Both the position numbers and the translations under genes were made by a program. A DNA stretch of 64,000 bases from Candidatus Kaiserbacteria bacterium RIFCSPHIGHO2_02_FULL_49_34. Its GTDB lineage: Bacteria > Patescibacteriota > Minisyncoccia > Phycocordibacterales > UBA918. Below, in pieces: positions 1 through 64,000 of this stretch. The notes under the pieces are model-generated. The model was not told where the DNA came from. It ran no database searches and was given only the letters and a program-made list of their open reading frames with translations. Position 1 is the stretch's first letter; the number at the start of each line of letters is the position of its first letter. The DNA is taken from the NCBI GenBank assembly GCA_001781205.1, contig MFLE01000014.1:26107-90106 (forward strand). The letters are read 5' to 3'.

Positions 1-348
1 AGCAACAATACGCTCTTTGACCTTGATGGTGAGTTTGTAGAATGATGGAGCTCCGCCTTCTTCGACTGCTATTTTGAAGGGTACCCCATTGAGTTCTTCG
101 AGAGAATCAACATATGCGCGGAATGCTTCGAAATTCTCCGTTGGCACATTCATCTGTGCATTGATGCCTTCCGATGCAATATAAATACGCCCCAAACATC
201 CAAACGCCTTGAGCTGCGCAAAAAACGCATCGCGAAACGCTTGCGGGTCTGCAATGCGGACATAGCGATAGAATGAAAGGGTTGTACGCGCGACACCATC
301 GCCCTGCACCGTCATTTTTCGCTCTTTTCGAGAAATTGCCTGTTCCAT
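1..348 (-). CDS. 5' part of a rhodanese-domain sulfurtransferase (TrhO/YceA, UPF0176-like); the gene continues beyond the window start
   Basis: Minus-strand frame from ATG at 346-348 translates MEQAISRKERKMTVQGDGVARTTLSFYRYVRIADPQAFRDAFFAQLKAFGCLGRIYIASEGINAQMNVP..., a typical YceA/TrhO N-terminus. The track ORF 107..358 is a different, overlapping frame. Confidence 0.55.
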   Translation of the reverse strand, partial: MEQAISRKERKMTVQGDGVARTTLSFYRYVRIADPQAFRDAFFAQLKAFGCLGRIYIASEGINAQMNVPTENFEAFRAYVDSLEELNGVPFKIAVEEGGAPSFYKLTIKVKERIVA

Positions 349-467
349 AATGGAACACTATACGAGAAAACGATGTAAATGCAACTGCCAGCCCAGGAAT
401 TGCTTGTATATGAATAGAAGGAACAGCCTTTACGGATCAAACTTCAATGTATCGAGTAAGTAGTTTC

Positions 468-600
468 GACTCTGGATCCTTACAGGATGACAAAATGAGG
501 GTGTGGCGCCTTAAAGAAAGTGATGGTTAAAATCGATTTTAACCATCACGTAATTTAAAACATACACTCAACTTTTTTCATCCAGGAGGCATCCAGAGTC
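468..600. repeat. Palindromic MITE-like intergenic repeat, family 1, copy A
   Basis: Left end gactCTGGATCCttacaGGATGACAAAA; right end TTTTTTCATCCaggagGcATCCAGAGtc; perfect central palindrome tgatGGTTAAAATCGATTTTAACCatca (521-548). Related copies at 38898-39028 and 44351-44481. Confidence 0.8.
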
Positions 601-709
601 AAAGCAGTGTTCACTAGTATTCTTTTGTCGTTCTGCAAAATAGAAACCTCCTAGTAGTGTTACATTTGATTTCTTAATTTAGTCCACCCATAGGTGTTGC
701 AAGAAATAC

Positions 710-1189
710 GTGTATAATGTTTCTATGTATATCATAGTCATTGGTTTGGTGTTTGCGGTTGTTGCCTATGCGGGGTATGCGGTTTTTGGGTCGTTTGCAC
801 CAAATTTTACGTCGCTGTCGAATGAGGCAGAGGGGGTTTCGATTACTGAAATGGCGAAAGAAGAGGTTCAGGAAACACGAATTCGTGTGACGTTTCCGGG
901 GCACGGCGCGAAAATTCGCTCGCCGCTCTTAATTCGTGGTGAGGCGATTGGACCATGGTTCTTTGAAGGCTCCTTCCCTGTTTCTATTCTCGATGGCAAC
1001 GGAAATGTGCTTGCGCAAGGCTCTGCGGTTGCGGAAGATGATTGGATGACGGAGGGTTTTGTGCCGTTTACCACAACGATTTATTTTGGAAAATCGCCGA
1101 CTGATGGTGGCAAGGTTCGATTGCATAAAGCGAATGCGTCGGGGCTGCCGCAACATGAGGCTTCGTTTGATGTGAATGTGCGGTTTTAA
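710..1189 (+). CDS. Membrane-anchored protein with a Gmad2-like immunoglobulin-like domain (hypothetical)
   Basis: N-terminal hydrophobic helix (YIIVIGLVFAVVAYAGYAVF), then a domain resembling Gmad2/GerMN-type Ig-like folds (IRSPLLIRGEAIGPWFFEGSFPVSILDGNGNVL...). Start may be the internal Met at 725. Confidence 0.5.
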   Translation: MYNVSMYIIVIGLVFAVVAYAGYAVFGSFAPNFTSLSNEAEGVSITEMAKEEVQETRIRVTFPGHGAKIRSPLLIRGEAIGPWFFEGSFPVSILDGNGNVLAQGSAVAEDDWMTEGFVPFTTTIYFGKSPTDGGKVRLHKANASGLPQHEASFDVNVRF

Positions 1190-1198
1190 CTTGAGAAA

Positions 1199-1364
1199 TG
1201 TCATCCTCGGGATTTAGAAAGTAAACGAGCGAGAGCGAGTATTACTTTCAAATACCCGGGGATCCAGGCGTTAGAGCAATAGCTTTTCAGCCTGGATCCC
1301 CGGGTATGTGAAAAAAAACACGGACTAGACGTCCGTGTTTCTTTTCTACATCCCGAGGATGACA
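1199..1364. repeat. Nested inverted-repeat element (rearranged relative of family 1) that embeds a bidirectional terminator
   Basis: Outer IR tgtcatcctcgggat (1199-1213) / atcccgaggatgaca (1350-1364). Inner perfect 18-bp IR atacccggggatccaggc (1252-1269) / gcctggatccccgggtat (1290-1307). Shares the GGATCC and GGATGACA motifs with family 1. Confidence 0.7.
1311..1347. terminator. Bidirectional intrinsic terminator between the Gmad2-like gene and tig
   Basis: A8 run, hairpin cacggac-taga-c-gtccgtg, then T-rich tttcttttct. Serves the convergent genes on either side. Confidence 0.7.
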
Positions 1365-1381
1365 GTTCTTTGAGGTATTTG

Positions 1382-2473
1382 CTATGCTTTTTCGAGCATG
1401 TTCATTACGGCGTCATTAGTCAGGAACGACGTAACGTATGCCCGCACGCGTGTTTCGTCGGCGTCTTTGAAGCGTGCGAGGAGTCCTTGCACTTCTACTT
1501 CGAGTGCTTCGGGGGTCGGCTTAATGTCGTCCTTCTTCGCAATTGCTTCGAGGATAAGCTGGAGCTTTGCGCGCTTTTGCGCCATCGGCAACCATTCTGC
1601 ACGCATGTCGTCACGTGTCTTCTTTACATGGCTGAGGTAGTCGTCCATCTTGAGGTTTGCACGAGTAAGGTCATCTTCCATCTGCGCAAACATCTGCTTG
1701 ATTTCTGTATCGATGAGAATGTCAGGGAGTTCAAGTGTTGTTGCTTCGACAATTGCATCGGTAATTGCTGCTTTGTGCTTTGAAGCAACTTCGTTTTTCT
1801 TTTCAATCTCGAGGTGTTCGCGGATTTTTGCTTTGAACTCTTCAACTGATGAGAATTGTCCTGGCGCGCCGAGTTCTTTTACAGTTTCTTCGGTGAGTTC
1901 AATCTTCACAGGCTCTGCATCAGCAATTGCTTTTGCTTCGTCGGTGTTGCCTTCTTGTTCTGCAGCCTGGAGCTTCTGCATCTTTTCCCATGCTGTTTTA
2001 CGGTGAAGAATGTCGTCGATTTGCTTCTGAACGTCTTCATCAGAAACTTCTACCGTTTCCTTCGTTTTATTGATACCAGCAGCGATACCCTTGTAGTCCG
2101 GAAGTTCGAATGTTGGCACGACTGACTGCACGATTGAGAAACCTACCGGGTTTCCTACTGCGAGCTTCGTAAGCGTAAGTGCTGGACCACCGAGGGCATC
2201 AATGCCTTTCGCCTTCAAGATCTCTTCGTATGCCTTAATAATCGTACGAAATGCCATTTCCTGAAGGAGTGCACCTTCGCCAATCTGCTTTACAAGCGCG
2301 GCCTCGGGAATGTTCCCCGGACGAAATCCGTCGAGCTTGATGCCCTTCCCAAGATGTGCAACCGCTGCTGCACGCTGTTTTTCTGCGAGTTCCCATGGGA
2401 GTTCGCCAACAATAGTCACCTGCGACTTTTCTGCGGGAGTCACCGCAATCGCGTCAAGAATTTTTATATCCAT
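1382..2473 (-). CDS. tig: Trigger factor (short form)
   Basis: MDIKILDAIAVTPAEKSQVTIVGELPWELAEK...GFRPGNIPEAALVKQIGEGALLQEM is a trigger-factor ribosome-binding N-domain. At 363 aa it is shorter than the canonical ~430 aa. Confidence 0.85.
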   Translation of the reverse strand: MDIKILDAIAVTPAEKSQVTIVGELPWELAEKQRAAAVAHLGKGIKLDGFRPGNIPEAALVKQIGEGALLQEMAFRTIIKAYEEILKAKGIDALGGPALTLTKLAVGNPVGFSIVQSVVPTFELPDYKGIAAGINKTKETVEVSDEDVQKQIDDILHRKTAWEKMQKLQAAEQEGNTDEAKAIADAEPVKIELTEETVKELGAPGQFSSVEEFKAKIREHLEIEKKNEVASKHKAAITDAIVEATTLELPDILIDTEIKQMFAQMEDDLTRANLKMDDYLSHVKKTRDDMRAEWLPMAQKRAKLQLILEAIAKKDDIKPTPEALEVEVQGLLARFKDADETRVRAYVTSFLTNDAVMNMLEKA

Positions 2474-2615
2474 ACTAATATTATTTATAGCCGCAGTCTA
2501 CTGAATTTGACAAAAAATGCAATGTTTCTGAACTATTCTGAGAAAATTGCTGAAACGGGGTGACCGTGCTACCATCGCAATGGTTTTGAACTTTTTTACT
2601 TCTTTGGAGGTATCT

Positions 2616-2789
2616 ATGGCTCGCAGACATAATAATTTTTCTGCAAACAAAATTCGGAAAATTTCCAAACAAATCAAAAGCTCACGGCGCATCTATCATG
2701 CAAAGAGTCATGCAGAGTTTTGCCTGCAGGACATGCCGCCTGAACTTTGGATTGCACTTGTGCGCATTATACTCATGAGGAACATGTAG
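2616..2789 (+). CDS. Small basic hypothetical protein (57 aa)
   Basis: ATG at 2616 preceded by tggaggt (SD-like) 7 nt upstream; MARRHNNFSANKIRKISKQIKSSRRIYHAKSHAEF...; followed by a terminator hairpin. Confidence 0.3.
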   Translation: MARRHNNFSANKIRKISKQIKSSRRIYHAKSHAEFCLQDMPPELWIALVRIILMRNM

Positions 2790-2805
2790 CAGCATGAACT
2801 ATAGA

Positions 2806-2838
2806 TGTATACACAAAAAACGACAGTACGCTGTCGTT
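2806..2838 (+). terminator. Intrinsic terminator
   Basis: aaaaaacgacagtacgctgtcgtttttctt: stem acgacag/ctgtcgt plus a T-run. Confidence 0.6.
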
Positions 2839-2864
2839 TTTCTTATGGTGTCTGTTGGAAGAAA

Positions 2865-3269
2865 TTATTGAATGGTATCCAAGTCAGAGGTAATTTCGTC
2901 GAGTTCTGCATCGATGCTCGAGAAGTCGAGTGACGCTTCGAGTTCGGCGCTTATGCCATCGAGATCGCGAATGGCACGCTCTTCATCGGTCTCAACCGGA
3001 ATGTTGACCACGGGGATTTCATCAGTTACATCAGGCTCCACAGTCGTCATATAGTAGTACGTGCCTGCGATAATCATGGCAACAAGGATAAGTCCAAAGC
3101 CAATCCAGACAGCGACACTGCTTTTGGCGCCACTTTGATTTTCAATGGGTGTTGCACCCATGATGTTTTCGGTGGTATTCATCTGAGCGCCGCCAACGGA
3201 AAATGTTGTAGGTGCTTGTGGGGGAGCTTCGTTTGCAGGGGCTCCTTGTGGGGTTGTGTTTTCTGGCAT
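2865..3269 (-). CDS. Hypothetical membrane protein (Pro-rich N-terminus, one TM, acidic C-terminus)
   Basis: ORF with TM segment VAVWIGFGLILVAMIIAGTYYYM; co-directional with, and 12 nt downstream of, the next gene. Confidence 0.45.
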   Translation of the reverse strand: MPENTTPQGAPANEAPPQAPTTFSVGGAQMNTTENIMGATPIENQSGAKSSVAVWIGFGLILVAMIIAGTYYYMTTVEPDVTDEIPVVNIPVETDEERAIRDLDGISAELEASLDFSSIDAELDEITSDLDTIQ

Positions 3270-3280
3270 ATATATAATGA

Positions 3281-4099
3281 TTATTCGCTAGTAGTTGTTG
3301 CTTCTGCGTCAACCTCGGCGTCTACCTCTGCCTCTGCCTCAACTGCGGGACGTGCACCTAAGCTACGCGCTGCTTCTTTAATTGTTGCAGCCGCTTCATT
3401 GATAAGTGCGCGAATCGCATGCACTTCAGCAATCACCGCGGCGAAATCTGCACGAGCAGTAGCCCATGCTTCAGCGGGAGTTGACGATGATACCGCAAGT
3501 TCAGCATCTTCTGGGAGGTCGACGAGCGATACCTTGAGTGTAGCAATACGAGCATCGACAGCAGTGAGCGCGGTCATTGTTGCAGACACATCGGCACCCT
3601 TTTCTTCGAATGCTTCGGCACGGGTACGGAGTAATGCTGATGCGTCAGTCAAACGTGTTGCAGCATCTTCGATACGTTGCGCTGCACGTCGAACGCGCTC
3701 AGCGATACGGGTAAACATTTCATTGGTAATCGCGAGCTTCTTTGCGGCGATACGCGCTTCAATTTCTGCGCGTTTTTCGTCGCGAGCAGCAAGGGCAGCT
3801 TCTCTGTTTTCTGCAACTTGACGCGTTGTGGTCTGCACGCGTTCTTGTGCAAGCACGCGAAGTTCAGCAGCTTGTGCTTGGCGCTCTGATGTAGTAGCAC
3901 TTCCTTGCGCACGTGTTTCCACTTGCGCTACCGCGCGACTTTCGGCCGAGGCTTCTGCCTGTAGACGCATATCAGTTTCCACCTGCGCACTGCGGGGTGT
4001 TTCGCGGATATAGCCCGCATTTGTCTGTGCATGCACCGACCCCACGGTGACGGCAAACATGGCGACGAGCGCCGTTCCTGTATATATATTTTTCTTCAT
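3281..4099 (-). CDS. Secreted Ala/Arg/Glu-rich coiled-coil protein (hypothetical)
   Basis: Signal peptide MKKNIYTGTALVAMFAVTVGSVHAQ, then long predicted helical low-complexity sequence. Confidence 0.5.
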   Translation of the reverse strand: MKKNIYTGTALVAMFAVTVGSVHAQTNAGYIRETPRSAQVETDMRLQAEASAESRAVAQVETRAQGSATTSERQAQAAELRVLAQERVQTTTRQVAENREAALAARDEKRAEIEARIAAKKLAITNEMFTRIAERVRRAAQRIEDAATRLTDASALLRTRAEAFEEKGADVSATMTALTAVDARIATLKVSLVDLPEDAELAVSSSTPAEAWATARADFAAVIAEVHAIRALINEAAATIKEAARSLGARPAVEAEAEVDAEVDAEATTTSE

Positions 4100-4145
4100 A
4101 CGTCCTATTGTATGCAGAACTCAAAAATGCGCAATGTGCACAACT

Positions 4146-4272
4146 CCGCACACCTGTTTTGGCACTGCTTCTTACTTTGCTTGACTGTCTTTCTAACAAT
4201 TATAGTGCAGCTGCTGCTTTGTATTGCGGTTATTGTGTAGTATCCGCATATGATGCCAAAACAGGTGTGCGG
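4146..4272. promoter_or_regulatory. Perfect 19-bp inverted repeat bracketing the pheT upstream/promoter region
   Basis: ccgcacacctgttttggca (4146-4164) and its exact reverse complement tgccaaaacaggtgtgcgg (4254-4272), enclosing 89 nt that contain TTGACT and TATAGT-like hexamers. It lies in the 250-bp divergent region between gene 3281-4099 and pheT. Confidence 0.5.
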
Positions 4273-4350
4273 ACTAGTCCCTTCACCATAGTCCTCACAT
4301 CATAGTGTATGGCTTGCACTCATCGAAAAAACAGCTATTATGCAGAGACT

Positions 4351-6243
4351 ATGCTTATTTCATACGCACGTTTGCAGACATTTTTTACCGAGCCACTACC
4401 AGCGGTAGATGAGCTTTCGGACCTTCTCACCTTTCATGCGTGGGAAATTGATGAGGTAATCCCCAAGCCAGAATTTAACGACACTATTCTTGATGTCAAA
4501 GTGTTACCTGACAAGAGCTCATGGGCGCTTTCGCATGTGGGTGTTGCGCGTGAAATTGCGACACTTTTAGGACGTAAGCTTGCTGTTGACCCTGTTACTC
4601 GCGGTGAAATCTCTACCTTCTTCCCTGTTCGTCAGTCGCAGACAAAAATGGATGCAAAGAACTGCGACCGCTACACGCTCGCACGTATTGACGGTGTCAA
4701 AGTTGCGCCATCTCCAAAATGGCTTGCGGATTTCTTGCAGTCAGTTGGGCAGCGCTCTATTAATAACATTGTCGACGCAACAAACTACATTCTCTACATG
4801 TACGGGCAGCCGACACATGTGTTTGATGCCAACAAAGTTTCGAGCATTCGCGTTCGTGAAGCTCGCGATGGCGAAACGATTACTCTTCTTGGCGGCACCG
4901 AGGCCACATTCACGGCAGCCGATGTGGTTATTGCAAACGCTGACACTGACGAAGCGCTCGCTGTTGGTGGTGTCAAAGGTGGCGCAGCTGCAGAACTCGA
5001 AAACACCACAACATCAATTCTTATAGAATCCGCACATTTCGACGCCGTCGCAACTCGCAAAACCGCGCAGCGCTTAAAGATTCGCACTGATGCATCGGCT
5101 CGCTATGAAAACGGCGTCCTTCACGACATGGCACCAATCGGTCGTGACGAGGTGGTGAAGCTTATCCTCGAACTTGCTGGTGGTGAATGTGTGTGGACGG
5201 AAGATTCATTCACCGGCACCGCAACACAGCAATCGGCAATCACCCTTCCCTTTGCAAAACTTTCTTCAGTTCTCGGTATTGAGATTAAAACAAACGAGGT
5301 CGAGAATATTTTTAAGCGAATGCATTGCACTGTCGAAACGGAGGGTGGAGCATGGCAAGTCACCCCACCTTACTTCCGCACCGATCTCCAGATTCCTGAG
5401 GACCTCATCGAAGACATCGCACGCATCCACGGTCTCGAACATGTGCATGCCGCAATGCTTCCGCAGGCAGCGCTCACGGAGATTAATAAAAATTTCTACT
5501 ACGCCGAAAAAATCCGCGAGGCACTCGCGAACGTCGGCTTCTCAGAAATACTCACCAGTTCATTCCGCAAAAAGGACGAAGTGAAACTTCAAAACTCTCT
5601 CGCAAGCGACAAAGGCTACCTCCGCAGTAATCTCTCAGAAAACATGCGCGAAGCGCTCACGAAGAACGCCCCGAACTGCGACCTTCTCGGCGTGAAAGAA
5701 ATCCGTATCTTTGAAATCGGCACCACCTTCACCGAAACCGCCGAAACACTTTCACTCGCAATTGGTGTCACTGGAGCATCGGGCTATAAAGCAAAGCTTC
5801 ATGATAAAGTTCTCGATGAAGCACGCACAGCACTCCGCGAAATCCTCGGTGACGCATCATTTGATGCAAAGGATGGCATAATTGAAATCTCGCTCGAGGG
5901 CATCATCACAAAATTGCCAACACCGACAGCATATGATGTTGCGCACGAACAAAACAACGCAACCTTCTCACAATTCTCGCTCTTCCCTGCCGTCTCACGC
6001 GACATCGCCTTCTGGGCAGAAAACCCCGACGCAGCGTTTATAGAAAAGGAGCTCCACGCATTCGCGGGGAGCAACCTCGTCCGTACCGACCTCGTCGACC
6101 GCTTTGAAAAGGATGGCCGTACATCGCTCGCCTTCCGCTTCGTCTTCCAGTCGTTTGAAAAAACACTCACCGATGATGAGGTGAACGCAGACATGGACAA
6201 CGTTTACCAGAAAGCACGAGACCTTGGTTTCGAAACACGCTAA
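4351..6243 (+). CDS. pheT: Phenylalanyl-tRNA synthetase beta subunit (short form lacking the N-terminal tRNA-binding domain)
   Basis: B3/B4 and B5-like regions; C-terminal FDX-ACB domain (FPAVSRDIAFWAENP...DEVNADMDNVYQKARDLGFE). Start chosen at ATG 4351 (MLISYARLQTFF...), preceded by TATTAT 9 nt upstream (leaderless pattern). The track ORF starts at 4309. Confidence 0.8.
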   Translation: MLISYARLQTFFTEPLPAVDELSDLLTFHAWEIDEVIPKPEFNDTILDVKVLPDKSSWALSHVGVAREIATLLGRKLAVDPVTRGEISTFFPVRQSQTKMDAKNCDRYTLARIDGVKVAPSPKWLADFLQSVGQRSINNIVDATNYILYMYGQPTHVFDANKVSSIRVREARDGETITLLGGTEATFTAADVVIANADTDEALAVGGVKGGAAAELENTTTSILIESAHFDAVATRKTAQRLKIRTDASARYENGVLHDMAPIGRDEVVKLILELAGGECVWTEDSFTGTATQQSAITLPFAKLSSVLGIEIKTNEVENIFKRMHCTVETEGGAWQVTPPYFRTDLQIPEDLIEDIARIHGLEHVHAAMLPQAALTEINKNFYYAEKIREALANVGFSEILTSSFRKKDEVKLQNSLASDKGYLRSNLSENMREALTKNAPNCDLLGVKEIRIFEIGTTFTETAETLSLAIGVTGASGYKAKLHDKVLDEARTALREILGDASFDAKDGIIEISLEGIITKLPTPTAYDVAHEQNNATFSQFSLFPAVSRDIAFWAENPDAAFIEKELHAFAGSNLVRTDLVDRFEKDGRTSLAFRFVFQSFEKTLTDDEVNADMDNVYQKARDLGFETR

Positions 6244-6246
6244 TAT

Positions 6247-6951
6247 ATGAAAGGACACATCCACCCTATTTCCCAAACTATCTCCGAAATCAACCGCATT
6301 TTTGCGGAGCTTGGTTTCGTGTTTGCGGAAGGTCCTGAGCGCGAGCTTGTAAAGTACAACTTCGACATGCTCAACGTCCCCAAAGACCATCCGTCGCGCG
6401 ACATGCAAGACACCTTCTACGTCAATGCCGAGACCGTTATGCGCACGCATACCTCGCCCGTCCAAGCGCGCTACATGGAAGCGCATCAACCACCGATTCG
6501 CATCATCGCCCCTGGCAAAGTCTTTCGTAACGAAACGACCGACGCTACCCACGAAGCACAGTTCTACCAGCTCGAAGGACTTGTTGTTGATAAAGATATC
6601 TCCCTTGCACACCTCAAAGGTACCCTCGAACACTTCATCAAAAAACTCTTCGGCGACTCTGCAGAAATCCGCTTCCGCCCGTCATTCTTCCCGTTCGTTG
6701 AGCCAGGTGTCGAAGTCGACATGCGTCTCACCTCTCCCGACGCACCCGCAAAACTAAAAGGTAAGTGGATTGAAGTTCTCGGCGCTGGTATGGTGCACCC
6801 GAATCTTCTCAAAGATGCCGGTATCGACCATACCCAATTCCAAGGCTTCGCCTTCGGCATCGGCGTTGACCGTATCGTCATGCTCAAACACGCCGTCGAC
6901 GACATCCGCCACTTCTACTCCGGCGACCTCCGCGTTGTGAATCAATTTTAA
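6247..6951 (+). CDS. pheS: Phenylalanyl-tRNA synthetase alpha subunit (catalytic core only, 234 aa)
   Basis: Class II aaRS motifs: DHPSRDMQDTFY, FRNETTDATHEAQFYQLEG, GAGMVHPNLL...FAFGIGVDRIVM. It lacks the usual N-terminal helical extension, and the gene order is pheT-pheS. Confidence 0.85.
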   Translation: MKGHIHPISQTISEINRIFAELGFVFAEGPERELVKYNFDMLNVPKDHPSRDMQDTFYVNAETVMRTHTSPVQARYMEAHQPPIRIIAPGKVFRNETTDATHEAQFYQLEGLVVDKDISLAHLKGTLEHFIKKLFGDSAEIRFRPSFFPFVEPGVEVDMRLTSPDAPAKLKGKWIEVLGAGMVHPNLLKDAGIDHTQFQGFAFGIGVDRIVMLKHAVDDIRHFYSGDLRVVNQF

Positions 6952-6976
6952 AGAAAGACAAAATGAGAAAGCATAA

Positions 6977-7004
6977 AACCAGAAGCAGGCTTCTGGTTTT
7001 ATGT
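6977..7004. terminator. Bidirectional terminator
   Basis: aaaaccagaagcaggcttctggtttt between convergent pheS and the PhnB-like gene. Confidence 0.7.
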
Positions 7005-7031
7005 TGGGTGATTTATTCCTGTTTGATCTTA

Positions 7032-7490
7032 TTAGAAATCTTCTATAATAATCTTTTTCATCTTCATCATTTTGGCAAAAGCATTCGGACGCTTCATTAA
7101 TTCTTCCATGTTTTTCGGTACTACTTGCCAGCTCAGTCCGTACTTGTCTTTGAGCCAACCGCATATCTCGGATTCTGGCACGGCCGAGAGCTTCTCGTAG
7201 TAGTAATCTATCTCTTCCTGATTCTCACAAGGGATTGAAAAGGAAACTGACTCATTGAACTTGAATTCTGGACCAGCGTTAATGGCTGTGAAATGATTGC
7301 CACTTAATTCGAAGTCAATCGCTAAAACTTTACCAGCGAGGTTGCGCTGAAAATCAGCCAACCCCTCTTCGGTACTGTTTGGATAGTAGACCGTAGAAAT
7401 AACTTTGCTGTTTGGAAATACTGAAATATAAAATTCGACAGCCTCCTTGGCATTGCCGTCAAACCATAAGTTTGGTGTGATATTTTTCAT
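7032..7490 (-). CDS. PhnB-like / 3-demethylubiquinone-9 3-methyltransferase-domain (VOC family) protein
   Basis: MKNITPNLWFDGNAKEAVEFYISVFPNSKV... is a typical PhnB/YjdN-family N-terminus. Confidence 0.65.
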   Translation of the reverse strand: MKNITPNLWFDGNAKEAVEFYISVFPNSKVISTVYYPNSTEEGLADFQRNLAGKVLAIDFELSGNHFTAINAGPEFKFNESVSFSIPCENQEEIDYYYEKLSAVPESEICGWLKDKYGLSWQVVPKNMEELMKRPNAFAKMMKMKKIIIEDF

Positions 7491-7863
7491 AAGTATTCTT
7501 TGTTGATTATTAATAGTGTTATTTTACCATATCTTCGCAGTATGCGTCACACAAATTTCCTGACTTCAGGATATTTCTCATTTTTACTTAGGGATTCAGA
7601 CTCATGTTCCTTGTGCATGCTATAGATATGTGCTAGGTTCGTTCTATTACTAATCCCAAAAAGGCTGAGGAATCTCCGGTTCTCTCTCCTTATTCTATCC
7701 ATTGATCCTGGTGATCTATGGTTGCAAAACATGTCCCCTCTCTGTTTTGTGTATAACTATTCGAATTTTCATGTATTCAACGAAAGCGGTTGTCCCTGGC
7801 GTATTTTCACAAGCTTCACATACTTCCTCACTTAAAAAGTCCGGTGAAGGAGTAAAAATAGCA

Positions 7864-8913
7864 ATGATTCATAATGAAAAACGAATCGCGACAGGCGCGC
7901 ATCATATCAATGAGCTTATGATGCAAGCCCTCGTACAGCACGGTGCGAAGGTGCGCAATTTCTTCCCTCGTATACAACTAACTAACACACCCATCCGAAT
8001 GCGTGGACTTTCAAGCATTCTTTTCTTTCACTCACTACTTGAACGTAAAAATGAAATTTTGCGGCATCATATCATACAGGGGACGACCTACACACCGCTT
8101 CCCTTTCTTTCGTTCAATACACCAATCGTGAGTCATTTTGGCTCGACAACGTCTGGCTTTCTCACGGATACACCGCGAACCTCAAAACTTTCGCCAAGCG
8201 AGCGAGCGATTTGGCGCGAGCTATGTGCGCTCCATATTATCCCTGAAATGGAGCTGCAAACCTTTCAGCCGCTCAGGGATATTGCTGATATGGAAGAACT
8301 TGTCGCAACACAAGTTACACGTTGTATTGCAACATCGGAGCACGTGCGTACGGAACTCGTCGATATGGGTGTGGCACCGGAAAAAATTGCGGTAATCCAC
8401 AACGCTATTGAAGACTACTGGTTCAAACGGGACAACACTCCTCCACTGACACCTCCGCACCTTGTGTTCCTTGGTCGTCTTGGGGGCGATGTGTTTACTC
8501 TCAAACTAAAGGGCCTCGACCGACTCATTGCACTCTATCGTTTGTTTCCTGCTATTCCAAAAGTCACCATTTGCATGACAGCAAATAAAAAGTTAAAGGA
8601 ATGGCTTCATGTTGCGTTCCCTCTGCATCAACTACATGCAAACACCCGTAAAGACCTTATCCCTAATCTTTTAACCAATTATTACGGAAGCATTCTTTTT
8701 ATTACATCTCGTTACGAAGGTTTTTCGCTAAGTCTTGTTGAGGGCATGTCGCAAGGACTCGTGCCAATATCGTATGCAGTTGGCGTTGCGCCTGAAATCA
8801 TTGAAGACGGAGTCAATGGATTCATTGTTTCTTCAATCGAAGAGGCACAAGAAAAAGTTGCGTTCCTGCTTGCACATCCAAACGAACGGCTTGCCATGGC
8901 ACATGCCGCATAA
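7864..8913 (+). CDS. Family-1 (GT4-like) glycosyltransferase
   Basis: C-terminal EGFSLSLVEGMSQGLVPIS...DGVNGF motif. ATG 7864 is preceded by aaggag. The track ORF starts at 7702. Confidence 0.75.
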   Translation: MIHNEKRIATGAHHINELMMQALVQHGAKVRNFFPRIQLTNTPIRMRGLSSILFFHSLLERKNEILRHHIIQGTTYTPLPFLSFNTPIVSHFGSTTSGFLTDTPRTSKLSPSERAIWRELCALHIIPEMELQTFQPLRDIADMEELVATQVTRCIATSEHVRTELVDMGVAPEKIAVIHNAIEDYWFKRDNTPPLTPPHLVFLGRLGGDVFTLKLKGLDRLIALYRLFPAIPKVTICMTANKKLKEWLHVAFPLHQLHANTRKDLIPNLLTNYYGSILFITSRYEGFSLSLVEGMSQGLVPISYAVGVAPEIIEDGVNGFIVSSIEEAQEKVAFLLAHPNERLAMAHAA

Positions 8914-9124
8914 AAAACTACCGAGCAGTTTCGCAGCGACACAATCGCCACTAAGTTACTTGCGCTCTATCGCGAAATACTCACACCACAGAAACAGACA
9001 ATGTCCGCTACTTGAAACTGGACCTCCTTACAGAAAAAGAGCCGCCTTGTAGTACTCTAAGACTTGTTTTCTTCAGTCCGTGCTATACTTTACTCATGAG
9101 ACGCTTGACGTTCCGTATATTTTT

Positions 9125-10075
9125 ATGCAGCAACATCATCACGCGCATACACGAATACTGAAACGCCTTTTCCTCTTGTTTTATATCTCAATTGGTCTTG
9201 TGGTGTTTTTGCTGAGTATTCCGTTGTGGAAGTCTATCGAGGAGAAGCAGAACGAAAAAGCTATCCATGCGGCGGATATGCTTTTTGCTCCTGTGGCTGA
9301 AAACATATACGAATACTCCGGACTCATTGTCGAGCAAGTCGAACAGATTAAGGAAAGGCATGCCACAAGCGAATTCTACCCCGAAAGCATCGCCACCATT
9401 ACACACTTCGACAAGGTACGTCCAACCAGCATCACTCGCTACCATGCGAGCACCTCTCTCTCATGGCATCGTATACAAGGTGCAGACGGAACATATACCG
9501 ACACTATCATAGAAGGTTCAGTTATTCGTAAAGAAATATACCTGCACGCGCTTAAGCTTCATAAGGGTGATATAACCATCATGTCCGCCCGCGAAGCGCC
9601 ACCATGTGAAGACATGCGCAACGTCCCGTCACTTCACTGTAATGCGAAAAACAGTATCGTCTATGTTATGGCAGTCTTCCATGATGCATCGGATAAACCA
9701 ACTGATATTCTCGCTATCGCCTACCCGATAGATATATGGATGACGGGGCTAATGCGTGGAGAGGTTTCACTCCCCGAAAATGCCTTCATCGTAGATGCGG
9801 AGGGGTACTATCTCTGGCATGGCAAAGATCCTAAAAAAGCCACCGAGCGAGCAGAGCGCGTAGACAGCAGTTTCTACAGCGACTTCCCCAAAACCTACAG
9901 TGCCATGATTGCAGGCGCAGGAGAAACATTCATAAAACAAAAACGCGAGCGAATACATCTTACTTCCCTCTACCCCGCCATCGAAAGACGATACGGTGGC
10001 GCGAACGTAAATATTCCAAACCCCTTCGTCCCCGCCGCGCTTAGATTTTTAATCATTGGTCTTAAAGAAAAATAA
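9125..10075 (+). CDS. Hypothetical membrane-anchored protein with a large extracytoplasmic (Cache/sensor-like) domain
   Basis: One N-terminal TM (LFLLFYISIGLVVFLLSIPLW); TATACT at 9085-9090 upstream. The track ORF begins at GTG 9080. Confidence 0.45.
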   Translation: MQQHHHAHTRILKRLFLLFYISIGLVVFLLSIPLWKSIEEKQNEKAIHAADMLFAPVAENIYEYSGLIVEQVEQIKERHATSEFYPESIATITHFDKVRPTSITRYHASTSLSWHRIQGADGTYTDTIIEGSVIRKEIYLHALKLHKGDITIMSAREAPPCEDMRNVPSLHCNAKNSIVYVMAVFHDASDKPTDILAIAYPIDIWMTGLMRGEVSLPENAFIVDAEGYYLWHGKDPKKATERAERVDSSFYSDFPKTYSAMIAGAGETFIKQKRERIHLTSLYPAIERRYGGANVNIPNPFVPAALRFLIIGLKEK

Positions 10076-10078
10076 CGT

Positions 10079-10747
10079 ATGAAAAAAACACAAAAGAAAG
10101 CAAGTTTATTAAAAATTAGTATTTTCAGTGTACTGTTCTTACTTCTAAGTGCCGCACCTCTCTATTTCATTGCAGAGAAAAGTGTTCGCAATACCATGCA
10201 GACACAAGCAGAAATGTTTGTACAAAAGATAGATACAAGACTTTTTACGTCGCTTACTGGAACACGCGACGATCTTGACACGCCTGCATATAAGGAACTA
10301 AAATCTGCATTCATAACATTGAAAGAACCACATGATAATATTGCGTTTCTTTATACCGCAGGAATCCGCAACGCAGCATACCGAGCAAAAACAGGAGACA
10401 TTCGCGATGAGAAAGAAGTATTTTTCTACCTCGACAGTGAACCTGAAGACTCGTACGATATCTCCCTCCCTGGCGATATTTACGATGATGCGAGCAGAGC
10501 GCTGTATAACTTATTTGAAACAGGAGAACCATACATTGTAGGACCAGAAACCGATGCATGGGGTACCTGGGTAAGTGTACTCTTACCTATTGGCGGCGAT
10601 ACGCTTGAAACACGTATAGCGTTTGGGGTTGATTACCACGCAGAAACATACACTCGTACGGTGCTTTGGCATCTCTTCAAACTTATGAGTATTCCTCTCC
10701 TCATTCTTTGTATCGGACTCGGTATCTATTGGCGTAAGAAAAAATAA
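10079..10747 (+). CDS. Hypothetical TM-periplasmic domain-TM protein
   Basis: N- and C-terminal hydrophobic helices flank a ~150-aa domain; 3 nt downstream of the previous gene. Confidence 0.45.
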   Translation: MKKTQKKASLLKISIFSVLFLLLSAAPLYFIAEKSVRNTMQTQAEMFVQKIDTRLFTSLTGTRDDLDTPAYKELKSAFITLKEPHDNIAFLYTAGIRNAAYRAKTGDIRDEKEVFFYLDSEPEDSYDISLPGDIYDDASRALYNLFETGEPYIVGPETDAWGTWVSVLLPIGGDTLETRIAFGVDYHAETYTRTVLWHLFKLMSIPLLILCIGLGIYWRKKK

Positions 10748-10748
10748 T

Positions 10749-12056
10749 ATGAAGATTAAGAAGCAGCACCGTATGAGGACTATTTTAATTGCTTTTGGCG
10801 CTTTTTGTGTAGTTGGCGCTAGTGTCTTTGTTTATTTCTTCATGCGTCCTGCGCCAATTCTTCGATTCTCATGGATTGAGAATTATCAAGGGAAAAATTT
10901 TCAAGCAGTACTTCGGGCATACGAGGAAGAAATGGGCGTGAAAACTACCTATACCCGCTATCAAGAAGAAGACTACACTGAATTTCTTGCAAAAACAGCA
11001 ACAGTGCCTGACGACGAAAAACTCGCCGATATCGTCATCGTTTCTCCTCGTTTCTTTAAACAAAATCCAGATATATTTCTCCCAATAACCGACTTTATCC
11101 ATGAACACAATGTTCGTGGCACCATGGTTGCGCAATTCGTTGATGCGGCAGCAAGTCATCCTGACCATGACAGTGAATACATTGGGCTCCCTTTGATGGG
11201 CGGCACGACAATTCTCGTCTATCGCCGAGACCTTTTTGAAGATGAGCGCCACAAAGCGATGTTTGCAGAGCGGTATGGCTACGAACTTGCTGTGCCACGA
11301 CTGTGGGGTGATATGCGTGATGTTGCGGAATATTTCACGAACCCCGAGCAAGGCATGGTTGGTTTCAGTATGCCGTTTAGTGATCATGATGGGTCACTTT
11401 CTAAAAGTTTAGAGTCATTTTGGTACACCTTTGCAGAGCCTTCAAATAAAAAGCATAGAAGTCTTAAGGAAATACTAGGATCCGACAACGCCATCCGTAC
11501 ATATATGCTTATCCATTCATGGGCACCCTTCCTTTCAAAGGAAGCCATTACTGGCGGCAGTGTGATTGCGCGCAAAGATTTCGCAGAAGGCAAGGCAGCG
11601 ATGGCGCTCCTTGACAGCGAGTATCTTATCCTCCTTGAAAATCCAGCGTTTAACGCCCATAAAGAAAACACTGGTTACGCCATCGTGCCTGCTGGTGAAT
11701 TCGGTCGCACAACATCAGCCTCTGGCGCAGTCATGGGAATAATCAACCATGACAAATCAAAAGAAGCACTTAAGTTCTTTGCATGGTTTAATACTTCCAG
11801 AGCACAGCAAATCTGGACAGATGCTGGCGGACTTTCCGTATTTAACAGAACACTCCAGTCCCAAAAATTCCTCCAAGATAAGCCGTACCATCCAATCTAC
11901 AAAGACGCACTCGCCCACACCGTTCCTATATCTCCTCTCAAAACAAATCTGGAAGAGCTCACGTTGGTCAATACGGAACTTCAAGACTTTCTCCTCAATC
12001 CCGAAAACCACACCCCCGAGACATCCATAGCGCGACTCCTTGAGGTACTTCAGTAA
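10749..12056 (+). CDS. Extracellular solute-binding protein (ABC-transporter SBP family 1-like)
   Basis: N-terminal TM anchor; ~430-aa SBP-sized protein with general SBP_bac_1-like features. Confidence 0.5.
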   Translation: MKIKKQHRMRTILIAFGAFCVVGASVFVYFFMRPAPILRFSWIENYQGKNFQAVLRAYEEEMGVKTTYTRYQEEDYTEFLAKTATVPDDEKLADIVIVSPRFFKQNPDIFLPITDFIHEHNVRGTMVAQFVDAAASHPDHDSEYIGLPLMGGTTILVYRRDLFEDERHKAMFAERYGYELAVPRLWGDMRDVAEYFTNPEQGMVGFSMPFSDHDGSLSKSLESFWYTFAEPSNKKHRSLKEILGSDNAIRTYMLIHSWAPFLSKEAITGGSVIARKDFAEGKAAMALLDSEYLILLENPAFNAHKENTGYAIVPAGEFGRTTSASGAVMGIINHDKSKEALKFFAWFNTSRAQQIWTDAGGLSVFNRTLQSQKFLQDKPYHPIYKDALAHTVPISPLKTNLEELTLVNTELQDFLLNPENHTPETSIARLLEVLQ

Positions 12057-12072
12057 AATGGAGCATCATTCA

Positions 12073-13275
12073 TTACTCCATCTCCTGTTCAAACACCCAC
12101 TTCTTATCTTGTAGTCGTGAGATATACAAGACTGGATCTCGTGGCGCACCATACTCATTAAAAGCAACTAATCCGTATGCGGTATTGATACTTCGCACGG
12201 TTCTGAGTGCATTGAGGAACTTTGTTTTGTCGGGACCTGTTTCTGCAGCGATACGAAATACGAGTGACGCGGCTTCATACCCAGCAAGAGTGAATCGTGA
12301 GGCTGGTTTTTCACCATATGCTTCGAAATAGTTCCTCTCAAACTCTTTTGCACGGACACTTACCAAATCTTCCTGATCTGGCAAGGGGTCAACTGAAAAG
12401 ATGTTCTCTGTATGTATAAATGTGCCAGGATTCTCGATAGTACCAGAAAACGAGGGGCCAATAATGTCACCCGTATAGCCATACTCACGAGCCGCGTTCA
12501 CAAATTCAAATAATCGAGGTGAGCCAAAGGAGCCAACAATAATAGCGTCTGGCCTTGTGGCAAATATCTCATCAAAGTTTTTTGTAGAGCTGGCAAATTC
12601 GGGGAGCGAGTAGCGTATGGTTGTCATCTGTTTTGTTGCTGCATACTCCCCTGCTGACTTAACAATACCCTCTCCAAACGCAATACCATCACTCAGGAGC
12701 ATAAGTGAATTGGCACCGCGACGCCACGCGAATTCGACTGCTACCTGTGATTGTCGCTCGCCATTTGCAGTCATACTAAAAAATGTTAACTCTCCTGTAG
12801 GAAAAAGATTTCTGTATTCATCTGCTGATGCATAGTTTGGTTTACTGAGCCCGGTATAGGTGACAGAAAAACCCATCTGTGCAACTCTCGCTCTGTTTAA
12901 AAGCGGTGCAATCGCAATGTGTACCGGACTTGCAATCGGCCCTATTGATGCGAGAAGCGCTGGGTCGTCCAGATGTTCTATGATGCTCGGTATTTTCTTC
13001 ACATCATCAAACGCTGCAGGCACCTCTGTATTAGAGATATCTACACGAACAAGCTCAATGAGGTACTTTCCCGCATATCCACCCATTTCGGCGAGTGCAA
13101 GATCAACACCAGCATACACACTCCGTGCCGACGCATGACTTGTTGAATAGGGGATTAGAAATTTCACTACCTGTTCTTCCTGTACCGTTTCCTCTTTCGA
13201 AAACCACAGATACCCACCACCAAGAAGCGCGAGAAAAAATACGCACACGCCGACCCATATAAAAATTCTTTTCAT
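12073..13275 (-). CDS. Periplasmic binding protein, type-1 fold (LivJ/branched-chain amino acid SBP-like)
   Basis: Signal/TM anchor followed by a Peripla_BP_6-like sequence (…LMLLSDGIAFGEGIVKSAGEYA…). Confidence 0.55.
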   Translation of the reverse strand: MKRIFIWVGVCVFFLALLGGGYLWFSKEETVQEEQVVKFLIPYSTSHASARSVYAGVDLALAEMGGYAGKYLIELVRVDISNTEVPAAFDDVKKIPSIIEHLDDPALLASIGPIASPVHIAIAPLLNRARVAQMGFSVTYTGLSKPNYASADEYRNLFPTGELTFFSMTANGERQSQVAVEFAWRRGANSLMLLSDGIAFGEGIVKSAGEYAATKQMTTIRYSLPEFASSTKNFDEIFATRPDAIIVGSFGSPRLFEFVNAAREYGYTGDIIGPSFSGTIENPGTFIHTENIFSVDPLPDQEDLVSVRAKEFERNYFEAYGEKPASRFTLAGYEAASLVFRIAAETGPDKTKFLNALRTVRSINTAYGLVAFNEYGAPRDPVLYISRLQDKKWVFEQEME

Positions 13276-13361
13276 AATTGAAATGACTGGTCGTCGTGCG
13301 ACTCTTCCTTGAAGTATACCCTAAAACACCAAAAGTCCTATCATGCCATTATGCAAACTGT

Positions 13362-13389
13362 TTGCATAATTTTTTGTGTATGCTAGAGT
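13362..13389 (+). promoter_or_regulatory. Sigma70-like promoter for a leaderless znuA transcript
   Basis: TTGCAT (13362-13367), 16-nt spacer, TAGAGT (13384-13389), then 8 nt to ATG 13398. Confidence 0.5.
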
Positions 13390-13397
13390 CTGTGCAT

Positions 13398-14330
13398 ATG
13401 AAATTTAAAATAAGTATCGCGTTGATTACTGTCGCGGGAGTCCTCGCACTTCTTTTTGCGCTGAGCACACTTAAAAAGAATGGGGGCGCTACAGAAGTTG
13501 CTGCAAGTTTTTATCCGATTGCGTTTTTGGCCGAGCGGGTTGCTGGTGATTCCGTTACGGTCTTTTCGGTCACACCATTTGACACGGAGCCGCACGACTA
13601 TGAACTTACACCAAGTATGGCACTTCGCCTCAGTAACGCAGCGCTCTTTATTCATACTGGTGCACACCTTGAGCCATGGGCGAATACGGTTATCACAACT
13701 AGAAATACACAAGAACTACCGTCACTTACGCTCCTTACCGAGGAAAACGCGCTTTTGCATGGGGAGGATACTGAAACAGACACACGCGGCGATGACGGAA
13801 GTGAATTCGACCCTCATTTCTGGCTTTCACCACTTCGCGCGATTGCGGCAGCCGATCAGATCGCCTTTACCTTGGCACATGTGTACCCTGAAGACGAAGC
13901 AGTGTTTACAGCAAATGCGCACGCCCTCACAACAACACTCAAGAAACTCGACGCCGCATATCGCACTGAACTTGCATCATGCACATCACGAATTCTTGTG
14001 ACCGACCACGATGCATTCGGCTACCTCGCTGCCGACTATGGACTCACCGTTCATGCAATTCGCGGTATTTCTCCTGATGAAGAACCTTCAATTGCAACAC
14101 TCGCCGCTATCACCGAACTTGTTCGCACGAACAACATCAAAACAATCTTTACCGAAGAGCTCGTCTCACCAACAATCGCGCAAACCATTGCACGAGAAAC
14201 AGGCGCACACGTTGCACTTCTTTCAACCATTGAAGGCCTCACGGAAGACGACATCAAAAACGGCAATGACTATATTTCCAAACTTCGTGGTAATCTAACT
14301 ACACTCAAGAAGTCTCTTGCATGTAACTAA
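13398..14330 (+). CDS. znuA: Zinc/manganese ABC transporter substrate-binding protein (TroA/ZnuA family)
   Basis: Signal peptide, then FYPIAFLAERVAGDSVTVFSVTP...EPHDYELTP...DHDAFGYLAADYGL. Confidence 0.8.
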   Translation: MKFKISIALITVAGVLALLFALSTLKKNGGATEVAASFYPIAFLAERVAGDSVTVFSVTPFDTEPHDYELTPSMALRLSNAALFIHTGAHLEPWANTVITTRNTQELPSLTLLTEENALLHGEDTETDTRGDDGSEFDPHFWLSPLRAIAAADQIAFTLAHVYPEDEAVFTANAHALTTTLKKLDAAYRTELASCTSRILVTDHDAFGYLAADYGLTVHAIRGISPDEEPSIATLAAITELVRTNNIKTIFTEELVSPTIAQTIARETGAHVALLSTIEGLTEDDIKNGNDYISKLRGNLTTLKKSLACN

Positions 14331-14331
14331 T

Positions 14332-15012
14332 ATGCTTTGCAATTCATCCGACCCAATCCTAACATTCAAGAACGTCTCCTTCGCCTACGACCGCGAGGCG
14401 ACGCTTTTTGATGTCTCGTTTACGATGCATCGTGGTGATTATCTCGTTGTAACGGGCGAGAATGGTTCCGGCAAATCGACCATCGCAAAGCTCGCCATCG
14501 GGCTTCTCGCTCCCGACACTGGCTCAATTATGTTTGATACGAAGCGTATCGGCTACGTTGCACAACACGCTGCACATATCGACCAGCTCTTCCCTGCAAC
14601 CGTGCGCGATATTGTTTCTATGGGGGTTCGCCCCTTCGACAAGCTCAGGGCAGGCCAAGAGGAAGAGCTCATCGCGAATGCGCTCGAACACGTCTCACTC
14701 GAAAATCACGCAACTGATCATATCGCCGAACTCTCTGGCGGCGAACGGCAACGAGTTATGATAGCCCGTGCGCTCGCGAGCAATCCAGAAATCCTCATTC
14801 TCGACGAACCAACCGTCGGCGTCGCCCATGCAGTCCGCGATGACTTCTATGCACTTCTCCACGAGCTTAATACCAAACATTGCGTCACTATTCTTCTTGT
14901 TACGCACGACAACAGCCGTGCACACCAAGATGCAACCCATGTTGTCTGTGTTGAAAACGGCGGGGTCCATTATCACGAAGACCCACACGAGTCGCACCAT
15001 CATGCACACTAA
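14332..15012 (+). CDS. znuC: Zinc ABC transporter ATP-binding protein with a His-rich C-terminus
   Basis: Walker A GENGSGKST, signature LSGGERQRV, Walker B ILILDEPT; C-terminal HEDPHESHHHAH. Confidence 0.85.
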   Translation: MLCNSSDPILTFKNVSFAYDREATLFDVSFTMHRGDYLVVTGENGSGKSTIAKLAIGLLAPDTGSIMFDTKRIGYVAQHAAHIDQLFPATVRDIVSMGVRPFDKLRAGQEEELIANALEHVSLENHATDHIAELSGGERQRVMIARALASNPEILILDEPTVGVAHAVRDDFYALLHELNTKHCVTILLVTHDNSRAHQDATHVVCVENGGVHYHEDPHESHHHAH

Positions 15013-15015
15013 TAT

Positions 15016-15807
15016 ATGTTCACCTACACATTTTTAGAACACGCGATTCTCGCCTCCCTCATTACCGCCATTGTTGCGCCAACCATTGGTTTCTTTCTCG
15101 TACTCCGACGCCAAGCACTTATGGCAGACACGCTTGCACACGTCTCACTTGCCGGTGTTGCCGCTGGTTTTCTTCTTGGTTTTAACCCACTTATTACCGC
15201 ACTTTTCGTCACAACTGGTAGTTCTCTCGCCATTGAACACCTGCGTGCCCGTCGCGTTGCTAGCGAATGGGCACTTGCGCTTTTCCTCTACGGATCACTC
15301 GCTGTCGCCATCATTCTCTTCTCGCTCGGCAAAAACGTCGGCAGTAGAGTAACCTCCTTCCTCTTCGGGAATCTTCTGACCGTCACGGAGAATGATCTCT
15401 TCTTTATGCTCACGCTCGGCGGCATCGTTATTGCAACCGTTGCTGTCTTCTGGAAACCCCTTCTCACCATCACCTTTGACGAAACCTTCGCTCACACCAT
15501 CAACCTCCCTGTCCGTCGTCTCACCACACTCCTTGCCGCACTCACCGCCGCCGTCATCACACTCTCTATCCCTACGCTCGGTGTTCTCCTTATCGGCGCC
15601 ATGATCTCAATCCCCGTCATCGCCGCCCTCCAGCTCCGCGCAAGCGCTGTCACCACTCTCTTTGCTGCAATCGCCATCGCCCTCATCAGCACCCTCTTCG
15701 GCCTCGCCTCCTCCCTCATGCTCAACATCGCCCCCGCCGGCACCATCGTCCTCACACTCATTCTAACTACCCTTCTCATCCGCCTCAGTCTCAGTATAAA
15801 AAAATAG
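15016..15807 (+). CDS. znuB: Zinc ABC transporter permease (ABC-3 family)
   Basis: Polytopic membrane protein immediately downstream of znuC. Confidence 0.8.
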   Translation: MFTYTFLEHAILASLITAIVAPTIGFFLVLRRQALMADTLAHVSLAGVAAGFLLGFNPLITALFVTTGSSLAIEHLRARRVASEWALALFLYGSLAVAIILFSLGKNVGSRVTSFLFGNLLTVTENDLFFMLTLGGIVIATVAVFWKPLLTITFDETFAHTINLPVRRLTTLLAALTAAVITLSIPTLGVLLIGAMISIPVIAALQLRASAVTTLFAAIAIALISTLFGLASSLMLNIAPAGTIVLTLILTTLLIRLSLSIKK

Positions 15808-15852
15808 CACAGAGAATAAATCTCTGTGCTATATATGCTTCATACTGCATTA

Positions 15853-16491
15853 TTAGACCTTCGCAACAGGGGGGAACGATCCTTGGATACGCACGAGCAC
15901 TGCTTCGATTTCGTGAATAAGAACAATCTCCTTCTCTGCAAGTTGCAGATAGAAGTCCTGCGTCTCGCGCACCTTGCGCCGTTGTTTTTCTTCAGGAACT
16001 GCCCAGAGCGTCAGTAGATTATGCAGTCGGTCGGCGAGCTTTATGATTATTGCCCACCGCGGCGCACATCCAAGATTTTGATGGTACGCACGATTCCGCG
16101 CCTCTTTATCTCCGTGATACAAATCGACTGACGGCTTAGTCACCCACCACACCAATTGCGCAACACCTTTATTGAACTCAAGTGCAAGACGCTCCTCATT
16201 CCATCCCTCGATATCCTCCATGATGTCATGGAGGAGTGCCGCCACTATCACATTCGCGTCACGAACACGCAGATATTCCATTAAAATCAAGGCGACACCG
16301 CGAAGGTGCTCAAAATATCGTGTCTCACCATCATCTCGAAAGTGCGGCCGGAAGGCGTTTTTCGCGGTGTCATACGCCTTTTCTATGAGAACATACTCTT
16401 CCGAAAAGATCGGAAAATGCCTCCCCACAATGGCAAAGAACTCTTTCCTGCTGCTATTCGCTACAAAAATGTTTTCAATACGAAGCAACAT
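15853..16491 (-). CDS. HD-domain (p)ppGpp hydrolase-like protein (RelA/SpoT-type HD, small alarmone hydrolase-like)
   Basis: RYFEHLRGVALIL...VIVAALLHDIMEDI...IKLADRLHNL motifs. The track ORF extends to 16554. Confidence 0.65.
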   Translation of the reverse strand: MLLRIENIFVANSSRKEFFAIVGRHFPIFSEEYVLIEKAYDTAKNAFRPHFRDDGETRYFEHLRGVALILMEYLRVRDANVIVAALLHDIMEDIEGWNEERLALEFNKGVAQLVWWVTKPSVDLYHGDKEARNRAYHQNLGCAPRWAIIIKLADRLHNLLTLWAVPEEKQRRKVRETQDFYLQLAEKEIVLIHEIEAVLVRIQGSFPPVAKV

Positions 16492-16618
16492 GGCGACCTC
16501 CTTCTCTAAGTAAGTTACAAGCGTATGCCGGCAGAGTATATGTTCCCACAACATTTGTCAACGAACGATACTACCTCTATGTCACACGTATTCATACGAG
16601 TTATGCTATACTCGTACC

Positions 16619-17092
16619 ATGTCAGAACGTCTTGCACGTATTGAATGGGATGCACTTCCGCACTTTCCACATGAACGTGGGGATGATTGGTATTGGGTTC
16701 TCGGCATCATTGGTGTCTCAAGCGCTATTGCGGCGTTCATTTTGAGCAATGTGCTTTTTGGTATTCTCATCATTCTCGGTATTCTGGTCATTAGTATCTA
16801 CACTGGCCTTGAAGTGCATGAACCAATCCCCTTCTCTATTTCGCAAGCCGGCATTCAAGTTGGCGACACCACCTATCCCTACGCAAAACTTACCTCATTC
16901 TTCATCGACCGTGAACATCGCCACGGCCCACACCTTCTTATCAGTAAGCCCGACGGCATCGACAACATCCTCATCATCCCTATCCCCGAAGATTACCTCG
17001 ACGAAATCGACGAAACTCTCTCGTACTACCTCCCCGAAGAACATCTCGAGGAGCCACTCCAAAACAGAATCATGGAACTTTTTGGATTATAG
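16619..17092 (+). CDS. Hypothetical membrane protein
   Basis: Two adjacent hydrophobic helices (VLGIIGVSSAIAAFILSNVLFGILIILGILVISIY). Confidence 0.4.
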   Translation: MSERLARIEWDALPHFPHERGDDWYWVLGIIGVSSAIAAFILSNVLFGILIILGILVISIYTGLEVHEPIPFSISQAGIQVGDTTYPYAKLTSFFIDREHRHGPHLLISKPDGIDNILIIPIPEDYLDEIDETLSYYLPEEHLEEPLQNRIMELFGL

Positions 17093-17157
17093 AAATCATG
17101 TCACGTCAGGTGATGTTTTTTCGTCTTTTTTGAAAACCAGCGTATACTGTACGCAGT

Positions 17158-18888
17158 ATGCAACTTACTGATGCTCAAATAAAACGGTTTGTGCTCGATA
17201 CGCACTTGGTAACACGCAAAGATGTGGATGCGGCTGCGGCAAAAGCGTCCGACCGTGGGATTTCTTTTGCGGATGCACTGCGCAGCCAAGGATCGCTCAC
17301 GCAGGACGACATCCGCCGCGCGAGCGCATATGTGCTTGGCGTACCATATGTCTCGCTCGTAAAACGCGCCATCGACCCGCACGTGATGCTACTTATGCCA
17401 GAAGCTATAGCCCGCACCTACAGCGCCATTCCCTATGCAATGACTGACGACACTATTGAGGTCGCCGTGCTTGACCTCGCGCATATCCCTGCACTCGAAG
17501 GACGTATGCGTACTGGCGGACGTCGCATGGTTGCACGACTTACCGACACCGCATCCATTCAATCGGCACTGAGCCGCTACCAGCGCCATCTCCACATCGA
17601 ATACAGCGATATCATCCGCAGCGCCTCCGACTCCCTCAAAAAAGCAATCACTCCTGATGAAGTAGAAGCAGGTGCGAAGAAACTCCTCGACACACTCATA
17701 AGTCACGCCCTCACCCAAGAAGCGCGTGTAATCCATATCGAACCAGGCGATGCATGCATTATCCGCTACCGCATCGGTACAACGCTCCATGATGCCATGG
17801 AGCTCCCGAAGCATGTCCTCGAACCGCTCGCTCGCATTGTCACTAAAGTGGCGCGTCTTGGTACAGCGACGGGAAGCGCGCACGACGGACGCTTCCGTAT
17901 TACTCGCCATGGTGAACGCATTGCGGTTCGCGTACGCACTATGCCAACACACACCGGCGTCACCACCGCACTCACTCTCGTACGTGGTAGTAGTCACGGC
18001 TTCACTCTCGACGGTCTCGGCTTCCACGGCGCAATGCTCGATGACTTCCTCCGTGCAAGTGCTGATCCGCACGCGAACATTCTCATCAGCGGCCCTGCAG
18101 GATCCGGCAAAACAACCACGCTCTATACCCTGCTCGACACGCTGCGCACACCAGCGACGAATGTCCTCACGGTTGAATCATCCATCAGTGCACCACTCGC
18201 GCGTATTGGACAGGTCAGTATCCGTCCCGATATCGGCTTCGACACCCGAGCAGCACTGCGCGCCGCACTTGCGCAGGACCCTGATGTGGTTGGTATCGAT
18301 GTCGCAAGTGACCAAACTGAACTTCTACAATTGCTTAGTGGCGCACGACTTCGCTCCATCCGCACCATCACCACCTCTTCACTCGGTGCTGCATGTGAGG
18401 CACTCGAGGTATTTGCAAAAGCTGCTGACGAGGCAACGCTTCCCCTCACCCACGTACTCGGCATCGCATCCGTCCGCATGCTCGGCGTAAACCGCGAAGC
18501 ATATCATCTCAGCGCACGCGAAATGGACAATCTTCGGAGCGTCGCCCGCATGAGCGACATTCTAGAAATACTCAAAGAAGAGCGTATCGTTCCTCCGAAG
18601 GCAACGTGGAGCAGTGTCCCCTTCTACCGTGCGCCACTCGAGACACCTGAACATGAAATCCATGCCGGCATGATTGGCGTCCATGAGCTTCTCACCGTCA
18701 CACCCGAACTCCTCACTGCATCGAAAAAACCCGACGCCTCGAACTACCTCGCCCACGCCGTCGAGCACGGCATGTTTACCCTCGTCGAGGACGCCATCAT
18801 GAAGGCCTCCATGGGAATCACCACCCTTGAAGAAGTCTGGCGCATCGTTGCCCTCTACTATGGCGAGAATGCAATTCCGACAAAATAA
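17158..18888 (+). CDS. GspE/PilB-family secretion ATPase (second paralog in the window)
   Basis: T2SSE_N-like N-domain; Walker A ILISGPAGSGKTTTLYTLLD. Confidence 0.75.
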   Translation: MQLTDAQIKRFVLDTHLVTRKDVDAAAAKASDRGISFADALRSQGSLTQDDIRRASAYVLGVPYVSLVKRAIDPHVMLLMPEAIARTYSAIPYAMTDDTIEVAVLDLAHIPALEGRMRTGGRRMVARLTDTASIQSALSRYQRHLHIEYSDIIRSASDSLKKAITPDEVEAGAKKLLDTLISHALTQEARVIHIEPGDACIIRYRIGTTLHDAMELPKHVLEPLARIVTKVARLGTATGSAHDGRFRITRHGERIAVRVRTMPTHTGVTTALTLVRGSSHGFTLDGLGFHGAMLDDFLRASADPHANILISGPAGSGKTTTLYTLLDTLRTPATNVLTVESSISAPLARIGQVSIRPDIGFDTRAALRAALAQDPDVVGIDVASDQTELLQLLSGARLRSIRTITTSSLGAACEALEVFAKAADEATLPLTHVLGIASVRMLGVNREAYHLSAREMDNLRSVARMSDILEILKEERIVPPKATWSSVPFYRAPLETPEHEIHAGMIGVHELLTVTPELLTASKKPDASNYLAHAVEHGMFTLVEDAIMKASMGITTLEEVWRIVALYYGENAIPTK

Positions 18889-18892
18889 AACT

Positions 18893-18925
18893 GAAAAATT
18901 CTCTCCGCTCGTGGAGAGAATTTTT
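18893..18925. terminator. Intrinsic terminator
   Basis: aaaaattctctccgctcgtggagagaattttt. Confidence 0.7.
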
Positions 18926-18943
18926 ATACCACTTGATCTGGCA

Positions 18944-18973
18944 AACAAAAAAAACTCCACGAATGGAGATTTT
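18944..18973. terminator. Terminator for rpsP (minus strand)
   Basis: aaaaaaaactccacgaatggagattttttt. Confidence 0.6.
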
Positions 18974-18974
18974 T

Positions 18975-19430
18975 TTACGCTGCTGCGGGAGTTTCCTGAG
19001 CTGCTTCTGCTTCTTCGGTAGGAGTTTCAGCTTCAGCTGCTTTCGCTGCTGCGGCTTCTTCTGCTGCCTTCGCTTCTGCTTCAGCCTTTGCTTTTGCATC
19101 TGCTTCGGCTTTCGCCTTTGCTTCAGCTTCAGCCTTAAGCTTTGCTTCGTCGATAATTGGTGACTTCTTTGGAAGGACGTTTACTTTTCGTCCTTCGAGC
19201 GTTCCCTGAGTGATAAGAAGGTTTCGTACGGTATCCGATACTTGTACCCCCTTCGCAATCCAGTCCTTGGCACGTGCACCATCGATTTCAATCCGATTTG
19301 TTTTCGGAGAGTATGAACCAATAGTATCTGCATGTTTGCCACTTTTAGGACCGTGACGCGAGTCGGTAACAACAACACGGAATGACGGATCATTCTTACG
19401 CCCAGTTCGCTGTAATCGCATTTTGAGCAT
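18975..19430 (-). CDS. rpsP: 30S ribosomal protein S16 with a long Ala/Glu/Lys-rich C-terminal tail
   Basis: MLKMRLQRTGRKNDPSFRVVVTDSR...; C-terminal ~60-aa low-complexity KAEAEAKA repeats. Confidence 0.9.
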   Translation of the reverse strand: MLKMRLQRTGRKNDPSFRVVVTDSRHGPKSGKHADTIGSYSPKTNRIEIDGARAKDWIAKGVQVSDTVRNLLITQGTLEGRKVNVLPKKSPIIDEAKLKAEAEAKAKAEADAKAKAEAEAKAAEEAAAAKAAEAETPTEEAEAAQETPAAA

Positions 19431-19436
19431 GGCTAG

Positions 19437-19464
19437 AAGATACCAGAAAATAAGGATAAGTCAA
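19437..19464 (-). promoter_or_regulatory. rpsP promoter (leaderless)
   Basis: On the coding strand: TTGACT, 16 nt, TATCTT, 6 nt, ATG. Confidence 0.55.
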
Positions 19465-19541
19465 CCATTTCACCCCAGCACACCATGTCTGCAAAAAAAA
19501 TGCCGCCCGGGTTGGGCGGCTGCGAAATGCGCTGTGGTGAG

Positions 19542-20117
19542 CTATGCGTCACTCTCTTCCTTAAATGCGTCGTACGGAAATGCTATCTGTTTCCAGTCGC
19601 TTCGTTTAAGGTAGAGATTGAGATCTGCCGCGTCTGCTCTTTGTGCAAGTACACGCGGCACAACTGCTTCCGATACCATGTGCGAGTGTGCGTTGATGCG
19701 AAATATCAGAGCTCTGCCATCCCCCGTTTCCACGTAATGGCATACTTTCTGCTGGAAGCCTGCCCTGAGGATACCTTCTTCGCCGACAACAACAGGCGCC
19801 CCTACTCCTGTCATCATCAGTCTTACTTTTGCAGCATCCTTGATGACAAAGAGCGTTCCGTCATCTGCAATACCCCACCCCCTCTGGTTATCGAGCCTTG
19901 CCTTAATAAGACGCCGCGATTCCTCTGCAAGGATGGTTTGTATCCGAATTGCTGCATCAAGGACTGCATCGTGAGTTTTTCCGTCCTCTTCCTTACTACG
20001 TTTCTTTGAACGCAGACTGCGAATAGCGAAAATGAGAACGACGAATGCTATGCATATCGCAATTATCGAAAGGTACATAAGGACGGTATCTACAGTTGGC
20101 ATGGTAAACCTCTGCAC
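19542..20117 (-). CDS. Hypothetical membrane-anchored protein
   Basis: N-terminal TM (LMYLSIIAICIAFVVLIFAI); terminator hairpin gccgcccgggttgggcggc at 19498-19530 downstream. Confidence 0.45.
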   Translation of the reverse strand: MQRFTMPTVDTVLMYLSIIAICIAFVVLIFAIRSLRSKKRSKEEDGKTHDAVLDAAIRIQTILAEESRRLIKARLDNQRGWGIADDGTLFVIKDAAKVRLMMTGVGAPVVVGEEGILRAGFQQKVCHYVETGDGRALIFRINAHSHMVSEAVVPRVLAQRADAADLNLYLKRSDWKQIAFPYDAFKEESDA

Positions 20118-20248
20118 TTCTATGATTGGGAACGAACTTCAGCACTGTACTACCTCGAAACAAAAAGTCAATATCGATTCTATTCTCCGCCATTGTTCGA
20201 ATATAGAAAAAGCCGCATCTGAAGATGCGGCAATTATGCAAGAACTTT

Positions 20249-20911
20249 CTATCCGAGCATAAACAGTACGAGAGAACACGTCATACAAGTGCCATATGCG
20301 GCGCAGCCGAACTCAGTTACCTGAGGAGTATTTCTTCCCAAGATACCAACGGCAGCAGCAGCGACGACCGCAATCGCAGCGCTTACGACAGCACCGACAT
20401 CGCCCCAGGACTCAGGCTCGGGTATACTCAGATACACAAGCTTCAGTGTAACAAGTGCCGCGAGAAACACTAAGGCGGTCGTGCCGTATGGCATCGATTT
20501 TCGAAAGAATACCGCAGCAACCATGAACGCTACCGCCACCATCCAGTACGAGCTAAAATTGTGGCCTACCTCCCACTTTTGTGGCGATGGACCGTTAATG
20601 ACTTGTATGCTAGGGACCGGGTCATTGCTATGGTATGCCATACCAATAGTGGCAACGTCTTCCAAAATATCTGCAAAAAAACCACGAGAAACCCTGCGTG
20701 TTTCTGGGCGTATAAGCACCGTTTTGCCAGGATTTTCGAGCGCGACAGCAAACTCAGGAATCTTCTCAAGGAGCACCTTGTCGACGAGAATGCTTTCGTC
20801 GGGGGTAATCTTCTCCATAGCAACCTCACGCTCTGCACCCACACTCATATCAGCAAGGTATGCGCCACTGAGTATTACAAACGAGAACAAACAAATCAAA
20901 GACCTTTTCAT
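20249..20911 (-). CDS. Hypothetical exported/membrane protein
   Basis: Signal peptide plus C-terminal TM helices; terminator aaaaagccgcatctgaagatgcggc downstream at 20199-20226. Confidence 0.45.
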   Translation of the reverse strand: MKRSLICLFSFVILSGAYLADMSVGAEREVAMEKITPDESILVDKVLLEKIPEFAVALENPGKTVLIRPETRRVSRGFFADILEDVATIGMAYHSNDPVPSIQVINGPSPQKWEVGHNFSSYWMVAVAFMVAAVFFRKSMPYGTTALVFLAALVTLKLVYLSIPEPESWGDVGAVVSAAIAVVAAAAVGILGRNTPQVTEFGCAAYGTCMTCSLVLFMLG

Positions 20912-21055
20912 TGTAGTTTCCTCTGACAGGTGGCACCGACATGGTACCGCTTCTCCACACGCACAGAATGTACAATATTAAATATGATATGTCAATTTCA
21001 ACAGTATGCGGATATGTACGTTGTGGAAATCGCACACGGGGTGTATATTCGCAGT

Positions 21056-21556
21056 ATGAAGAACAAGAAACCACACATACCCCATGTAATGAGCCCTATT
21101 GAGAAAATCACCTCATGGGTTGGTTCCTATACCTCACTTGCGGTACATACGACGGTATTTGCATTGTCATTTGTCTCGGTGCTCCTTGGACTTATTGAGC
21201 TTGACCTTATGCTCCTCGTACTCACAACGATTGTCTCGCTCGAAGCAATTTATCTAGCGATCTTCATTCAGATGTCAGTTAACAACCAAGCAACAATCCT
21301 CCATGAAGTTGAGCATGACATCGACGACATCGCCGAGGACATTGATGAGATTCAGGTTGACATTGATGAGATTCAAGAGGATGTCGATGAGATTCAAGAG
21401 GACATTGATGAGATTCAAGAGGATGTCGACGAAATGACGGAGGAAGAGAAAGCGGAAGAAGCACGAGAAACACATCATGCCGTCACGCTCGAAAAGCTCA
21501 CAAATGACCTTCATCGTCTCCTCAAGGACATTGAATCACTCAAACGGGCAAAATAG
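21056..21556 (+). CDS. Small membrane protein with C-terminal acidic heptad repeats (hypothetical)
   Basis: Two TM helices, then six 7-aa repeats DIDEIQE/DVDEIQE encoded by 21-bp tandem repeats at 21317-21442. Start uncertain; the track ORF starts at 20930. Confidence 0.4.
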   Translation: MKNKKPHIPHVMSPIEKITSWVGSYTSLAVHTTVFALSFVSVLLGLIELDLMLLVLTTIVSLEAIYLAIFIQMSVNNQATILHEVEHDIDDIAEDIDEIQVDIDEIQEDVDEIQEDIDEIQEDVDEMTEEEKAEEARETHHAVTLEKLTNDLHRLLKDIESLKRAK

Positions 21557-21603
21557 AAAAATAGAAAACAGTCTCCGCGAAATGGAGACTGTTTTTTAGT
21601 GTC

Positions 21604-22158
21604 TTACTTCTTGCGAACCTGGAGGAAGTCGAGTTCGACGGGGGTTTCGCGGCCGAACATGTCGACCGTGACGGTGATGCGGCTTGCGCGCGGATCCACC
21701 TTTGCAACCTGTCCTTCGAGGTCTTTGAAGGGACCATCGAGAATAACCACGTATTCACCAGGAACCATGTCGCCCGTATGTTTCTTTTCTTCGGTAATAC
21801 GGTTTGCGAGCTGGTTGAATTCGCCTTCGGTGAGCGGCACTGGTGTGGTACCTGCGCCAACGAAGCCTGTTACACGTGGCGTGTTACGCACGGTGTACCA
21901 TGATTCGTCGGTAACGATCATGTTTACGAGCACGTATCCCGGGAACACGGTGTCTGACTTTTCAATACGCTTGCCGTTTTTGATTTCGACGCGTTCTTCT
22001 GAAGGTACGAGTACTTCGAAGATGAGCTCCTTCATGCCAGGAATCGTATCGATACGCTGGCGAAGGTTGCGAGCAACAGCCTGCTCATAGCCGGAGTAGG
22101 TATGTACTACATACCAACGGGCGATGTTGTCACCGTGTTGTTTACGAATTTGAGACAT
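21604..22158 (-). CDS. nusG: Transcription antitermination factor NusG
   Basis: NGN domain WYVVHTYSGYEQAV...; KOW motif GEYVVILDGPFKDLEGQV. Confidence 0.9.
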   Translation of the reverse strand: MSQIRKQHGDNIARWYVVHTYSGYEQAVARNLRQRIDTIPGMKELIFEVLVPSEERVEIKNGKRIEKSDTVFPGYVLVNMIVTDESWYTVRNTPRVTGFVGAGTTPVPLTEGEFNQLANRITEEKKHTGDMVPGEYVVILDGPFKDLEGQVAKVDPRASRITVTVDMFGRETPVELDFLQVRKK

Positions 22159-22163
22159 AGTTT

Positions 22164-22343
22164 TTAACGAGTGAGTGACTTAATAAGTTCAAGCATACCA
22201 AAGTCAACAAATGCCGCAAAAAGAGCAACCACCACCGAGAGCACGACAACGATACCCGTGTAGGTAAGCGCCTCAGTGCGAGACGGCCAGGTAACGTGAT
22301 TCATTTCCTTACGCACATCGGTAAGGTACTTTGAGATATTCAT
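22164..22343 (-). CDS. secE: Preprotein translocase subunit SecE (59 aa; not in the ORF track)
   Basis: Manual translation MNISKYLTDVRKEMNHVTWPSRTEALTYTGIVVVLSVVVALFAAFVDFGMLELIKSLTR; 5 nt upstream of nusG. Confidence 0.7.
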   Translation of the reverse strand: MNISKYLTDVRKEMNHVTWPSRTEALTYTGIVVVLSVVVALFAAFVDFGMLELIKSLTR

Positions 22344-22364
22344 ACAAGAATTATTAACTTAATT

Positions 22365-22386
22365 AAAAGCCCCGTGGGGCTCTGGA
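22365..22386 (-). terminator. Terminator after gmk
   Basis: gccccacggggc hairpin followed by a T-run on the minus strand. Confidence 0.6.
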
Positions 22387-22455
22387 TACACCCACGATAC
22401 CACAGGCGCAGGCAAAGTCAAAGCGATGGATGTGCCATAGCCTCGGAAAAGGGGC

Positions 22456-23034
22456 TTATTTGCCAATCATATCTCGGACAACGCTTTCAATTGCTCGTTC
22501 TGCGGCAGCTACTTTACCATCTTCATTGACGATGACAGCGTCTGCTTCATGCTTGAGTGCCATTTCGATGTTGTAGCTTTCTTTGCGGAGAGCGAGCTCA
22601 TTCTCGCTCATGGGCGCGCGTCCGAGAATACGGCGCTTGAGATGTTCCCAATCACCCCCATCAACAAAGATGAGGCGATATTGATCGTGTGATACTGCTG
22701 CTTTAATTTGCTGGTAGCCTTTGTGTTCGATTTCGCGGAAAAGGATGTTGCCGTTTTTGAGCGCATCTTGCACAGCATCAAGCGGAATGCCGTAATAATT
22801 CCCTCCGTACTCTGCGGATTCAATAAACTTTCCTGCATCGCGCATAGTTTCAAACTCCCCACGTGAGACATAGTGATATGTCTTCCCTTCAATTTCTCCT
22901 GGGCGTGGCGCTCGACTCGTATACGAGGTCACAAATGAAAGCTTGTCACCAAACACCTTCTCAATATGCGCCTTGAGCGTGTTCTTCCCCGACCCTGATG
23001 GCCCCATGAGCATTAGCAACATCCCCTTTTTCAT
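22456..23034 (-). CDS. gmk: Guanylate kinase
   Basis: GPSGSGKNT P-loop...YTSRAPRPGEIEGKTYHYVS; TATACT 6 nt upstream of ATG. Confidence 0.9.
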   Translation of the reverse strand: MKKGMLLMLMGPSGSGKNTLKAHIEKVFGDKLSFVTSYTSRAPRPGEIEGKTYHYVSRGEFETMRDAGKFIESAEYGGNYYGIPLDAVQDALKNGNILFREIEHKGYQQIKAAVSHDQYRLIFVDGGDWEHLKRRILGRAPMSENELALRKESYNIEMALKHEADAVIVNEDGKVAAAERAIESVVRDMIGK

Positions 23035-23104
23035 GTTTGCAGTATACGTGAGAAATATCCGTTGTCTAATTTCTAAAGGAAGTATTACATGGTACCATCA
23101 TGAA

Positions 23105-23758
23105 ATGTCAAAGGAGTGGAAAGAACAACTTTCAGAAGAAATGAAGAAGCCGTACTTTGTGGCGCTTATGGATTTTGTGGATACTGCATACAAAAATGGT
23201 GATGTGTATCCTTTACGTGAAGATTTGTTTGCTGCTTTTGATGCCACATCATTTGATAATGTGCGTGTGGTTATTGTCGGGCAAGATCCGTATCATGGTG
23301 ACGGTGAAGCGCATGGGCTCTGCTTTTCAGTGCGTAATGGCGTGAAGACTCCACCCTCACTGCGGAATATTTTTAAGGAGATTACTGCTGAATATGGAAA
23401 TACACCGCAAAGCACCGACCTTTCAGGCTGGGCAAAGCAAGGCGTATTACTATTGAACGCAACCCTCACCGTTGAAAAGGACTGCGCGGGGAGTCATACC
23501 GGCAGAGGCTGGGAAACATTCACGGACGCTATTCTTCAAAAAATATCTGATAAAAAAGAGAATGTTGTCTTCCTTCTCTGGGGTAACTATGCTCGTAAAA
23601 AAGGCGCGCTTATTGACCACAACAAACACTTGGTCCTAGAATCCGCGCACCCCTCCCCGCTTTCTGCAAGTCGAGGATTCTTCGGCAACAATCATTTCAC
23701 TACAACGAATGAGTATCTGGAGGCCCACAAAAAAAAGCCAATCAATTGGCTTCTCTAG
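23105..23758 (+). CDS. ung: Uracil-DNA glycosylase, family 1
   Basis: VVIVGQDPYHG...GLCFSV...LLLNATLTVEKDCAGSH...HPSPLSA. The track ORF starts earlier at 22943. Confidence 0.9.
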   Translation: MSKEWKEQLSEEMKKPYFVALMDFVDTAYKNGDVYPLREDLFAAFDATSFDNVRVVIVGQDPYHGDGEAHGLCFSVRNGVKTPPSLRNIFKEITAEYGNTPQSTDLSGWAKQGVLLLNATLTVEKDCAGSHTGRGWETFTDAILQKISDKKENVVFLLWGNYARKKGALIDHNKHLVLESAHPSPLSASRGFFGNNHFTTTNEYLEAHKKKPINWLL

Positions 23759-24048
23759 AAAAATGCGCCCCGCAGGTAAGTGACCTGGGGACGCATGTGC
23801 GCATACATTACTTTCTTGCCAAAAAAGCAAGACCGAGTAGACAAAAAACTGCGGTGCTGACCACGCCTTTCCATCCAAAGAATGCAAAGGCGGTGCCGTA
23901 GACAGCGGCAGAGACCACGATAGTGACTGCGAAACCGAGGGCAAGATTTTTCGACGGACGAGTATTCATCTCTATCTCCAAAGAACGTTAAGAACCAAAG
24001 TGTACATCAAAATATCTATATTGTCAATAGTGTACGCACACCGTACTG

Positions 24049-25179
24049 TTATTCCTGTACTTGTTCAATAATGGGAAGTGTTCCTGTTTCTAGGAAGGTG
24101 AGCATGGCGCCGCCGGCTGTTGAGACGTGAGTGAAAGCGTCCGTTGTGTGTGTAACACCGAGTGCTGCGAGAGTATCACCCCCGCCGACTATAGTGATTG
24201 CGTTCTTGCGGATGGCAATTTTTTCGGCGCAAGCTTTTGTGAAGCGATCGAAGCCAGCTTCGAAGTAACCGAGCGGGCCATTCCAAACTATTTCTGCGGC
24301 TTCGTCGATATGCCGACTGAGCGTTTTGAAACTTTCTTCCCCGATGTCGACAACCATGTCTCCTGATGTAATCTCTGTTGCAAGCACATTGCGGACTTCC
24401 CCGTTTTGGTTTCGTACGAGGACATCAGTTGGTACGACGAGGTTTGGCAGTGCAAGGATTTCAGAATCAATTGCAGCATCAGAGGCAACTGACGTACCAA
24501 TTTCATACCCGCGCGCTTTATACACATCATTCATGAGGGCGCCGCCAATGAAAACATGGGTGTATTTTTGCGCAAGTGTTTTTATAAGCGGCGTTTTTGT
24601 GTCGAATTTTGCACCACCAATAATGGCAAGTGAGGGTGATTTTGGTTCGACGGCAAGCGAGAGGGCGTTGTATTCTTGCATGAATGCTTCACCGAATACG
24701 GTAGGGAGGATTTTTGCAATACCGGTGATTGAAGCGTGTTCGCGGTGCGCGTCAGCAAATGCGTCTACAACAAAGTAGTCACCGAGTGCTGCCATAGTCT
24801 CTGCATACTGCGCATCATTTTGTTCTTCGCGTTCATCATGTCGAACGTTTTCAAGCATGACAACTTCACCGTCTTGAAGCGCATCAATCCCCTGCACTGT
24901 CTCTGAAGCATCGTATGCGGTACCGATAAATGTTACCGGCACGTGTTTCGCAAGTGCTGTAGCCAAGACCTGTAGACTTTCGCCATTACGGCCGAGATGT
25001 CCGAGTAAAATAATTTTTGCTCCTCGCTCCTGCAGCACTTTGATGGTGGGAAGGTTTGCACGAAGGCGTGTTTCGTCAGAAACACGCCCGTCAATAAGTG
25101 GAACGTTCAGCGATGCGCGCACGAGCACCTTTTTGCCACGTACATCAGGCAGCGAAGAAATGTTAGGGAGAGTTTTCAT
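24049..25179 (-). CDS. pgk: Phosphoglycerate kinase
   Basis: KVLVRASLNVPL...ILLGHLGR...GGGDTLAAL motifs; start set to MKTLPNISSL. Confidence 0.9.
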   Translation of the reverse strand: MKTLPNISSLPDVRGKKVLVRASLNVPLIDGRVSDETRLRANLPTIKVLQERGAKIILLGHLGRNGESLQVLATALAKHVPVTFIGTAYDASETVQGIDALQDGEVVMLENVRHDEREEQNDAQYAETMAALGDYFVVDAFADAHREHASITGIAKILPTVFGEAFMQEYNALSLAVEPKSPSLAIIGGAKFDTKTPLIKTLAQKYTHVFIGGALMNDVYKARGYEIGTSVASDAAIDSEILALPNLVVPTDVLVRNQNGEVRNVLATEITSGDMVVDIGEESFKTLSRHIDEAAEIVWNGPLGYFEAGFDRFTKACAEKIAIRKNAITIVGGGDTLAALGVTHTTDAFTHVSTAGGAMLTFLETGTLPIIEQVQE

Positions 25180-25180
25180 A

Positions 25181-25957
25181 CTATGCAGTACACACCTTAA
25201 TAATTGCAGCGAATGTTGCTGGACTGAGTGACGCGCCGCCGACAAGGAACCCATCAATCATGCCGTTTTGCATGAAATCCGTAGCATTTTCATCGGTCAC
25301 CGACCCCCCGTAGAGTACGCGAACCTTGTTTGCAACTGAATCACCGTACTTTCCGTGCAGGTATTTTTTTATTGAAAGACGCATGGTCGAAACATCCTCC
25401 GCAGTTGGTGTAAGCCCCGTACCGATTGCCCACACTGGCTCATACGCGACAACAACGCGCGCAGCAGCGGTTGGTCCAAGCTCCGCAAATACCGCCTCAA
25501 GCTGCTCCGTCACGAGGTGATAATAGTCACCGTCAGTATCGCGCACTTTTTCACCAACACATACAATCGGTGTCATTTTCGCCGCGAGCACACCAGAAGC
25601 TCGTGCCCCAACCTGTGCATTATCTTCCCCGAGAGTGCGGCGCTCCGAATGCCCCACAATCACAAAGGCTCCGCGACGCTCTGCAATCATTCCTGCAGAT
25701 ACCTCACCTGTTTGCGCCCCTACGGCACCCGCTGCTGCATTTTGCGCACCAAGCATAATCGGCTTACCTTTGGTGATTTTACCAATCTCATCAAAATACA
25801 GCGTCGGCACAGCGATACCGACATCACACGCTTCTGTGCCCCGGGCACGAAGCGCCTTAGCGACCACTTCCTTGCCAAGCTTCTTTGCTGCCTCGAGGGT
25901 TGCTGGATGCATCTTCCAGTTTCCAATCACCAAGGGAATTCTTTTTACTTTTGCCAT
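25181..25957 (-). CDS. tpiA: Triosephosphate isomerase
   Basis: IGNWKM...VGHSERR...YEPVWAIGTG...GGASL. Leaderless-type TATACT 9 nt upstream. The track start is GTG at 25963. Confidence 0.9.
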   Translation of the reverse strand: MAKVKRIPLVIGNWKMHPATLEAAKKLGKEVVAKALRARGTEACDVGIAVPTLYFDEIGKITKGKPIMLGAQNAAAGAVGAQTGEVSAGMIAERRGAFVIVGHSERRTLGEDNAQVGARASGVLAAKMTPIVCVGEKVRDTDGDYYHLVTEQLEAVFAELGPTAAARVVVAYEPVWAIGTGLTPTAEDVSTMRLSIKKYLHGKYGDSVANKVRVLYGGSVTDENATDFMQNGMIDGFLVGGASLSPATFAAIIKVCTA

Positions 25958-26013
25958 ATGCACATGAGTATATCATGAAGTAGCGCAGCCTCCACGCAAA
26001 AGAAAAGCCGCAC

Positions 26014-26037
26014 CATGTGCGGCTTTTTCGCAGATAT
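26014..26037. terminator. Bidirectional terminator
   Basis: aaaagccgcaccatgtgcggcttttt. Confidence 0.65.
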
Positions 26038-26049
26038 GCTCTGCAACCA

Positions 26050-26310
26050 TTAGAAGTAGGTTTCGCCTTTGTTTTTCACATCCACCCACGTGGGGACAAG
26101 TTTGGCGCTGCGTAATGGCTTCATTGCTGCCGCAAGCGTTGGCCCCTCCGATGAGCGAAGCAGTTCACGCTTGCCGCCTTCGTGTACCTGGTACACAAAC
26201 ACACGCTTCCCCGTACTCTGTTGACGTCCTGAGCCAACCGCACCATTGCCGTGTTTCCGGTACGGCTTTACCACAACAACCCTTCCAAGCGACTCTCTTT
26301 GCGTACCCAT
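26050..26310 (-). CDS. Small basic protein (86 aa), hypothetical
   Basis: ATG at 26310 is preceded by aaaagggg; KHGNGAV...TGKRVFVY motifs weakly resemble the L21e/SH3-like fold. Confidence 0.35.
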   Translation of the reverse strand: MGTQRESLGRVVVVKPYRKHGNGAVGSGRQQSTGKRVFVYQVHEGGKRELLRSSEGPTLAAAMKPLRSAKLVPTWVDVKNKGETYF

Positions 26311-26416
26311 AGCATACCCCTTTTCAATGCATAACGAATTATACAAGACCAAACTCTGGAACTGTCCCTGTCACTCTAGCAAAATTCACCCCACTGTCAA
26401 ATGCTCTGCGGCGCAG

Positions 26417-27070
26417 CTATCGCACGCCATCCCATTCATCATAAAACTGCGCAAGAAACTTCTTCATGACATCATTTCTTTTTGTGGCGATTTTCTTCGC
26501 AGTTTTGGTATTCATCAAATCTTTGAGGAGAAGTAGCTTGTCCTCAAAGTGTTGACACGTAGCACTACCCGCATTTCTATAGCTCTTTGTCGATGTAATC
26601 TTCGGCGCCTTTCTCGTTGGATCATGCATTGCTCTTCCTGCACTACCGCCATACGTAAACGCTCGTGCGATGCCGATGGCGCCGATAGCATCCAATCTAT
26701 CTGCATCCTGCACCACATAATATTCCTTCGATGCGTGCTCTTTCTTTGTATTGAGCGTCTTACTGTACGACATATGTTCAATAATAAACATCACACTGCC
26801 TATCACTTCATCAGGAACTTTCTGAGACTTCAGAAAGTTCCTCGCAATCGAATAATCATCCTCGTCTTGTTTAATGACCTTGCGATCCCCAACATCATGC
26901 AGCAATGCCGCAAGCTCAATGATAAACGCATCCGCCTGTTCTGTCGCATTTATAAGACGCGCATTCTTCCGCACCCGTTCAATATGCCAGAAGTCATGCC
27001 CTGTTCCTTCATGGAGCAAGGCCTTCTTCACAAACATCTCAGTCTTCTTTAAGATTCTTTCTTTCTGCAT
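26417..27070 (-). CDS. HD-domain phosphohydrolase
   Basis: GHDFWHIERV...LLHDVGD...QDADRLDAIGAIG. Confidence 0.7.
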   Translation of the reverse strand: MQKERILKKTEMFVKKALLHEGTGHDFWHIERVRKNARLINATEQADAFIIELAALLHDVGDRKVIKQDEDDYSIARNFLKSQKVPDEVIGSVMFIIEHMSYSKTLNTKKEHASKEYYVVQDADRLDAIGAIGIARAFTYGGSAGRAMHDPTRKAPKITSTKSYRNAGSATCQHFEDKLLLLKDLMNTKTAKKIATKRNDVMKKFLAQFYDEWDGVR

Positions 27071-27143
27071 AGTGAAACTATACCACCGTCCACAAAAAAT
27101 CCCTCACTGAGGGATTTTAAGAAAATATTAAATACGTATATCT

Positions 27144-29090
27144 TTATGCTTTCGTCGGATCTGCAATTTCTTCTTTCGGGTAGGCGTTTTTGATTTCTAC
27201 GCCTTCTTTTTTGAGGATTGCTTCGTAGTCGTCGCGTTCGAGGGTTTCTACTTCGAGGAGACGTTTTGCTACTGCGTCGAGGGCTTTGCGGTGCTCTATG
27301 AGCGCCGCTCGGGCACGGTCTTCGGCTTCGCGCATAATACGTGAGACTTCTTCGTCGATTTCGCGTGCTTTCTCAGTTGAGTAGCCACGGTCTTCGGAGA
27401 GTCCACCGCCGATAAGGCGTCCGCCTGTTCCTTCAAGGGCTACAGGGCCAAACTTTTCGGACATACCGAAGCGAACCACCATATCGCGTGCGAGGTTGGT
27501 TGCAACCTGCAAGTCATTTGACGGGCCTGTCGTGAGGTCGTCGAAAATCATGAGCTCAGCAACATAGCCACCGAGTGACATCGCAATGTCATCAAGGAAT
27601 TCCTTGCGCGACTGCATCTTGCGGTCAGTGTCGGGGAGCTTCAAAGTGTAGCCTGCTGCACGTCCACGAGAAATGATGGAAATCTTCTGCACGGGGTCAG
27701 CATATGGAAGTACTGATGCAACGAGTGCGTGCCCTGCTTCGTGGTACGCAGTGATTTCTCGCTCTTCTTTCGTAAGCAAATGACTCTTGCGTTCAGGACC
27801 GAGCATGACTTTTTCAATCGAGCGAATAGCGTCGAACTGTGCAACTTCTTTGCGTCCTTCGCGTGCGGCAAGGATTGCTGCTTCGTTCATAAGTGACGCA
27901 AGGTCAGCACCTGAGAATCCTGGCGTACGCTGCGCAACAATTTCAAGGTTCACATCAGCCGTGAGCGGCTTCTTGCGTGCATGGATTTTAAGGATTTCAA
28001 GACGGTCGTCGCGGTCAGGAAGGTCGATCGTCACACGACGGTCGAAGCGTCCTGGACGCATGAGCGCCGTATCAATAACGTCAGGACGGTTGGTTGCGGC
28101 GATAACAATGAGTTTTTCTGTTGGTTCAAAGCCGTCCATTTCGGTAAGGATTTGGTTGAGAGTTTGCTCACGCTCGTCGTTGCCACCACCCATACCACTG
28201 CCGCGTGAGCGACCAACGGCGTCAATTTCATCGATAAAGATAATCGCAGGCGACATCTTCTTAGCGGTCTGGAAGAGGTCACGTACGCGTGATGCACCAA
28301 CACCCACAAACATCTCAACGAATTCAGAACCAGAAATTGAGAAGAACGGCACATTTGCCTCGCCAGCGATTGCGCGCGCAAGGAGTGTCTTTCCGGTACC
28401 TGGTGACCCCATCATCATGACACCCTTTGGTACTGCTGCACCGATATCGGTAAATTTCTTTGGATTCTTGAGGAAGTCAACGATTTCCTCAAGTTCGATT
28501 TTTGCTTCTTTGGCACCCGCAACGTCCTTGAACGTTACTTTCTGCTGTTCATCATCGGGATGAATCATGCGTGCTTTTGATGAGCCGAAACTGAGTGCCT
28601 GCGTACCCATTCCCCGCATTGAGCGTGAGAAGAAGAATACGATAAAGCCAAGGAGGAGGAATGGGAACAAGAATGGCGAGAATACACCGAGCCAATACGC
28701 AAAGCCTGTCTCTTCTTTGACCTCAAGGGCAATTGCACGGAGCTCTTCGGATGTTACGCCAAGATTAACGAGGGTTTCGGTAATCGGCGTTGCGTAGCCT
28801 TCCTTCTTTGCAATACCTATGAGACGTTTTTCGTCTTTGTGATACACCTCAACCTTATCTCCGCGCACGATAAGCCCCTTAACATCACCGGCATGAATTG
28901 CTTCGGCAACTTTTGTTAAGGTTGTTTCTTCGGTTTCTTTTTTATCGGTATTGTATCCGTACAAAAGAGTAAACATCATCAGCGAAAGTACGCCGACAGT
29001 GAGAATATTCCAAAGACTTTGCTCTCGCTGCTTCTTCTTTTTTGCTGGCGACATCTTCTTATTTGATGTGCCCTTTTTTTCTGTTGCCAT
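27144..29090 (-). CDS. ftsH: ATP-dependent zinc metalloprotease FtsH
   Basis: Walker [14 protein letters not shown]; SRH; HEAGHAL zinc motif. Start set at MATEKK (29090) with TATACT upstream. The track ORF runs to 29276. Confidence 0.9.
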
Positions 29091-29162
29091 AGTATGTGCA
29101 GTATACGAAAACAAGGGCGAATGTCCATAGCCAAGGGTGCAGACGTATGCTATATATAGTGC

Positions 29163-29600
29163 ATGTCTACTCTCGTAACCAGTCCGCGTGCGCGGTATGA
29201 TTTTGAGATTCTTGAAACGCTCACCGCGGGGGTTTCTTTGTTGGGTACGGAAGTTGCATCGCTCAAGAAAAACCAAGGAAAGCTCATTGGTTCGTATGTG
29301 AAGCTTATCAAAGGCGTACCAATGCTACTTGGTGCATATATTCCGCCATTCCAGGTTGCGAACGCACCAAAAGACTACTCCCCCACTCGCGACCGAGCGC
29401 TACTTCTCAATAAAAAAGAAATCGCGAAGCTCGAACGCGAACTCCACGAAAAAAACCTCACTCTCATCCCGCTCCGCTTCTTCCGCGGCGGCCCCCACAT
29501 CAAACTAGAAATCGCCCTTGCAAAAGGCAAAAAGAAATTCGACAAACGCGAAACCATCAAAAAGCGCGACATCTCCCGTGATATTGCTCGTAAAATTTAG
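29163..29600 (+). CDS. smpB: SsrA-binding protein SmpB
   Basis: ARYDFEILETLTAGVSLLGTEV...IPLRFF...GKKKFDKRE. Confidence 0.9.
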   Translation: MSTLVTSPRARYDFEILETLTAGVSLLGTEVASLKKNQGKLIGSYVKLIKGVPMLLGAYIPPFQVANAPKDYSPTRDRALLLNKKEIAKLERELHEKNLTLIPLRFFRGGPHIKLEIALAKGKKKFDKRETIKKRDISRDIARKI

Positions 29601-29645
29601 ATGGCTCGCGCCTCCTATTACAACCATCTTCCAAAAATAAATAAG

Positions 29646-29678
29646 CGTCAGAACAGTATGTCGTTCTGACGCTTTACT
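29646..29678. terminator. Bidirectional terminator
   Basis: gcgtcagaac-agtatgtc-gttctgacgc flanked by A- and T-rich runs. Confidence 0.6.
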
Positions 29679-29695
29679 TTTACTTGCAGGGAGTA

Positions 29696-30025
29696 TCATT
29701 GCGATAGTACCCTCCTTACCTGGGGAAACATGATAAGGTATGTGTGAAGCATCCCAAGATGCCACCACATCTGTCCTGCGAACATCTTTCCCGGCAACGT
29801 ATCTTGCCCGAACATATCGAGGATATCTCCGTACATATAGTCGAGCCATGGCAGAAGTGTGAGTAGGATACGGAAATCCTCTCCGTAGTGCTCTCCTTCA
29901 TCAGAAACATATTCAAGAAAAAACTGTGTGAATTCACTTTCCGTCGGCTCCCTGCCATGTATCACCATGAAAGAAACCTTGGCCACATCAGCCTGCGCAA
30001 TATTCCTCCTTAAAAAACTATCCAT
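29696..30025 (-). CDS. Hypothetical protein (109 aa)
   Basis: ATG is preceded by aaaggag; no recognisable family. Confidence 0.45.
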   Translation of the reverse strand: MDSFLRRNIAQADVAKVSFMVIHGREPTESEFTQFFLEYVSDEGEHYGEDFRILLTLLPWLDYMYGDILDMFGQDTLPGKMFAGQMWWHLGMLHTYLIMFPQVRRVLSQ

Positions 30026-30114
30026 CTCTTGTCTCCTTTCGTTATACTAGGTTACTCGAGGGTCAAAAAATCTTACACCTTTGCCGTACAATACACAACT
30101 ATACACAGCGACAA

Positions 30115-31083
30115 CTACAAGACTTGCTGAAGGACCAATACTGCAACATAGCCAAAGTACATGCCGAGGAAGATGAGTCCCTGCCAGTGCTTGAGCATGT
30201 CGCGCTTCCCGAGGAACATGAAAAGGAAGAGGAGGATGCTTGCAACAAGAGCGACAAGGAGGTCGCGGGTGAACATTGCTGCAAATGGGAGCGGCGTTAC
30301 GATTGCGCTCACACCGAGGATCCAGAAAATATTGAATATGTTGGAGCCGACGATATTGCCGATGGCAATGTCGCTGTGGCGCTTCATTGTTGCAATGACC
30401 GAGGTCACAAGTTCTGGCAGTGACGTACCAATAGCGACAATCGTGAGACCGATGATTGATTGCGGAACATTGAGTGCTATTGCGAGAATAATGGCGTTAT
30501 CGACCGCAAGCTTACCACCAAAACCAAGGAGTGCGGCACCAAAAAGTATTGCGACGGCTGCTTTTCCTCCGGTATACTTTTGTTCTACATCTTCGCCGAC
30601 AGCATCATCCTTACGTGCGCGACGGCTGAGTTCAAAGATGTAGTAGAGGAAAATGCTAAAGAAACAAAGCAGTGCTAATCCATCAGAGCGACTAATCATT
30701 GATACACCACCATCGAAGAACGCATCATTCGCTAAGAACCCCAACGCAATCGTCGCAAGTATTGCAAGCGGAATTTCTTTGCTGACTGTACCCTTTGAAA
30801 CGGAGAGTGGATAGATTGCCGAACAAATACCGAGCACAAGGAGGATGTTAGTAATGTTTGAGCCAAGGATGTTTCCAATTGCCAAGTCTGTGCTACCACC
30901 CCCTGCCGCAAACAGGTTCACCACAAGCTCTGGAAGCGAGGTACCAATCGAAACAAGAGTAAGTCCAATTACAATCGGCGGAATACGCCAAATCCGCGCA
31001 ATGCTTACTGATCCATCAACAAAAAGTCCGCCACCTTTCACAAGCAAAGCTAGCCCAACACAGAGTAATATAAAAGAAATCAT
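30115..31083 (-). CDS. Na+/Ca2+ exchanger (CaCA/YrbG family)
   Basis: Two alpha-repeat motifs GTSLPELVV...GNILGSNITNILLVLG and GTSLPELVTS...GNIVGSNIFNIF. Confidence 0.8.
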   Translation of the reverse strand: MISFILLCVGLALLVKGGGLFVDGSVSIARIWRIPPIVIGLTLVSIGTSLPELVVNLFAAGGGSTDLAIGNILGSNITNILLVLGICSAIYPLSVSKGTVSKEIPLAILATIALGFLANDAFFDGGVSMISRSDGLALLCFFSIFLYYIFELSRRARKDDAVGEDVEQKYTGGKAAVAILFGAALLGFGGKLAVDNAIILAIALNVPQSIIGLTIVAIGTSLPELVTSVIATMKRHSDIAIGNIVGSNIFNIFWILGVSAIVTPLPFAAMFTRDLLVALVASILLFLFMFLGKRDMLKHWQGLIFLGMYFGYVAVLVLQQVL

Positions 31084-31165
31084 GACGGGCAGTATAGCAT
31101 GGCGGCACCTATATATTCACTAGACAATTCGCAAAACACCCCCACTGAAAAATCCTTGACAATAT

Positions 31166-31191
31166 TTTATTTTGTGGGACAATGCGGGCAC
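31166..31191 (+). promoter_or_regulatory. Putative ssrA promoter
   Basis: TTGACA (31166-31171), 16 nt, GACAAT, ~8 nt to the mature 5' GGGG. Confidence 0.4.
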
Positions 31192-31591
31192 GGGGATGAC
31201 AGGCTTTGACGGTTACGGTCCGTGCGAATGGCGCGTGTCGAAGATGGTGTTGTGCTTCGTAAAAACACACCAACCCTTAATTGCAAAAGCAATCAAGAGT
31301 CCTTACGCTCCAGCGTACGGATACGCATACGCTGCATAGGTTGAGCCGTTAGGCTCCCTCGCACGTTGCGCGTTACGCTTCGTTCGTCATATCTCGAAGC
31401 AGTGGCGTTATATCGATATGACTCGGCAGGAGCACGGCGTTCTACGCGCTCCACTTAAAAAGCAAGAACTGCACTTCGCCTTCTCGTTCACTCTCTCGAA
31501 AGCGAAGTTAAGCCCCAAGAGTGTCCTACACACGTAGACACCCTCGCACACCATAATTCGGACGAGAGTTCAATTCTCTCCATCTCCACCA
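31192..31591 (+). ncRNA. ssrA: tmRNA (SsrA)
   Basis: 5' GGGGATG pairs with 3' CATCTCC-ACCA (the G3:U wobble alanine identity element is present); T-arm-like gagagttcaattctctc. Internal tag reading frame ...SPYAPAYGYAYAA followed by TAG (ending near 31347). smpB lies 1.6 kb upstream. Confidence 0.8.
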
Positions 31592-31592
31592 T

Positions 31593-31618
31593 AAAAAGCG
31601 CCTTACCAAAGGCGTTTT
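31593..31618. terminator. Bidirectional terminator shared by ssrA and ackA
   Basis: aaaaagcgccttaccaaaggcgttttttt. Confidence 0.75.
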
Positions 31619-31632
31619 TTTGTAACTATGTC

Positions 31633-32760
31633 CTACGCGTGTGACTGCCACGCATCGAGCATTGCTTCGTATTCGTTGATGTGGACGATGGCGATTTTTG
31701 TTTTGCTTGTTGCGGTGTTTAGAAGCGTATCGTTTTGATTGTCGGCGTGTGCTGTGTTTTTTTCTGTGTCGAGTTCGATGCCGATGCCTGCAAGCGGCGA
31801 AAGTATGCGCTCGCGCATTATTGTTGAACGTTCAGATACAGTGCCAGAAAATATGATGAGGTCAGCGCCACCGAGTGTAGCGAGTGCTCCGCCGATATAG
31901 TGGCGGACGCGGTACGCGTAGGCGTCGAGAGCTTCTTTTGCTTCTAGGCTGCCGTTCTCTTCGAGCGTTATGAGTGTGCGAATGTCGTCAGAACCTCCAA
32001 TTCCTTTGAGTCCTGATTCGGTATTGAGGTACGAACGCATAGATGCAGGCGTCATCCCCTTCGCTTCCATGAGGGCGAGCACGGCACCAGGATCAATAGC
32101 ACCAACGCGTGTTGCCATAATAAGCCCGTCGAGTGGCGTTGTTCCCATTGAGGTATCTACAGACGTTCCGTCACGCACAGCAGTCACACTTCCGCCGCCG
32201 CCGAGGTGACACACAATTACTCGTGAAGGGAGCGTGCCGCAAAGCAAAGTTCCCCGCGAGAGCGCAGATGAGATTGCTAATCCGTGGTAGCCAAACTTAC
32301 GAATATCATAGGTCTCAGCATCGCTGCGCGGAATTGCATAGCGTGCAATATATTCAGGAATCGTTGCATGAAAGGCGGTGTCGGATATGCCGATGAACTC
32401 TGCATCGGGAAGTATACTTTGCAGACGCGTCAATTCTTCGTGTTGTGCGTGCACATGCAGTGGCGCAACACGCTCTGCCTCCGTCAGCTTCATAATATAT
32501 TCGTCATCAATCACCCGATGCGTTTGAAAATAACGCCCCGATGCAACAATGCGCATGAGCACCGTATCAATAGAAGCCGCATGCACGCCTTCCTTTTCGA
32601 GCGACTCGATAAAAACATGATGCGCACGGTCATACTCCTGCGCAGGAAGCTCACTCGCCTCATAATGCGCCACGGTACGTACACGAAACACGCCAGCATC
32701 ATCTTTCTCCGCAAGCGCATATTTCTTTGACGCGCTCCCAATATTTGCAAGAAGTATCAT
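31633..32760 (-). CDS. ackA: Acetate kinase
   Basis: ASKHA motifs FGYHGLA, VCHLGGGGS, DTSMGTTPLDG, IIFSGTVSE. Confidence 0.8.
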   Translation of the reverse strand: MILLANIGSASKKYALAEKDDAGVFRVRTVAHYEASELPAQEYDRAHHVFIESLEKEGVHAASIDTVLMRIVASGRYFQTHRVIDDEYIMKLTEAERVAPLHVHAQHEELTRLQSILPDAEFIGISDTAFHATIPEYIARYAIPRSDAETYDIRKFGYHGLAISSALSRGTLLCGTLPSRVIVCHLGGGGSVTAVRDGTSVDTSMGTTPLDGLIMATRVGAIDPGAVLALMEAKGMTPASMRSYLNTESGLKGIGGSDDIRTLITLEENGSLEAKEALDAYAYRVRHYIGGALATLGGADLIIFSGTVSERSTIMRERILSPLAGIGIELDTEKNTAHADNQNDTLLNTATSKTKIAIVHINEYEAMLDAWQSHA

Positions 32761-32856
32761 GACACCATACTACCATTCTTTTTGGTAAGAACGGTAGTTG
32801 ACTTTCATGTGTTGTGCTATGCTTATCAACATATGTTACATACAAAAGCAAAAGGT

Positions 32857-33246
32857 ATGCTTGATGAATTCAAAGCATTCGCCATGAAGGGCGACGTTGT
32901 TGACCTTGCGGTGGCAGTTGTTATTGGTGGTGCGTTTGGGAAGATCGTCTCGTCACTCGCAAGCGACATTATCATGCCTGCAGTTGGTGTACTGGCAGGT
33001 GGTATAAACTTTACGGAGTTACGCTTGACCGTTGGCGCAGCAGAAATAAAATACGGCATCTTCATCCAGTCAATCATTGATTTTACCATCATTGCCTTTG
33101 CGCTCTTCTTTGCCATTAAGATACTTGCGCGCCTTAAGAAAAAAGAGGCAGTAGTACCTATGTCTGATACGGTGGCTGAAATTAAGGAGGAGGTACGTGA
33201 GGAAGTATTGCTTCTTCGAGAAATTCGCGATACTCTCCAGAAATAA
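32857..33246 (+). CDS. mscL: Large-conductance mechanosensitive channel
   Basis: MLDEFKAFAMKGDVVDLAVAVVIGGAFGKIVSSLASDIIMP... The track ORF starts at 32782. Confidence 0.85.
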   Translation: MLDEFKAFAMKGDVVDLAVAVVIGGAFGKIVSSLASDIIMPAVGVLAGGINFTELRLTVGAAEIKYGIFIQSIIDFTIIAFALFFAIKILARLKKKEAVVPMSDTVAEIKEEVREEVLLLREIRDTLQK

Positions 33247-33269
33247 CCGCAACGTTGACATTTCTTAGA

Positions 33270-33298
33270 AACAAAAACAGGAAAAATTCCTGTTTTTT
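33270..33298. terminator. Bidirectional terminator
   Basis: aaaaacaggaaaaattcctgttttttct. Confidence 0.7.
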
Positions 33299-33328
33299 CT
33301 CTATAGCATAATGACTATGTCCGCACAC

Positions 33329-34033
33329 CTATTCCTCCGAGTTATCTACACAGAGATTATTGATGTGCTCTATAAATATTTTGAAGGATGGAGATTTGCT
33401 ACATGCCAATTCTATGTTGATCTGACCGCCAAATAGCTGCCCTTGTCCTATTCTTTGTCCACAATATTCTGCTGTCAGAATTTCATCAAGGACACCTTTC
33501 GGATCTGGGATCTCGTCAGTATCTTGAAGTGCTCTTAAGCGTGTTAATTCAACATCTTTTGAAGCATCAAAACAATCCTCTTCAAATGTTGAACCTGCGA
33601 GAAACCATGATTCCACTTCTTGTTTTGCTATATGCACAGATTGGTTGATGTCGGCAAATGCGCTATTACATGCGTTTAGAAATGCTTGTTTTCTTTTTTC
33701 AATATCTCCCTCTGAAAGTGAGTCGCGGTCTGAGATAAGAATAACCTCTGCCTGATGGCTAGCAAGACCATACATGCTTATCTTTGAGTTCAAGAGTAGT
33801 CGCGCCTTTCTATATATTCTGGATTTCTCCATCTCGTTCCAGCCACCAGAACTATTACTTCCTGGATGTCCAATTACTGCATAGGAATCTGACGATGTAC
33901 TTTTAATTAAGAAATACTCATTCTTACTACCTGCATCAGTAAATCCGTAATGAGAAATGAGTAATGACTTAACAAATTCTCTCGTTGTTGCATCTTCCAG
34001 AATAAACAGTATGACTATTGGATTTTTTATCAT
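33329..34033 (-). CDS. Stand-alone TOPRIM-like nuclease partner of the upstream OLD-family ATPase (RloB/DUF4435/DUF4276-like); defence-system component
   Basis: N-terminal IVILFILEDATTREFV (TOPRIM Glu motif) and central VILISDRDSLSEGD (DxD motif). AT-rich codon usage; 5 nt downstream of the ATPase gene. Confidence 0.55.
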   Translation of the reverse strand: MIKNPIVILFILEDATTREFVKSLLISHYGFTDAGSKNEYFLIKSTSSDSYAVIGHPGSNSSGGWNEMEKSRIYRKARLLLNSKISMYGLASHQAEVILISDRDSLSEGDIEKRKQAFLNACNSAFADINQSVHIAKQEVESWFLAGSTFEEDCFDASKDVELTRLRALQDTDEIPDPKGVLDEILTAEYCGQRIGQGQLFGGQINIELACSKSPSFKIFIEHINNLCVDNSEE

Positions 34034-34038
34034 ACTGA

Positions 34039-35412
34039 TTATTTCTTATTTGTAGCATCTGTAGGAAATATGTCATCCAACGTGCCATCACTAAATAATT
34101 CAGAATTACGCATCTCTTCTAACCAGCTCGTATCTCCAGGAATTTTTGAGATAATATCTGCATACGTATACATATTTGAATTACAGCTCTCTCGCTTGCC
34201 GTTTACAAAATGTGTATCTTTAAGCCAAAACAATTCATCACGAGTAAACCTATCTATAAAATGCGGCGAATGCGTTGTGATAAAAATCTGTACTTTGGAC
34301 GCTATGCCACGCAACACCTCTACGTACTTTTCAGTAAGTGATGGATGAATTATTGATTCAACTTCATCAAAAAGCATCACGCTCGGCATTCTATAGCTCC
34401 TTGCAGAGGTATCTAAAAAAATCCAATTTTTAAGGGTTATGAAATAGAGGAGCACTACCGTACCTGCAGAAAGAGTTGCTATGCTCTTCGGCGATGCTGG
34501 TGACTCTATGAGAACTGTGCCTTTCGTGGGGAAGGAGCCCGATGTTGCAATTTCAACTTTTGTAAGAATATTTTCGGTATAAAGTGACAAATCGGAACAA
34601 TAACGCGCAAATGCTTTCTTGTCTCTCTGAATATCAGCGAGAAGATGTATAAACTTTGCTTTACTAAAACTAGATACAGACCAATCCTGTTCTTGTTTAT
34701 TTATTCTCTGCACAACCTGCTCTTGCTCTTCCTCTCCATATTTTTCAGTGACATAATTAAATATTTTGTTCGAACTAAATTCGTTATCGTTATCATCTAC
34801 CCAATTTGTATGGATTCTTTCACTGCATTCTTTATATATATCCATCAAAAACGGATTTCTAATCTCCTTCTCAGTCTCGCGAAGCTCATCTGCATTCTCT
34901 ATATTTTTCTTGAATTCACGCTGATACACCAACTCATTACTCACATTGAGTGCACTTTCTCTCATTTGCGAGACAATACCACTTCTTCTAGTCACTTCAT
35001 TAAAATCAGACTGATCGACTTCTTTCGTAGATTTTTTTCCACTATAGAAAAGTTCATATTTCTTTGAAGATCCTGTTTTTTCTATGGAATTAATAAATAT
35101 GAAGTCAGATATTGACATATGATCTAACTTAATTTTTGCGCTCTCCTCTATGCGATAATATGTTCTGGCTTCGCCTATATTACTCAATGTAATTTTAAAA
35201 TCAGTCTTCTTTTTTCCTGGACCATATGTCACAATATTATCGAAAAAGACATCAGTAAAATCATTACGGACCTCAGCTATATGTGAAAGCGCTTTAAGAA
35301 AGTTAGTTTTTCCGCTAGAATTTCTTCCTGTTATTATATTTATTGGACCAAACTCGCTTTCCACATTAAGCAAATTCCTAAAGTTCCTTATTTCAATATT
35401 TTTGATTTTCAT
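34039..35412 (-). CDS. OLD-family / AAA_15-AAA_21-type ABC ATPase (AriA/AbiLi-like); defence-system component
   Basis: MKIKNIEIRNFRNL...Walker A GRNSSGKTN; ABC signature-like LSAGTVVLLYF; Walker B VMLFDEVESIIHP; H-loop ITTHSP. About 30% GC. Start set to ATG 35412; the track ORF runs to 35472. Confidence 0.7.
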   Translation of the reverse strand: MKIKNIEIRNFRNLLNVESEFGPINIITGRNSSGKTNFLKALSHIAEVRNDFTDVFFDNIVTYGPGKKKTDFKITLSNIGEARTYYRIEESAKIKLDHMSISDFIFINSIEKTGSSKKYELFYSGKKSTKEVDQSDFNEVTRRSGIVSQMRESALNVSNELVYQREFKKNIENADELRETEKEIRNPFLMDIYKECSERIHTNWVDDNDNEFSSNKIFNYVTEKYGEEEQEQVVQRINKQEQDWSVSSFSKAKFIHLLADIQRDKKAFARYCSDLSLYTENILTKVEIATSGSFPTKGTVLIESPASPKSIATLSAGTVVLLYFITLKNWIFLDTSARSYRMPSVMLFDEVESIIHPSLTEKYVEVLRGIASKVQIFITTHSPHFIDRFTRDELFWLKDTHFVNGKRESCNSNMYTYADIISKIPGDTSWLEEMRNSELFSDGTLDDIFPTDATNKK

Positions 35413-35553
35413 AAATTTGAGCAGACCTATGTTTATATGTATAAAATGTACTCCTATATGTAGAAAAGTCAAGTTAAATATCCATATATCAATATTATCA
35501 TTCAGAAATCTTCGTTAAACCGCTGACATGCAGCGTTTTTTGTGGCTCTTCTA

Positions 35554-37920
35554 CTATTTTGTGCGTGGCGTCCATGTCCAGGCGTCGATTTCTTCGGGGT
35601 CGATCGCGTTTTCTATTATGTAGGCGCGGTGGTCGGTTAGTTTTTTTCGATACTGTTTTATGAGTTCGTCGGCTTTTGTTCGGGCGACGACGCCCGCGGT
35701 AACCATTTCTTCCCAGACTTCGATCGCGAGACTGTAGCGATCGGTGTTGTTGCGGATATGCATGTCGAACGGCGTTGTGGTTGAGCCGTTTTCTTCGTAG
35801 CCGTGTACGAGGAATCGTCGCCCACTCCCATTGCAGGCATAGTCGAAAAGCATTTGTTTGAGTGTTTGTGGGTATCCGTGGAAGTTGAAGAGGACTGGTT
35901 TGTCGTGCGTGAAATAGTCGTTGAAATTTGCGTGAGGAAGAGCGCATTCGCCCGAGCCGATACCGAGTGCGTTGAGGGTGATGATGTTCACAAAACGTAT
36001 GCGAACATTCGGTGTTTCTCGCTTCACGATGTCGAGTGCGGCGAGGCCTTCTTTGGTAAGGTAATCACCGATGGTTGCAATGATGATGTCGGGGCGGTCG
36101 TCGGATGCAAAGTCCCAGGTCATAATGCCGGCGTCGACTGCTTTCTGCGCCTCCGCGGGGGTGAGCCAGCGTGGTTCGAGCGTCTTCCCCGCGGTGATGA
36201 TGTTGATTTCTTGCGTTGAGGCGAGACATCGCTTGAGGCATGCGAGTGTGGTGTTGCCATCGGGTGGGTAGTAGGCATTCACGAAGCAGCCTTGGCGGTT
36301 GAGCATATCATCAACGAAGCCGGGGTTTTGATGCGAGAAGCCGTTGTGGTCTTGCCGCCAGCCTGATGAGGTGAGGATATAGTTGAGTGACGGAACTTTG
36401 CCACGCCATGAAACACTGCGGGCGATTTTCAAAAACTTTGCGTACTGGTCTACCATCGAGACAACGATTTGGATAAATGCTTCGTATGAGGCAAAGATGC
36501 CGTGACGTCCCGTAAGCACATAGCCCATGTACATACCTTGGAGGGTATGTTCGGAAAGCATTTCCATGACTCGTCCGTCGGGGGCGAGGTCCTTATCCCA
36601 CGCTTCGCGCTTTCCTACCCATGCGCGAGAGGTCTTTGTAAAGACTTCATCGAGTTTGTTTGAGTAGGTTTCATCGGGAGAAAAGAGGCGGAAGTTTTTT
36701 GCCTCGCTATTGCGTGCGAATACTTCGGTGAGGTAGGCGCCTGTACGACGCATTGATGAGGAGCCTACCGTTCCCGGAACATTTGCGTCTTCGGTGTAGG
36801 TCTCGATGTCGGGGAGTTCGAGTGGCGTGTATGCTGGCGAGCCGCCGCGCGCGTGTTTGCTTGAACCCATACGAAGTTCGGCAGGCGGAATTATTGCGCG
36901 AATATCTTCGGCGAATGTGCCATCAGTAAACAGCTCAGGGAAATTATATGAACGGAGCCATGTTTCAAGTGCGGTGAGATGTGCAGGGTTTGTCGCCGCT
37001 TCTTTGGCAATGACTTGGTGTGACAAGTGATTTCCCTCGAGCTTTTCGCCGTCGAGCTCGGCAATACCTGTCCAGCCTTTTGGAGTGCGCAAGATAATCA
37101 TTGGCCATTTTGGCACTTCCGCAACCTGCGCCTCGCTACCGCGTGCTGCTGTTTGGATTGTATGAATCTGTGCGTGTGCGGCACGGAGCGTTGCTTGCAT
37201 TACGGCGTACACGTCGCGCGTATCAGCAGCATCAACAATGTAGACCGTGTAGCCGTAGCCGGTAAAGAGGTGGGAGAGCTCAGCATCCGTCATGCGGCCG
37301 TAAATAGTTGGACCTGAGATTTTATAGCCGTTCACATGCACAATCGGGAGCACGGCACCTGAAGTTTTTGGATCGACGAATTTATTGCAGTGCCACGCGG
37401 TTGCGGTCGGCCCTGTTTCTGCTTCGCCGTCGCCGATGAGTACGGCGGTGATGAGGTCGGGGTTATCGAGCACGGTGCCGTAAGCTGTTGCAAGTGCGTA
37501 GCCAAGTTCGCCGCCTTCAAGAATAACGCCTGGCGCTTCAGGGTTGCTATGTGACGGGTAGCCATACGGCCAGCTGAAATTACGACAAAGGTGCATGATG
37601 CCTTCTGTGGACACAGGAAGGTTTGCATCAACATCGCCGAGCGAACCTTCAAGAAAAAGGTTTGCTTGGAGCGCAGGAAAGCCGTGTCCCGGGCCGAGTA
37701 CAAACATCATTTGTTGCTCTTTTTCGCTAATGAGCGCATTCAACTGTGCATAGGTAAAGTTAATACCAGGGCACGTTCCCCAATGCCCCAAAAGACGAGG
37801 CTTCACATCGATGTGCGCAAGCGGCTTTTCTAAGAGCACATTGTCGCGTAAATAAATTTGTGCCGCTGAAAGATAATTTGCAGCACGAACATAACGTTTT
37901 AGAGCATCAGTTGATATCAT
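35554..37920 (-). CDS. xfp: Xylulose-5-phosphate/fructose-6-phosphate phosphoketolase
   Basis: …GHWGTCPGINF…; the ~790-aa XFP family. TATACT 6 nt upstream of ATG 37920. The track ORF runs to 37962. Confidence 0.85.
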   Translation of the reverse strand: MISTDALKRYVRAANYLSAAQIYLRDNVLLEKPLAHIDVKPRLLGHWGTCPGINFTYAQLNALISEKEQQMMFVLGPGHGFPALQANLFLEGSLGDVDANLPVSTEGIMHLCRNFSWPYGYPSHSNPEAPGVILEGGELGYALATAYGTVLDNPDLITAVLIGDGEAETGPTATAWHCNKFVDPKTSGAVLPIVHVNGYKISGPTIYGRMTDAELSHLFTGYGYTVYIVDAADTRDVYAVMQATLRAAHAQIHTIQTAARGSEAQVAEVPKWPMIILRTPKGWTGIAELDGEKLEGNHLSHQVIAKEAATNPAHLTALETWLRSYNFPELFTDGTFAEDIRAIIPPAELRMGSSKHARGGSPAYTPLELPDIETYTEDANVPGTVGSSSMRRTGAYLTEVFARNSEAKNFRLFSPDETYSNKLDEVFTKTSRAWVGKREAWDKDLAPDGRVMEMLSEHTLQGMYMGYVLTGRHGIFASYEAFIQIVVSMVDQYAKFLKIARSVSWRGKVPSLNYILTSSGWRQDHNGFSHQNPGFVDDMLNRQGCFVNAYYPPDGNTTLACLKRCLASTQEINIITAGKTLEPRWLTPAEAQKAVDAGIMTWDFASDDRPDIIIATIGDYLTKEGLAALDIVKRETPNVRIRFVNIITLNALGIGSGECALPHANFNDYFTHDKPVLFNFHGYPQTLKQMLFDYACNGSGRRFLVHGYEENGSTTTPFDMHIRNNTDRYSLAIEVWEEMVTAGVVARTKADELIKQYRKKLTDHRAYIIENAIDPEEIDAWTWTPRTK

Positions 37921-38073
37921 GTGCGCAGTATACCACCAGACACCAAAATCAGTGAGATTCAAAAAAACCGCGAGCGCTATCTCGTGGTTTTTTAGAACAC
38001 TATTCAGAACAATCTAATTCTTTTAAAATTTACTTCAACCAGTGCAGATGGACCAATTTTGAAAGAATTAGGA

Positions 38074-38727
38074 TTAGTCGATGATTTGGAGATTAGTACC
38101 CACTTCGTAGAGGTCAGTACTGTTACCGCCATCAGTTGCCATCTTATTGGTGCCACCCTGGTCACCTGCAGTGTCGCCATAGGCAATACTTTCAAGACGT
38201 GCCGTCATTTCAAACGCAAGTGGTGCATTTGAACATGCGTAGCGGTAAACCATAGTCGTTGATGCAAGAGTACCGGTCGTGAGGGCTGTAGTATCCTGTG
38301 CGGGATCAAGCGGAAGTGCTGCAAGTGGCGAACCGCCAGCAATACCACCAAAATCTACAGGAATCCAACCAAGACCGGTGCCGTCTCCGTTTCCTACTGT
38401 TGTGTCAGCGCTTCCAACATAGGTTACGCCACTAACCGCTGCTCCTGTGATTGGCTTACTAAGATACACTTGCCCTGGCGCTGCATTTGGTGCTGGGAAA
38501 CAGGTGCCGAGCGATGGGTTTGGTGTCACTGTCATATACATCGCAATAGCAGTACGTACTGATGAGAGATCAGAGAGGCGCTGCACGTCACGTGCGCGGC
38601 GGAGTGTTTCCACTGGGTTAATAACAATAACGAGTATGGTCGCGAGAATGGCAATAATCGCGATCACAATGAGGAGCTCGAGCAGGGTGAAGCCCTTGGC
38701 TGTTGAAGTTGATGATGTTGAACGCAT
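38074..38727 (-). CDS. Type IV pilin / pseudopilin (prepilin with class III signal)
   Basis: KGFTLLELLIVIAIIAILATI N-methylation motif, with a Gly/Thr-rich C-terminal domain. Confidence 0.8.
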   Translation of the reverse strand: MRSTSSTSTAKGFTLLELLIVIAIIAILATILVIVINPVETLRRARDVQRLSDLSSVRTAIAMYMTVTPNPSLGTCFPAPNAAPGQVYLSKPITGAAVSGVTYVGSADTTVGNGDGTGLGWIPVDFGGIAGGSPLAALPLDPAQDTTALTTGTLASTTMVYRYACSNAPLAFEMTARLESIAYGDTAGDQGGTNKMATDGGNSTDLYEVGTNLQIID

Positions 38728-38771
38728 AAATATAGATTAATTAATAGTTGCCAGTTCGCGGCAATACAAAG

Positions 38772-38809
38772 AGTATACTACACCTTTCTAAAAATAACCT
38801 GTGGATAAC
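38772..38809 (-). promoter_or_regulatory. Pilin promoter carrying the shared upstream motif
   Basis: On the coding strand: GTTATCCAC, 23 nt, TATACT (plus-strand positions 38801-38809 and 38772-38777), ~45-nt leader. Confidence 0.5.
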
Positions 38810-38897
38810 GCCTTTAGCTGAGAAATTAAACGTAACACTACTGGGAGGTTTCTATTTTTCAGGACAACAAAAGAACAATAGTGAACACTGCTTAGCA

Positions 38898-39028
38898 GCC
38901 TGGATCCCGTCAGGATGACAAAAGTTTGATGCAATGTTTAAAATTAATGAATGGTTAAAATCGATTTTAACCATTCATTAATTTTAAACCACATTCCCTC
39001 CTTTTGTCATCCTGACGGGATCCAGCGC
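38898..39028. repeat. Palindromic MITE-like repeat, family 1, copy C
   Basis: gCCTGGATCCcgtcaGGATGACAAAAg ... cTTTTGTCATCCtgacgGGATCCAGc, with a 50-bp perfect central palindrome ttaaaattaatgaatGGTTAAAATCGATTTTAACCattcattaattttaa. Confidence 0.85.
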
Positions 39029-39097
39029 TAGGGCAAGAGGTGAGATAGCTCTCCATATGTTAGATTCATAATTCTCTAGAATTGTTACATTAATTTC

Positions 39098-40564
39098 TTG
39101 AGGTCAGAAGATATCCACACATCGTTTTTTCGAAATGACGGTATACTAGTCGTGATGAGTTTCTTTGCGCACTTTATACGAGACGAACGGATTACCGCAC
39201 TCCACATTGCAGAAGACGCAGTGTCTGCACTTTCATTTACGCATACCACAAAACAGCTCAGTGCTATCCGCATCACGCGCATCCCCCTTGCCGCAGGCGT
39301 AATTATCGAAGGTCGCGTCGCAGACCCGACGGCACTCTCTCGCGTCTTGCGCGACCTTCGTATCAAAAACAAGGCATACCGCCACGTTGTTGTCGCGCTT
39401 CCGCATGCGGCAATTTTCACCAAAGCAGTTATCTTTCCCGAAACACTCGACGCAGAAAATGACGCCGCACGCCTCCTTGAAACAGCAAACCTTTCACTTG
39501 AGTGGAATATCCCCTTCCATCCTAACGAACGCTTCGCCGATGTTGATATCCTCCATGAACCAGTCTCAGGCATGCATATTCATGCCATTGCAGCCGAACA
39601 TGCCACCCCCTATATTACCGCACTCGAAAACGCCGGCTTCAAACTTGTTGCCCTCGAATCTGAACACGACGCTATTGCACGTGCCGCAGAGCGGGGTGCA
39701 CACGTCATCACGTCCTTTACCAGTCCCACCTACGAAAATATCCTTGCCTGCCGCGACGGCTTTGCCCTCCTCTCAAGTACTCACGCACTGGGCGCATTCC
39801 CCACAAAAACCGCACGAACAAATGCAGTGAAGCGTGCCGCAGAATTTGTCGCATCACGGTTTGGCAAGCGTCCGGTGGTTAAGGTCTTCGAGAAACTCCC
39901 CCTTCTCGAAGAAGTGAAAAAGATTATCGATGCTCGCAACGATATCTCACTCATACCACTCCTTGGTGTCGCACTCCGTGCACGTACCGCACGCCGCGAC
40001 GATGTCGCTGCAAGCCTCCTCCCTATCGGCACGGAAGAAGCCTACGAATACCAAAAACTCGAAGCATTCATCGGCGGACTTGGCACACTTACCCTCCTCA
40101 CCGCACTCATCATTACCGGCGCCGCAATCTCTGCATGGTACGGTGTCCGTACACAGCTCGCGACAATTCCTCGAGGCGACCTCTTCACCGAAACATTCTC
40201 AGTCGACACCGCACTTACGGAAGAGCGTGCAAACTACGAACGATGGAGCGCGGTTATTGCCACCGTTGGCCCCCTTGCAACCGAAGAAACTTCCTTCGCA
40301 CGCATGACCGCCTTCATTCGAACATACGCCATCAGCGGCATCTCAATCCGTGATGTATCTGCCGACGCAACCACCGTTCGTCTTGGCGGCGTCGCTCGTA
40401 GTCGAACCCACCTCAACACATTCCGCGACGCGCTCAAGAGTGCGGAAGAAGTCGCAACCGTAGAACTCCCTATTACCGACGCCGAACTCCGCGGTGACAT
40501 CCCGTTCCAAATGACCATTACCTTTAAGCCTGCTGTTTGGCAATCCTGGGTACCCAATAACTAA
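39098..40564 (+). CDS. PilM-PilN fusion protein (actin-like pilus assembly ATPase-fold domain, TM, periplasmic PilN-like domain)
   Basis: The N-terminal ~320 aa resembles PilM; TM GLGTLTLLTALIITGAAISAWY; C-terminal ~140 aa. Start could be an internal Met near 39155. Confidence 0.6.
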   Translation: MRSEDIHTSFFRNDGILVVMSFFAHFIRDERITALHIAEDAVSALSFTHTTKQLSAIRITRIPLAAGVIIEGRVADPTALSRVLRDLRIKNKAYRHVVVALPHAAIFTKAVIFPETLDAENDAARLLETANLSLEWNIPFHPNERFADVDILHEPVSGMHIHAIAAEHATPYITALENAGFKLVALESEHDAIARAAERGAHVITSFTSPTYENILACRDGFALLSSTHALGAFPTKTARTNAVKRAAEFVASRFGKRPVVKVFEKLPLLEEVKKIIDARNDISLIPLLGVALRARTARRDDVAASLLPIGTEEAYEYQKLEAFIGGLGTLTLLTALIITGAAISAWYGVRTQLATIPRGDLFTETFSVDTALTEERANYERWSAVIATVGPLATEETSFARMTAFIRTYAISGISIRDVSADATTVRLGGVARSRTHLNTFRDALKSAEEVATVELPITDAELRGDIPFQMTITFKPAVWQSWVPNN

Positions 40565-40565
40565 C

Positions 40566-40685
40566 TTCTTTCAAAATGGGATGAAATTGCGTTGGTTGGA
40601 GCAAAATTTTGACGGAGCCGTACCCAATGTACGGTGAGGGCAAAATTTTGCGAAACCAATGCAAGTTTGCCCATTTTGAAAGAAG
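40566..40685. repeat. MITE-like repeat, family 2, copy 1 (perfect 16-bp terminal inverted repeats)
   Basis: cttctttcaaaatggg ... cccattttgaaagaag; internal conserved core gccGTACCcaatGTACggtga flanked by the self-complementary gcaaaattttg/caaaattttgc. Confidence 0.8.
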
Positions 40686-40699
40686 CATTAAAGCAAAAT

Positions 40700-41281
40700 A
40701 TGACACACACATCTCTCACACGTTCTATCCTCATCCGCATCACGGTTCTCGTGCTGCTTCTGTGTGTCATTGTGGGTGCAAAAGTATACGCGACACGCGA
40801 GATGAACATCACCCTGCAAGATATTCGCGCACACTACGAACAGGTTGCAAGCATTCGTGCCGCACGTGATTCCTCTATCGCGTTTCTCTCTTCGTTTACG
40901 GCAATCGCGGGCAACGAATCACGGATTCGCGCTGCCTTCCCTTCTGCCGACTACATCGTTCCTTTCCGTGACGCGGTCGAGGATGCTGCAGCACGCACCG
41001 ATGCAACCGTCACTGCAACCTACAGCAACCCGTCAGCGACGAATTTTACCCTTCCTGAACATCCGCAGGGTACCGCACGCGAACAGGTCTACCGCATTGA
41101 GACAACCTTTGTCGTTGAAGGCGATGCTCGTGCACTCGAACGCCTCCTCGCTGAGCTTGAAGCGCTTCCATACTACTTCACGGTCACGGGTGTAAAAAGC
41201 ACAAGTGCACAGCAAGACGGATGGGAGGCTGGCACGCGCACCACGATAACCGGCGTCTTGTACGCCATTCACGAAATATAG
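40700..41281 (+). CDS. PilO-like pilus assembly protein (hypothetical)
   Basis: Single TM (ILIRITVLVLLLCVIVGAKV), then a periplasmic domain; gene order after pilM/N. The track ORF starts at 40634. Confidence 0.4.
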   Translation: MTHTSLTRSILIRITVLVLLLCVIVGAKVYATREMNITLQDIRAHYEQVASIRAARDSSIAFLSSFTAIAGNESRIRAAFPSADYIVPFRDAVEDAAARTDATVTATYSNPSATNFTLPEHPQGTAREQVYRIETTFVVEGDARALERLLAELEALPYYFTVTGVKSTSAQQDGWEAGTRTTITGVLYAIHEI

Positions 41282-41284
41282 CCT

Positions 41285-41866
41285 ATGCATACTCGACCTT
41301 TCTACACCACCCAGACGTTCTACATCGTCATGACGACGACGTTTGTCTTGGTGCTTGCACTTATTTTCACCACCACAACGCGCGACCTTCGCGCCATCAT
41401 CGAGCAAACCTTCGTGGCCGAAACAGGCACCGTCCAAACTCTTACCGTTGAGAATGAGCACTACCTCGCGCTCAAAGCAAAACTGAGCCTCCCCGACATT
41501 GCACAGAGAGAAGCCCCCATTACTCCTGACGAAGCACAAGGAGCTGCTACTTCCACCGAAGAAGCTATCAGTACTACAGCACCTACACTCAATCTCCTCG
41601 ATTACTCCCTCGCCGTCCGCAATGGCACAACCATCCAGGGTCATGCTGGCAATCTTGCCACACTCCTTGAAGGAGCAGGTTTCGCAAAAGCAGCAACCGG
41701 CAACGCTTCACCGCAAACAGTCACCGAAATCTACATCAATGCTGACATTCGCACTGAGGTCTTTGCACTTCTCAAAGCCGCCGCTCCCGAGCTTCTCGCC
41801 GAAGCACAACTCATGCAAAACAATCCAACCAGCGCCGATATCGTTATCATCCTCGGTAGCAACTAA
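41285..41866 (+). CDS. LytR_C-domain membrane protein
   Basis: C-terminal LAVRNGTTIQGHAGNLATLLEGAGF...DIVIILGSN resembles the LytR C-terminal domain. Confidence 0.5.
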   Translation: MHTRPFYTTQTFYIVMTTTFVLVLALIFTTTTRDLRAIIEQTFVAETGTVQTLTVENEHYLALKAKLSLPDIAQREAPITPDEAQGAATSTEEAISTTAPTLNLLDYSLAVRNGTTIQGHAGNLATLLEGAGFAKAATGNASPQTVTEIYINADIRTEVFALLKAAAPELLAEAQLMQNNPTSADIVIILGSN

Positions 41867-41903
41867 AAAACTCGCAGAATAATTCTGCGAGTTTTTTTAT
41901 TAC
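41866..41903. terminator. Bidirectional terminator
   Basis: aaaaactcgcagaataattctgcgagttttttt. Confidence 0.75.
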
Positions 41904-42391
41904 TGAACCGTAAACGGAGTCATAACACCCTCAACCATTTCGAATGTTGTTTCGAAATCAGTTGCCTGTGTGTAGAACACAACCGCGTATGACTTACCTG
42001 CTTCAGTTGCGCGGTAGAGGTCTACCTTGCCTGGATACTTCCCGTCACTCTGTGAGTAGCGTGATGCACCGAGAACATTACCGAGAACGCCGTCAGTGTA
42101 GTCACGAATCGCAACCCAACCTTCGGTTGCAGGGTATTCAGTAACATTAACTGCTACCATCTCGCCTGCAACTGCACCCTCGACTGTAACCTTTCCTGCG
42201 CCAACCTTTGGTGCAGCTGTGTCTGCATTGACGGTGTCAATAACAGCTGCCTCGTTTGCATCTACTACCGCATCTGCTGGTGCCGCAGTCTCTCCTGTTG
42301 AGAAGACCCACACGAGGAGACCACCGATGAGGAGGCCTGCCACGAATGCGACAACGCTTTTCTGATAATCCTGATTTGTAACTGTGTTCAT
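41900..42391 (-). CDS. Hypothetical membrane-anchored exported protein
   Basis: N-terminal TM VVAFVAGLLIGGLLVWVF; C-terminal ~120-aa domain. Confidence 0.45.
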   Translation of the reverse strand: MNTVTNQDYQKSVVAFVAGLLIGGLLVWVFSTGETAAPADAVVDANEAAVIDTVNADTAAPKVGAGKVTVEGAVAGEMVAVNVTEYPATEGWVAIRDYTDGVLGNVLGASRYSQSDGKYPGKVDLYRATEAGKSYAVVFYTQATDFETTFEMVEGVMTPFTVQ

Positions 42392-42559
42392 GTTGGAACT
42401 CTATTATCTATTACCGTGTAATGTCACAAGTATACCACCTTGAAAATGAGGCACATCTTGACATGAACTGCATAATGCATGCCAGTGTTATTAGCCGTCT
42501 CCCCGTAAAAGCGACGACCATTGACTTTTTTCTTGTAGCACGCTACTACTAAACACAGC

Positions 42560-42994
42560 TTGTACTACACCATGCCGAGGATTATCCCTATGAGCAGTCG
42601 CCCATCAGCACAATGGCTCGTAGGTTGGTTCTATGAGCGGATGTTCTCTCTCTTGCACCAATCCGAATGGGAGGTCGTGTGGAAACAAAAATATATTTTT
42701 GGAAAAGGTCGTGTCAAACGTCCGCTCTGTGGACTTGTTGAGTTTGAAGACAGGTGCATGTATCTGAGCCCGTCGCTCAAAATACATCCTGACAACGAAA
42801 CTCTTTTACTCACAGTAATCCACGAATGTGCGCATGTACTTTTTGGTGAAGTCTCCGCAAATGAAAAAGGCTTTGTTCCTCACGCATCCATTTTCGAACT
42901 CGAAGCACTCGCGAACCATTTCACCCACCAGCAAAAGAAGGATCTCCTTGCACTCCTCCCCTTTCACCCCTCATGTCTGCTCCGCAAAAAGTAG
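42560..42994 (+). CDS. SprT-like zinc metalloprotease-domain protein
   Basis: HExxH motif VIHECAHVLFGE in a SprT-like context. Confidence 0.55.
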   Translation: MYYTMPRIIPMSSRPSAQWLVGWFYERMFSLLHQSEWEVVWKQKYIFGKGRVKRPLCGLVEFEDRCMYLSPSLKIHPDNETLLLTVIHECAHVLFGEVSANEKGFVPHASIFELEALANHFTHQQKKDLLALLPFHPSCLLRKK

Positions 42995-42996
42995 CA

Positions 42997-43030
42997 GACA
43001 TACAAAAGCCGCGCATGCGGCTTTTCTTTT
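42997..43030. terminator. Bidirectional terminator
   Basis: aaaagccgcgcatgcggcttttctttttt. Confidence 0.7.
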
Positions 43031-43045
43031 TTGTCGCAACTCCCT

Positions 43046-44320
43046 CTACTGAATGGTACCGAGGTATGGAATATTGAGAATCTTGTTGCTGTGGGGGATT
43101 TTAAGGAGTGGGGTGCCGGTGTCTTCTTCGGAACGTGTTTGCTTCGGACGGAGACTTGAGGCTCGCTCGAGGGGGAGTCCGCCGCTTCGATACATGAGTG
43201 TGTCGACAACGTCATTGAGCGTGTTGCGTTTTTCTTCAGTTTCGTCTTCCGCAGTTGTGAAGAGTTTTTGTTGCGCGGCACTCTCAAGCATTCCGTGTGT
43301 GCCGACATAGACGGCGCGGTAGCGGACGCCTTTGCGATACATGGCGTGCAAAGCTTCCTCAGCAAGCTGCATAATAGTGCCCGGATCATTTGTTGGTGAT
43401 GGACACTTTATGGTGTAAGTAACAAGTGTATGAATGTCAGGAAATGCTTTGTAGCCAATGGTTACCGCGTGCATACGAGCGTGTTGCGTGCGGAGTTTTC
43501 GGCACACGCGCTCAATGTTGCGCGAAAATTCAGTGAGGAGCGGAGCGAATGCAATGATTGGCTCCATGAATGCTTGGATACTACTGACGCTCTGCGCATT
43601 TTCTCTTGCTTCAATACCTCGCACCGAAGTGCCGCGGAGTTCATAGGCGAGTTCGACAAGTGGCTTATTGTAACGGCGTTCTATTTCGTGCGGTGCAAGC
43701 GCGAGGAGGTTGCCGATAGTAAGGATGCCCTGTTCTGCAAGTTTTTGTTCGGTCCGGCCGCCGATGCCGGGAACTTTTCGTAGCGACACACTATTGAGCA
43801 TGTCAAGATTTTCTGGTGTGACTATCGTAAGTCCTCGCGGCTTTTTAAAACCTGATGCAATTTTCGCAATCGTCATTGTTGGTCCAACACCAATGGAAAT
43901 GGTGAGTCCAAGTTTTATACAAAGTTCTTCTTGCAGTGCTTTCGCAAAACCTCGCACATCACTCCACGTAGTAACGCTCGACACATCCGCAAAACATTCA
44001 TCGATCGAACCTTCAGAGATATCTGATACATATCGCCGTACGATGCTTTTCATACGTTCTGAAAAAAGCTCATACTTACGATAGTCCGACGCAAGGAGTG
44101 CAACCTGCGGAAACTCGCGACTCAGTGCCGTCTGACTCATTGGACGCCGCACCCCGAGCGCCTTTGCCTCATACGAAATAGCCGTCACAATACCGCGCTC
44201 ACGCCCCACCGCAATCGGTTTCCCACGCCACTGCATATTGGTTGCCTGTTCACACGACGCAAAAAACGCATCGCCGTCGACGTGCATGAAAATCTTTGCG
44301 TTTTTTTGTGAGAATTGCAT
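43046..44320 (-). CDS. Y-family DNA polymerase (DinB/UmuC-like)
   Basis: MHVDGDAFFASCEQ...; typical Y-family palm, fingers and little-finger order. Confidence 0.85.
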   Translation of the reverse strand: MQFSQKNAKIFMHVDGDAFFASCEQATNMQWRGKPIAVGRERGIVTAISYEAKALGVRRPMSQTALSREFPQVALLASDYRKYELFSERMKSIVRRYVSDISEGSIDECFADVSSVTTWSDVRGFAKALQEELCIKLGLTISIGVGPTMTIAKIASGFKKPRGLTIVTPENLDMLNSVSLRKVPGIGGRTEQKLAEQGILTIGNLLALAPHEIERRYNKPLVELAYELRGTSVRGIEARENAQSVSSIQAFMEPIIAFAPLLTEFSRNIERVCRKLRTQHARMHAVTIGYKAFPDIHTLVTYTIKCPSPTNDPGTIMQLAEEALHAMYRKGVRYRAVYVGTHGMLESAAQQKLFTTAEDETEEKRNTLNDVVDTLMYRSGGLPLERASSLRPKQTRSEEDTGTPLLKIPHSNKILNIPYLGTIQ

Positions 44321-44350
44321 GGGTTATATACTCGAGGCTATTGCCCTAAC

Positions 44351-44481
44351 GCTGGATCCCTCTTGGATGACAAATGTTAGGTGCTATGTTCAAAAGAGAT
44401 TTATGGTTAAAATCGATTTTAAACTCTTATTAATTTAGAGCACACTACCCAAAATTTGTCATCCAGGAGGGATCCGGAGTC
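44351..44481. repeat. Palindromic MITE-like repeat, family 1, copy D (inside the umuD-like/polymerase operon)
   Basis: gCTGGATCCctcttGGATGACAAAtg ... aaaTTTGTCATCCaggagGGATCCgGAGtc; core ttatGGTTAAAATCGATTTTAAac. Confidence 0.8.
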
Positions 44482-44496
44482 ACAGCGAAAAACTTG

Positions 44497-44871
44497 TTAG
44501 TTCTCATACTTCCGAATACAAGCAATTACCTTACCTTCTATATTCAAAGACTCCTGCGGGATAAGCTTCGGATACATCTCATTCGCTGCTTCCAGATACT
44601 GTTCGCCTCGACCGTTCTTACGTAGAAATCGTACCACATAGTCGCCATCAATTTCTGCCACCACAATATCCCCTGCGCGCACACTTCGCGTGCGCTCAAT
44701 TAAAAGATAATCACCCGACGCAACCTGCGTATCAAGAAGCGCCTCACCTTCCATTCTCATAAGATACGTCGCATCTGGATCAGCCAAAAGCCACGCCTCA
44801 AGCGTCCCCACATCACTCCCATCATCAACAGGTGAACCAAAACCAGCCATGGAGCAAGTATACCACATCAA
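44497..44871 (-). CDS. S24 peptidase-domain protein (UmuD-like, no HTH)
   Basis: A Ser-Lys dyad context (CSMAGFGSP...RFLRKNG) and the LexA/UmuD C-terminal domain pattern; located upstream of the Y-family polymerase. Confidence 0.65.
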   Translation of the reverse strand: MMWYTCSMAGFGSPVDDGSDVGTLEAWLLADPDATYLMRMEGEALLDTQVASGDYLLIERTRSVRAGDIVVAEIDGDYVVRFLRKNGRGEQYLEAANEMYPKLIPQESLNIEGKVIACIRKYEN

Positions 44872-44875
44872 AAAA

Positions 44876-44903
44876 TCCCCTGGAGGGGATTTTTAAATGA
44901 TAC
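44876..44903. terminator. Terminator after surface protein gene A
   Basis: aaaaatcccctggaggggattttt. Confidence 0.7.
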
Positions 44904-44910
44904 TTGCATT

Positions 44911-46752
44911 TTAATCAGAGGTCATGACACGGCTGCCTGCAGATCCATTACAGAAATTATTTCCAACACCACAGGAGACAGCAACGAATATACCTCCACC
45001 ATATGTGACGCCCCTCCAGTTATTTTGAGCGGCTGAGGTTCGAGATGTCCAAGTGATGCCGTCTGGTGAAGTCATGACACGGTTGCCAGCACCAGTACGT
45101 GACACTGCAACAAAGAGGTCTTGTCCATAGGTGACGGATTGCCAGCCATTGTCTGGAGCACTTGTGCTAGTTGTCCAAGTGATGCCGTCTGGTGAAGTCA
45201 TGACACGGTTGCCAGCACCCGTAACAGCAACTGCGACAAAGAGTCCGTTGCCGTAGGTGACGCCGACCCAGCTATTATCTGCAGCACTGGTTTGAGTTGT
45301 CCAGGTGATGCCGTCGGGTGAGGTCATGACGCGATCGCCGGTACCGTTACTAGACACTGCGACAAAGAGTCCGTTGCCGTAGGTGACGGAGCTCCATTGG
45401 TTAGTTGTAGCACTGGTACGGGAAGTCCAAGTGATGCCGTCGGGTGAGGTCATAACACTGTTCACCGTACTGTCGTTAGACACTGCGACAAAGAGTCCGT
45501 TGCCGTAGGTGACGCCGACCCAGCTATTATCTGCAGCACTGGTTTGAGTTGTCCAGGTGATGCCGTCGGGTGAAGTCATGACGCGATCGCCAATACCATT
45601 CCCTGCAACGGCGACGAAGAGACCATTGCCATAGGTGACGGAGCCCCAGGCATTATCTGCAGCGCTGGTTTGGGATGTCCAGGTGATGCCGTCAGGTGAG
45701 GTCATGACGCGGTTGCCGAAGCCTGTGCTTGCAACTGCGACAAAGAGTCCGTTGCCGTAGGTGACAGAGTTCCAGAAGTTATCCGCAGCGGAGACACGAG
45801 ATGTCCACTCAACGCCTGCTTGCGCCTTCGCAATCACCGCAATGGTGTTTGCTCCTGTGCAGGTACCCTTCACTCCACTTGCAGGAATAGCAATGTTCCA
45901 GTAAAGGTTTGCGGAGAGCTCGTTAGATTCGTCGGTACGGAGGAGGATGTTTCGTTTTGCTGAAGCAGGAGTATCGGTAAGAACAATTGATGTGGCATGA
46001 TCGACATCGGTGAGCGCCCACGCCTGTGTTGAAGTAGCGAGTGTACCGAGTGCGCTGCAGCCCATATTCGAACCAGAGAGCTGCACATCAGCCTTTGTGT
46101 TGCCTCGCTGTGTGATGACTGTCTCTACGTTTGTGGTTGATGATGAAACTTCACCAAGTGAACGAGTGCCGTAATCAATAACATCGGGGAGATTGAGAGC
46201 AAGAAGTGAGTTAACTTCTACTGTTGCAGAAAGAGCACCTTGTGTTGACGCAAAATCTTGAACAGTAACATATGCGGTCCAACTATCGCTTGTATAGGCA
46301 CTTGCTGCATCAGTTGCATCAATCCAGTAAGCAAGCGGCACTTCACAGTTGTAGGCGATTTCTGTGTCGGAGCCTTCGGAGTAGTTCGTGGTACAAGAAT
46401 TAATTACGTAGCAGTCGTTGTTGTCGGCGGCGCAGGTGTTGGTACTGCTTGTTTTGTGGAAGACAAGAGCGAGTGTTGATGAAGCAATATCGTTTTCTCC
46501 GTTTGCATCAGAGATTTGTCCGTTGATGTGAATAGTTCTGTCAGTACCGACGTTCGGGAGAATACCTGAGCTTGTTAAATCATCTGTGCCGTACGCGGTT
46601 GTGGCGATACGGATGGTGTCGACGGTTGGTGCAACGTTAATAATTTCTGCAGTGGTTGCGACATCGGCTGCGCCAGTGTAGCGGATGATGATTCCTACGA
46701 TGAGGAGGAATGCGACGACAATCAAGGTGCCGAATATTTTTATATTTGTCAT
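44911..46752 (-). CDS. Membrane-anchored surface protein with 8 tandem ~38-aa Asp-box-like (SPDGITWT) repeats, paralog A
   Basis: N-terminal MTNIKIFGTLIVVAFLLIVGIIIRYTGA anchor; ~300-aa Thr/Ser-rich domain; repeats GNRVMTSPDGITWTsrTSAadNnWxSVTYGNGLFVAVs. The track ORF runs to 46824. Confidence 0.7.
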   Translation of the reverse strand: MTNIKIFGTLIVVAFLLIVGIIIRYTGAADVATTAEIINVAPTVDTIRIATTAYGTDDLTSSGILPNVGTDRTIHINGQISDANGENDIASSTLALVFHKTSSTNTCAADNNDCYVINSCTTNYSEGSDTEIAYNCEVPLAYWIDATDAASAYTSDSWTAYVTVQDFASTQGALSATVEVNSLLALNLPDVIDYGTRSLGEVSSSTTNVETVITQRGNTKADVQLSGSNMGCSALGTLATSTQAWALTDVDHATSIVLTDTPASAKRNILLRTDESNELSANLYWNIAIPASGVKGTCTGANTIAVIAKAQAGVEWTSRVSAADNFWNSVTYGNGLFVAVASTGFGNRVMTSPDGITWTSQTSAADNAWGSVTYGNGLFVAVAGNGIGDRVMTSPDGITWTTQTSAADNSWVGVTYGNGLFVAVSNDSTVNSVMTSPDGITWTSRTSATTNQWSSVTYGNGLFVAVSSNGTGDRVMTSPDGITWTTQTSAADNSWVGVTYGNGLFVAVAVTGAGNRVMTSPDGITWTTSTSAPDNGWQSVTYGQDLFVAVSRTGAGNRVMTSPDGITWTSRTSAAQNNWRGVTYGGGIFVAVSCGVGNNFCNGSAGSRVMTSD

Positions 46753-46760
46753 ATGTGCAT

Positions 46761-46797
46761 AGTATACCTTGATTTGTGAAATCAGATAGTGGACAAC
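46761..46797 (-). promoter_or_regulatory. Promoter of paralog A carrying the shared motif
   Basis: On the coding strand: GTTGTCCAC, 22 nt, TATACT, 8 nt, ATG. Confidence 0.5.
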
Positions 46798-46837
46798 CTC
46801 ACAGGAACTAGCACTACCATTCATGTGTATTAAAAAA

Positions 46838-46864
46838 TCCCCTGGAGCGGGATTTTTGATTAGG
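46838..46864. terminator. Terminator after surface protein gene B
   Basis: aaaaatcccctggagcgggattttt. Confidence 0.7.
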
Positions 46865-46872
46865 CCTTATTA

Positions 46873-48693
46873 TTAATCAGAGGTCATGACGCGGTTGCCG
46901 GTGCCGTTATATGAAACTGCAACAAAGAGTCCGTTATTGTAGGTAACTGAGACCCAACCATTATTTGCGGCGCTGGTACGAGACGTCCAAGTGATGCCGT
47001 CAGGCGAGGTCATGACGCGGTTGCCGGTGCCAGTGTTAGAAACTGCTACGAAGAGGCCGTCGCCGTAGGTAACTGAATTCCAGTTATTGGCAGCAGCACT
47101 CGTGCGGGAGGTCCAAGTGATGCCGTCAGGCGAGGTCATGACGGTATCATTCGTGCCCGTGAAATCAGAAACTGCAACAAAGAGTCCGTTGCCGTAGGTG
47201 ACACTGAGCCAGTTGTTATCTACAGCACTCGTGCGGGAGGTCCAAGTGATGCCGTCTGGTGAAGTCATGACACGGTTACCAGTACCGTTATACGAAACTG
47301 CTACGAAGAGACCGTTGCCGTAGGTGACGGAGCGCCAGTTGATATCTACAGCGTTGACGCGAGACGTCCAAGTGATGCCGTCAGGCGAGGTCATGACGCG
47401 GTTGCCGGTGCCAGAGTCAGAAACTGCTACGAAGAGACCATTACCGTAGGCGACGGAGCGCCAGAAGTTGTCTGCTGCTGAAGTTTGGGATGTCCAAGTG
47501 ATACCGTCTGGTGATGTCATGACGCGGTTACCAGCACCAGAGTCAGAAACTGCTACGAAGAGACCGTTACCGTAGGCGACGGAGTTCCAGCTGTTATTTG
47601 CAGCACTCGTGCGAGACGTCCAAGTGATGCCGTCAGGCGAGGTCATGACGCGGTTGCCGGTGCCAGTGTTAGAAACTGCTACGAAGAGGCCGTCGCCGTA
47701 AGTGACGGAGCGCCAGTTGTTATCTACAGCACTCGTACGAGACGTCCACTCAATACCTGCTTGCAACTTTGCAATCACTGCAATTGTGTTTGCACCAGTA
47801 CATGTCCCCTTCACGCCAGTTGAAGGAATAGCAATGTTCCAGTAAAGGTTTGCGGAGAGCTCGTTAGATTCATCAGTACGAGGTGCAACGTTTCGTTTTG
47901 CAGGAGTGAGTGTTCCTGTAAGTATAGTTGACGAAGCGTGGTTGATATCAGTAAGCGCCCAGGCTTGTGTATTCACAGGTAGCGTACCAAGTATACTACA
48001 GCCCATAACATCACCAGAGACTTGCACATCAGCTCTTGTGTTGCCACGTTGCGTGATGACGGTTTCAATGTTTGTTGTTGATGACGAGACTTCACCAAGT
48101 GAACGAGTGCCATAATCGATAGCATCGGGGAGATTGAGAGCAAGAAGCGAGTTCACCTCGATGGTTGCTTGTAGTGCTCCTGATGTTGAAGTCAAATCAG
48201 CGACGCTGACGTATGCAGTCCAATTGTCACTAGTGAATGCCGACCCTGCATCGGTTGCATCTATCCAGTACGCGAGCGGTACTTCACAGTTGTAGGCAAT
48301 CTGTGTGTCATCGCCGTCGGCGTAATTTGTATTGCAGGTTGTAATGCGATAGCAGTCGTTGTTGTCGGCGGCACACGCACCTGTTGCTGAGGTTTTATGA
48401 AAAACGAGACTGATAGTGCTTGAGGCAATGTCATTTTCTCCGTTTGCGTCGCTCATGACACCATTGATATGAATGGTTCTATCGGTACCTACGTTCGGGA
48501 GAATACCTGAGCTTGTTAAATCATCTGTGCCATACGCAGTGGTTGCAAAACGAATCGTATCAACGGTTGGTGCGGTATTCTGAATTTCTGCAGTTGTTGC
48601 GACATCGGCTGCGCCGGTGTAGCGGATGACGATTCCTACGATGAGGAGGAATGTGACGGCGACGAGTGTGCCGAATATTTTTATATTTGTCAT
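46873..48693 (-). CDS. Membrane-anchored surface protein with 8 tandem Asp-box-like repeats, paralog B
   Basis: Near-identical N-terminus and architecture to paralog A, indicating a tandem duplication. The track ORF runs to 48762. Confidence 0.7.
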   Translation of the reverse strand: MTNIKIFGTLVAVTFLLIVGIVIRYTGAADVATTAEIQNTAPTVDTIRFATTAYGTDDLTSSGILPNVGTDRTIHINGVMSDANGENDIASSTISLVFHKTSATGACAADNNDCYRITTCNTNYADGDDTQIAYNCEVPLAYWIDATDAGSAFTSDNWTAYVSVADLTSTSGALQATIEVNSLLALNLPDAIDYGTRSLGEVSSSTTNIETVITQRGNTRADVQVSGDVMGCSILGTLPVNTQAWALTDINHASSTILTGTLTPAKRNVAPRTDESNELSANLYWNIAIPSTGVKGTCTGANTIAVIAKLQAGIEWTSRTSAVDNNWRSVTYGDGLFVAVSNTGTGNRVMTSPDGITWTSRTSAANNSWNSVAYGNGLFVAVSDSGAGNRVMTSPDGITWTSQTSAADNFWRSVAYGNGLFVAVSDSGTGNRVMTSPDGITWTSRVNAVDINWRSVTYGNGLFVAVSYNGTGNRVMTSPDGITWTSRTSAVDNNWLSVTYGNGLFVAVSDFTGTNDTVMTSPDGITWTSRTSAAANNWNSVTYGDGLFVAVSNTGTGNRVMTSPDGITWTSRTSAANNGWVSVTYNNGLFVAVSYNGTGNRVMTSD

Positions 48694-48701
48694 ATATGCA
48701 T

Positions 48702-48739
48702 AGTATATCTCCACTTTGCGAAAACACGAAGTGGATAAC
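48702..48739 (-). promoter_or_regulatory. Promoter of paralog B carrying the shared motif
   Basis: On the coding strand: GTTATCCAC, 23 nt, TATACT, 8 nt, ATG. Confidence 0.5.
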
Positions 48740-48789
48740 GCTTGGTTTGACAGACTCACCACAAGTCGCTTCTTTCTTCACGGGTACTT

Positions 48790-48818
48790 TTGCATTCTAA
48801 TTTTCAAACAGGTATACT
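48790..48818 (+). promoter_or_regulatory. lepB promoter (leaderless)
   Basis: TTGCAT, 17 nt, TATACT, 6 nt, ATG 48825. Confidence 0.55.
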
Positions 48819-48824
48819 GCCTAC

Positions 48825-49424
48825 ATGGAGAATGTTGTACACAATGCGCCGCAATCGGCGCGCCGTGAGTCTTTTGGCGAAACGGCTCGCTTCGTCGCGA
48901 CAGCGATTATTGCGATTGTGCTCATTCGCACGTTTCTTGCGTCACCGTTCATCGTCGAAGGCGCGTCGATGGACGCGACCTTCCACGATAACGACTACCT
49001 TATTGTTGATAAACTTTCCTACCGCTTTATTGAACCACAGCGTGGCGATATTGTCGTCTTCCGCTACCCACACAATCCTTCAATCCATCACATCAAGCGC
49101 ATTGTTGGTATGCCTGGCGACACCATTTCCGTACACGATGGCAAGGTCACTGTTTCGAACGTACAATTTAAGGATGCTACCTTTGAGGAGACCTACGTGT
49201 TGCCTGGCAACAATCTCATGCTACTGAGCGATAGTCGCACGCTTGGCGAGAATGAATATTATTTCATGGGCGACAATCGCGACAACAGTCTCGACTCGCG
49301 CCGATATGGTGCGGTTTCGGGTGATTTTATTTCAGGACGTGTCGTGCTACGCCTCTTCCCTTTCGACATGGTAGGACTCTTCCCTGGTCGTGTTACACAC
49401 TACACGCTAACAACCTCACAATAA
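48825..49424 (+). CDS. lepB: Signal peptidase I
   Basis: GASMDATF (Ser box), KRIVGMPGDT, GDNRDNSLDSR. Confidence 0.85.
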   Translation: MENVVHNAPQSARRESFGETARFVATAIIAIVLIRTFLASPFIVEGASMDATFHDNDYLIVDKLSYRFIEPQRGDIVVFRYPHNPSIHHIKRIVGMPGDTISVHDGKVTVSNVQFKDATFEETYVLPGNNLMLLSDSRTLGENEYYFMGDNRDNSLDSRRYGAVSGDFISGRVVLRLFPFDMVGLFPGRVTHYTLTTSQ

Positions 49425-49425
49425 A

Positions 49426-50583
49426 ATGCCTATGACAAAAGCACAAGTTGTAAATCTTACGGGGCACGTGAATGCCGTCGCGCAGCACTTCGATTTCTTG
49501 CCGATTGCGGAGCACTGCGCTCGCGCTGCAGCCTTCCCCTCGCAAAAAGCACGTGCACCAAAACGCCCCACCGACCTTCCTGAGCACCCGCGATATCGCA
49601 CACTCGTCAAAGGCATTCACGACCTGTACACGCACGAGCTCAACGGCCGTCGTGGCAACCACCTCTTTTACACCTTCGATGACGCAGGCCGAGACGGCGT
49701 TACCATCACCTTCCATGCCATCGACACGACACACACGTTTGCCGACCCGCTTCTTATCCAAGTCGCCCGGTCACTCCTCTCGCAACTTGGCTATGAGCAC
49801 CGTATTCGTATCAATATGATTGGTGACAGCGAGGCAAAGCGACGTTTTATAAAAGAGCTCGCTGATTACTTTAAACGTAGTGGCTCACAAATCCCTGAAT
49901 CCATCAGAAGTATCAGCACGAAGGATGTGCTCACGGCATACCGCGCACTTCTCGCGACAAACGATGATGCAGCATACACAAGCCCCGTCTCAATCAATCA
50001 CCTTAATGAGAAAAGTCGTCGTTCGCTTCGAGAAACGCTTGATTATCTTGATTTGAGCGAGACACCATACGAGATTGACCCGCGCCTCACCGGAGATTAC
50101 GACTACCACTCAGGCTTCCTCTTCACCGTCGACGTAGCACCAACAAGGGAAACGATTACGTCCCCTTGCTCAGTCATCGGCGGCAGCTACGACGACTACG
50201 CACACAAACATCATGATGATCGCCACTCCTGTGCAAGTGTCACGTTTCGATTTACCAACCATACCGAAAAGCCACTTCCTCAAAAGAGCACGAACGGAAC
50301 TACCGTTGCCCTCGCAGCAATCGGTGCCACCCCAAAACTCTACAGTTACGGCATTCTCGACACCCTCCTTGCAGCAGGCATATCAGCGCACCACAACCCC
50401 ATCTCCCTGTCACTGAGCGATCAGCTGCGTCATGCACAGAAGAACAATGTCGACATTATCCTCATCGCCGGCACCCATGAAGCAAATCGAAAAGAAGTCA
50501 TCATACGTGACGTTCGCAAAGAAAAGCAAACAACCATTCCACTTGAAAAGCTCATAAAAGCGCTAAATAGCTGTACCTCATAA
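49426..50583 (+). CDS. Histidyl-tRNA synthetase-like class II paralog with a deleted motif-2 loop
   Basis: Aligns to HisRS (YTFDDAGRDGVTI ~ YTFEDRNGDSLTL; IGGSYDD ~ GGRYDGL; C-terminal DIILIAGTHEANRKEVIIRDV is anticodon-binding-like), but the FRxE...GRxRQF motif-2 segment is missing. Confidence 0.5.
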   Translation: MPMTKAQVVNLTGHVNAVAQHFDFLPIAEHCARAAAFPSQKARAPKRPTDLPEHPRYRTLVKGIHDLYTHELNGRRGNHLFYTFDDAGRDGVTITFHAIDTTHTFADPLLIQVARSLLSQLGYEHRIRINMIGDSEAKRRFIKELADYFKRSGSQIPESIRSISTKDVLTAYRALLATNDDAAYTSPVSINHLNEKSRRSLRETLDYLDLSETPYEIDPRLTGDYDYHSGFLFTVDVAPTRETITSPCSVIGGSYDDYAHKHHDDRHSCASVTFRFTNHTEKPLPQKSTNGTTVALAAIGATPKLYSYGILDTLLAAGISAHHNPISLSLSDQLRHAQKNNVDIILIAGTHEANRKEVIIRDVRKEKQTTIPLEKLIKALNSCTS

Positions 50584-50595
50584 TGTTCTCCAAAA

Positions 50596-50618
50596 CGCCC
50601 ACGGGCGTTTTATTATGC
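50596..50618 (+). terminator. Terminator
   Basis: aaaacgcccacgggcgtttt. Confidence 0.65.
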
Positions 50619-50643
50619 CACTAGTTTGGGGCGGGCATAGGTA

Positions 50644-50672
50644 TTGCTTTTTGACGTCTGGTCTGGTAGAGT
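50644..50672 (+). promoter_or_regulatory. rpsU promoter (leaderless)
   Basis: TTGCTT, 17 nt, TAGAGT, 9 nt, ATG 50682. Confidence 0.5.
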
Positions 50673-50681
50673 ACGCGCACT

Positions 50682-50924
50682 ATGGCAGTCAATATTCAAG
50701 TTGAAAAACATTCAGGCGAAAGCACCGCAAACATTTTGCGTCGTTTTAGCAAGCGCGCAAAGCAGTCTGGCATTGTTCAGCGCATGCGTGGCATCCGCTA
50801 CTATGTTCGCGAGAAGTCAGAGAACGTGAACCGTTTCTCAAAGCTTCGCAAAATCGCACGCACCGAGCAGTTCGAAAAGGACTACAAGCTCGGCAAGGTA
50901 GACAAAGGCTTCGTAAAGAAGTAG
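50682..50924 (+). CDS. rpsU: 30S ribosomal protein S21
   Basis: LRRFSKRAKQSGIVQRMRGIRYYVREKS aligns with the S21 consensus LRRFKR..GV....RRREFYEKP. Confidence 0.65.
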   Translation: MAVNIQVEKHSGESTANILRRFSKRAKQSGIVQRMRGIRYYVREKSENVNRFSKLRKIARTEQFEKDYKLGKVDKGFVKK

Positions 50925-50977
50925 GGATTCAATCAAAATTGAGTGAATCTTAAAAATCACCTTGCGGTGATTTTTTG

Positions 50978-51403
50978 CTATTGTATTGCGCCTGATGCTG
51001 TTATGTTTATCGAGGTGCTCGCTTGCGATGATGAGAGTGTAATGGTTACCGGATTGCTCGCTCCACTGATTGACTGGAACATAATTATCCCTGGAGTTGC
51101 AGCAATGCCTGTTGGCAACTGTTCGCTGGCTATTGTTGTGGTTGCGCCGTCTATAACCTTAAGCGATGTGTATGCGGTCGGGGTGATTTCAAGCCCAAAT
51201 ACTGCGCGGTCTTCACCAGAACGTGCACGTGAACGCACTGTTGCAAGCTCTGTGCGAATCTGCTGCGCAACAAGCTGTATATCCCCTTCGCTACCGCTTC
51301 GCGGTAGCATAACAAATACCGTACTTGCAAGAAGCCCAAGGAGTGCAATCACCAAGAGCATTTCAAGGAGGGAGAACCCACGATTTTTTGAATAAGTTTT
51401 CAT
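50978..51403 (-). CDS. Type IV pseudopilin / minor pilin
   Basis: RGFSLLEMLLVIALLGLLAS prepilin N-terminus. Confidence 0.75.
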   Translation of the reverse strand: MKTYSKNRGFSLLEMLLVIALLGLLASTVFVMLPRSGSEGDIQLVAQQIRTELATVRSRARSGEDRAVFGLEITPTAYTSLKVIDGATTTIASEQLPTGIAATPGIIMFQSISGASNPVTITLSSSQASTSINITASGAIQ

Positions 51404-51405
51404 AC

Positions 51406-52632
51406 CTAACGAACGGCACCCACAAGCTGATAAATCGGCAAGAGTACCGCAAGCGCAATCGCACCTACCACGAGTCCGAGAATAACAAGCATGATTGGCT
51501 CAATCAGTGAGGTAAGTCGCTTAAGACGCTCGTCAATGTCTCGTTCGTAGAAGTCAGCGACGGACTTGAGTGTATCGGCAAGCTTACCCGTGCGTTCACC
51601 AATCGCGAGAAGTCCAATAAAGAGCTTCGGGAAATACTGCGACTCTGCACTAAATGCGGTTGCAATTGGCTGCCCCGCCATCACTGCGTCTTTGATACGG
51701 AGGAGTGCTGCATTATATACTGCATTGCCACCTGCACGCCCGGCGAGCGTAAGTGCATCGAGGATACTCACACCACTTGGCAACAGCGTGGCGAGTGTAC
51801 GGGTAATACGTACGGTGATGGTTTTGCGAACAATATCCTTCGTGAGCGGCGCACGGACAGCGACCGTGTCGAATACATGACGCCCTCGGTCTGTTTTTAA
51901 AGCCCAGACAATCGTCGCAATGAGTGCAACGAGCACCACAGCATCGAGTGTGTAGCTGTACGTGAGTGTGTCAGAAATGCTTACCAGAAGACGTGTAATG
52001 AAGGGGAGCTCAACTTGCGCATCGGTGAAAATCCTTGAGAGACGCGGCACCATAAACACAATAACCAGGAGTGATACAAGAATCGAACCTGTCACCACCA
52101 CGAGCGGATACATGAGCGCCGAGCGCACTTTGCCGCGAAATTCATGCGAACGCTCGACATAATCAGCAAAGAGCATGAGTGTTTGATCAAGCTGTCCAGA
52201 ACGTTCACCTGCCTCGAGCATACCGAGAAACATCGGTGGGAAATGCTTTTCATACGGACGAAACGCTGCGGTGAACGAGCTGCCGCCACGAATAGAGGTA
52301 AGCACCGCACGGAGCATATCTTGCGTGATGTGCTTTTCGGTATCTTCGATAATAAGCGCAAGCGCTTCCGTTGCTGGCACACCCATACGAAGTGAGGTGG
52401 CAAGGTTTCGTGCAAAAAAGAGAACATCTTCAAGCTCAATGCGTTCAAAAAGGCGAATATCGGAAAGTCCGCGCGCATGTGCATCCTCTTCGATATTCAT
52501 CGGCTTAAGCCCTTTGCTCAAAATATGGTCAAGCACTTCCCCACGCCCCTTTGCAGAAAACACCCCTTTCACCAAAACACCCGCAGCATCATAGGCGGTG
52601 TAGTTATAGATGGTGAGTTGTTTCTTTTTCAT
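51406..52632 (-). CDS. pilC: Type IV pilus / T2SS platform protein PilC/GspF
   Basis: Two GspF repeats; typical three-TM topology. Confidence 0.85.
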   Translation of the reverse strand: MKKKQLTIYNYTAYDAAGVLVKGVFSAKGRGEVLDHILSKGLKPMNIEEDAHARGLSDIRLFERIELEDVLFFARNLATSLRMGVPATEALALIIEDTEKHITQDMLRAVLTSIRGGSSFTAAFRPYEKHFPPMFLGMLEAGERSGQLDQTLMLFADYVERSHEFRGKVRSALMYPLVVVTGSILVSLLVIVFMVPRLSRIFTDAQVELPFITRLLVSISDTLTYSYTLDAVVLVALIATIVWALKTDRGRHVFDTVAVRAPLTKDIVRKTITVRITRTLATLLPSGVSILDALTLAGRAGGNAVYNAALLRIKDAVMAGQPIATAFSAESQYFPKLFIGLLAIGERTGKLADTLKSVADFYERDIDERLKRLTSLIEPIMLVILGLVVGAIALAVLLPIYQLVGAVR

Positions 52633-52670
52633 AGTTGTGTTTTAGGAACACGTAATCTAAACCGAGTGTA

Positions 52671-52790
52671 ATTCTTTCAAAATTGAGTGCAGTTGTGCTG
52701 ACTGGAGGGAGCGAGTGACTGAGCCGTACCTAAGTACGGTGAAGAAATGAGTGACTGAAGTCAGTACAAATGTGCCAATTTTGGAAGAAT
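52671..52790. repeat. MITE-like repeat, family 2, copy 2 (abuts the pilB stop codon)
   Basis: attctttcaaaattgag ... ccaattttggaagaat TIRs (14/16 match); core gccGTACCtaaGTACggtga. Confidence 0.75.
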
Positions 52791-54463
52791 TACTCTTGGA
52801 CTACACGTAGGACTTCCTCAATCGTCGTAACCCCCCTCTCGACTTTCTGCAATCCATCTTCAAACATTGTTGTCATACCGCCTTTAATTGCTTGTTTACG
52901 AATGACTGCAGCACCTGTTTGTTTCTGGGCAAGTTCGCGGAGCTCGTCATTCATTGCCATAATTTCAAAGACCGCAACCTGTCCAAGGAACCCACTGCCG
53001 CCACAGACAGAACATCCTTTGCCGCGATATAGAGTTTCGGGAACCGTTTTAATATGGGTATCTCCAAGCGCCTTTTTCTGTGCGGTTATCGCGCGTTTAA
53101 TTTCGGGAGAGATTTTATACGAATAAATACAGGTTGGGCAAATTTTACGTACCAGTCGTTGCGCGACAACCGCATTTATCGTCGACGCAAGCAGGAATGG
53201 CTCGACACCCATATCAACAAGTCGAGGCAGTGCTGACGGCGCGTCGTTGGTGTGGAGTGACGAGAGCACGAGATGTCCGGTAAGCGCAGCATGCACGGCA
53301 ATATCAGCAGTCTCTTCGTCGCGGATTTCTCCCACCATGATAATGTCAGGGTTTTGACGCAAGAGTGAACGGAGTCCGTTAGCAAAGGTAATGCCAGCGC
53401 GCGCGTTGACCTGTGTTTGGTTCACGTGGGGAAATTCATACTCGATAGGATCTTCGATGGTGGTAATATTTACCTTTGGAGAATTAAGTTTATGCAAGAT
53501 AGCATAGAGGGTAGTGGTTTTACCGTGCCCCGTTGGTCCGGTGACCAAAATCATGCCGTGTGGTTTATGTACTTCTGCCTCAAGAAGTGCTTCTTGCACG
53601 GGTGCGAGACCAATGTCGCGGAACGTGATAGGGCGCGATGTTGATCGAAGCAAGCGCATTTCTGCCTTTTCACCATGAAGCACCGGCATAATGTTCACGC
53701 GAATATCAATAGTGCCTGCGGCGTCAGCATTTGCACGGAAACGTCCATCTTGCGGCGCATTATGTTCATCAACTTGGAGGTTGGCGATAACTTTGATACG
53801 TGCAACCAGTGGTGCAGAAAATGATTTCGGAAACGAGGCGATTTCTTGCATAATACCGTCGATACGGGCACGTACTACAAGCATGTTTTCGAGAGGCTCG
53901 ACATGAAGGTCGCTCGCACCAAGTGTAATAGCGTGCTCGAGCAACGCATCGAGTGTTTCAATAATTGACGCACTTTCGCCATCTTGCGCCTCGACTGCAG
54001 CACGATGTGCGTCGAACACAACTCCCTGTGCCGCGCGGTATTTTTTGAGCGCATACGCCACGGATGACATCGTCACCACGGCCGCATTTACCCACTTCCC
54101 TGTCATTGCGCGAACTTCGGCAATGGTATCCGCATCACCCGGGTCAACCATACCGAGCGTCACGGTCGTGTCGTCTTCGGCAGTAATGAATACTCTGTGC
54201 GTTTTAATAAAAGCTTGGGGCAAACGCATGAGCGCGTCGTCCTCTGTCTCGCTTCGCTTTGCATCAAAAATTGGCACTTCGTAGTATGTGGCAAGCACTT
54301 CAGCAAGGTGTGCTTCTGAAATTTTACCCAATGAAATAAGAGTATCAAACGGCGACTTCCCTTGCTTTTTCGCTTCATCACGAGCGAGAGAAAGATCATC
54401 CTTCGTAACAAGTCCCGATGCAATAAAAAGAGAGTCGAATGTTTCTTGAGAAAGGTGCATATG
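52790..54463 (-). CDS. pilB: Type IV pilus assembly ATPase PilB/GspE
   Basis: GSPII_E N-domain; Walker A VTGPTGHGKTTTLYA; Asp/His boxes. Start set to ATG 54463 with TATACT 8 nt upstream. The track ORF runs to 54532. Confidence 0.85.
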   Translation of the reverse strand, partial: HMHLSQETFDSLFIASGLVTKDDLSLARDEAKKQGKSPFDTLISLGKISEAHLAEVLATYYEVPIFDAKRSETEDDALMRLPQAFIKTHRVFITAEDDTTVTLGMVDPGDADTIAEVRAMTGKWVNAAVVTMSSVAYALKKYRAAQGVVFDAHRAAVEAQDGESASIIETLDALLEHAITLGASDLHVEPLENMLVVRARIDGIMQEIASFPKSFSAPLVARIKVIANLQVDEHNAPQDGRFRANADAAGTIDIRVNIMPVLHGEKAEMRLLRSTSRPITFRDIGLAPVQEALLEAEVHKPHGMILVTGPTGHGKTTTLYAILHKLNSPKVNITTIEDPIEYEFPHVNQTQVNARAGITFANGLRSLLRQNPDIIMVGEIRDEETADIAVHAALTGHLVLSSLHTNDAPSALPRLVDMGVEPFLLASTINAVVAQRLVRKICPTCIYSYKISPEIKRAITAQKKALGDTHIKTVPETLYRGKGCSVCGGSGFLGQVAVFEIMAMNDELRELAQKQTGAAVIRKQAIKGGMTTMFEDGLQKVERGVTTIEEVLRVVQE

Positions 54464-54562
54464 CCAACAGTATACGTCATTTTCAAAAAAACTATCTGTG
54501 GACTTCCCTCCCCGTTCGGGAAAATTTTGCAAAGTAAAAAGGCCATCCGTGGCCCTTTGTCG

Positions 54563-55006
54563 TCATGACGAAAATCTTTCTGCTACCGACAGGGGCGTCC
54601 CATCTGCACTCATAATAATAAGAAGGTGATTCTCTCCCCATTGATAATGTATAGCCCATCTACCAAGAGATTTTCCGCGACAGACCTTCCATCGATTGTA
54701 TTCCATTCCAGTCAGTTCAAGACGGAAGTAGGTAAAAGGGGCTTTATCGCTGGTTTTGCCTATTGCAAAAATGTTCGACTCATCGCTGTCTGACTCACGA
54801 AGCTTTGTCTCCACCTCCACATACGCCAGGTTCGCATGAACTTTTGTTTCGTGTAGTAAGTGCGCGGGCGACTCCGCAATACTTTCAAAATCAATCTCCT
54901 CATCTCCCACAAGAACCAAACGAATCATTGGTATGTCTACCGAGATATCCCCGAAGAGCACGGGGACAATTCTAACGCCAGCAGTGAAAGCAACTTGATG
55001 CGTCAT
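54563..55006 (-). CDS. Hypothetical protein in the pilus cluster
   Basis: GGAGG SD 7 nt upstream; terminator hairpin ggccacggatggcc downstream. Confidence 0.4.
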   Translation of the reverse strand: MTHQVAFTAGVRIVPVLFGDISVDIPMIRLVLVGDEEIDFESIAESPAHLLHETKVHANLAYVEVETKLRESDSDESNIFAIGKTSDKAPFTYFRLELTGMEYNRWKVCRGKSLGRWAIHYQWGENHLLIIMSADGTPLSVAERFSS

Positions 55007-55120
55007 GGTGCAGCCTCCAAGAACAAAGGAACATGCATTCCTTCCCAGAGTAACAATATATTGCTTATATTGTCAAGAGTAGTGCAGTCCAACAGTATCT
55101 ATCTTTTAAATGAGTGAGCG

Positions 55121-55879
55121 TTACACAGCAAGCGTTGCAGTATATGCAGCGATAGTTGCGCTGAAGAGAAGGGTTGCGATTGCGGCAGCGATAATGCCAG
55201 GAAGCATACGTGTCCGGGCTGCTGCGCCATGCCGAACATGCGCCCAAACTGCATACACAAGCGAAAGCACGAATGCAAGCGAAACAAAGGCAACCATATT
55301 GGGCCATCCAGCAAGAAAGGCAATACCGCTCACGAGGAGCACTTCTTCGCGTCCAACCGCAACAGGCTTCCGATGTTGCAAAAAACGAAAGATACCATAC
55401 AGTACAAGCGTACCAAGAAGCGCAAGCATGAGCGGCACCCAAAAGCGGCTATACGCATAGAAAACATAATACCCACCACTTCCTTCGAGAAAAAGGGAAA
55501 TCGGTGCATGGAGCAGCATCCGCGGCACCTCTTCACCCAGCGGCGTTGTCACGAGTTCACGAGTAATTTCGTTCGCGTTCCACATACGATACTGTGCCAC
55601 CGTAAGCACGGTTGCGTAAAAGATATGCCATCCAAGAGCAATACCCCACCACATCCGCATCGACATCACCGCAAACGCGCCGCGCCACAAAACAACCAGC
55701 GCCAAAAGTGCCGCAAGTGCGAGGGTAACGCCATACCCCAGCCAATGTGCCCACCCCATGAGCGCAACCGTAAGAGAATCCATACTCACCATCATACTGA
55801 AAAAGTGCGAAAGTACAAAAAACCCACAGCGTACTGTGGGTTGCATATATGAACTAGCGTGCCTTGGGACGACAGACAA
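55121..55879 (-). CDS. Polytopic membrane protein, possibly a divergent prepilin peptidase (A24-like)
   Basis: About 7 TM helices; VGREEVLLVSGIAFLAGW resembles the G-G-D-V-K-L...G-W motif, but Glu sits where the catalytic Asp is expected. Confidence 0.3.
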   Translation of the reverse strand: MSVVPRHASSYMQPTVRCGFFVLSHFFSMMVSMDSLTVALMGWAHWLGYGVTLALAALLALVVLWRGAFAVMSMRMWWGIALGWHIFYATVLTVAQYRMWNANEITRELVTTPLGEEVPRMLLHAPISLFLEGSGGYYVFYAYSRFWVPLMLALLGTLVLYGIFRFLQHRKPVAVGREEVLLVSGIAFLAGWPNMVAFVSLAFVLSLVYAVWAHVRHGAAARTRMLPGIIAAAIATLLFSATIAAYTATLAV

Positions 55880-56120
55880 ACGGTGTATTGTTTGCCGTTT
55901 TTCCTGAAACGCTGCCGTCGCTATTTTTAGTTACGGCGTAATCGCCGCCTTTTCTGAAGGATTTCAGATGCACGTACGCACGAGAACCGCCATTATAGCG
56001 AGCAGTTTTAAGACCTTTCGCTTCACAGACCCACTGCTGGTCAATGTTTTCCGCCATTGCTGGGGCAGTCGTCAGAAATGCAAGCATGACCACCAGTAGA
56101 GTGAGCCTATTCGACTTCAT
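55854..56120 (-). CDS. Small secreted hypothetical protein
   Basis: Signal peptide MKSNRLTLLVVMLAFLTTAPAMA. Confidence 0.35.
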   Translation of the reverse strand: MKSNRLTLLVVMLAFLTTAPAMAENIDQQWVCEAKGLKTARYNGGSRAYVHLKSFRKGGDYAVTKNSDGSVSGKTANNTPFVCRPKAR

Positions 56121-56294
56121 GGGATGTTACCTCGCGAGAATGTAAGGAACGTATCCAGAAAAACATACCACATATTACGAGAATGGCAATACCTCTCTCT
56201 CGAATGACAAAACATTGACATTCTTGTCCAACACGGTACTGTTACACGAACACTGTTCCCTTTCGTTCCTTGACTATACAAAGGAGTACTTGCC

Positions 56295-57011
56295 ATGAGA
56301 TTCTTCTCGAAACCTGGCGATTCACGTTATGCGTTAATTCTTCGCGCGCTGATCGTATGCACGACCTTCGTGTGCCTCATCACTCTTGCGTGGCGGTCAA
56401 CCCCCATTGTCAACGTGATCTACGCCGCAGACCGATACTACATCGCCTACGGCATTACGCTGTATTTTGCGATATTACTCGTTCGAACACTCCGCTACAT
56501 TATGTTCGTCGGAGGTGAACTCGAGCTTGTGAAAAAACACCTCGCCTATAAAGAACACAGCACCGCACAAGGCATACATGCCCCTGCACCCGCAGACTCG
56601 CTTGTACGTGAAGTGTACGATGCACTCAAGCGCCACGGCGGCAATCACAACCACGACGAGATTTTGGATATTGTATATGACACGCTCGACCGCAAGGTCG
56701 CGCACGTCGCACAACATGCAAAAACGCTGATACACCTTGGGTTTATCGGCACACTCGTCGGCATCATGATGGCACTCACCGAAGCGGATCTTACGTCGCT
56801 TTTCCAGCCAAACGCAAATGTTGGCGCGATACTCGACGCGGTTATCGGTGGCATGAAAGTAGCCATCGGCACCTCAATCGTCGGCATTGTTGCAAAAATC
56901 TGGATTGACCACCTCGGAATTATTCTTGAGGAAGGCAGCCATCATCTCGCCAACAATATTGTTAAAATGGAGCTCCTCGATGAAACGCAATCGGAATTCC
57001 CACTTTCGTAA
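56295..57011 (+). CDS. MotA/TolQ/ExbB-family proton channel protein
   Basis: LGFIGTLVGIMMAL...AIGTSIVGIVAKIW; SD aaaggag upstream. Confidence 0.6.
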   Translation: MRFFSKPGDSRYALILRALIVCTTFVCLITLAWRSTPIVNVIYAADRYYIAYGITLYFAILLVRTLRYIMFVGGELELVKKHLAYKEHSTAQGIHAPAPADSLVREVYDALKRHGGNHNHDEILDIVYDTLDRKVAHVAQHAKTLIHLGFIGTLVGIMMALTEADLTSLFQPNANVGAILDAVIGGMKVAIGTSIVGIVAKIWIDHLGIILEEGSHHLANNIVKMELLDETQSEFPLS

Positions 57012-57603
57012 CGACGACGCCTTGGGTGTTGCCCTCGGCGACCTCACCATGAACCCGCTCATGATTTTCTTCTTTCTCTTTGTGCTCATGGCCGCACTCT
57101 TGGTCCCGCGCGCAAAGCTGAACGACGATACTGAGCCACCACCACAGCTTGGGAAGCTCCACGTCGAAATCGAATGGCCTCCAGGCAATACCGATATCGA
57201 TCTGTGGATTCTTCCGCCGGGCGCAGCAAAACCTGTCGGTTTTTCAAATCGTGGCGGGCCTGCCTGCGACCTTTTACGTGATGATCTCGGCACGGCCAAT
57301 GACCCCATGCCGAGCAATCGCGAAAGCATTATGTGTCGAGCAGCACCCGCTGGTGAGTACACCATAACTGCGTACTATTACGCGAGCTCTATATTGGAGG
57401 GACCTGTTCCTATTTCCGTAATCGCCATTATCTCTCTCTGGAACGATAGATTGAACCGCTACGAACGTGTACATACTACAACCGTCGAGCTCGCAAAGCC
57501 GAAGGAGTATGCAACCATTGCATCATTCCTGATGCAAGATGACGGCACAATCGATACCGGCTCGTTTAATACCATTGAACGCAACATCTTCGAAAAGAGG
57601 TAG
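56980..57603 (+). CDS. ExbD/TolR-like protein
   Basis: Short cytoplasmic N-terminus, TM NPLMIFFFLFVLMAALLV, then a periplasmic domain; overlaps the previous gene by 32 nt. Confidence 0.45.
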   Translation: MKRNRNSHFRNDDALGVALGDLTMNPLMIFFFLFVLMAALLVPRAKLNDDTEPPPQLGKLHVEIEWPPGNTDIDLWILPPGAAKPVGFSNRGGPACDLLRDDLGTANDPMPSNRESIMCRAAPAGEYTITAYYYASSILEGPVPISVIAIISLWNDRLNRYERVHTTTVELAKPKEYATIASFLMQDDGTIDTGSFNTIERNIFEKR

Positions 57604-57606
57604 CCT

Positions 57607-58170
57607 ATGAACTGGCTCGATATGTTGATGTGGGAGAATGTACTGACCATGCCGTTTACCGGTATGCGACTGACACTCTTCCTGGTGATACTGGCAATAC
57701 TCTTGCTGATGTGCACGAAAATTGCCATCTCTCGACTGCCGCTTTCGACGCGAACGCTCTTCTATATTGGCACGATTGCACTCATCCCGCTCGTGTTCGT
57801 TACAGAGCTCTCGCTCCTCTCGCGACCAGGAACCATTCAACCTTCCCGTTTGCGCGATGGATCACTGTGCCTCACTGTGCTTTCTGCAACCATTAAGTAC
57901 GGCAAAGGCGTCTACTTGCTCATTGAGGAGCCGAAACAGGAACCTCGCTACATACATGTCGTCTGGGAAGTACGCTTCGCACAAGCGATGAGTCGCGCAC
58001 TGCAAGCAAAAGGCATGAGTAAGCAGGCTATTCTACTTGGGGATGCAGCTTGTGCCGCACAGAGAGGAGCCAATGTTTCACACGGCGGCGCGAATGGTAG
58101 TAGCGAAGGTGTTCTGGTTGTTGATAACTTCCCTGCACCCTACCCCGACAAAGTTGATCTTGAAGAATAA
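57607..58170 (+). CDS. Hypothetical membrane protein
   Basis: Three N-terminal TM helices. Confidence 0.4.
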   Translation: MNWLDMLMWENVLTMPFTGMRLTLFLVILAILLLMCTKIAISRLPLSTRTLFYIGTIALIPLVFVTELSLLSRPGTIQPSRLRDGSLCLTVLSATIKYGKGVYLLIEEPKQEPRYIHVVWEVRFAQAMSRALQAKGMSKQAILLGDAACAAQRGANVSHGGANGSSEGVLVVDNFPAPYPDKVDLEE

Positions 58171-58225
58171 GAAAAGCCCTTACCAATATTCGGTAAGGGC
58201 GATTTTTTTGCGCAGAGTGCATGCG

Positions 58226-59053
58226 CTATTCTATGAAAGAACGAATCTGTTTGGCTGACGCCGCACAGGTGATATTGAGGAACAAGGCTGCTGAATGCCC
58301 CTCGCCGAGTGTCCTTACGGTCGACGTAATACCGACAACCGCACCTGTCCCGACATCAAGTAGTGCCCCACCTGAATTGCCCGGTGCAACGGCAAGTGTG
58401 GCGCGAATCTTCCCACCTTTGCACACCTCATCATTATCGACAGCGTTCGACACAATCCCGAGAACTGCCATGTTTGCACTACCAAGCGGTATCCCGTTGA
58501 CAAGCACTTCACGACCTTCGAGCTTTGCATCAAACGATACATCTATCACAGGCACTAGGGTGAAGCGTTCGTCTTTCTCCTTTGGAATGATGCGTAAATG
58601 GGCAAGGTCGTCTTCTGCATCGAGCTTCAAGAGCTTCGCTCGGTACACCTGCGTGTGTCCAGTCATTACGACTGCGCAGTACACTTCTTCTATGGTGATT
58701 TGCTCCTCAGGCATACACATACCTCGCACCACATGCTCGGCAGTCAACATGTCACCCTCAGGCGAAATAACCACACCCGTACCAAAGCTTCTCCCATCAC
58801 GAAATGCGTCGGGAGTTGTCGGATCATCATAGAGCCGTTTGTCAGGTATATCTGCATAGACAAAGACCGTCGCCGCACGCAGCTCGCGCAAACGTTCAGC
58901 ACGCTCTTCATTGAGTTGTGCGAGAAGTGGTGTTGGCAGCACGTATGCCGTCATTGGTTTTTGTTGCACGATATAGGCGAGAGCAGCGATAAGCAGTGCG
59001 GTTATGCCAACACCGTACACAGCTGGCCATACCCATTTTTTGAGAGAGCTCAT
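58226..59053 (-). CDS. Trypsin-like serine protease (S1 family, membrane-anchored)
   Basis: TAEHVV (His), DLAHLRI (Asp), GNSGGAL (Ser). Confidence 0.75.
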   Translation of the reverse strand: MSSLKKWVWPAVYGVGITALLIAALAYIVQQKPMTAYVLPTPLLAQLNEERAERLRELRAATVFVYADIPDKRLYDDPTTPDAFRDGRSFGTGVVISPEGDMLTAEHVVRGMCMPEEQITIEEVYCAVVMTGHTQVYRAKLLKLDAEDDLAHLRIIPKEKDERFTLVPVIDVSFDAKLEGREVLVNGIPLGSANMAVLGIVSNAVDNDEVCKGGKIRATLAVAPGNSGGALLDVGTGAVVGITSTVRTLGEGHSAALFLNITCAASAKQIRSFIE

Positions 59054-59134
59054 GGTAAACCCCTTCTAATGAACAATGTTATCGATAACACTACTACGTC
59101 CGCCCTCATTGTCAACATGAAAATACGTTAGAAG

Positions 59135-59329
59135 CTGTCTAAAGTCACACGCCGAGCTAAAAGCTTCAGATTTTAAGGCAAATAACACGCTGGAGGAGGA
59201 GGCGAACCTTTGTTCGGTGACGACGAAGTGTGTTATTTGACCAAAATATGGAGGTTTTAGACGGCGAGTTTTCTCTTGTCTACTGATATCCTTATTTTAC
59301 AACACTACATACGGTGAGACTTTAGACAG
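59135..59329. promoter_or_regulatory. Divergent promoter region with a symmetric GACTTTAGACAG element and a nested hairpin
   Basis: ctgtctaaagtc (59135-59146) and gactttagacag (59318-59329) are a perfect 12-bp IR. The right copy overlaps the -35 (TAGACA, 16 nt, TATACT, 7 nt, ATG) of the SET gene. There is an internal 10-bp stem caaataacac (59179-59188) / gtgttatttg (59230-59239). Confidence 0.5.
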
Positions 59330-59351
59330 TTTCTTATGCTGTGGTATACTC

Positions 59352-59783
59352 GTGCGCATGAAGCAGAGCGAAACTCATACTGAAGTTCCCGCACCTACAC
59401 GCGTCGGTCGCGGCTCGTCGGGGCTAGGGCTTTTTGCAGAAACGTCAATTGCAAAGGGCGGTTTCATTATTGAATATACGGGCGAGCGCATTACCGTCGA
59501 TGAGGCCGATATGCGTGGCGGACAGTACCTTTTTCAGGTCACGGACACTCTCACCATTGATGGTCGTGACCGCTCTAATAAGGCCCGCTACATCAACCAC
59601 TCCTGCAAACCAAACGCCGAAGCCGAACATCTCGAAGACGGTGACCGTATCTTCATCCGCGCCAAAAAGTCCATCAAACCCGGCGAAGAAATCACCTACC
59701 ACTACGGCAAAGAATTCTTCGAAACCTACATCAAACCCAAAGGCTGCCGCTGCATAAAATGCGCCACACCCGGAAAGATATAG
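59352..59783 (+). CDS. SET-domain protein (lysine methyltransferase-like)
   Basis: RYINHSCKPN and GEEITYHYG SET motifs; C-terminal Cys cluster CRCIKC (post-SET-like). Confidence 0.8.
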   Translation: MRMKQSETHTEVPAPTRVGRGSSGLGLFAETSIAKGGFIIEYTGERITVDEADMRGGQYLFQVTDTLTIDGRDRSNKARYINHSCKPNAEAEHLEDGDRIFIRAKKSIKPGEEITYHYGKEFFETYIKPKGCRCIKCATPGKI

Positions 59784-59786
59784 AAA

Positions 59787-59812
59787 AACGACCTTTAAAG
59801 GTCGTTTTGTGT
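59787..59812. terminator. Bidirectional terminator
   Basis: aaaaacgacctttaaaggtcgtttt. Confidence 0.75.
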
Positions 59813-59813
59813 T

Positions 59814-60161
59814 TCAGGCAATGCAAATATTTTTACATTCTGCTTCGTAGAGAGGAGCAAGGGATTCCATGGCTTTGACTACCTTTTTGAATTCTTTGCC
59901 CTTCTTGGTGAGTGAGTATTCGACGCGTGGCGGAAGTTCGGCAAATACGACACGTTCGATGAGTCCTTCGAGCGCAGCGCGGTCGAGTTTTTGTGAGAGC
60001 GTCCGGCTTGAGATGCCGGAAAGTTCTTTATGAAGCTCAGAAAATCGCTTCGTGCCCTCAAGAAGCGCACGAATAATAAGGATGAGCCAAAAATCCCCCG
60101 CGACACGTGCAACACGTGACGTAGGACAATCAATACACACTGCAGGCATTTTTTCTTGCAT
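59814..60161 (-). CDS. HxlR-family winged-helix transcriptional regulator
   Basis: CPTSRVARVAGDFWLILIIRAL...FSELHKELSGISSRTLSQKL...RVEYSLTKKG. Confidence 0.8.
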   Translation of the reverse strand: MQEKMPAVCIDCPTSRVARVAGDFWLILIIRALLEGTKRFSELHKELSGISSRTLSQKLDRAALEGLIERVVFAELPPRVEYSLTKKGKEFKKVVKAMESLAPLYEAECKNICIA

Positions 60162-60181
60162 ATGCAGAAGCCTAGCACACT

Positions 60182-60466
60182 TTACAAAGGAAAGGAATAG
60201 ATATTTTTAGCCATATCGGTACCTTTGCTTCTTGCAGAGAGACCTTTTTTGGAGTATAACGAACCTGCACCATCAACCATTGGAGATTGTGTATGTACAG
60301 CAGCAGATATCCTCTTGCATGCTTCATGCAGATAGCTCGTCACACCCGTGAAAAACGAATGGCGGTAAATACCCGCAAACGCAAGCGTCAAAGCATAGCA
60401 ACGCGCGAGCGGTATCAGCGGCGACGCGCCGCACATCGATAAACCTTCCTGTTCTTGCTCCTTCAT
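60182..60466 (-). CDS. Hypothetical protein (94 aa)
   Basis: ORF only; 20 nt downstream of the HxlR gene. Confidence 0.25.
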   Translation of the reverse strand: MKEQEQEGLSMCGASPLIPLARCYALTLAFAGIYRHSFFTGVTSYLHEACKRISAAVHTQSPMVDGAGSLYSKKGLSARSKGTDMAKNIYSFPL

Positions 60467-60518
60467 ACACCGCTGCGCACACGCGTAGCGGTTTTACTTT
60501 GCAGCACACACAAAAAAA

Positions 60519-60549
60519 TGCGACACCCGTAGGTGTCGCTTTTAAGAAA
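60519..60549. terminator. Bidirectional terminator after spoVR
   Basis: aaaaaaatgcgacacccgtaggtgtcgctttt. Confidence 0.7.
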
Positions 60550-60560
60550 GAACTGATATG

Positions 60561-62141
60561 TCAGCGTTTAAAGAACTCAACGCGATCGACGCGTGCGAGG
60601 AGGCTCGTTGTGCCATCGCCATGATTCATGACAAGCTCAACGGGACACGTCCACAAATACGCGAGGAAGTACGTTGTCGAGTACGCCTCATCCGGCTCGA
60701 GTTGGCGTCCGCTGTGAGGCTGATACTCAACCCGAAGCGTTCGGTCACCCGTCACGTCAACCTCCGTCGCAACGATAACCGCCTCACGATGTGAGAGGCT
60801 GTACTGCTGCGAAAGATTCTCTCGGACAGTATGATAGCCGTCTTCGTCGTGAATTGCTTGCACGAGCGTATGATCAACTCCCTCCTTATTCAAGGTTGAG
60901 AACAGTTTCATGTCGCGCATGACTTTCGGCGAGAGGAATTGCGCAACAAACGAGTCGTCGCGGTAGTTCCGCATCGCCTCGTCGAGCACCTCACGCCAAT
61001 CCTTGCCGACAAGCTTCGGGAACCACTCGGCATCTTCGCGTTGTTGCGTAGCAGTGTCCTTATGGAACGTGCCGCCACGCCACACCCCTCCTTCAGCAAT
61101 GCGCCGAATATCGGTATACATCGACAGCCCGAGGTAGTACGGATTGATACCGCTGTAGTACGGATGGTTGTACGGCAATTGCCGCACGACCCCTGCATGT
61201 GACTTCAAAAACTCGAACATGAAGGGGTCGCCAACAACACCCGTGTCGTACAAACGCTGGAGAATCGTGTAGTGCCAGAACGTTGCCCAGCCTTCATTCA
61301 TCACCTGCGTCTGCCGTTGTGGCCAGAAATACTGTGCCACTTCGCGAACGATACGGATAATCTCCCGCTCCCATGCCTCCAAGAACGGCGCCTTTTCTTC
61401 GCAGAACTTCAGGATATTTTCCTGCGGTTCGTCGATGATGTTTTTGTTGCGTGATTCAACGGAGATATGCGAGTGATACCCGGGAATCGTATGCGCCCAC
61501 AAGTCGTTCACCTGTGATTGCCGATACTCTTCTCGTTCTTTGCGTGCCTCCTCTTTTTCGCGTTTTGTCTTCTCATGGGGGCGCTTCACCCGATCGACAC
61601 CATGCATCATAAGTGCATGGCACGCATCGAGCAGCCGCTCAACACGTTCGACCGTGTACTTCGTCTCACACTCCTTAATGTAGGCGCGCGCCGCAACCAG
61701 AAAGTCCACAATAATGCTCGGCTCTGTCCACATTTGGAACAGATAGTTGCCTTTGAAAAAGCTGTTGTGGCCATAGCACGCGTGTGCGATAACCAGGGCC
61801 TGCATCGTATTACTGTTTTGCTCCATGAGATACCCGATGCACGGGTCAGTGTTGATAACAATCTCGTACGCGAGCCCTTGTTGTCCGCGCTTGTATTGCT
61901 CGGACTCATGCACGAACTGCTGACCGCGCGACCAATGGTCGGCGTAGTCGACAGGGAGCCCGACCGATGAATACCGGTCGAGCATCTGTGCACTCGTGAT
62001 GTACTCGATTTGGATGGGATAGATGTCGAGCGCAAACTCGCCGCGTGCGACATGATCGATTGCCGCATGGTGACGCTCGACAGATTCGAACGTCCACTCA
62101 TGCGTATACGGCAACAGTGCATTCTGCTTGTAGCCACTCAT
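60561..62141 (-). CDS. SpoVR/YcgB-family protein
   Basis: Long conserved SpoVR-like sequence (…AHACYGHNSFFKGN…NEGWATFWHY…). Confidence 0.8.
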   Translation of the reverse strand: MSGYKQNALLPYTHEWTFESVERHHAAIDHVARGEFALDIYPIQIEYITSAQMLDRYSSVGLPVDYADHWSRGQQFVHESEQYKRGQQGLAYEIVINTDPCIGYLMEQNSNTMQALVIAHACYGHNSFFKGNYLFQMWTEPSIIVDFLVAARAYIKECETKYTVERVERLLDACHALMMHGVDRVKRPHEKTKREKEEARKEREEYRQSQVNDLWAHTIPGYHSHISVESRNKNIIDEPQENILKFCEEKAPFLEAWEREIIRIVREVAQYFWPQRQTQVMNEGWATFWHYTILQRLYDTGVVGDPFMFEFLKSHAGVVRQLPYNHPYYSGINPYYLGLSMYTDIRRIAEGGVWRGGTFHKDTATQQREDAEWFPKLVGKDWREVLDEAMRNYRDDSFVAQFLSPKVMRDMKLFSTLNKEGVDHTLVQAIHDEDGYHTVRENLSQQYSLSHREAVIVATEVDVTGDRTLRVEYQPHSGRQLEPDEAYSTTYFLAYLWTCPVELVMNHGDGTTSLLARVDRVEFFKR

Positions 62142-62165
62142 GATGTCTCTCCTTCGTGAACGTAA

Positions 62166-63464
62166 TTACTTCTCAATAAGATTGTGACGTTTGAAAAGCG
62201 AACGGAATGCCGGATAGATATCCGGGTAATCCATCACGCGTGCCATGCCAAACATTTCAGAATGATCATACTGCAAGTCAACGTACGACGCCCACAGATC
62301 CTGCGGGTTCTCCGCGATTTCAATGTACGCGAAGTACTGCAGGAGCGGCAGGAGCTCTTCTTCCATGATTTGCTCGCATACCTCCGTGTCGTCATTCCAG
62401 TTGTCACCGTCAGACGCTTGGCACACATACGCATTCCATGCATCGCCGGCATACTCTGCCTGAATAATTTCAGACACCAGCTCGAGCCCCGACGACACAA
62501 TCGTGCCGCCCGTTTCCTTCGAGTAGAAGAACTCATGCTCATCGCAGCGAACTGCTCTGGTATGATGGCGAATGAATTCAATCTTCACCGCATCCTTACC
62601 ATACGCACGCCGCAGAAAGAGATAGAGCAGAATATAGAACCGCTTCGCGATTTCTTTATCCTTCTCCGTCATCGAGCCTGAAACGTCCATAAGGCAGAAC
62701 ATCACCGCCTTCGCCGAAGGTTTCGGCACATCAATCAGTGACTTAAAACGCAAGTCAACCGTATCGAGCGCCACGGGATGCCGACTTTTAAGCTTCTCAA
62801 GCTTCTCGGCAAGTTCGCGTGCACGTGGATGCAATGCGCCGTGTGCGGCGATAACGTCAGCGAGCTCACGCTCACATTCGGCAATCGCCTCGTTCAGCAC
62901 GCCGCGCGCCGCGACTTTCCGCATAATGCTCTGCTTTTTGGTACGGAACACATGCAGCGCCGACGGATTACCGCTTGTTGCGACACCGCCACGGCGCTTC
63001 AGGGTTTCATGCACCAGGTCGATGTTCATCTTCGTAAGGTTCGGCAGTTCGAGATCTTCAAAGAAGATATCGAGTACCTCGTCCTCGCTCAGATGCATGA
63101 AGACAAAATCGTCTTCACCTCCACCGTCTTTACTTGCCTTTTTGCCACCTTTGCCGCCACCTTGCTTCGGATGTGGCACTTTGTCACCAGCATGCCACTT
63201 GTCGTTGCCGGGATGCACACCTTTGTGTGTACCGCCAACAGGGCGATAGTGCGGCTGCTGGAGGTCACGTTTCGGAATCTTTACATCTAAACCATCAGCA
63301 AAATCCTTAATATCACGTTTCTGTACTGAGTCGCTCACCTGCTCGCGCAGATAGTCCTTCATACGCCTGCTGAAACGTTCACGTAGAATCGGGCCGCGAG
63401 AATTATGTTCACCGCGACGGTCGATATACGTACCGTTTTGAGCACTGAATAATTTCTTATCCAT
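62166..63464 (-). CDS. YeaH/YhbH (DUF444, vWA-like) family protein
   Basis: …FCLMDVSGSMTE… MIDAS-like motif; start set to ATG 63464 preceded by aaggaga. The track ORF runs to 63665. Confidence 0.8.
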   Translation of the reverse strand: MDKKLFSAQNGTYIDRRGEHNSRGPILRERFSRRMKDYLREQVSDSVQKRDIKDFADGLDVKIPKRDLQQPHYRPVGGTHKGVHPGNDKWHAGDKVPHPKQGGGKGGKKASKDGGGEDDFVFMHLSEDEVLDIFFEDLELPNLTKMNIDLVHETLKRRGGVATSGNPSALHVFRTKKQSIMRKVAARGVLNEAIAECERELADVIAAHGALHPRARELAEKLEKLKSRHPVALDTVDLRFKSLIDVPKPSAKAVMFCLMDVSGSMTEKDKEIAKRFYILLYLFLRRAYGKDAVKIEFIRHHTRAVRCDEHEFFYSKETGGTIVSSGLELVSEIIQAEYAGDAWNAYVCQASDGDNWNDDTEVCEQIMEEELLPLLQYFAYIEIAENPQDLWASYVDLQYDHSEMFGMARVMDYPDIYPAFRSLFKRHNLIEK

Positions 63465-63489
63465 TATGATTCTCCTTGCAATGTAATTC

Positions 63490-63610
63490 CTCGTTCTAAA
63501 CTGAGTGCAGTTGCGTTGGATGGAAGACATTTTTAACTGTAGGCGTACCCAATGTACGACGGAAGTTAAAAATGTCTGAAGCCAATGCAAATGCGCCAGT
63601 TTTGGGCGAG
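63490..63610. repeat. MITE-like repeat, family 2, copy 3
   Basis: Conserved left end ctaaactGAGTGCAGTTGcgTTGGatGGA; core ggcGTACCcaatGTACgacgg flanked by the complementary 14-bp arms agacatttttaact / agttaaaaatgtct; right end gccagttttgggcgag. Confidence 0.75.
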
Positions 63611-63612
63611 GC

Positions 63613-63647
63613 TCAAAGAAAAGAGGGGTGCCGCTGTGGCACCCCTC
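63613..63647 (-). terminator. Terminator after prkA
   Basis: aggggtgccgctgtggcacccct hairpin followed, on the minus strand, by cttttctttg. Confidence 0.6.
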
Positions 63648-63665
63648 AGGTTTACGAACAGGCAA

Positions 63666-64000
63666 TTACGACTGCTTGCGCGCCCGCAGGTACCACTCGC
63701 TGAGCATTTTCACTTGTTTTGCGGTGTAGCCCTTCGCCATCATGCGCCCGACGAAATCGTCGTGCTTTTTCTGGTCTTCCTTGGAGGCCTTGGTTGTTGC
63801 CGTGATAACCGGCAGCAGCTCTTCGGTATTCGAGAACATCTTTTTCTCGATAACCGTGCGCAGCTTCTCGAAATCGGTCCATGCGGGCATTTGGCCTTCA
63901 TGGCTCGACTTCGCGCGGAGAATCCAGTTGACTACCTCGTTACGGAAGTCTTTCGGATTCGACACACCTGCAGGTTTCTCGATTTTCTCGAGCTCCTTGT
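63666..64000 (-). CDS. C-terminal part of a PrkA/YeaG-family serine protein kinase (gene continues beyond the window end)
   Basis: The C-terminal segment …DFRNEVVNWILRAK… and synteny with YeaH and SpoVR downstream. Confidence 0.6.
   Translation of the reverse strand, partial: KELEKIEKPAGVSNPKDFRNEVVNWILRAKSSHEGQMPAWTDFEKLRTVIEKKMFSNTEELLPVITATTKASKEDQKKHDDFVGRMMAKGYTAKQVKMLSEWYLRARKQS

Follow-up and report, generated by a model that had tools for sequence, protein, structure and literature searches.

What are the hairpin-forming repeats that punctuate the intergenic DNA of Candidatus Kaiserbacteria bacterium RIFCSPHIGHO2_02_FULL_49_34, and how did they come to lie where they do? CPR/Patescibacteria genomes are tiny and tightly packed. 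This one has at least three families of 115–175-nt palindromic inserts, and spacers that measure 7–65 nt in its sisters reach 176–430 nt here. We examined a window of 64,000 nt (contig MFLE01000014.1, positions 26,107–90,106) together with ~17 kb at its ends, ~81 kb in all. A sequence-only reading of the window had described three copies of one such palindrome (468–600, 38898–39028 and 44351–44481) as a dispersed, MITE-like element; we refer to these repeats as family 1. Coordinates below are unstranded unless a strand is given.

Copies of family 1 and their empty sites

All three copies are present, and a profile HMM built from the copies, which finds no further match in the window, makes each of them ~10 nt longer on either side than originally described. 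The first, c1 (462–609), is a 148-nt imperfect palindrome recovered by the profile, by motif search and by single-stranded DNA folding; its left box, CTGGATCCTTACAGGATGACAAA, lies at 472–494, its core at 525–544 and a degenerate right box at 574–596. The second, c2 (38891–39038, ~148 nt, delimited by the profile), is a near-perfect palindrome whose centre is perfect over 54 bp (27+27, 38936–38989) rather than the 50 bp first given, and whose 25-nt ends (38900–38924 and 39001–39025) are also perfect. The third, c3 (44342–44489), is again an imperfect palindrome of ~148 nt, with one mismatch in its core. Of the initial picture of near-perfect ~130-bp hairpins, near-perfection holds for c2 but not for c1 or c3, whose arms are ~73–75% complementary, and the unit is ~148 nt in length. 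Gene annotation agrees with the contexts that had been assigned to the copies, two in divergent promoter regions and one in a UmuD-like/Y-polymerase operon: c1 lies between divergent trhO-like and Gmad2 genes, c2 lies between divergent pilin and pilM genes, and c3 fills the spacer between an S24-peptidase (UmuD-like) gene and dinB, which encodes a Y-family polymerase.

The 20-mer core GGTTAAAATCGATTTTAACC is exact at 525–544 and 38953–38972 and has one mismatch at 44405–44424; it had zero matches in 100 shuffles. The box pair CTGGATCC-N5-GGATGACAAA, proposed earlier as the shared terminal repeat, occurs six times in the window, once per arm per copy, against 0.09 expected, with two mismatches in the right arm of c1 and one in the right arm of c3. 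A repeat finder also connects the three copies, both in direct and in inverted alignment. A fourth copy, c4, with a perfect, uninterrupted outer stem of 47 bp, lies ~3.2 kb past the window's right end (L106, 4778–4925), and none occurs in the 8.6 kb on the window's left side. Directly left of the window, an island-like block (L103, 13200–21092) holds a Gp49/HTH toxin–antitoxin pair, RadC, an M10 peptidase and a ~1034-aa Type ISP (MmeI-like) restriction-modification gene, with no family-1 copy among them. All copies of the family are intergenic, and each lies upstream of at least one gene start. Proteins of the window have identical matches in groundwater metagenomes from the Rifle aquifer, among JGI as well as ENA assemblies, and because the family-1 copies are the same in these independent assemblies we conclude that they are not assembly artefacts.

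Relatives with loci syntenic to the window were located through DinB (84% and 78% identical) and trigger factor (88%), L094 being the relative with the 84% DinB and L102 the one with the 88% trigger factor. At the c3 locus, the spacer between the umuD-like gene and dinB is 176 nt here, 10 nt in L094 and 7 nt in L098. The pilM/pilin spacer that contains c2 is 427 nt here and 134 nt in L098, and the gmad2/trhO spacer that contains c1 is ~400 nt here and 65 nt in L102. Downstream of cca, where this genome has c4, L094 has a different sequence without the family. Thus 4/4 loci are empty of family 1 in relatives whose neighbouring proteins are 78–88% identical, and a profile search of ~60 kb of the sister genomes at E ≤ 10 found no family-1 copy. 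Because the relatives lack the element at all four loci, we regard the copies as insertions rather than as products of segmental duplication; the dispersed, non-coding element originally envisaged is upheld on this point, the syntenic relatives having the flanking genes and no copies. At the c2 and c4 sites, L094 has unrelated palindromes (~15470–15590 and ~725–915), one with 23-nt perfect ends ATAATGAGAACAGGCACATTTAG and the other with ends ATCCTCCTCACGA and a central terminator, which suggests either shared landing sites or palindrome-by-palindrome replacement.

Relative to the empty sites, 210–313 nt are extra, more than the 150-nt unit accounts for, and the edges of these blocks are not sharp. 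The block around c1 (388–700, boundaries approximate) adds ~313 nt relative to L102, that around c2 (38810–39109) adds ~300 nt relative to L098 at the pilin/pilM divergent promoter region, and that around c3 (44295–44504) consists of ~210 nt replacing 11–13 nt of L094 and L098. The c3 block encodes the last two codons and the stop of the UmuD-like gene, as well as a possible 12-codon 5′ extension of the annotated dinB. At its annotated start (44285–44320), the dinB product reads MQFSQKNAKIF-MHVDGD..., with 12 extra residues, and the relatives start at MHVDGD; a TATATA −10-like motif sits just 5′ of the annotated start, and both the dinB start in use and its promoter may have changed. Solely beside c1 and c2 there is a further module, the A flank: 597–699 on the + strand matches the reverse complement of 38821–38893 at 89% identity across 73 nt, its partner being 38797–38903 on the − strand, and this identity is higher than that of the adjoining hairpins (67%). 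A small ORF following AGGAGG in the A flank was discarded, the c2 version having no start codon.

Two expectations that come with the MITE reading fared less well. No direct target-site duplication is visible at any of the six copies (c1–c4 and the two in other genomes described below), whether in the flanks or, for c1–c4, in the filled/empty pairs; isolated candidates are limited to TATC at c2 and GA at c4. Nor did the search for a transposase with matching TIRs yield one: Pfam annotations include no transposase or recombinase in the window and the ~17 kb at its ends, and no IS or larger element with family-1 ends occurs in the ~81 kb reached. Insertion at the dyad of an existing palindrome was rejected as a rule, being true of c2 but not of c1 or c3, and an outer motif flanking c2, AGAAATTAA-N-GTAACA, considered as the TIR of a larger element, is repeated nowhere else.

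Several other features lie near these loci. Two DnaA-box-like sites (consensus TTATCCACA) form an inverted pair (38800–38808 and 39111–39119) that brackets the c2 insertion, and both boxes are perfect in L094. Four DnaA boxes fall within ~110 nt at ~5420–5530 of L106, ~2.6 kb past the right end and near the cumulative GC skew minimum; this cluster is a candidate oriC, ~500 nt from c4. The trhO-like, gmad2 and pilM genes have TATAxT-type −10 motifs 6–8 nt before the ATG and no Shine–Dalgarno sequence (~340–350, ~700–730, ~38730–38790 and ~39140–39160), and the conservation of these motifs in relatives suggests that the transcripts are leaderless. Tandem paralogous membrane-anchored proteins of 637 and ~606 aa, going by the gene calls of the matching contigs, are encoded at 44911–46824 and 46873–48762, with 126-nt (42-aa) tandem repeats and a similar terminator after each gene; both paralogues are absent in L094 and L098, where S26 and S24 peptidase genes are adjacent.

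Architecture and co-variation of the arms

The family-1 unit of ~150 nt has ~37-nt inverted ends, GCYCTAACG-CTGGATCC-N5-GGATGACAAA, and an invariant apical palindrome, TTAAAATCGATTTTAA. Flank-oriented alignments carry the ends past the terminal repeats first noted, with GCYCTAACG outside CTGGATCC on one side and nGTnAAAGC outside GGATCCAG on the other. The two ends are thus related and slightly asymmetric, the exception being c4, where both are of the GCYCTAACG type and perfectly complementary. The invariant blocks CTGGATCC, GGATGACAAA and TTAAAATCGATTTTAA alternate with segments that are near-random between copies, and these variable arm segments are still complementary within each copy. Pairwise identity is 57–73%, with copies from within this genome no closer to one another than copies from different genomes, and the complementarity of the arms within a copy is far higher than the identity between copies. 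Taken singly, an arm has no more local symmetry than the 4-bp stem of ATCC-N5-GGAT and the self-palindrome GGATCC, and family-1 arms contain no GTAG-like REP head.

As single-stranded DNA the copies are predicted to fold with −30 to −64 kcal/mol, compared with ~−13 kcal/mol for dinucleotide shuffles (z scores of −7.6 to −19), and 0/200 shuffles did as well as any family-1 copy. The arms also co-vary. Under the energy-derived structure for five copies, 10 of 46 pairs have changed on both sides, against 5.5 ± 1.6 when shuffled (3/500); under the full dyad for six copies, 18 of 71 pairs have changed on both sides, 78.9% of cells are paired, against 33–46% with the partners slid, and the covariation score is 0.182, against 0.138 ± 0.016 when shuffled (0/500). 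None of the slid controls reached the observed covariation score. This co-variation points to a hairpin-dependent (REPIN-like) mechanism or to homogenisation of the arms, rather than to simple TIR recognition. RNA fold energies are equal on both strands and a G-U strand bias is absent; this is what would be expected of a DNA-level palindrome, and gives no pointer to a strand-specific RNA.

The copies also have little to suggest that they encode anything. Over their ~150 nt there are stops in most frames and no consistently open frame, and translated family-1 pseudo-ORFs have no relatives among 5.8 billion proteins. A translation of the palindrome (LDPSWMT...MVKIDFN...FCHPGGIQ), tried as a means of finding copies, gave 27 word-sharing candidates, none of which scored. 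No terminators are predicted inside c2 or c3, and no promoter or terminator is conserved within the family-1 element; ATGACA-18-TAAAAT, considered as an element promoter, is found only in c2, and its −10-like position is not kept in the other copies.

Distribution and neighbouring palindrome families

Among 185,579 species-representative genomes, the exact core was found in one, Kaiserbacteria RIFCSPLOWO2_12_FULL_50_10, where it lies between dnaB and a hypothetical gene (MFMN01000024.1). This exact-core scan undercounts the family, since the cores of c3, c4 and the L022 copy introduced here vary. In metagenomes, the pattern GGATGAMAAA-N25-50-AAAATCGATTTT matched 87 loci, to which a profile search was then applied: L017 and L051, which represent the same copy as L006 (RIFCSPLOWO2_12_FULL_50_10), and L022 are real, and the remaining loci are chance matches. 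The L022 copy is divergent and adjoins a comF-like gene; in one of its arms the GGATGACAAA box is interrupted by 45 nt of inserted sequence, which includes a small hairpin, TTGGCAC-GAAG-GTGCCAA (10560–10615). The tally is therefore six copies in three Rifle Kaiserbacteria populations, four of them in ~81 kb of this genome, and the second genome's 370-kb contig has one scan-pattern match only. With three Rifle populations and so few matches, the family appears to be narrow. Among the fragments compared, the other element-bearing genomes have no orthologues in common with this one. The dispersal first seen within the window does extend to related genomes: at least two other Kaiserbacteria carry copies, and these lie at unrelated loci.

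The statement that no described family has this consensus also stands in every collection that we searched. Family 1 is unmatched by blastn in phage and plasmid collections. Viral contigs gave 0 matches to the TIR and core patterns and 27 single matches to a 15-base arm pattern, all of which are chance. At gathering threshold Rfam has no family for the element, the only feature of the window to pass being the tmRNA gene (31192–31591, RF00023, 120 bits), and at a permissive threshold it returns just sub-threshold miRNA-precursor hairpin noise on family 1. The searchable literature contained no match to family 1, nor, as far as it was searched, did it describe MITE- or REP-like repeats from CPR/Patescibacteria.

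The "rearranged variant" that had been counted with family 1 is present as a palindrome of ~175 nt between the 3′ ends of gmad2 and tig (1194–1369). It is related to family 1, with which it has the boxes GTCATCC and GGATCCAG in common, but it is better described as a separate, older family. Its arms, GTCATCC-TCG-GGAT ... ATACCCGGGGATCCAGGC, surround a 20-nt loop, and one arm contains what looks by eye like a bidirectional terminator: an A-run, ACACGGAC-TAGA-GTCCGTGT (with an N4 loop) and a T-run. The variant is kept at the orthologous tig/gmad2 junction in L102, where the terminator arm is almost unchanged, and for this reason we take it to be older and, apparently, kept by the host for bidirectional termination. 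L022 also has it, at another locus; there a half-variant directly adjoins the family-1 copy. The reuse of the short boxes GTCATCC, GGATCCAG and CCCGGGGATCC as a mosaic, in alternating orientation and with characteristic spacers, gives family 1, the 1194–1369 variant and the L022 composite (10365–10650) an architecture like that of the BIMEs of E. coli. Unlike BIMEs, however, family-1 boxes are unrelated to PU/REP sequences and come with no evidence of gyrase, IHF or Pol I binding.

Hairpin repeats of a different sequence, which we call family 2, are ~125 nt long and lie at 40562–40689, 52669–52794 and 63489–63615, with a fragment at 38025–38069. Their ends are TTCTTTCAAAAT...ATTTTGGAAGAA and their conserved centre is GAGCCGTACC-N-GTACGGTGAG; unlike those of family 1, their profile scores are strongly strand-specific. 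Family 2 is also found in L098, L017, L094, L006 and L103. In the T2SS-E/F spacer, this genome and L098 have orthologous copies (76% identical) and L094 has none; behind pilM, a family-2 copy takes up a spacer of 135 nt where relatives have 9–10 nt. A structured RNA and a further mobile hairpin are both possible readings of family 2.

Origin and consequences of family 1

A non-autonomous mobile element fits family 1 best, because the copies are confined to intergenic DNA, are absent at sister loci and present at unrelated loci elsewhere, and have inverted ends and no coding capacity. Our judgement, held with somewhat more confidence than doubt, is that these are small non-coding insertion-type palindromic repeats (MITE/REPIN-like) belonging to a few Rifle Candidatus Kaiserbacteria. 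The absence of target duplication, a palindrome that spans the entire element, and the co-varying arms make the likeness to REPINs and IS200/IS605 greater than that to a DDE-type MITE.

REPINs combine conserved inverted ends with a less conserved spacer and form a hairpin with frequent compensatory changes (Bertels and Rainey, PMC3116915). Family 1 resembles the REPIN/RAYT systems of Pseudomonas and Enterobacteria in its pair of inverted ends, its co-varying spacer, its single long hairpin, its extragenic location and its lack of target-site duplication, and the higher-order or mosaic arrangements of REPINs have counterparts here in the variant family and the L022 cluster. It differs from them in length (~150 nt, against ~70–110 nt for REPINs), in the invariant 16–20-bp palindrome at the hairpin tip, in arms whose local palindrome is just 4 bp long (ATCC-N5-GGAT) and which lack a GTAG-type head, and in its few copies of 57–73% identity where REPINs form a swarm of near-identical ones. 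No RAYT (Y1_Tnp) gene lies beside any of the six copies or in the ~81 kb reached.

A second set of parallels is provided by the Correia/NEMIS repeats of Neisseria, ERIC/IRU and YPAL of Enterobacteria and Yersinia, RUP of Streptococcus pneumoniae and Nezha of cyanobacteria. These too are imperfect palindromes of 100–170 nt in intergenic and intra-operonic positions, present in some genomes and missing from related ones; as family 1 would be, they are transcribed together with their neighbours into RNA hairpins, and they can alter the termini of adjacent ORFs as well as downstream gene expression. Family 1 differs in having no sequence similarity to them, no TA or other target duplication and no known IS630- or IS5-type parent, and in its host, a CPR bacterium, for which no MITE is described in the literature searched.

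In the mechanism that we propose, insertion would be carried out by an enzyme supplied in trans that recognises the conserved boxes on a folded hairpin or cruciform, probably single-stranded. The style of mobility would be that of REPIN/RAYT and IS200/IS605, leaving no target-site duplication, and the complementarity of the arms would be upheld by selection for foldability or by hairpin-templated repair.

The main rival is that the palindromes, no longer selfishly mobile or never so, are maintained by the host for a function of their own: the boxes would be bound by a protein of the host, or gene regulation (processing or stability of transcripts, insulation of promoters) would depend on the cruciform or RNA hairpin, under per-locus purifying selection with hairpin-templated homogenisation of the arms. 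We consider this unlikely, if still a serious contender, since much of what we see is compatible with it. Across the six copies, which come from three genomes, the boxes do not vary and the intervening segments are near-random, with identity at or below 73%, a pattern that is also expected from locus-by-locus purifying selection, and within-copy arm complementarity is far above between-copy identity. Every copy lies 5′ of at least one gene start, the variant with a terminator is conserved at an orthologous site (trigger factor 88%), so the host can retain such palindromes, and family 2 has an orthologous copy that is 76% conserved between two species. What tells against host function is that four loci are empty in the nearest relatives, so that a "useful" site would have had to be gained or lost four separate times. 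In addition, the neighbouring genes are functionally unrelated, so that a regulon logic is not apparent, no internal promoter or terminator is conserved, and no candidate binding protein was found. One recent burst or neutral decay is not enough to explain boxes, random spacers and near-perfect arms together; the pattern needs either a diverse, possibly horizontally exchanged active pool, or per-copy purifying selection plus hairpin-templated arm homogenisation, as in this rival.

The MITE interpretation of the sequence-only reading, taken in its classical form (an element derived from an IS with the same TIRs and moved by DDE-type cut-and-paste of double-stranded DNA), we regard as improbable. 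Much of its basis holds good: the copies are dispersed, small, ORF-less and intergenic, with TIRs on both arms and insertion polymorphism between genomes. But the six copies show no direct target duplication, including the TA type of Correia, RUP, ERIC and Nezha elements, and neither a parent IS nor its transposase was found in the ~81 kb. The palindrome takes in the entire element, its centre does not vary and its arms co-vary, none of which is needed by a transposase that binds TIRs in double-stranded DNA; and with copies only 57–73% identical, this is not a recent DDE-type MITE burst.

We give similarly little credence to a bolder possibility, a new CPR-specific class of hairpin-dependent mobile DNA in which the tip palindrome would be recognised, the arms homogenised and operons such as umuD-like/dinB rewired, with a non-canonical enzyme at work, and in which insertion would favour landing pads that unrelated palindromes hold in sister genomes, as at two of the four family-1 sites in L094; regeneration of the arms from one another would explain perfection within copies together with divergence between them. 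Finally, we consider it very improbable that family 1 consists of structured non-coding RNA genes or of recombination sites like the attC sites of integrons: the hairpin is long and conserved with compensatory changes, and its size resembles that of chromosomal attC repeats such as VCRs (~130 nt), but no Rfam family matches at threshold (sub-threshold hits being generic miRNA-precursor hairpins), the strands fold equally without G-U bias, the element lacks a promoter and a terminator, c2 and c3 face opposite ways and border housekeeping genes that are syntenic, and free of the repeats, in relatives, and the ends are of the CTGGATCC type, with no GTTRRRY core sites and no integrase nearby.

Family 1 is a genuine repeat family, apparently undescribed, and most likely consists of short, non-coding mobile DNA of a familiar kind. 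As mobile hairpins of this sort, inserted copies would be co-transcribed with their neighbours as long RNA hairpins, and their positions suggest specific effects. Both c1 and c2 would move divergent promoters ~300 nt apart, those at c2 being type IV pilus promoters. The c3 copy separates a translationally coupled UmuD-like/Y-polymerase pair; it would end the tight 7–10-nt coupling of the two genes and rewrite both reading-frame ends, and, if dinB is still co-expressed with the upstream gene, c3 would be transcribed and place a hairpin of ~−60 kcal/mol in the mRNA. More generally, these palindromic repeats may drive expression differences among closely related, co-occurring, uncultured populations, and they may serve as strain markers and cause metagenome assembly breaks. 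The identity of the mobilising enzyme would tell whether REPIN/RAYT-like systems occur outside the well-studied phyla.

Follow-up and report, generated by a model that had tools for sequence, protein, structure and literature searches.

An ABC ATPase-DUF4276/TOPRIM gene pair with signs of horizontal acquisition in a Candidatus Kaiserbacteria genome: a divergent member of the HEC-01/Mad3-Mad4 class

[quoted passage not shown] A further pair, the PADLOC candidate HEC-01, consists of the ABC ATPase HEC-01A and the DUF4276/TOPRIM protein HEC-01B (Payne et al., bioRxiv 10.1101/2024.01.29.577857), the latter having the metal site of the Burkholderia pseudomallei OLD nuclease, BpOLD (bioRxiv 10.1101/2024.01.29.577857). 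The only HEC-01 pair that has been tested, from the proteobacterium P. agarici, did not protect E. coli from any phage (bioRxiv 10.1101/2024.01.29.577857). DUF4276 belongs to the Toprim superfamily and is homologous to Mad4 (PMC12065111), and the Mad3-Mad4 module of MADS likewise combines an AAA_15/21 ABC ATPase with a DUF4276 TOPRIM protein. In PARIS (AriA and AriB) an ABC ATPase and a separate TOPRIM effector also share one operon, while in the OLD-family nucleases (P2 Old, class 1, class 2/GajA; 6nk8, 6p74) the two are fused in one chain.

The window considered here, i.e. the whole stretch of DNA that was analysed (64 kb), derives from Candidatus Kaiserbacteria, a CPR bacterium, in keeping with the reduced and possibly episymbiotic host supposed in the first-pass annotation. 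It carries an ATPase gene and a gene for a TOPRIM-like partner, both on the minus strand and 5 nt apart, flanked by the genes for phosphoketolase and MscL; the co-directional arrangement, coordinates, intergenic gap, neighbours and terminator reported in that annotation were all recovered. The features of the locus are as follows.

33299..35553, no strand assigned: AT-rich cassette segment (36.0% G+C), from the phosphoketolase stop codon to the terminator held in common with mscL
34039..35412, minus strand: ABC-type ATPase gene (AAA_15/AAA_21), 457 aa from ATG
33329..34033, minus strand: gene for a DUF4276 / OLD-type TOPRIM plus helical-domain protein, 234 aa
35554-37962, minus strand: phosphoketolase (XFP domains)
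32782-33246, plus strand: MscL (Pfam, 1e-37)
33266..33303, no strand assigned: bidirectional intrinsic-terminator hairpin common to the cassette and the convergent mscL, with T-runs on both strands
35445..35472, minus strand: promoter-like site TTGACT, 16-nt spacer, TACATT (consensus match alone)
35305..35328, minus strand: Walker A / P-loop GRNSSGKT, ATPase residues 29-36 (from sequence)
34363..34368, minus strand: Walker B Asp-Glu, D349 and E350 (invariant in 33 homologues)
33995..33997, minus strand: predicted TOPRIM glutamate E13 (LED motif) at the end of strand beta1 (conservation and model)
33722..33730, minus strand: DxD motif D102-R-D104 at the end of strand 94-102 (conservation and model)
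33611..33619, minus strand: E139-V-E141 (EIESW motif), after strand 130-136 (conservation)

The promoter-like site lies within an AT-rich spacer of 141 nt that separates the phosphoketolase stop codon (35554) from the ATPase ATG (35412). An in-frame TTG further upstream, at 35472, would extend the ATPase from 457 to 477 aa. The partner gene is probably translationally coupled to the ATPase gene. Downstream, the terminator hairpin (17-bp-class stem, MFE -20.3 kcal/mol, z -2.5) serves both directions. The surroundings of the cassette comprise xfp, a pilin gene, mscL and ackA, and no defence or mobility genes adjoin it in the 64-kb window; more specifically, the window ORFs include no methyltransferase, other mad gene or HNH gene near the cassette, and no GajB-like helicase, UvrD-like or RT gene stands beside it. 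An Rfam scan of the island returned nothing except tmRNA, the gene for which is 1.7 kb from the cassette with ackA and mscL in between, and is not the junction.

The translated ATPase contains MKIKNIEIRNFRNL, GRNSSGKTN, LSAGT, LFDEVE and ITTHSP, so that every motif quoted from it in the first-pass annotation is present, and the Walker A, ABC signature, Walker B (D-E) and H-loop follow one another in canonical order. Among 33 homologues G29, N31 and K35 of the Walker A are invariant, and S32, S33 and G34 are conserved in at least 90%; the signature S315-x-G-T318 and the H-loop pair H381-S382 are likewise invariant. Pfam searches, which had been proposed as a check, gave AAA_21 (6.8e-18) and AAA_15 (6.3e-17), and UniProt automatically names the protein a GajA/Old/RecF-like AAA domain protein. 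Its model has an ABC head fold, into which a beta-rich segment is inserted at about residues 69-180, and is nearest to the heads of SMC and Rad50; the sequence also matches the N-terminus of RecF. Among PADLOC models the best match is mad3 (1.9e-20), but mad3, AriA, HEC-01A, AbiLi and PtuA score about equally. The earlier assignment to the OLD family is sound in pointing to an OLD-like ABC ATPase and loose as a label, since OLD proteins are ATPase-TOPRIM fusions, the genes here are separate, and the five PADLOC model families are nearly tied.

The partner, automatically named a DUF4276 family protein by UniProt, matches Pfam DUF4276 at 2.3e-7 (31.7 bits, gathering cut-off 30.2), a family that was also on the list of searches proposed earlier. 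The match covers residues 13-224, which correspond to positions 2-191 of the 192 in the profile, and 49 of the 87 members of the partner family match the same profile. The matches of both proteins are far beyond chance. The motifs FILEDATTRE and ISDRDSLSEGD, parts of which had been picked out as TOPRIM signatures, are present in the translation, and the residues predicted to be catalytic are conserved, E13 and D102xD104 being invariant or nearly so in the family. E13 is invariant in A1 and A2 and found in at least 90% of 87 sequences; in the model it stands between a strand (6-12) and a helix (15-29), and it aligns with E10 of HEC-01B and with the VEGDTE motif of OLD TOPRIM domains. D102 is invariant among the 87 sequences and D104 in A2, the two aligning with D66/D68 of HEC-01B, while E139/E141 align with E101/E103; E141 is again invariant, and W143 is kept in at least 90% of the 87.

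The metal-site residues of BpOLD have been described (PMC6755086), and E139/E141 are proposed as the putative counterpart of its metal-B ligands T506/E508. When the DUF4276-clade profile was compared by hhalign with four OLD TOPRIM domains, the Glu motif alone could be aligned, at 14% probability, and the correspondence of residues with BpOLD therefore stays at the level of inference. Four positions after the TOPRIM glutamate, at the place of BpOLD E404, the partner has Thr and not Glu or Asp (family consensus GEGxSE). The modelled fold is a TOPRIM-like three-layer alpha/beta structure resembling characterised TOPRIM nucleases. Its nearest structure is PH0156 of Pyrococcus horikoshii (PDB 2p62; DUF3226), an uncharacterised archaeal structural-genomics protein that carries no functional information, followed by the C-terminal regions of OLD nucleases. 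Foldseek against the PDB was uninformative, and partner profiles searched against PDB sequences failed to retrieve 6nk8 or 6p74. Relative to HEC-01B, the partner has an additional beta-hairpin insertion of about 35 residues (approximately 33-70).

Taken as an operon of an ABC ATPase and a DUF4276/TOPRIM protein, the identity of the cassette is practically certain. It belongs to the ATPase + DUF4276 class that comprises HEC-01 and the Mad3-Mad4 module of MADS, and is a divergent member of this already catalogued pairing, representing a deep-branching clade. The layout proposed earlier, with the gene of an OLD-like/AAA_15-AAA_21 ABC ATPase first and that of a separate TOPRIM-like protein after it, is borne out, and the two-gene layout and order are the same in HEC-01. 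The homology to HEC-01B extends over the full length of the partner (hhalign against the P. agarici protein, 98.9%, E 2e-17), each of the five acidic residues finding its counterpart in the alignment, and twelve PADLOC HEC-01B models match at E <= 1, in addition to a 190-position model, PDLC04143, at 1.6e-12. The ATPase matches HEC-01A at 3e-19 over nearly its full length, no better than it matches mad3 or AriA, and against the tested HEC-01A hhalign aligned only the C-terminal 85 columns, i.e. the part from signature to H-loop. In the PADLOC comparison suggested in the first-pass annotation both proteins matched HEC-01 models, the ATPase not distinctively, and the partner matched no PARIS or AbiL effector at E <= 1. 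The cassette also differs from HEC-01 in not lying inside an Hma system, and in its CPR rather than proteobacterial host. It is not a MADS locus: the ATPase scores 41.6 bits against the NCBIfam MAD3 equivalog cut-off of 420, the partner matches no model named mad4 at E <= 1, and neighbouring mad genes are absent. Compared with OLD-family systems it has no fusion, no PF20469 match in the partner, and no adjacent helicase or RT, and compared with Septu it has only partial PtuA matches (to the ATPase) and no PtuB-type HNH gene nearby.

The cassette shows signs of being a horizontally acquired two-gene operon. The island has 36.0% G+C against 49.2% for the remaining window (z = -6.0), no non-overlapping segment of the same length in the 64-kb window falls below 42.8%, and the island is also the top tetranucleotide outlier; both of the compositional comparisons proposed earlier therefore single it out. 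The break itself is real, although the flanks are not uniformly at the 55-57% first given for them: phosphoketolase is at about 50-57% and mscL at only about 44%, around a window mean of 49%. In the nearest relative available, Kaiserbacteria RIFCSPLOWO2_12_FULL_50_10 (AckA 83% identical), the pair is absent between xfp and ackA; mscL is missing too, and an MFS-fragment ORF occupies the place. As the search for empty sites in genome and metagenome scans recovered this one related species, the comparison shows absence but does not fix the exact insertion boundaries. Together, the compositional break and the absence from the closest available species support the horizontal acquisition suggested at the outset, and the synteny comparison proposed with it came out the same way. 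At the island itself no convincing direct or inverted flanking repeats, target-site duplication, terminal inverted repeats, tRNA or integrase were found. The pair is identical across 16 contigs, from several samples of the same population, and no mobile-element backbone surrounds it.

Homologous loci show that the two genes are strictly paired and co-evolving. The ATPase is followed by a partner of about 225 aa in 7/7 independent loci, the two genes either overlapping (at ATGA, or by 8 nt) or standing 1-5 nt apart, and the pairwise identities of the two proteins correlate across loci (r = 0.81, exact Mantel p = 0.0004). The pair is lower in G+C than its flanks in 8/8 loci. Contexts are unrelated, and some homologues adjoin large serine recombinases, a tyrosine integrase, or a type II methylase with a PDDEXK gene; a PADLOC scan of the neighbours confirmed only the type II methylase, and a JAB/ThiF cluster in locus L007 gave no PADLOC match. 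A word-index homology search started from the partner by itself retrieved no other protein, and its homologues were collected with a profile built from the neighbourhoods of ATPase homologues. The clade with partners of about 225 aa is small (35-57 representative clusters among 1.8 billion proteins), and its named members belong to Kaiserbacteria, Magasanikbacteria and 'Patescibacteria group'. Searches of phages, plasmids and IMG/VR for the ATPase clade returned remote ABC ATPases only and no close relatives.

The reading we favour, with moderate confidence that extends to the defence role itself, is that the cassette is an ATP-regulated TOPRIM nuclease module for defence or exclusion. Complex formation, nuclease activity, substrate, trigger and defence role are all inferred. 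An oligomer of the ATPase would bind the TOPRIM partner and act on it as a sensor or regulator driven by ATP; recognition of a cue associated with an invader would lead the oligomer to license the putative two-metal nuclease site of the partner (E13, D102/D104, E139/E141), which might then cut nucleic acid, either the DNA of the invader or, as PARIS does, RNA of the host or the invader. PARIS, in which a nuclease is sequestered and released, is a plausible mechanistic analogue. The outcome could be protection against phages or mobile elements, possibly through abortive infection.

The points counted for a defence module were the domains, the HEC-01B homology, the folds, conservation, pairing, co-evolution, horizontal transfer, the contexts of homologues and the published work on DUF4276 and on ABC ATPase-TOPRIM pairs. 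Counted against it were the inactive tested HEC-01, the lack of nearby defence or mobility genes, of a target-site duplication or terminal repeats, and of close relatives in phage, plasmid or IMG/VR collections, the short HEC-01A alignment, the Thr at +4, the weak profile similarity to OLD TOPRIM domains and the uninformative Foldseek result.

A selfish function is unlikely, though slightly less so than the other alternatives. The cassette would then be an addiction or toxin-antitoxin-like element, or a weapon in competition between mobile elements, in which the ATPase restrains a toxic nuclease; it would persist mainly through the harm that its loss causes and not through protection against phage. 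The Pfam entry for AAA_21 speaks of a putative toxin domain of AbiEii type, and a tight, co-evolving operon that bears signatures of horizontal transfer and adjoins recombinases in other genomes would suit such an element; however, there is no evidence of toxicity, and the pair is constant across its 16 contigs with no mobile backbone. Addiction and abortive-infection defence are hard to separate by sequence, as their mechanisms overlap.

A chromosome-directed ATPase-nickase with a role in repair, replication or the cell cycle, comparable to RecF/Rad50 or archaeal Cran1, is rather improbable. The resemblance of the ATPase to SMC/Rad50 heads and to RecF speaks for it, as do the failure of the tested HEC-01 to defend, the lack of flanking defence genes, and the precedent of Cran1, an OLD-family ATPase-TOPRIM protein of archaea with an essential non-defence role (PMC12796447). 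Such a housekeeping role fits poorly with the absence of the pair from the closest related species and with its strongly deviating composition; its family is moreover small and patchy, and the members occupy unrelated surroundings, in some cases with recombinases or an R-M methylase nearby.

That the cassette is a decaying or inactive defence remnant in a reduced genome is very unlikely. The partner in the window is the most divergent of its clade (23-26% identity to other members) and lacks an acidic residue at +4, and the partner gene of locus L003 is split. Against this, neither ORF is disrupted, every direct metal-ligand motif and every ATPase motif is kept, the sequence is identical in many independent assemblies, and long ORFs free of selection in DNA of 36% G+C would soon gain stop codons.

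The remaining explanation, that the cassette is PARIS (AriA/AriB) or AbiL (AbiLi/AbiLii), follows the label given in the first-pass annotation; an ATPase scaffold would then release a tRNA-cleaving nuclease of DUF4435/RloB type. It can be set aside as extremely improbable, since the partner matches neither DUF4435 (PF14491)/AriB nor RloB (PF13707)/AbiLii models at E <= 1 and matches DUF4276 instead, RloB being touched weakly by only 1/87 family members, and since the ATPase matches mad3 and HEC-01A at least as well as AriA and AbiLi, and its model is closer to the heads of SMC, Rad50 and PtuA than to AriA.

Returning to the defence or exclusion module, the architecture is already catalogued and both proteins carry automatic UniProt names, so the finding is incremental and not surprising; what the cassette adds is a deep-branching clade of the ATPase + DUF4276 (HEC-01 / Mad3-4) class. 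To our knowledge, stand-alone activity has yet to be shown for this class, and a positive assay on the cassette or a sister would for that reason validate it. More speculatively, the clade with partners of about 225 aa might be an immune module that is functional and largely confined to Patescibacteria, with a distinct surface for trigger sensing or docking built from the clade-specific beta-hairpin of the TOPRIM protein and the beta-rich insert of the ATPase; we regard this as a tentative possibility. If true, it would join the very small number of defence systems known from CPR bacteria, and its target might be RNA, as for PARIS, rather than DNA. The genomes of CPR/Patescibacteria are tiny, the defence systems recognised in them are few, and phages of these bacteria are almost unknown (PMC12366544). 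The ATPase-TOPRIM cassette, clearly acquired and intact, offers a concrete candidate for the means by which such episymbionts may resist phages or foreign DNA.

Between the phosphoketolase (xfp) and acetate kinase (ackA) genes of the Candidatus Kaiserbacteria (CPR/Patescibacteria) metagenome-assembled genome RIFCSPHIGHO2_02_FULL_49 lie two co-directional genes, encoding an ATPase (OGG61887.1 in GenBank) and a smaller partner protein (OGG61886.1). Both ORFs, and the AT-rich segment that holds them, are where the first-pass annotation had placed them, on the minus strand and 5 nt apart. The region contains the following features:

31192–31591, plus strand: tmRNA gene (ARAGORN; Rfam RF00023, 120 bits), tag peptide AKAIKSPYAPAYGYAYAA
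32782–33246, plus strand: mscL, convergent to the pair (Pfam MscL, 1e-37)
33266–33303, no strand assigned: strong hairpin, T-runs on either strand, downstream of the partner
33329–34033, minus strand: partner ORF, 234 aa
34039–35412, minus strand: ATPase ORF, 457 aa
35472–35445, minus strand: promoter-like site TTGACT-16-TACATT
35554–37962, minus strand: phosphoketolase, its stop codon lying upstream of the ATPase

The phosphoketolase stop codon is separated from the ATPase by an AT-rich spacer of 141 nt, in which the promoter-like site is the single one of its kind. Some gene callers choose an in-frame TTG at 35472, which adds 20 residues (477 aa), but 34 ATPase homologues (442–479 aa) begin aligning at MKI..., so ATG 35412 is the likely start. 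The hairpin can terminate both the ATPase-partner operon and the convergent mscL. Past mscL are ackA, the tmRNA gene and a Na/Ca exchanger, with smpB (~29163–29600) about 1.6 kb from the tmRNA gene. Islands often integrate at tmRNA genes; here ackA and mscL stand between that gene and the AT-rich cassette, and no repeat connecting the tmRNA gene to the island was found.

The segment 33299–35553 has a G+C content of 36.0%, compared with 49.2% across the remainder of the window (z = -6.0; the lowest among same-length, non-overlapping windows is 42.8%), and is the strongest tetranucleotide outlier of the window. The compositional break proposed earlier is real. The flanking value of 55–57% G+C given at that time holds for parts of the phosphoketolase gene only, whereas mscL lies at ~44% and the window averages 49%. 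mscL (44%) may be a local acquisition too. The second strongest tetranucleotide outlier (44911–48762, minus strand) consists of two tandem EPTP-repeat proteins of ~630 aa, one of which also matches DUF6242. Elsewhere, adjacent ORFs of 331 and 222 aa (9080–10747, plus strand), upstream of a solute-binding protein gene, have no Pfam match; the latter lies within 10001–11000 (~41% G+C), the second-lowest-GC kilobase outside the island.

Sixteen contigs, drawn from several samples of the same organism, all show an identical arrangement of the pair. The one related species recovered, Kaiserbacteria RIFCSPLOWO2_12_FULL_50_10 (AckA 83% identical), retains pilin-xfp ... ackA, and both the pair and mscL are absent from its xfp-ackA slot. 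At the position corresponding to window 32761–35553, two loci of this species carry instead:

L016, 8629–9282, minus strand: 217-aa ORF matching the first half of MFS_1 only
L018, 7243–7896, minus strand: the same 217-aa ORF

This ORF probably represents a piece of a transporter. The window has mscL and the ATPase-TOPRIM pair in that slot; since the contents differ between species, the xfp-ackA slot is a variable region. The island lacks target-site duplications, terminal repeats, a tRNA and an integrase, and no close relatives turned up in phage, plasmid and IMG/VR collections.

The ATPase matches the Pfam models AAA_21 (6.8e-18), AAA_15 over its full length (6.3e-17) and, at threshold, SMC_N. 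The key residues of its Walker A (GRNSSGKT), signature (LSAGT), Walker B (LFDEVE) and H-loop (TTHSP) motifs are invariant in 33 homologues, and an AF2 model built from their alignment is confident (pLDDT 87.8, pTM 0.89), with a beta-rich insertion at residues ~69–180. PADLOC scores are so close together (mad3 1.9e-20, AriA 2.8e-19, HEC-01A 3e-19, AbiLi 2.5e-18, PtuA 4e-17) that the system cannot be assigned from the ATPase alone, and the protein falls far under the cut-offs of the NCBIfam equivalogs MAD3 and PtuA.

The partner passes the Pfam gathering threshold of DUF4276 (31.7 vs 30.2 bits) over nearly the full profile, and matches thirteen PADLOC models of HEC-01, a candidate system of ABC ATPase (HEC-01A) and DUF4276/TOPRIM protein (HEC-01B), at E <= 1 (best 1.6e-12). 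No AriB, AbiLii or Mad4-named PADLOC model matched it at that threshold. Of the earlier PARIS/AbiL-like proposal, the class (an ATPase with a separate TOPRIM-like protein) stands, but the family names are wrong. The best-matching model, PDLC04143, is labelled HEC-01A, the ATPase component, yet is just 190 positions long and matches the partner, not the ATPase, so that the label seems to have been swapped or to be ambiguous.

The partner is very divergent: in a word-indexed search of 5.8 billion proteins it retrieved itself alone. Relatives were therefore collected from the gene directly downstream of ATPase homologues, and profiles built from these. An exhaustive profile search of 1.84 billion representatives retrieved 35 clusters with E <= 1e-30, rising to 57 at <= 1e-10 and to 361 at <= 1e-3. 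Strong matches are proteins of ~225 aa, and weaker ones are canonical DUF4276 proteins of ~180 aa, aligned from about position 70 on. Pfam matches among 87 aligned members were DUF4276 (49), OLD-like_TOPRIM (5), DUF3226 (4) and RloB (1).

Conserved partner residues are E13, D102, D104, E139, E141 and W143, with D102 and E141 invariant in all 87. In its AF2 model (pLDDT 81.4, pTM 0.82), E13 ends beta1, D102xD104 ends strand 94–102 and E139/E141 directly follow strand 130–136; the C-terminal domain is helical. In the OLD nuclease BpOLD, metal A is bound by E400, D455 and D457, and metal B by E508, assisted by T506 and E404 (PMC6755086). The pattern E13 / DxD / E139-x-E141 matches this arrangement, from which we infer residue-level equivalence. 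At +4 after the TOPRIM Glu the window partner has Thr, whereas the family consensus GEGxSE and OLD VEGDTE are acidic. Against four OLD TOPRIM domains, hhalign aligned the Glu motif alone, and Foldseek was uninformative.

Payne et al. (bioRxiv 10.1101/2024.01.29.577857) list in their Supplementary Table 2 the HEC-01 proteins that they tested, from Pseudomonas agarici, with the B component annotated as 'DUF4276 family protein'. The partner-family profile and this HEC-01B align end to end (hhalign 98.9%, E 2.2e-17), E10, D66, D68, E101 and E103 corresponding to E13, D102, D104, E139 and E141; the partner differs by a clade-specific insertion of ~35 residues (~33–70), modelled as three beta-strands. 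The ATPase profile aligns with HEC-01A from signature motif to H-loop only (95%, E 3e-8). DUF4276 belongs to the Toprim superfamily and is homologous to Mad4 (PMC12065111), and MADS3-4, PARIS and AbiL have been grouped as ABC-ATPase + TOPRIM systems (PMC11464382).

A ~225-aa partner directly follows the ATPase in 7/7 independent loci, with overlaps of 4 or 8 nt or gaps of 1–5 nt, and two further pairs (P0015/P0076 and P0013/P0083) are implied by contigs of matching length. Pairwise identities of the two proteins correlate (r = 0.81, exact Mantel p = 0.0004), the partner evolving faster. One homologous locus is represented by two nearly identical assemblies, and its partner gene is intact in L004 (7361–8053, 230 aa) and split in L003 (7361–8390, 177 + 56 aa), by either frameshift/pseudogenisation or assembly error. 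G+C of the pair is 4–14 points below its flanks in 8/8 loci, the contexts are mutually unrelated, and large serine recombinases occur around the pair in three (L001, L005, L007). The stretch directly downstream of the pair in L005 (8016–13341) encodes a PDDEXK_11 protein and a type II adenine methylase (PADLOC 6e-92), together with a tyrosine integrase and a large serine recombinase, a setting that looks like a defence island or integrative element. The patescibacterial locus L007 has, ~2 kb upstream of its pair, a four-gene cluster (942–4085, plus strand: a 496-aa protein, Prok-JAB, ThiF/E1-like and a 92-aa protein) that resembles ubiquitin-like conjugation modules of the Bil/CBASS-accessory type; its four proteins matched no PADLOC model at 1e-5.

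The identity of the operon as ABC ATPase plus DUF4276/TOPRIM is secure, and its horizontal acquisition into the variable xfp-ackA slot is well supported. To our knowledge, the relatives of this architecture that have been characterised (OLD, Gabija, PARIS, AbiL, MADS) are all defence systems; because of this, and because the cassette is patchily distributed and foreign in composition and its homologues adjoin recombinases and R-M genes, our best inference is a candidate role in defence or exclusion. By analogy, the putative nuclease might act on DNA, as in OLD, or on RNA, as in PARIS. Set against a defence role, the one HEC-01 tested did not protect E. coli, and OLD-family proteins include an archaeal one that acts in the cell cycle (PMC12796447). 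The cassette is a divergent member of an already catalogued system class, of a clade seemingly associated with CPR bacteria, and its chief value is that it offers a candidate immune module from a group of bacteria for which few are known (PMC12366544).

Follow-up and report, generated by a model that had tools for sequence, protein, structure and literature searches.

A widespread family of strand-specific hairpin repeats beside bacterial stop codons that may move in trans as a folded single strand

Several classes of short palindromic repeats are known from bacterial genomes. ERIC (IRU) elements of enterobacteria are imperfect palindromes of 127 bp. REP units, 20–40 nt in length and tagged with GTAG or CGTC, make up the conserved ends of REPINs; both are mobilised by RAYT proteins, which are Y1 HUH transposases. 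Protection or processing of mRNA, or insulation of cistrons, has been proposed for REP and ERIC. The attC sites of integrons are imperfect palindromes of 57–141 nt beginning at the upstream ORF's stop codon, and their functional folded strand is antisense to that ORF. Classical MITEs, such as Correia/NEMIS and the TA-targeting elements derived from IS630, have conserved TIRs that match an insertion sequence and produce a fixed target duplication, e.g. TA.

The DNA analysed here, a 64,000-nucleotide stretch of a Candidatus Kaiserbacteria genome (hereafter the window), contains copies of a hairpin family of ~125-base elements that is apparently undescribed so far. Its members resemble ERIC in size, in that the whole element is one hairpin, in their intergenic placement within transcription units in either orientation, and in being non-coding, multi-copy and present also as internal-deletion variants. 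However, they share no sequence with ERIC (blastn with copy 2 found no match in 5,426 E. coli genomes) and their hosts belong to other phyla; furthermore, the ends vary here while the apex is conserved, the polarity relative to stop codons is strong and the fold is strand-specific. With REPs, REPINs and the hairpin-ended derivatives of IS200/IS605 the family has in common that it is non-autonomous, extragenic and hairpin-forming, with no target duplication expected, and the strand-specific, structure-recognising single-stranded DNA mechanism of those elements is the logic that we infer for it. In contrast to REPINs, the highest conservation is at the tip, the ends carry no visible conserved tag, and no RAYT or TnpA gene was found in the 64-kb window or in the 8–20 kb loci around other family members. 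Classical MITEs are similar in being short (under ~300–500 bp), non-coding and multi-copy, with inverted termini and insertion polymorphism, whereas the termini here differ among subfamilies, there is no consistent target duplication and no parent insertion sequence is known.

The comparison with attC sites is close enough that we considered whether the elements themselves mark the boundaries of cassettes and serve a tyrosine recombinase as folded single-stranded substrates. The two share a size range (imperfect palindromes of ~120 nt here), structure that is kept while the sequence varies, a start at the stop codon of the upstream gene and a folding strand that is antisense. However, no R''/R' boxes (RYYYAAC/GTTRRRY) were present at the ends on either strand of the window copies and of representative loci, no integrase was found in the window or the loci, and the conserved part is the apex, not the base. 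The copies are also solitary, not arranged in arrays, and lie by housekeeping genes that exist with or without the element, so that gain and loss are independent of the adjacent gene. We therefore regard an attC-like role as very improbable.

The window contains five copies and one remnant, with an element size of ~120–135 nt. The copies and their parts are as follows.

40565–40685, + strand: copy 1, full length, in sense orientation, directly after the TAA (40562–40564) of a PilM-like gene
40565–40580 pairing with 40670–40685, + strand: outer stem of copy 1, 16 bp, cttctttcaaaatggg / cccattttgaaagaag, perfect
40601–40611 pairing with 40641–40651, + strand: middle stem of copy 1, gcaaaattttg/caaaattttgc
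40615–40637, + strand: apical module of copy 1, GA-GCCGTAC-CCAAT-GTACGGT-GA, from the sequence
52668–52796, + strand: copy 2, full length, antisense to pilB and pilC, within the pilB-pilC operon
52790–52792, read on the − strand: pilB stop codon TTA, inside the base of the 3' arm of copy 2
52721–52742, + strand: apical module of copy 2, from sequence and fold
63487–63615, + strand: copy 3, full length, antisense to prkA and yeaH
~63541–63563, + strand: apical module of copy 3, GGCGTAC-CCAAT-GTACGAC, from the sequence
38015–38070, + strand: copy 4, internally deleted, with both ends and part of the 3' arm left
59157–59263, + strand: copy 5, divergent, covariance-model score 31.6 bits, E = 1e-5
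50925–50949, − strand: 25-nt mini-hairpin remnant, GGATTCAATC-AAAATT-GAGTGAATC, comprising the outer stem and the A/T box

The three full copies had been predicted from the sequence to align end to end, and they do so with a mean column identity of 77–79%. The other predicted details that we checked were likewise borne out: the perfect inverted ends of copy 1 are present; the middle arms of copy 3 (agacatttttaact/agttaaaaatgtct) are complementary to each other while unlike those of copy 1 in sequence; the middle arms of copy 2 are direct repeats of the purine-rich gagtgactga; and the placements hold, with copy 1 following the PilM-like stop, copy 2 abutting the pilB stop and copy 3 lying between the prkA terminator (63623–63647) and the yeaH Shine-Dalgarno sequence. 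RNA folding of the + strand gave one hairpin per copy, at −64 to −65 kcal/mol (z = −11 to −12), and none of 200 dinucleotide shuffles was as stable; copy 1 reaches −65.5 kcal/mol with z = −11.6 and a covariance-model score of 137 bits.

The remaining copies were recovered by repeat finding, an nhmmer profile and a covariance model built on six copies (R1). The divergent copy 5 has the apex GGCGAAC-CTTT-GTTCGGT and folds at −52.6 kcal/mol, compared with −37.6 for its reverse complement; it separates the divergent genes for a trypsin-like protein (− strand) and a SET-domain protein (+ strand). The deleted copy 4 lies 3 nt from the stop codon (38074–38076) of a pilin-like gene on the − strand, and the remnant directly follows the TAG of an 80-aa gene whose counterpart in a relative (L156) is followed by a full-length element (17824–17955, − strand). 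The element decays by internal deletion.

The repeat family is not local to its source genome and spans phyla. The same architecture is present in >130 loci, from Patescibacteria to Rokubacteria/Methylomirabilota, at 34–72% GC. When one genome per species was scanned for the core GCCGTACCYAAN{0,1}GTACGGTGA, 15 loci were obtained, 14 of them in Patescibacteria (Kaiserbacteria, Saccharimonadales, Uhrbacteria and unclassified members), and the long-hairpin architecture is present in 14/14 of these. A metagenome scan with the pattern GAGCCGTACN{4,5}GTACGGTGA gave at least 119 loci; among the first 100, the covariance model produced 78 hits, with a single architecture throughout. Both scans were single-shot and baited with the apical motif. 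The high-GC subgroup belongs to Rokubacteria/Methylomirabilota, in that the PrpE protein encoded next to one of its copies (L097) shares 94% identity with a protein from Methylomirabilota and 87% with one from Rokuibacteriota. PilC of the window has 100% identity with a protein of Candidatus Kaiserbacteria bacterium RIFCSPHIGHO2_02_FULL_49_3x, and contigs identical to that of the window are present in several groundwater metagenomes. There was no match to the family in 2.9 million viral contigs, and plasmids gave chance matches of 33 nt only. A search of the window and 20 loci against Rfam returned no family at the gathering score and, at E <= 10, only generic miRNA-hairpin noise. A literature search on repeats in the candidate phyla radiation or Rokubacteria, and on the core strings, found nothing relevant. 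That the copies are plain recent duplications or chance palindromes without family-level constraint is suggested by nothing except their small number in the window; with >130 copies in unrelated genomes sharing the fold in different sequences, together with the shuffle z-scores of −11 to −12, this explanation is already refuted and its probability is practically nil.

The element can be divided into seven parts from the base to the tip. The outermost part is a stem of 7–15 bp with a sequence that differs among subfamilies. It is followed by a short A-run on one arm that pairs with a T-run on the other, which is kept even at 70% GC, and then by a helix with a G.A mismatch or tandem G.A pairs (GAGUGCAG.../CAGAUG-type). 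The fourth part is a conserved purine-rich internal loop, with YAGG opposite AACRAA in most lineages and UGGA opposite GAA in the window copies. A middle stem of ~10–14 bp without sequence conservation leads to tandem G.A pairs and, above them, to an apical stem of 7 bp (G.U-C-C-G-U-A-C; GCCGUAC/GUACGGU) that is capped by a variable 4–5 nt loop. Sequence conservation is essentially confined to this apical module, a result that is partly circular because the same motif was the bait for most members; in copies found by the covariance model or repeat analysis the apex does vary (GGCGTAC..GTACGAC, GGCGAAC..GTTCGGT, GCCGTAT..ATACGGT). In one subtype, the A and T boxes are swapped. At one locus (L129 ~1795–1943, reverse strand), the whole apical module is tandemly duplicated (GAGCACCGTGC-GAGCCGTACACGGAGTACGGTGA, twice).

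Inverted ends are found in every copy. They are conserved within the Kaiserbacteria subfamily (TAATTCTTTCAAAAT...), and elsewhere the outermost 7–12 bp differ and covary. The ends had been interpreted as TIRs of a MITE; since they vary and covary among copies and lineages, they are probably not conserved transposase-binding ends but the base of a hairpin that extends over the whole length.

Three known structures that the apex recalls were tried and rejected. The string GAGCCGUAC...GUACGGU resembles the lower helix of domain V of group II introns, but Rfam gave no hit and both the bulge and the upper helix are missing, and we treated the resemblance as chance. A double-stranded operator of LexA or another protein (CGTAC-N4-GTACG; in copy 5, CGAAC-N4-GTTCG) does not agree with a loop of 4–5 nt and with covariation of the whole hairpin. 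The tandem G.A pairs are flanked by pairs and lack the 3-nt bulge of a k-turn.

Compensatory changes maintain base pairing along the whole hairpin. In an alignment of 57 copies, which was fitted to the model and leans towards it, standard pairs occupy 87.6% of the cells, compared with 54.9% in 500 shuffles and 35–45% when the partners are slid by 1–3 columns; the covariation score is 0.74, compared with 0.17 in the shuffles and 0.07–0.13 for slid partners, and both sides have changed in 46/49 pairs. The individual MFE folds of unaligned sequences give the same hairpin. The different yet complementary arms of copies 1 and 3 are real, and their pairing extends to the wider alignment.

One strand, the + strand in the window, is under structural selection. 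With RNA parameters, the strand oriented as the window + strand is more stable than its complement in 90/90 elements, by a mean of 14.5 kcal/mol, and with DNA parameters the same strand is more stable in 89/90; because the asymmetry holds with DNA parameters, it does not tell RNA from single-stranded DNA. The well-folding strand is 56.6% purine. We also counted single mismatches flanked by Watson-Crick pairs in folds in which G.U was forbidden, so that the scoring bias was removed, and found 101 G.T against 17 A.C and 118 purine-purine against 28 pyrimidine-pyrimidine mismatches. These counts share ancestry and are not independent events, and their direction is uniform across very divergent copies.

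A fold of this kind raises the question of whether the family consists of dispersed small structured RNA genes, in each of which the well-folding strand gives a transcript of ~100–130 nt that is antisense to the 3' ends of genes and binds a conserved protein through the apical G.A/GCCGUAC module. The strong covariation, the confinement to one strand of the conserved G.U pairs, tandem G.A pairs and purine-rich loops, and an architecture kept across phyla from 34% to 72% GC all agree with this. However, neither a σ70-like promoter nor a terminator was found at the three full copies, and the flanks are unrelated between copies, which means that no promoter travels with the element. Moreover, many copies lie inside operons on the opposite strand, their presence varies among relatives, and the asymmetry found with DNA energy parameters does not single out RNA. 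We consider such RNA genes unlikely.

The mobility of the element is seen by comparing filled and empty sites. We compared six Kaiserbacteria sites and one Rokubacteria site; the syntenic relatives of the window were L154 (PilM 71% identical) and L156 (68%; same organism as L145), and the state of the sites in the window and in these two is given below.

pilM-like gene/next gene (copy 1): window filled; L154 empty, TAA-GTATCTCTAT-ATG; L156 empty
pilB/pilC (copy 2): window filled; L154 empty, with a 14-nt spacer; L156 filled, with a different middle stem
pilin stop/XFP (copy 4): window internally deleted; L154 full length (8964–9095); L156 empty
ftsH/smpB: window empty; L154 not covered; L156 filled
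80-aa gene/pilin: window 25-nt remnant; L154 remnant; L156 filled

The spacer at the copy 1 site is 9–10 nt in L154 and L156. The pilB|pilC site is also empty in three further relatives (L141, L142 and L144; PilC 62–63% identical), where the spacers are 24–29 nt, and the last two sites are filled in L156 only. In Rokubacteria, a 126-nt copy lies between the convergent prpE and MFS transporter genes of L097, while seven relatives with 83–95% identical PrpE have a 12-nt spacer or an overlap instead; the MFS protein of L097 gains three codons and ends inside the element. As syntenic relatives lack the element where the window has copies 1, 2 and 4, and where L097 has its Rokubacteria copy, the element is mobile. 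Thus, of the original reading, the mobile, MITE-like and non-coding character stands. A comparison of filled and empty junctions for target-site duplications gave no consistent direct repeat; the weak candidates were TATGC/TGTGC, ACTAA/ATTAA and TA at some AT-rich copies. Insertion into the loop of a pre-existing hairpin, which would explain the variable outer stems, was rejected, as the truly empty sites contain no such hairpin.

The copies at the pilB|pilC site in the window and in L145/L156 have common outer arms and a common apex with unrelated middle stems, namely the purine-rich arms in the window and a Watson-Crick stem in L145/L156. A distant Kaiserbacteria genome of another genus (L020) also has the purine-rich module of copy 2. 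Unrelated modules at the same site, together with this recurrence, fit an exchange of modules between copies better than point covariation. Consequently, the complementary arms that had been taken as covariation preserving a stem are real, but they are not a matter of simple point covariation. In a further relative (L143 427–900; PilC 76% identical), the pilB|pilC junction holds a gene for a 124-aa 23S_rRNA_IVP (Avd-like four-helix-bundle) protein flanked by ~30-nt inverted repeats of TTTCTAAT-like units, and the junction appears to be an insertion hot spot.

The elements are placed and oriented relative to stop codons. On the 3' side of the well-folding strand, the flanking gene is encoded on the opposite strand in 73 cases and on the same strand in 31, and the stop codon of that antisense gene lies 40–55 nt from the core, which is the base of the hairpin, in 41/73; ORFs were defined here by a simple longest-ORF rule that is reliable in low-GC loci and crude in high-GC loci. 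In the low-GC loci, the stop is at the hairpin base for 35 antisense genes and 3 sense genes (p = 7e-8), and where both flanking genes are co-directed the element is antisense in 25 and sense in 5. Among the characterised insertions, 5/6 are within 0–3 nt of a stop codon. The conserved C-termini of EF-Tu, SSB (...DIPF) and PilB (...VVQE) are intact beside elements, showing that the element begins at or just after the native stop. The orientation bias could come from targeting, selection or both.

All five window copies are on the C-rich + strand, with the direction of replication inferred only from the uniformly negative GC skew. An orientation set by replication was considered and rejected: the L156 copy at 17824–17955 and the gene next to it are inverted as a unit, a finding in favour of a link to the gene. 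Two arrangements of neighbouring copies were seen elsewhere. A Kaiserbacteria locus has four copies in 3.1 kb (L017 2044–5143), two of them after the rpsL and rpsG stops and two head to head 38 nt apart, and in L015 (6187–7659) tuf lies between two mutually inverted copies.

Housekeeping genes adjoin the elements (tuf, rpsL, rpsG, ssb-rpsR, lepA, ribonucleotide reductase and type IV pilus genes), and no neighbour gene is shared among ~130 loci, the largest cluster being SSB at 7 loci. The same ssb|rpsR junction is occupied in lineages with SSB just 40–69% identical, and likewise the site after rpsG; this recurrence could reflect a conserved host function instead of repeated insertion. These positions bear on a host role as a cis-acting RNA in the 3' UTR or intercistronic region, in which a hairpin after the stop protects or processes the mRNA or insulates cistrons, as had been suggested in the original prediction with an mRNA-stability element or structured RNA. 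It would agree with copies located within transcription units, from stop codon to terminator or between cistrons, often after highly expressed genes (tuf, rpsL, rpsG, ssb), and with the reoccupied junctions in divergent lineages. However, in ~80–90% of informative cases the well-folding strand is antisense and the mRNA carries the weaker complement with A.C and pyrimidine-pyrimidine mismatches, placing selection on the non-transcribed strand; the element is missing at the same junctions in close relatives; and the hairpin is not followed by a U-tract or any terminator-like site at the three full copies. Since the fold is selected on a strand that is usually outside host mRNA and close relatives are without the element, the structure is probably not kept for the host mRNA, and we consider a cis-acting RNA quite unlikely. 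An intrinsic terminator or a promoter of its own was also rejected as the identity of the element, as neither was found at the three full copies and copies 1 and 2 are inside operons; the subtype with swapped A and T boxes also counts against them. With no promoter, terminator or linked gene found, an autonomous RNA gene or an autonomous transposon is not supported.

On balance, we favour a widespread family of non-autonomous mobile hairpin DNA that is moved in trans as a single strand. Each element is one imperfect palindrome of ~120–135 nt that has been gained beside genes in some lineages, and, as it encodes nothing and has no linked gene, it would be mobilised in trans. In agreement with this, there was no transposase among the window ORFs scanned or tabulated, no recurrent transposase neighbour among the family loci, and no split or composite copy, with its arms parted by an insert, in ~1.1 Mb of DNA. 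The folded single strand may be what the mobilising enzyme recognises, with single-stranded DNA likelier than a dedicated RNA, and the conserved apical module of tandem G.A pairs and the 7-bp GCCGUAC/GUACGGU stem may be the recognition handle. In this respect the enzyme would act like the HUH/Y1 enzymes of REP or IS200/IS605 hairpins, or like the integrases that use folded attC sites. Insertion would have a polarity and would target the 3' boundary of ORFs; copies in sense orientation would probably be purged faster, because a very stable hairpin would then enter the mRNA; middle-stem modules may be swapped between copies through gene conversion; and effects on neighbouring genes would be a by-product. 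Copy 1, the sole sense copy in the window, is the youngest-looking, being absent from both relatives and having nearly perfect stems, which fits the faster loss of sense copies in this one case.

Several observations count against a mobile element. No mobilising enzyme was identified in the 64-kb window or the 8–20 kb loci, and there was no consistent target-site duplication. The tandem G.A and G.U pairs and purine-rich internal loops are also typical of functional RNAs.

A more specific and rather doubtful proposal is that the family represents mobile hairpins of a new kind, homing to the 3' boundaries of ORFs and inserting in a polar manner 0–3 nt from stops in a preferred orientation. Its folded single strand, as DNA or as an RNA/cDNA intermediate, would be moved by a putative enzyme common to Patescibacteria, Rokubacteria and other phyla that reads the apical G.A/GCCGUAC module. 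If true, a homing hairpin would be a mode of transposition and targeting not described for MITEs, REPINs or attC sites. The single fold found across phyla at 34–72% GC implies a conserved partner that recognises the folded single strand, and the oriented association with stop codons, unexplained by known MITE mechanisms, provides a handle for finding the enzyme through phylogenetic co-occurrence. The elements also bear on the expression of operons such as str, rpsF-ssb-rpsR and the type IV pilus operons, and they cause assembly breaks and errors in gene calling where ORFs are extended into them; PilC of L156, for example, is called at 458 aa with its ORF extended into the element.

Patescibacteria genomes are very small, yet the source genome has at least three families of hairpin repeats with fast turnover. 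A second MITE-like family of ~124 bp occurs in the window at 472–595, 38900–39023 and 44352–44475, with long inverted termini CTGGATCC..GGATGACAAA and the apex TGGTTAAAATCGATTTTAACCA. Its copy at 44352–44475 lies between S24-peptidase and Y-family polymerase genes that are 10 nt apart or overlapping in L154 and L156, indicating an insertion here as well. A further palindromic repeat, the third (~165 bp; window 1199–1363), matches the Kaiserbacteria contig MFMN01 (L016 3842–4004) in both orientations at 75–81% identity.

Two paralogous genes on the − strand of the window (44911–48762) encode proteins of 637 and 629 aa with eleven 126-nt tandem units and a faint EPTP hit; this 3.9-kb block is missing in L154 and L156, where the S24-peptidase and signal-peptidase genes are adjacent. 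A low-GC segment (33329–35472; 41.5% GC) encodes an ABC/AAA_15-type ATPase and a DUF4276 protein that match the candidate defence system HEC-01 (A and B) in PADLOC, and it separates the genes for acetate kinase and phosphoketolase, which in L154 lie next to each other. The window further contains a tmRNA gene (31192–31591; Rfam RF00023, 120 bits) with smpB nearby at 29163–29600.
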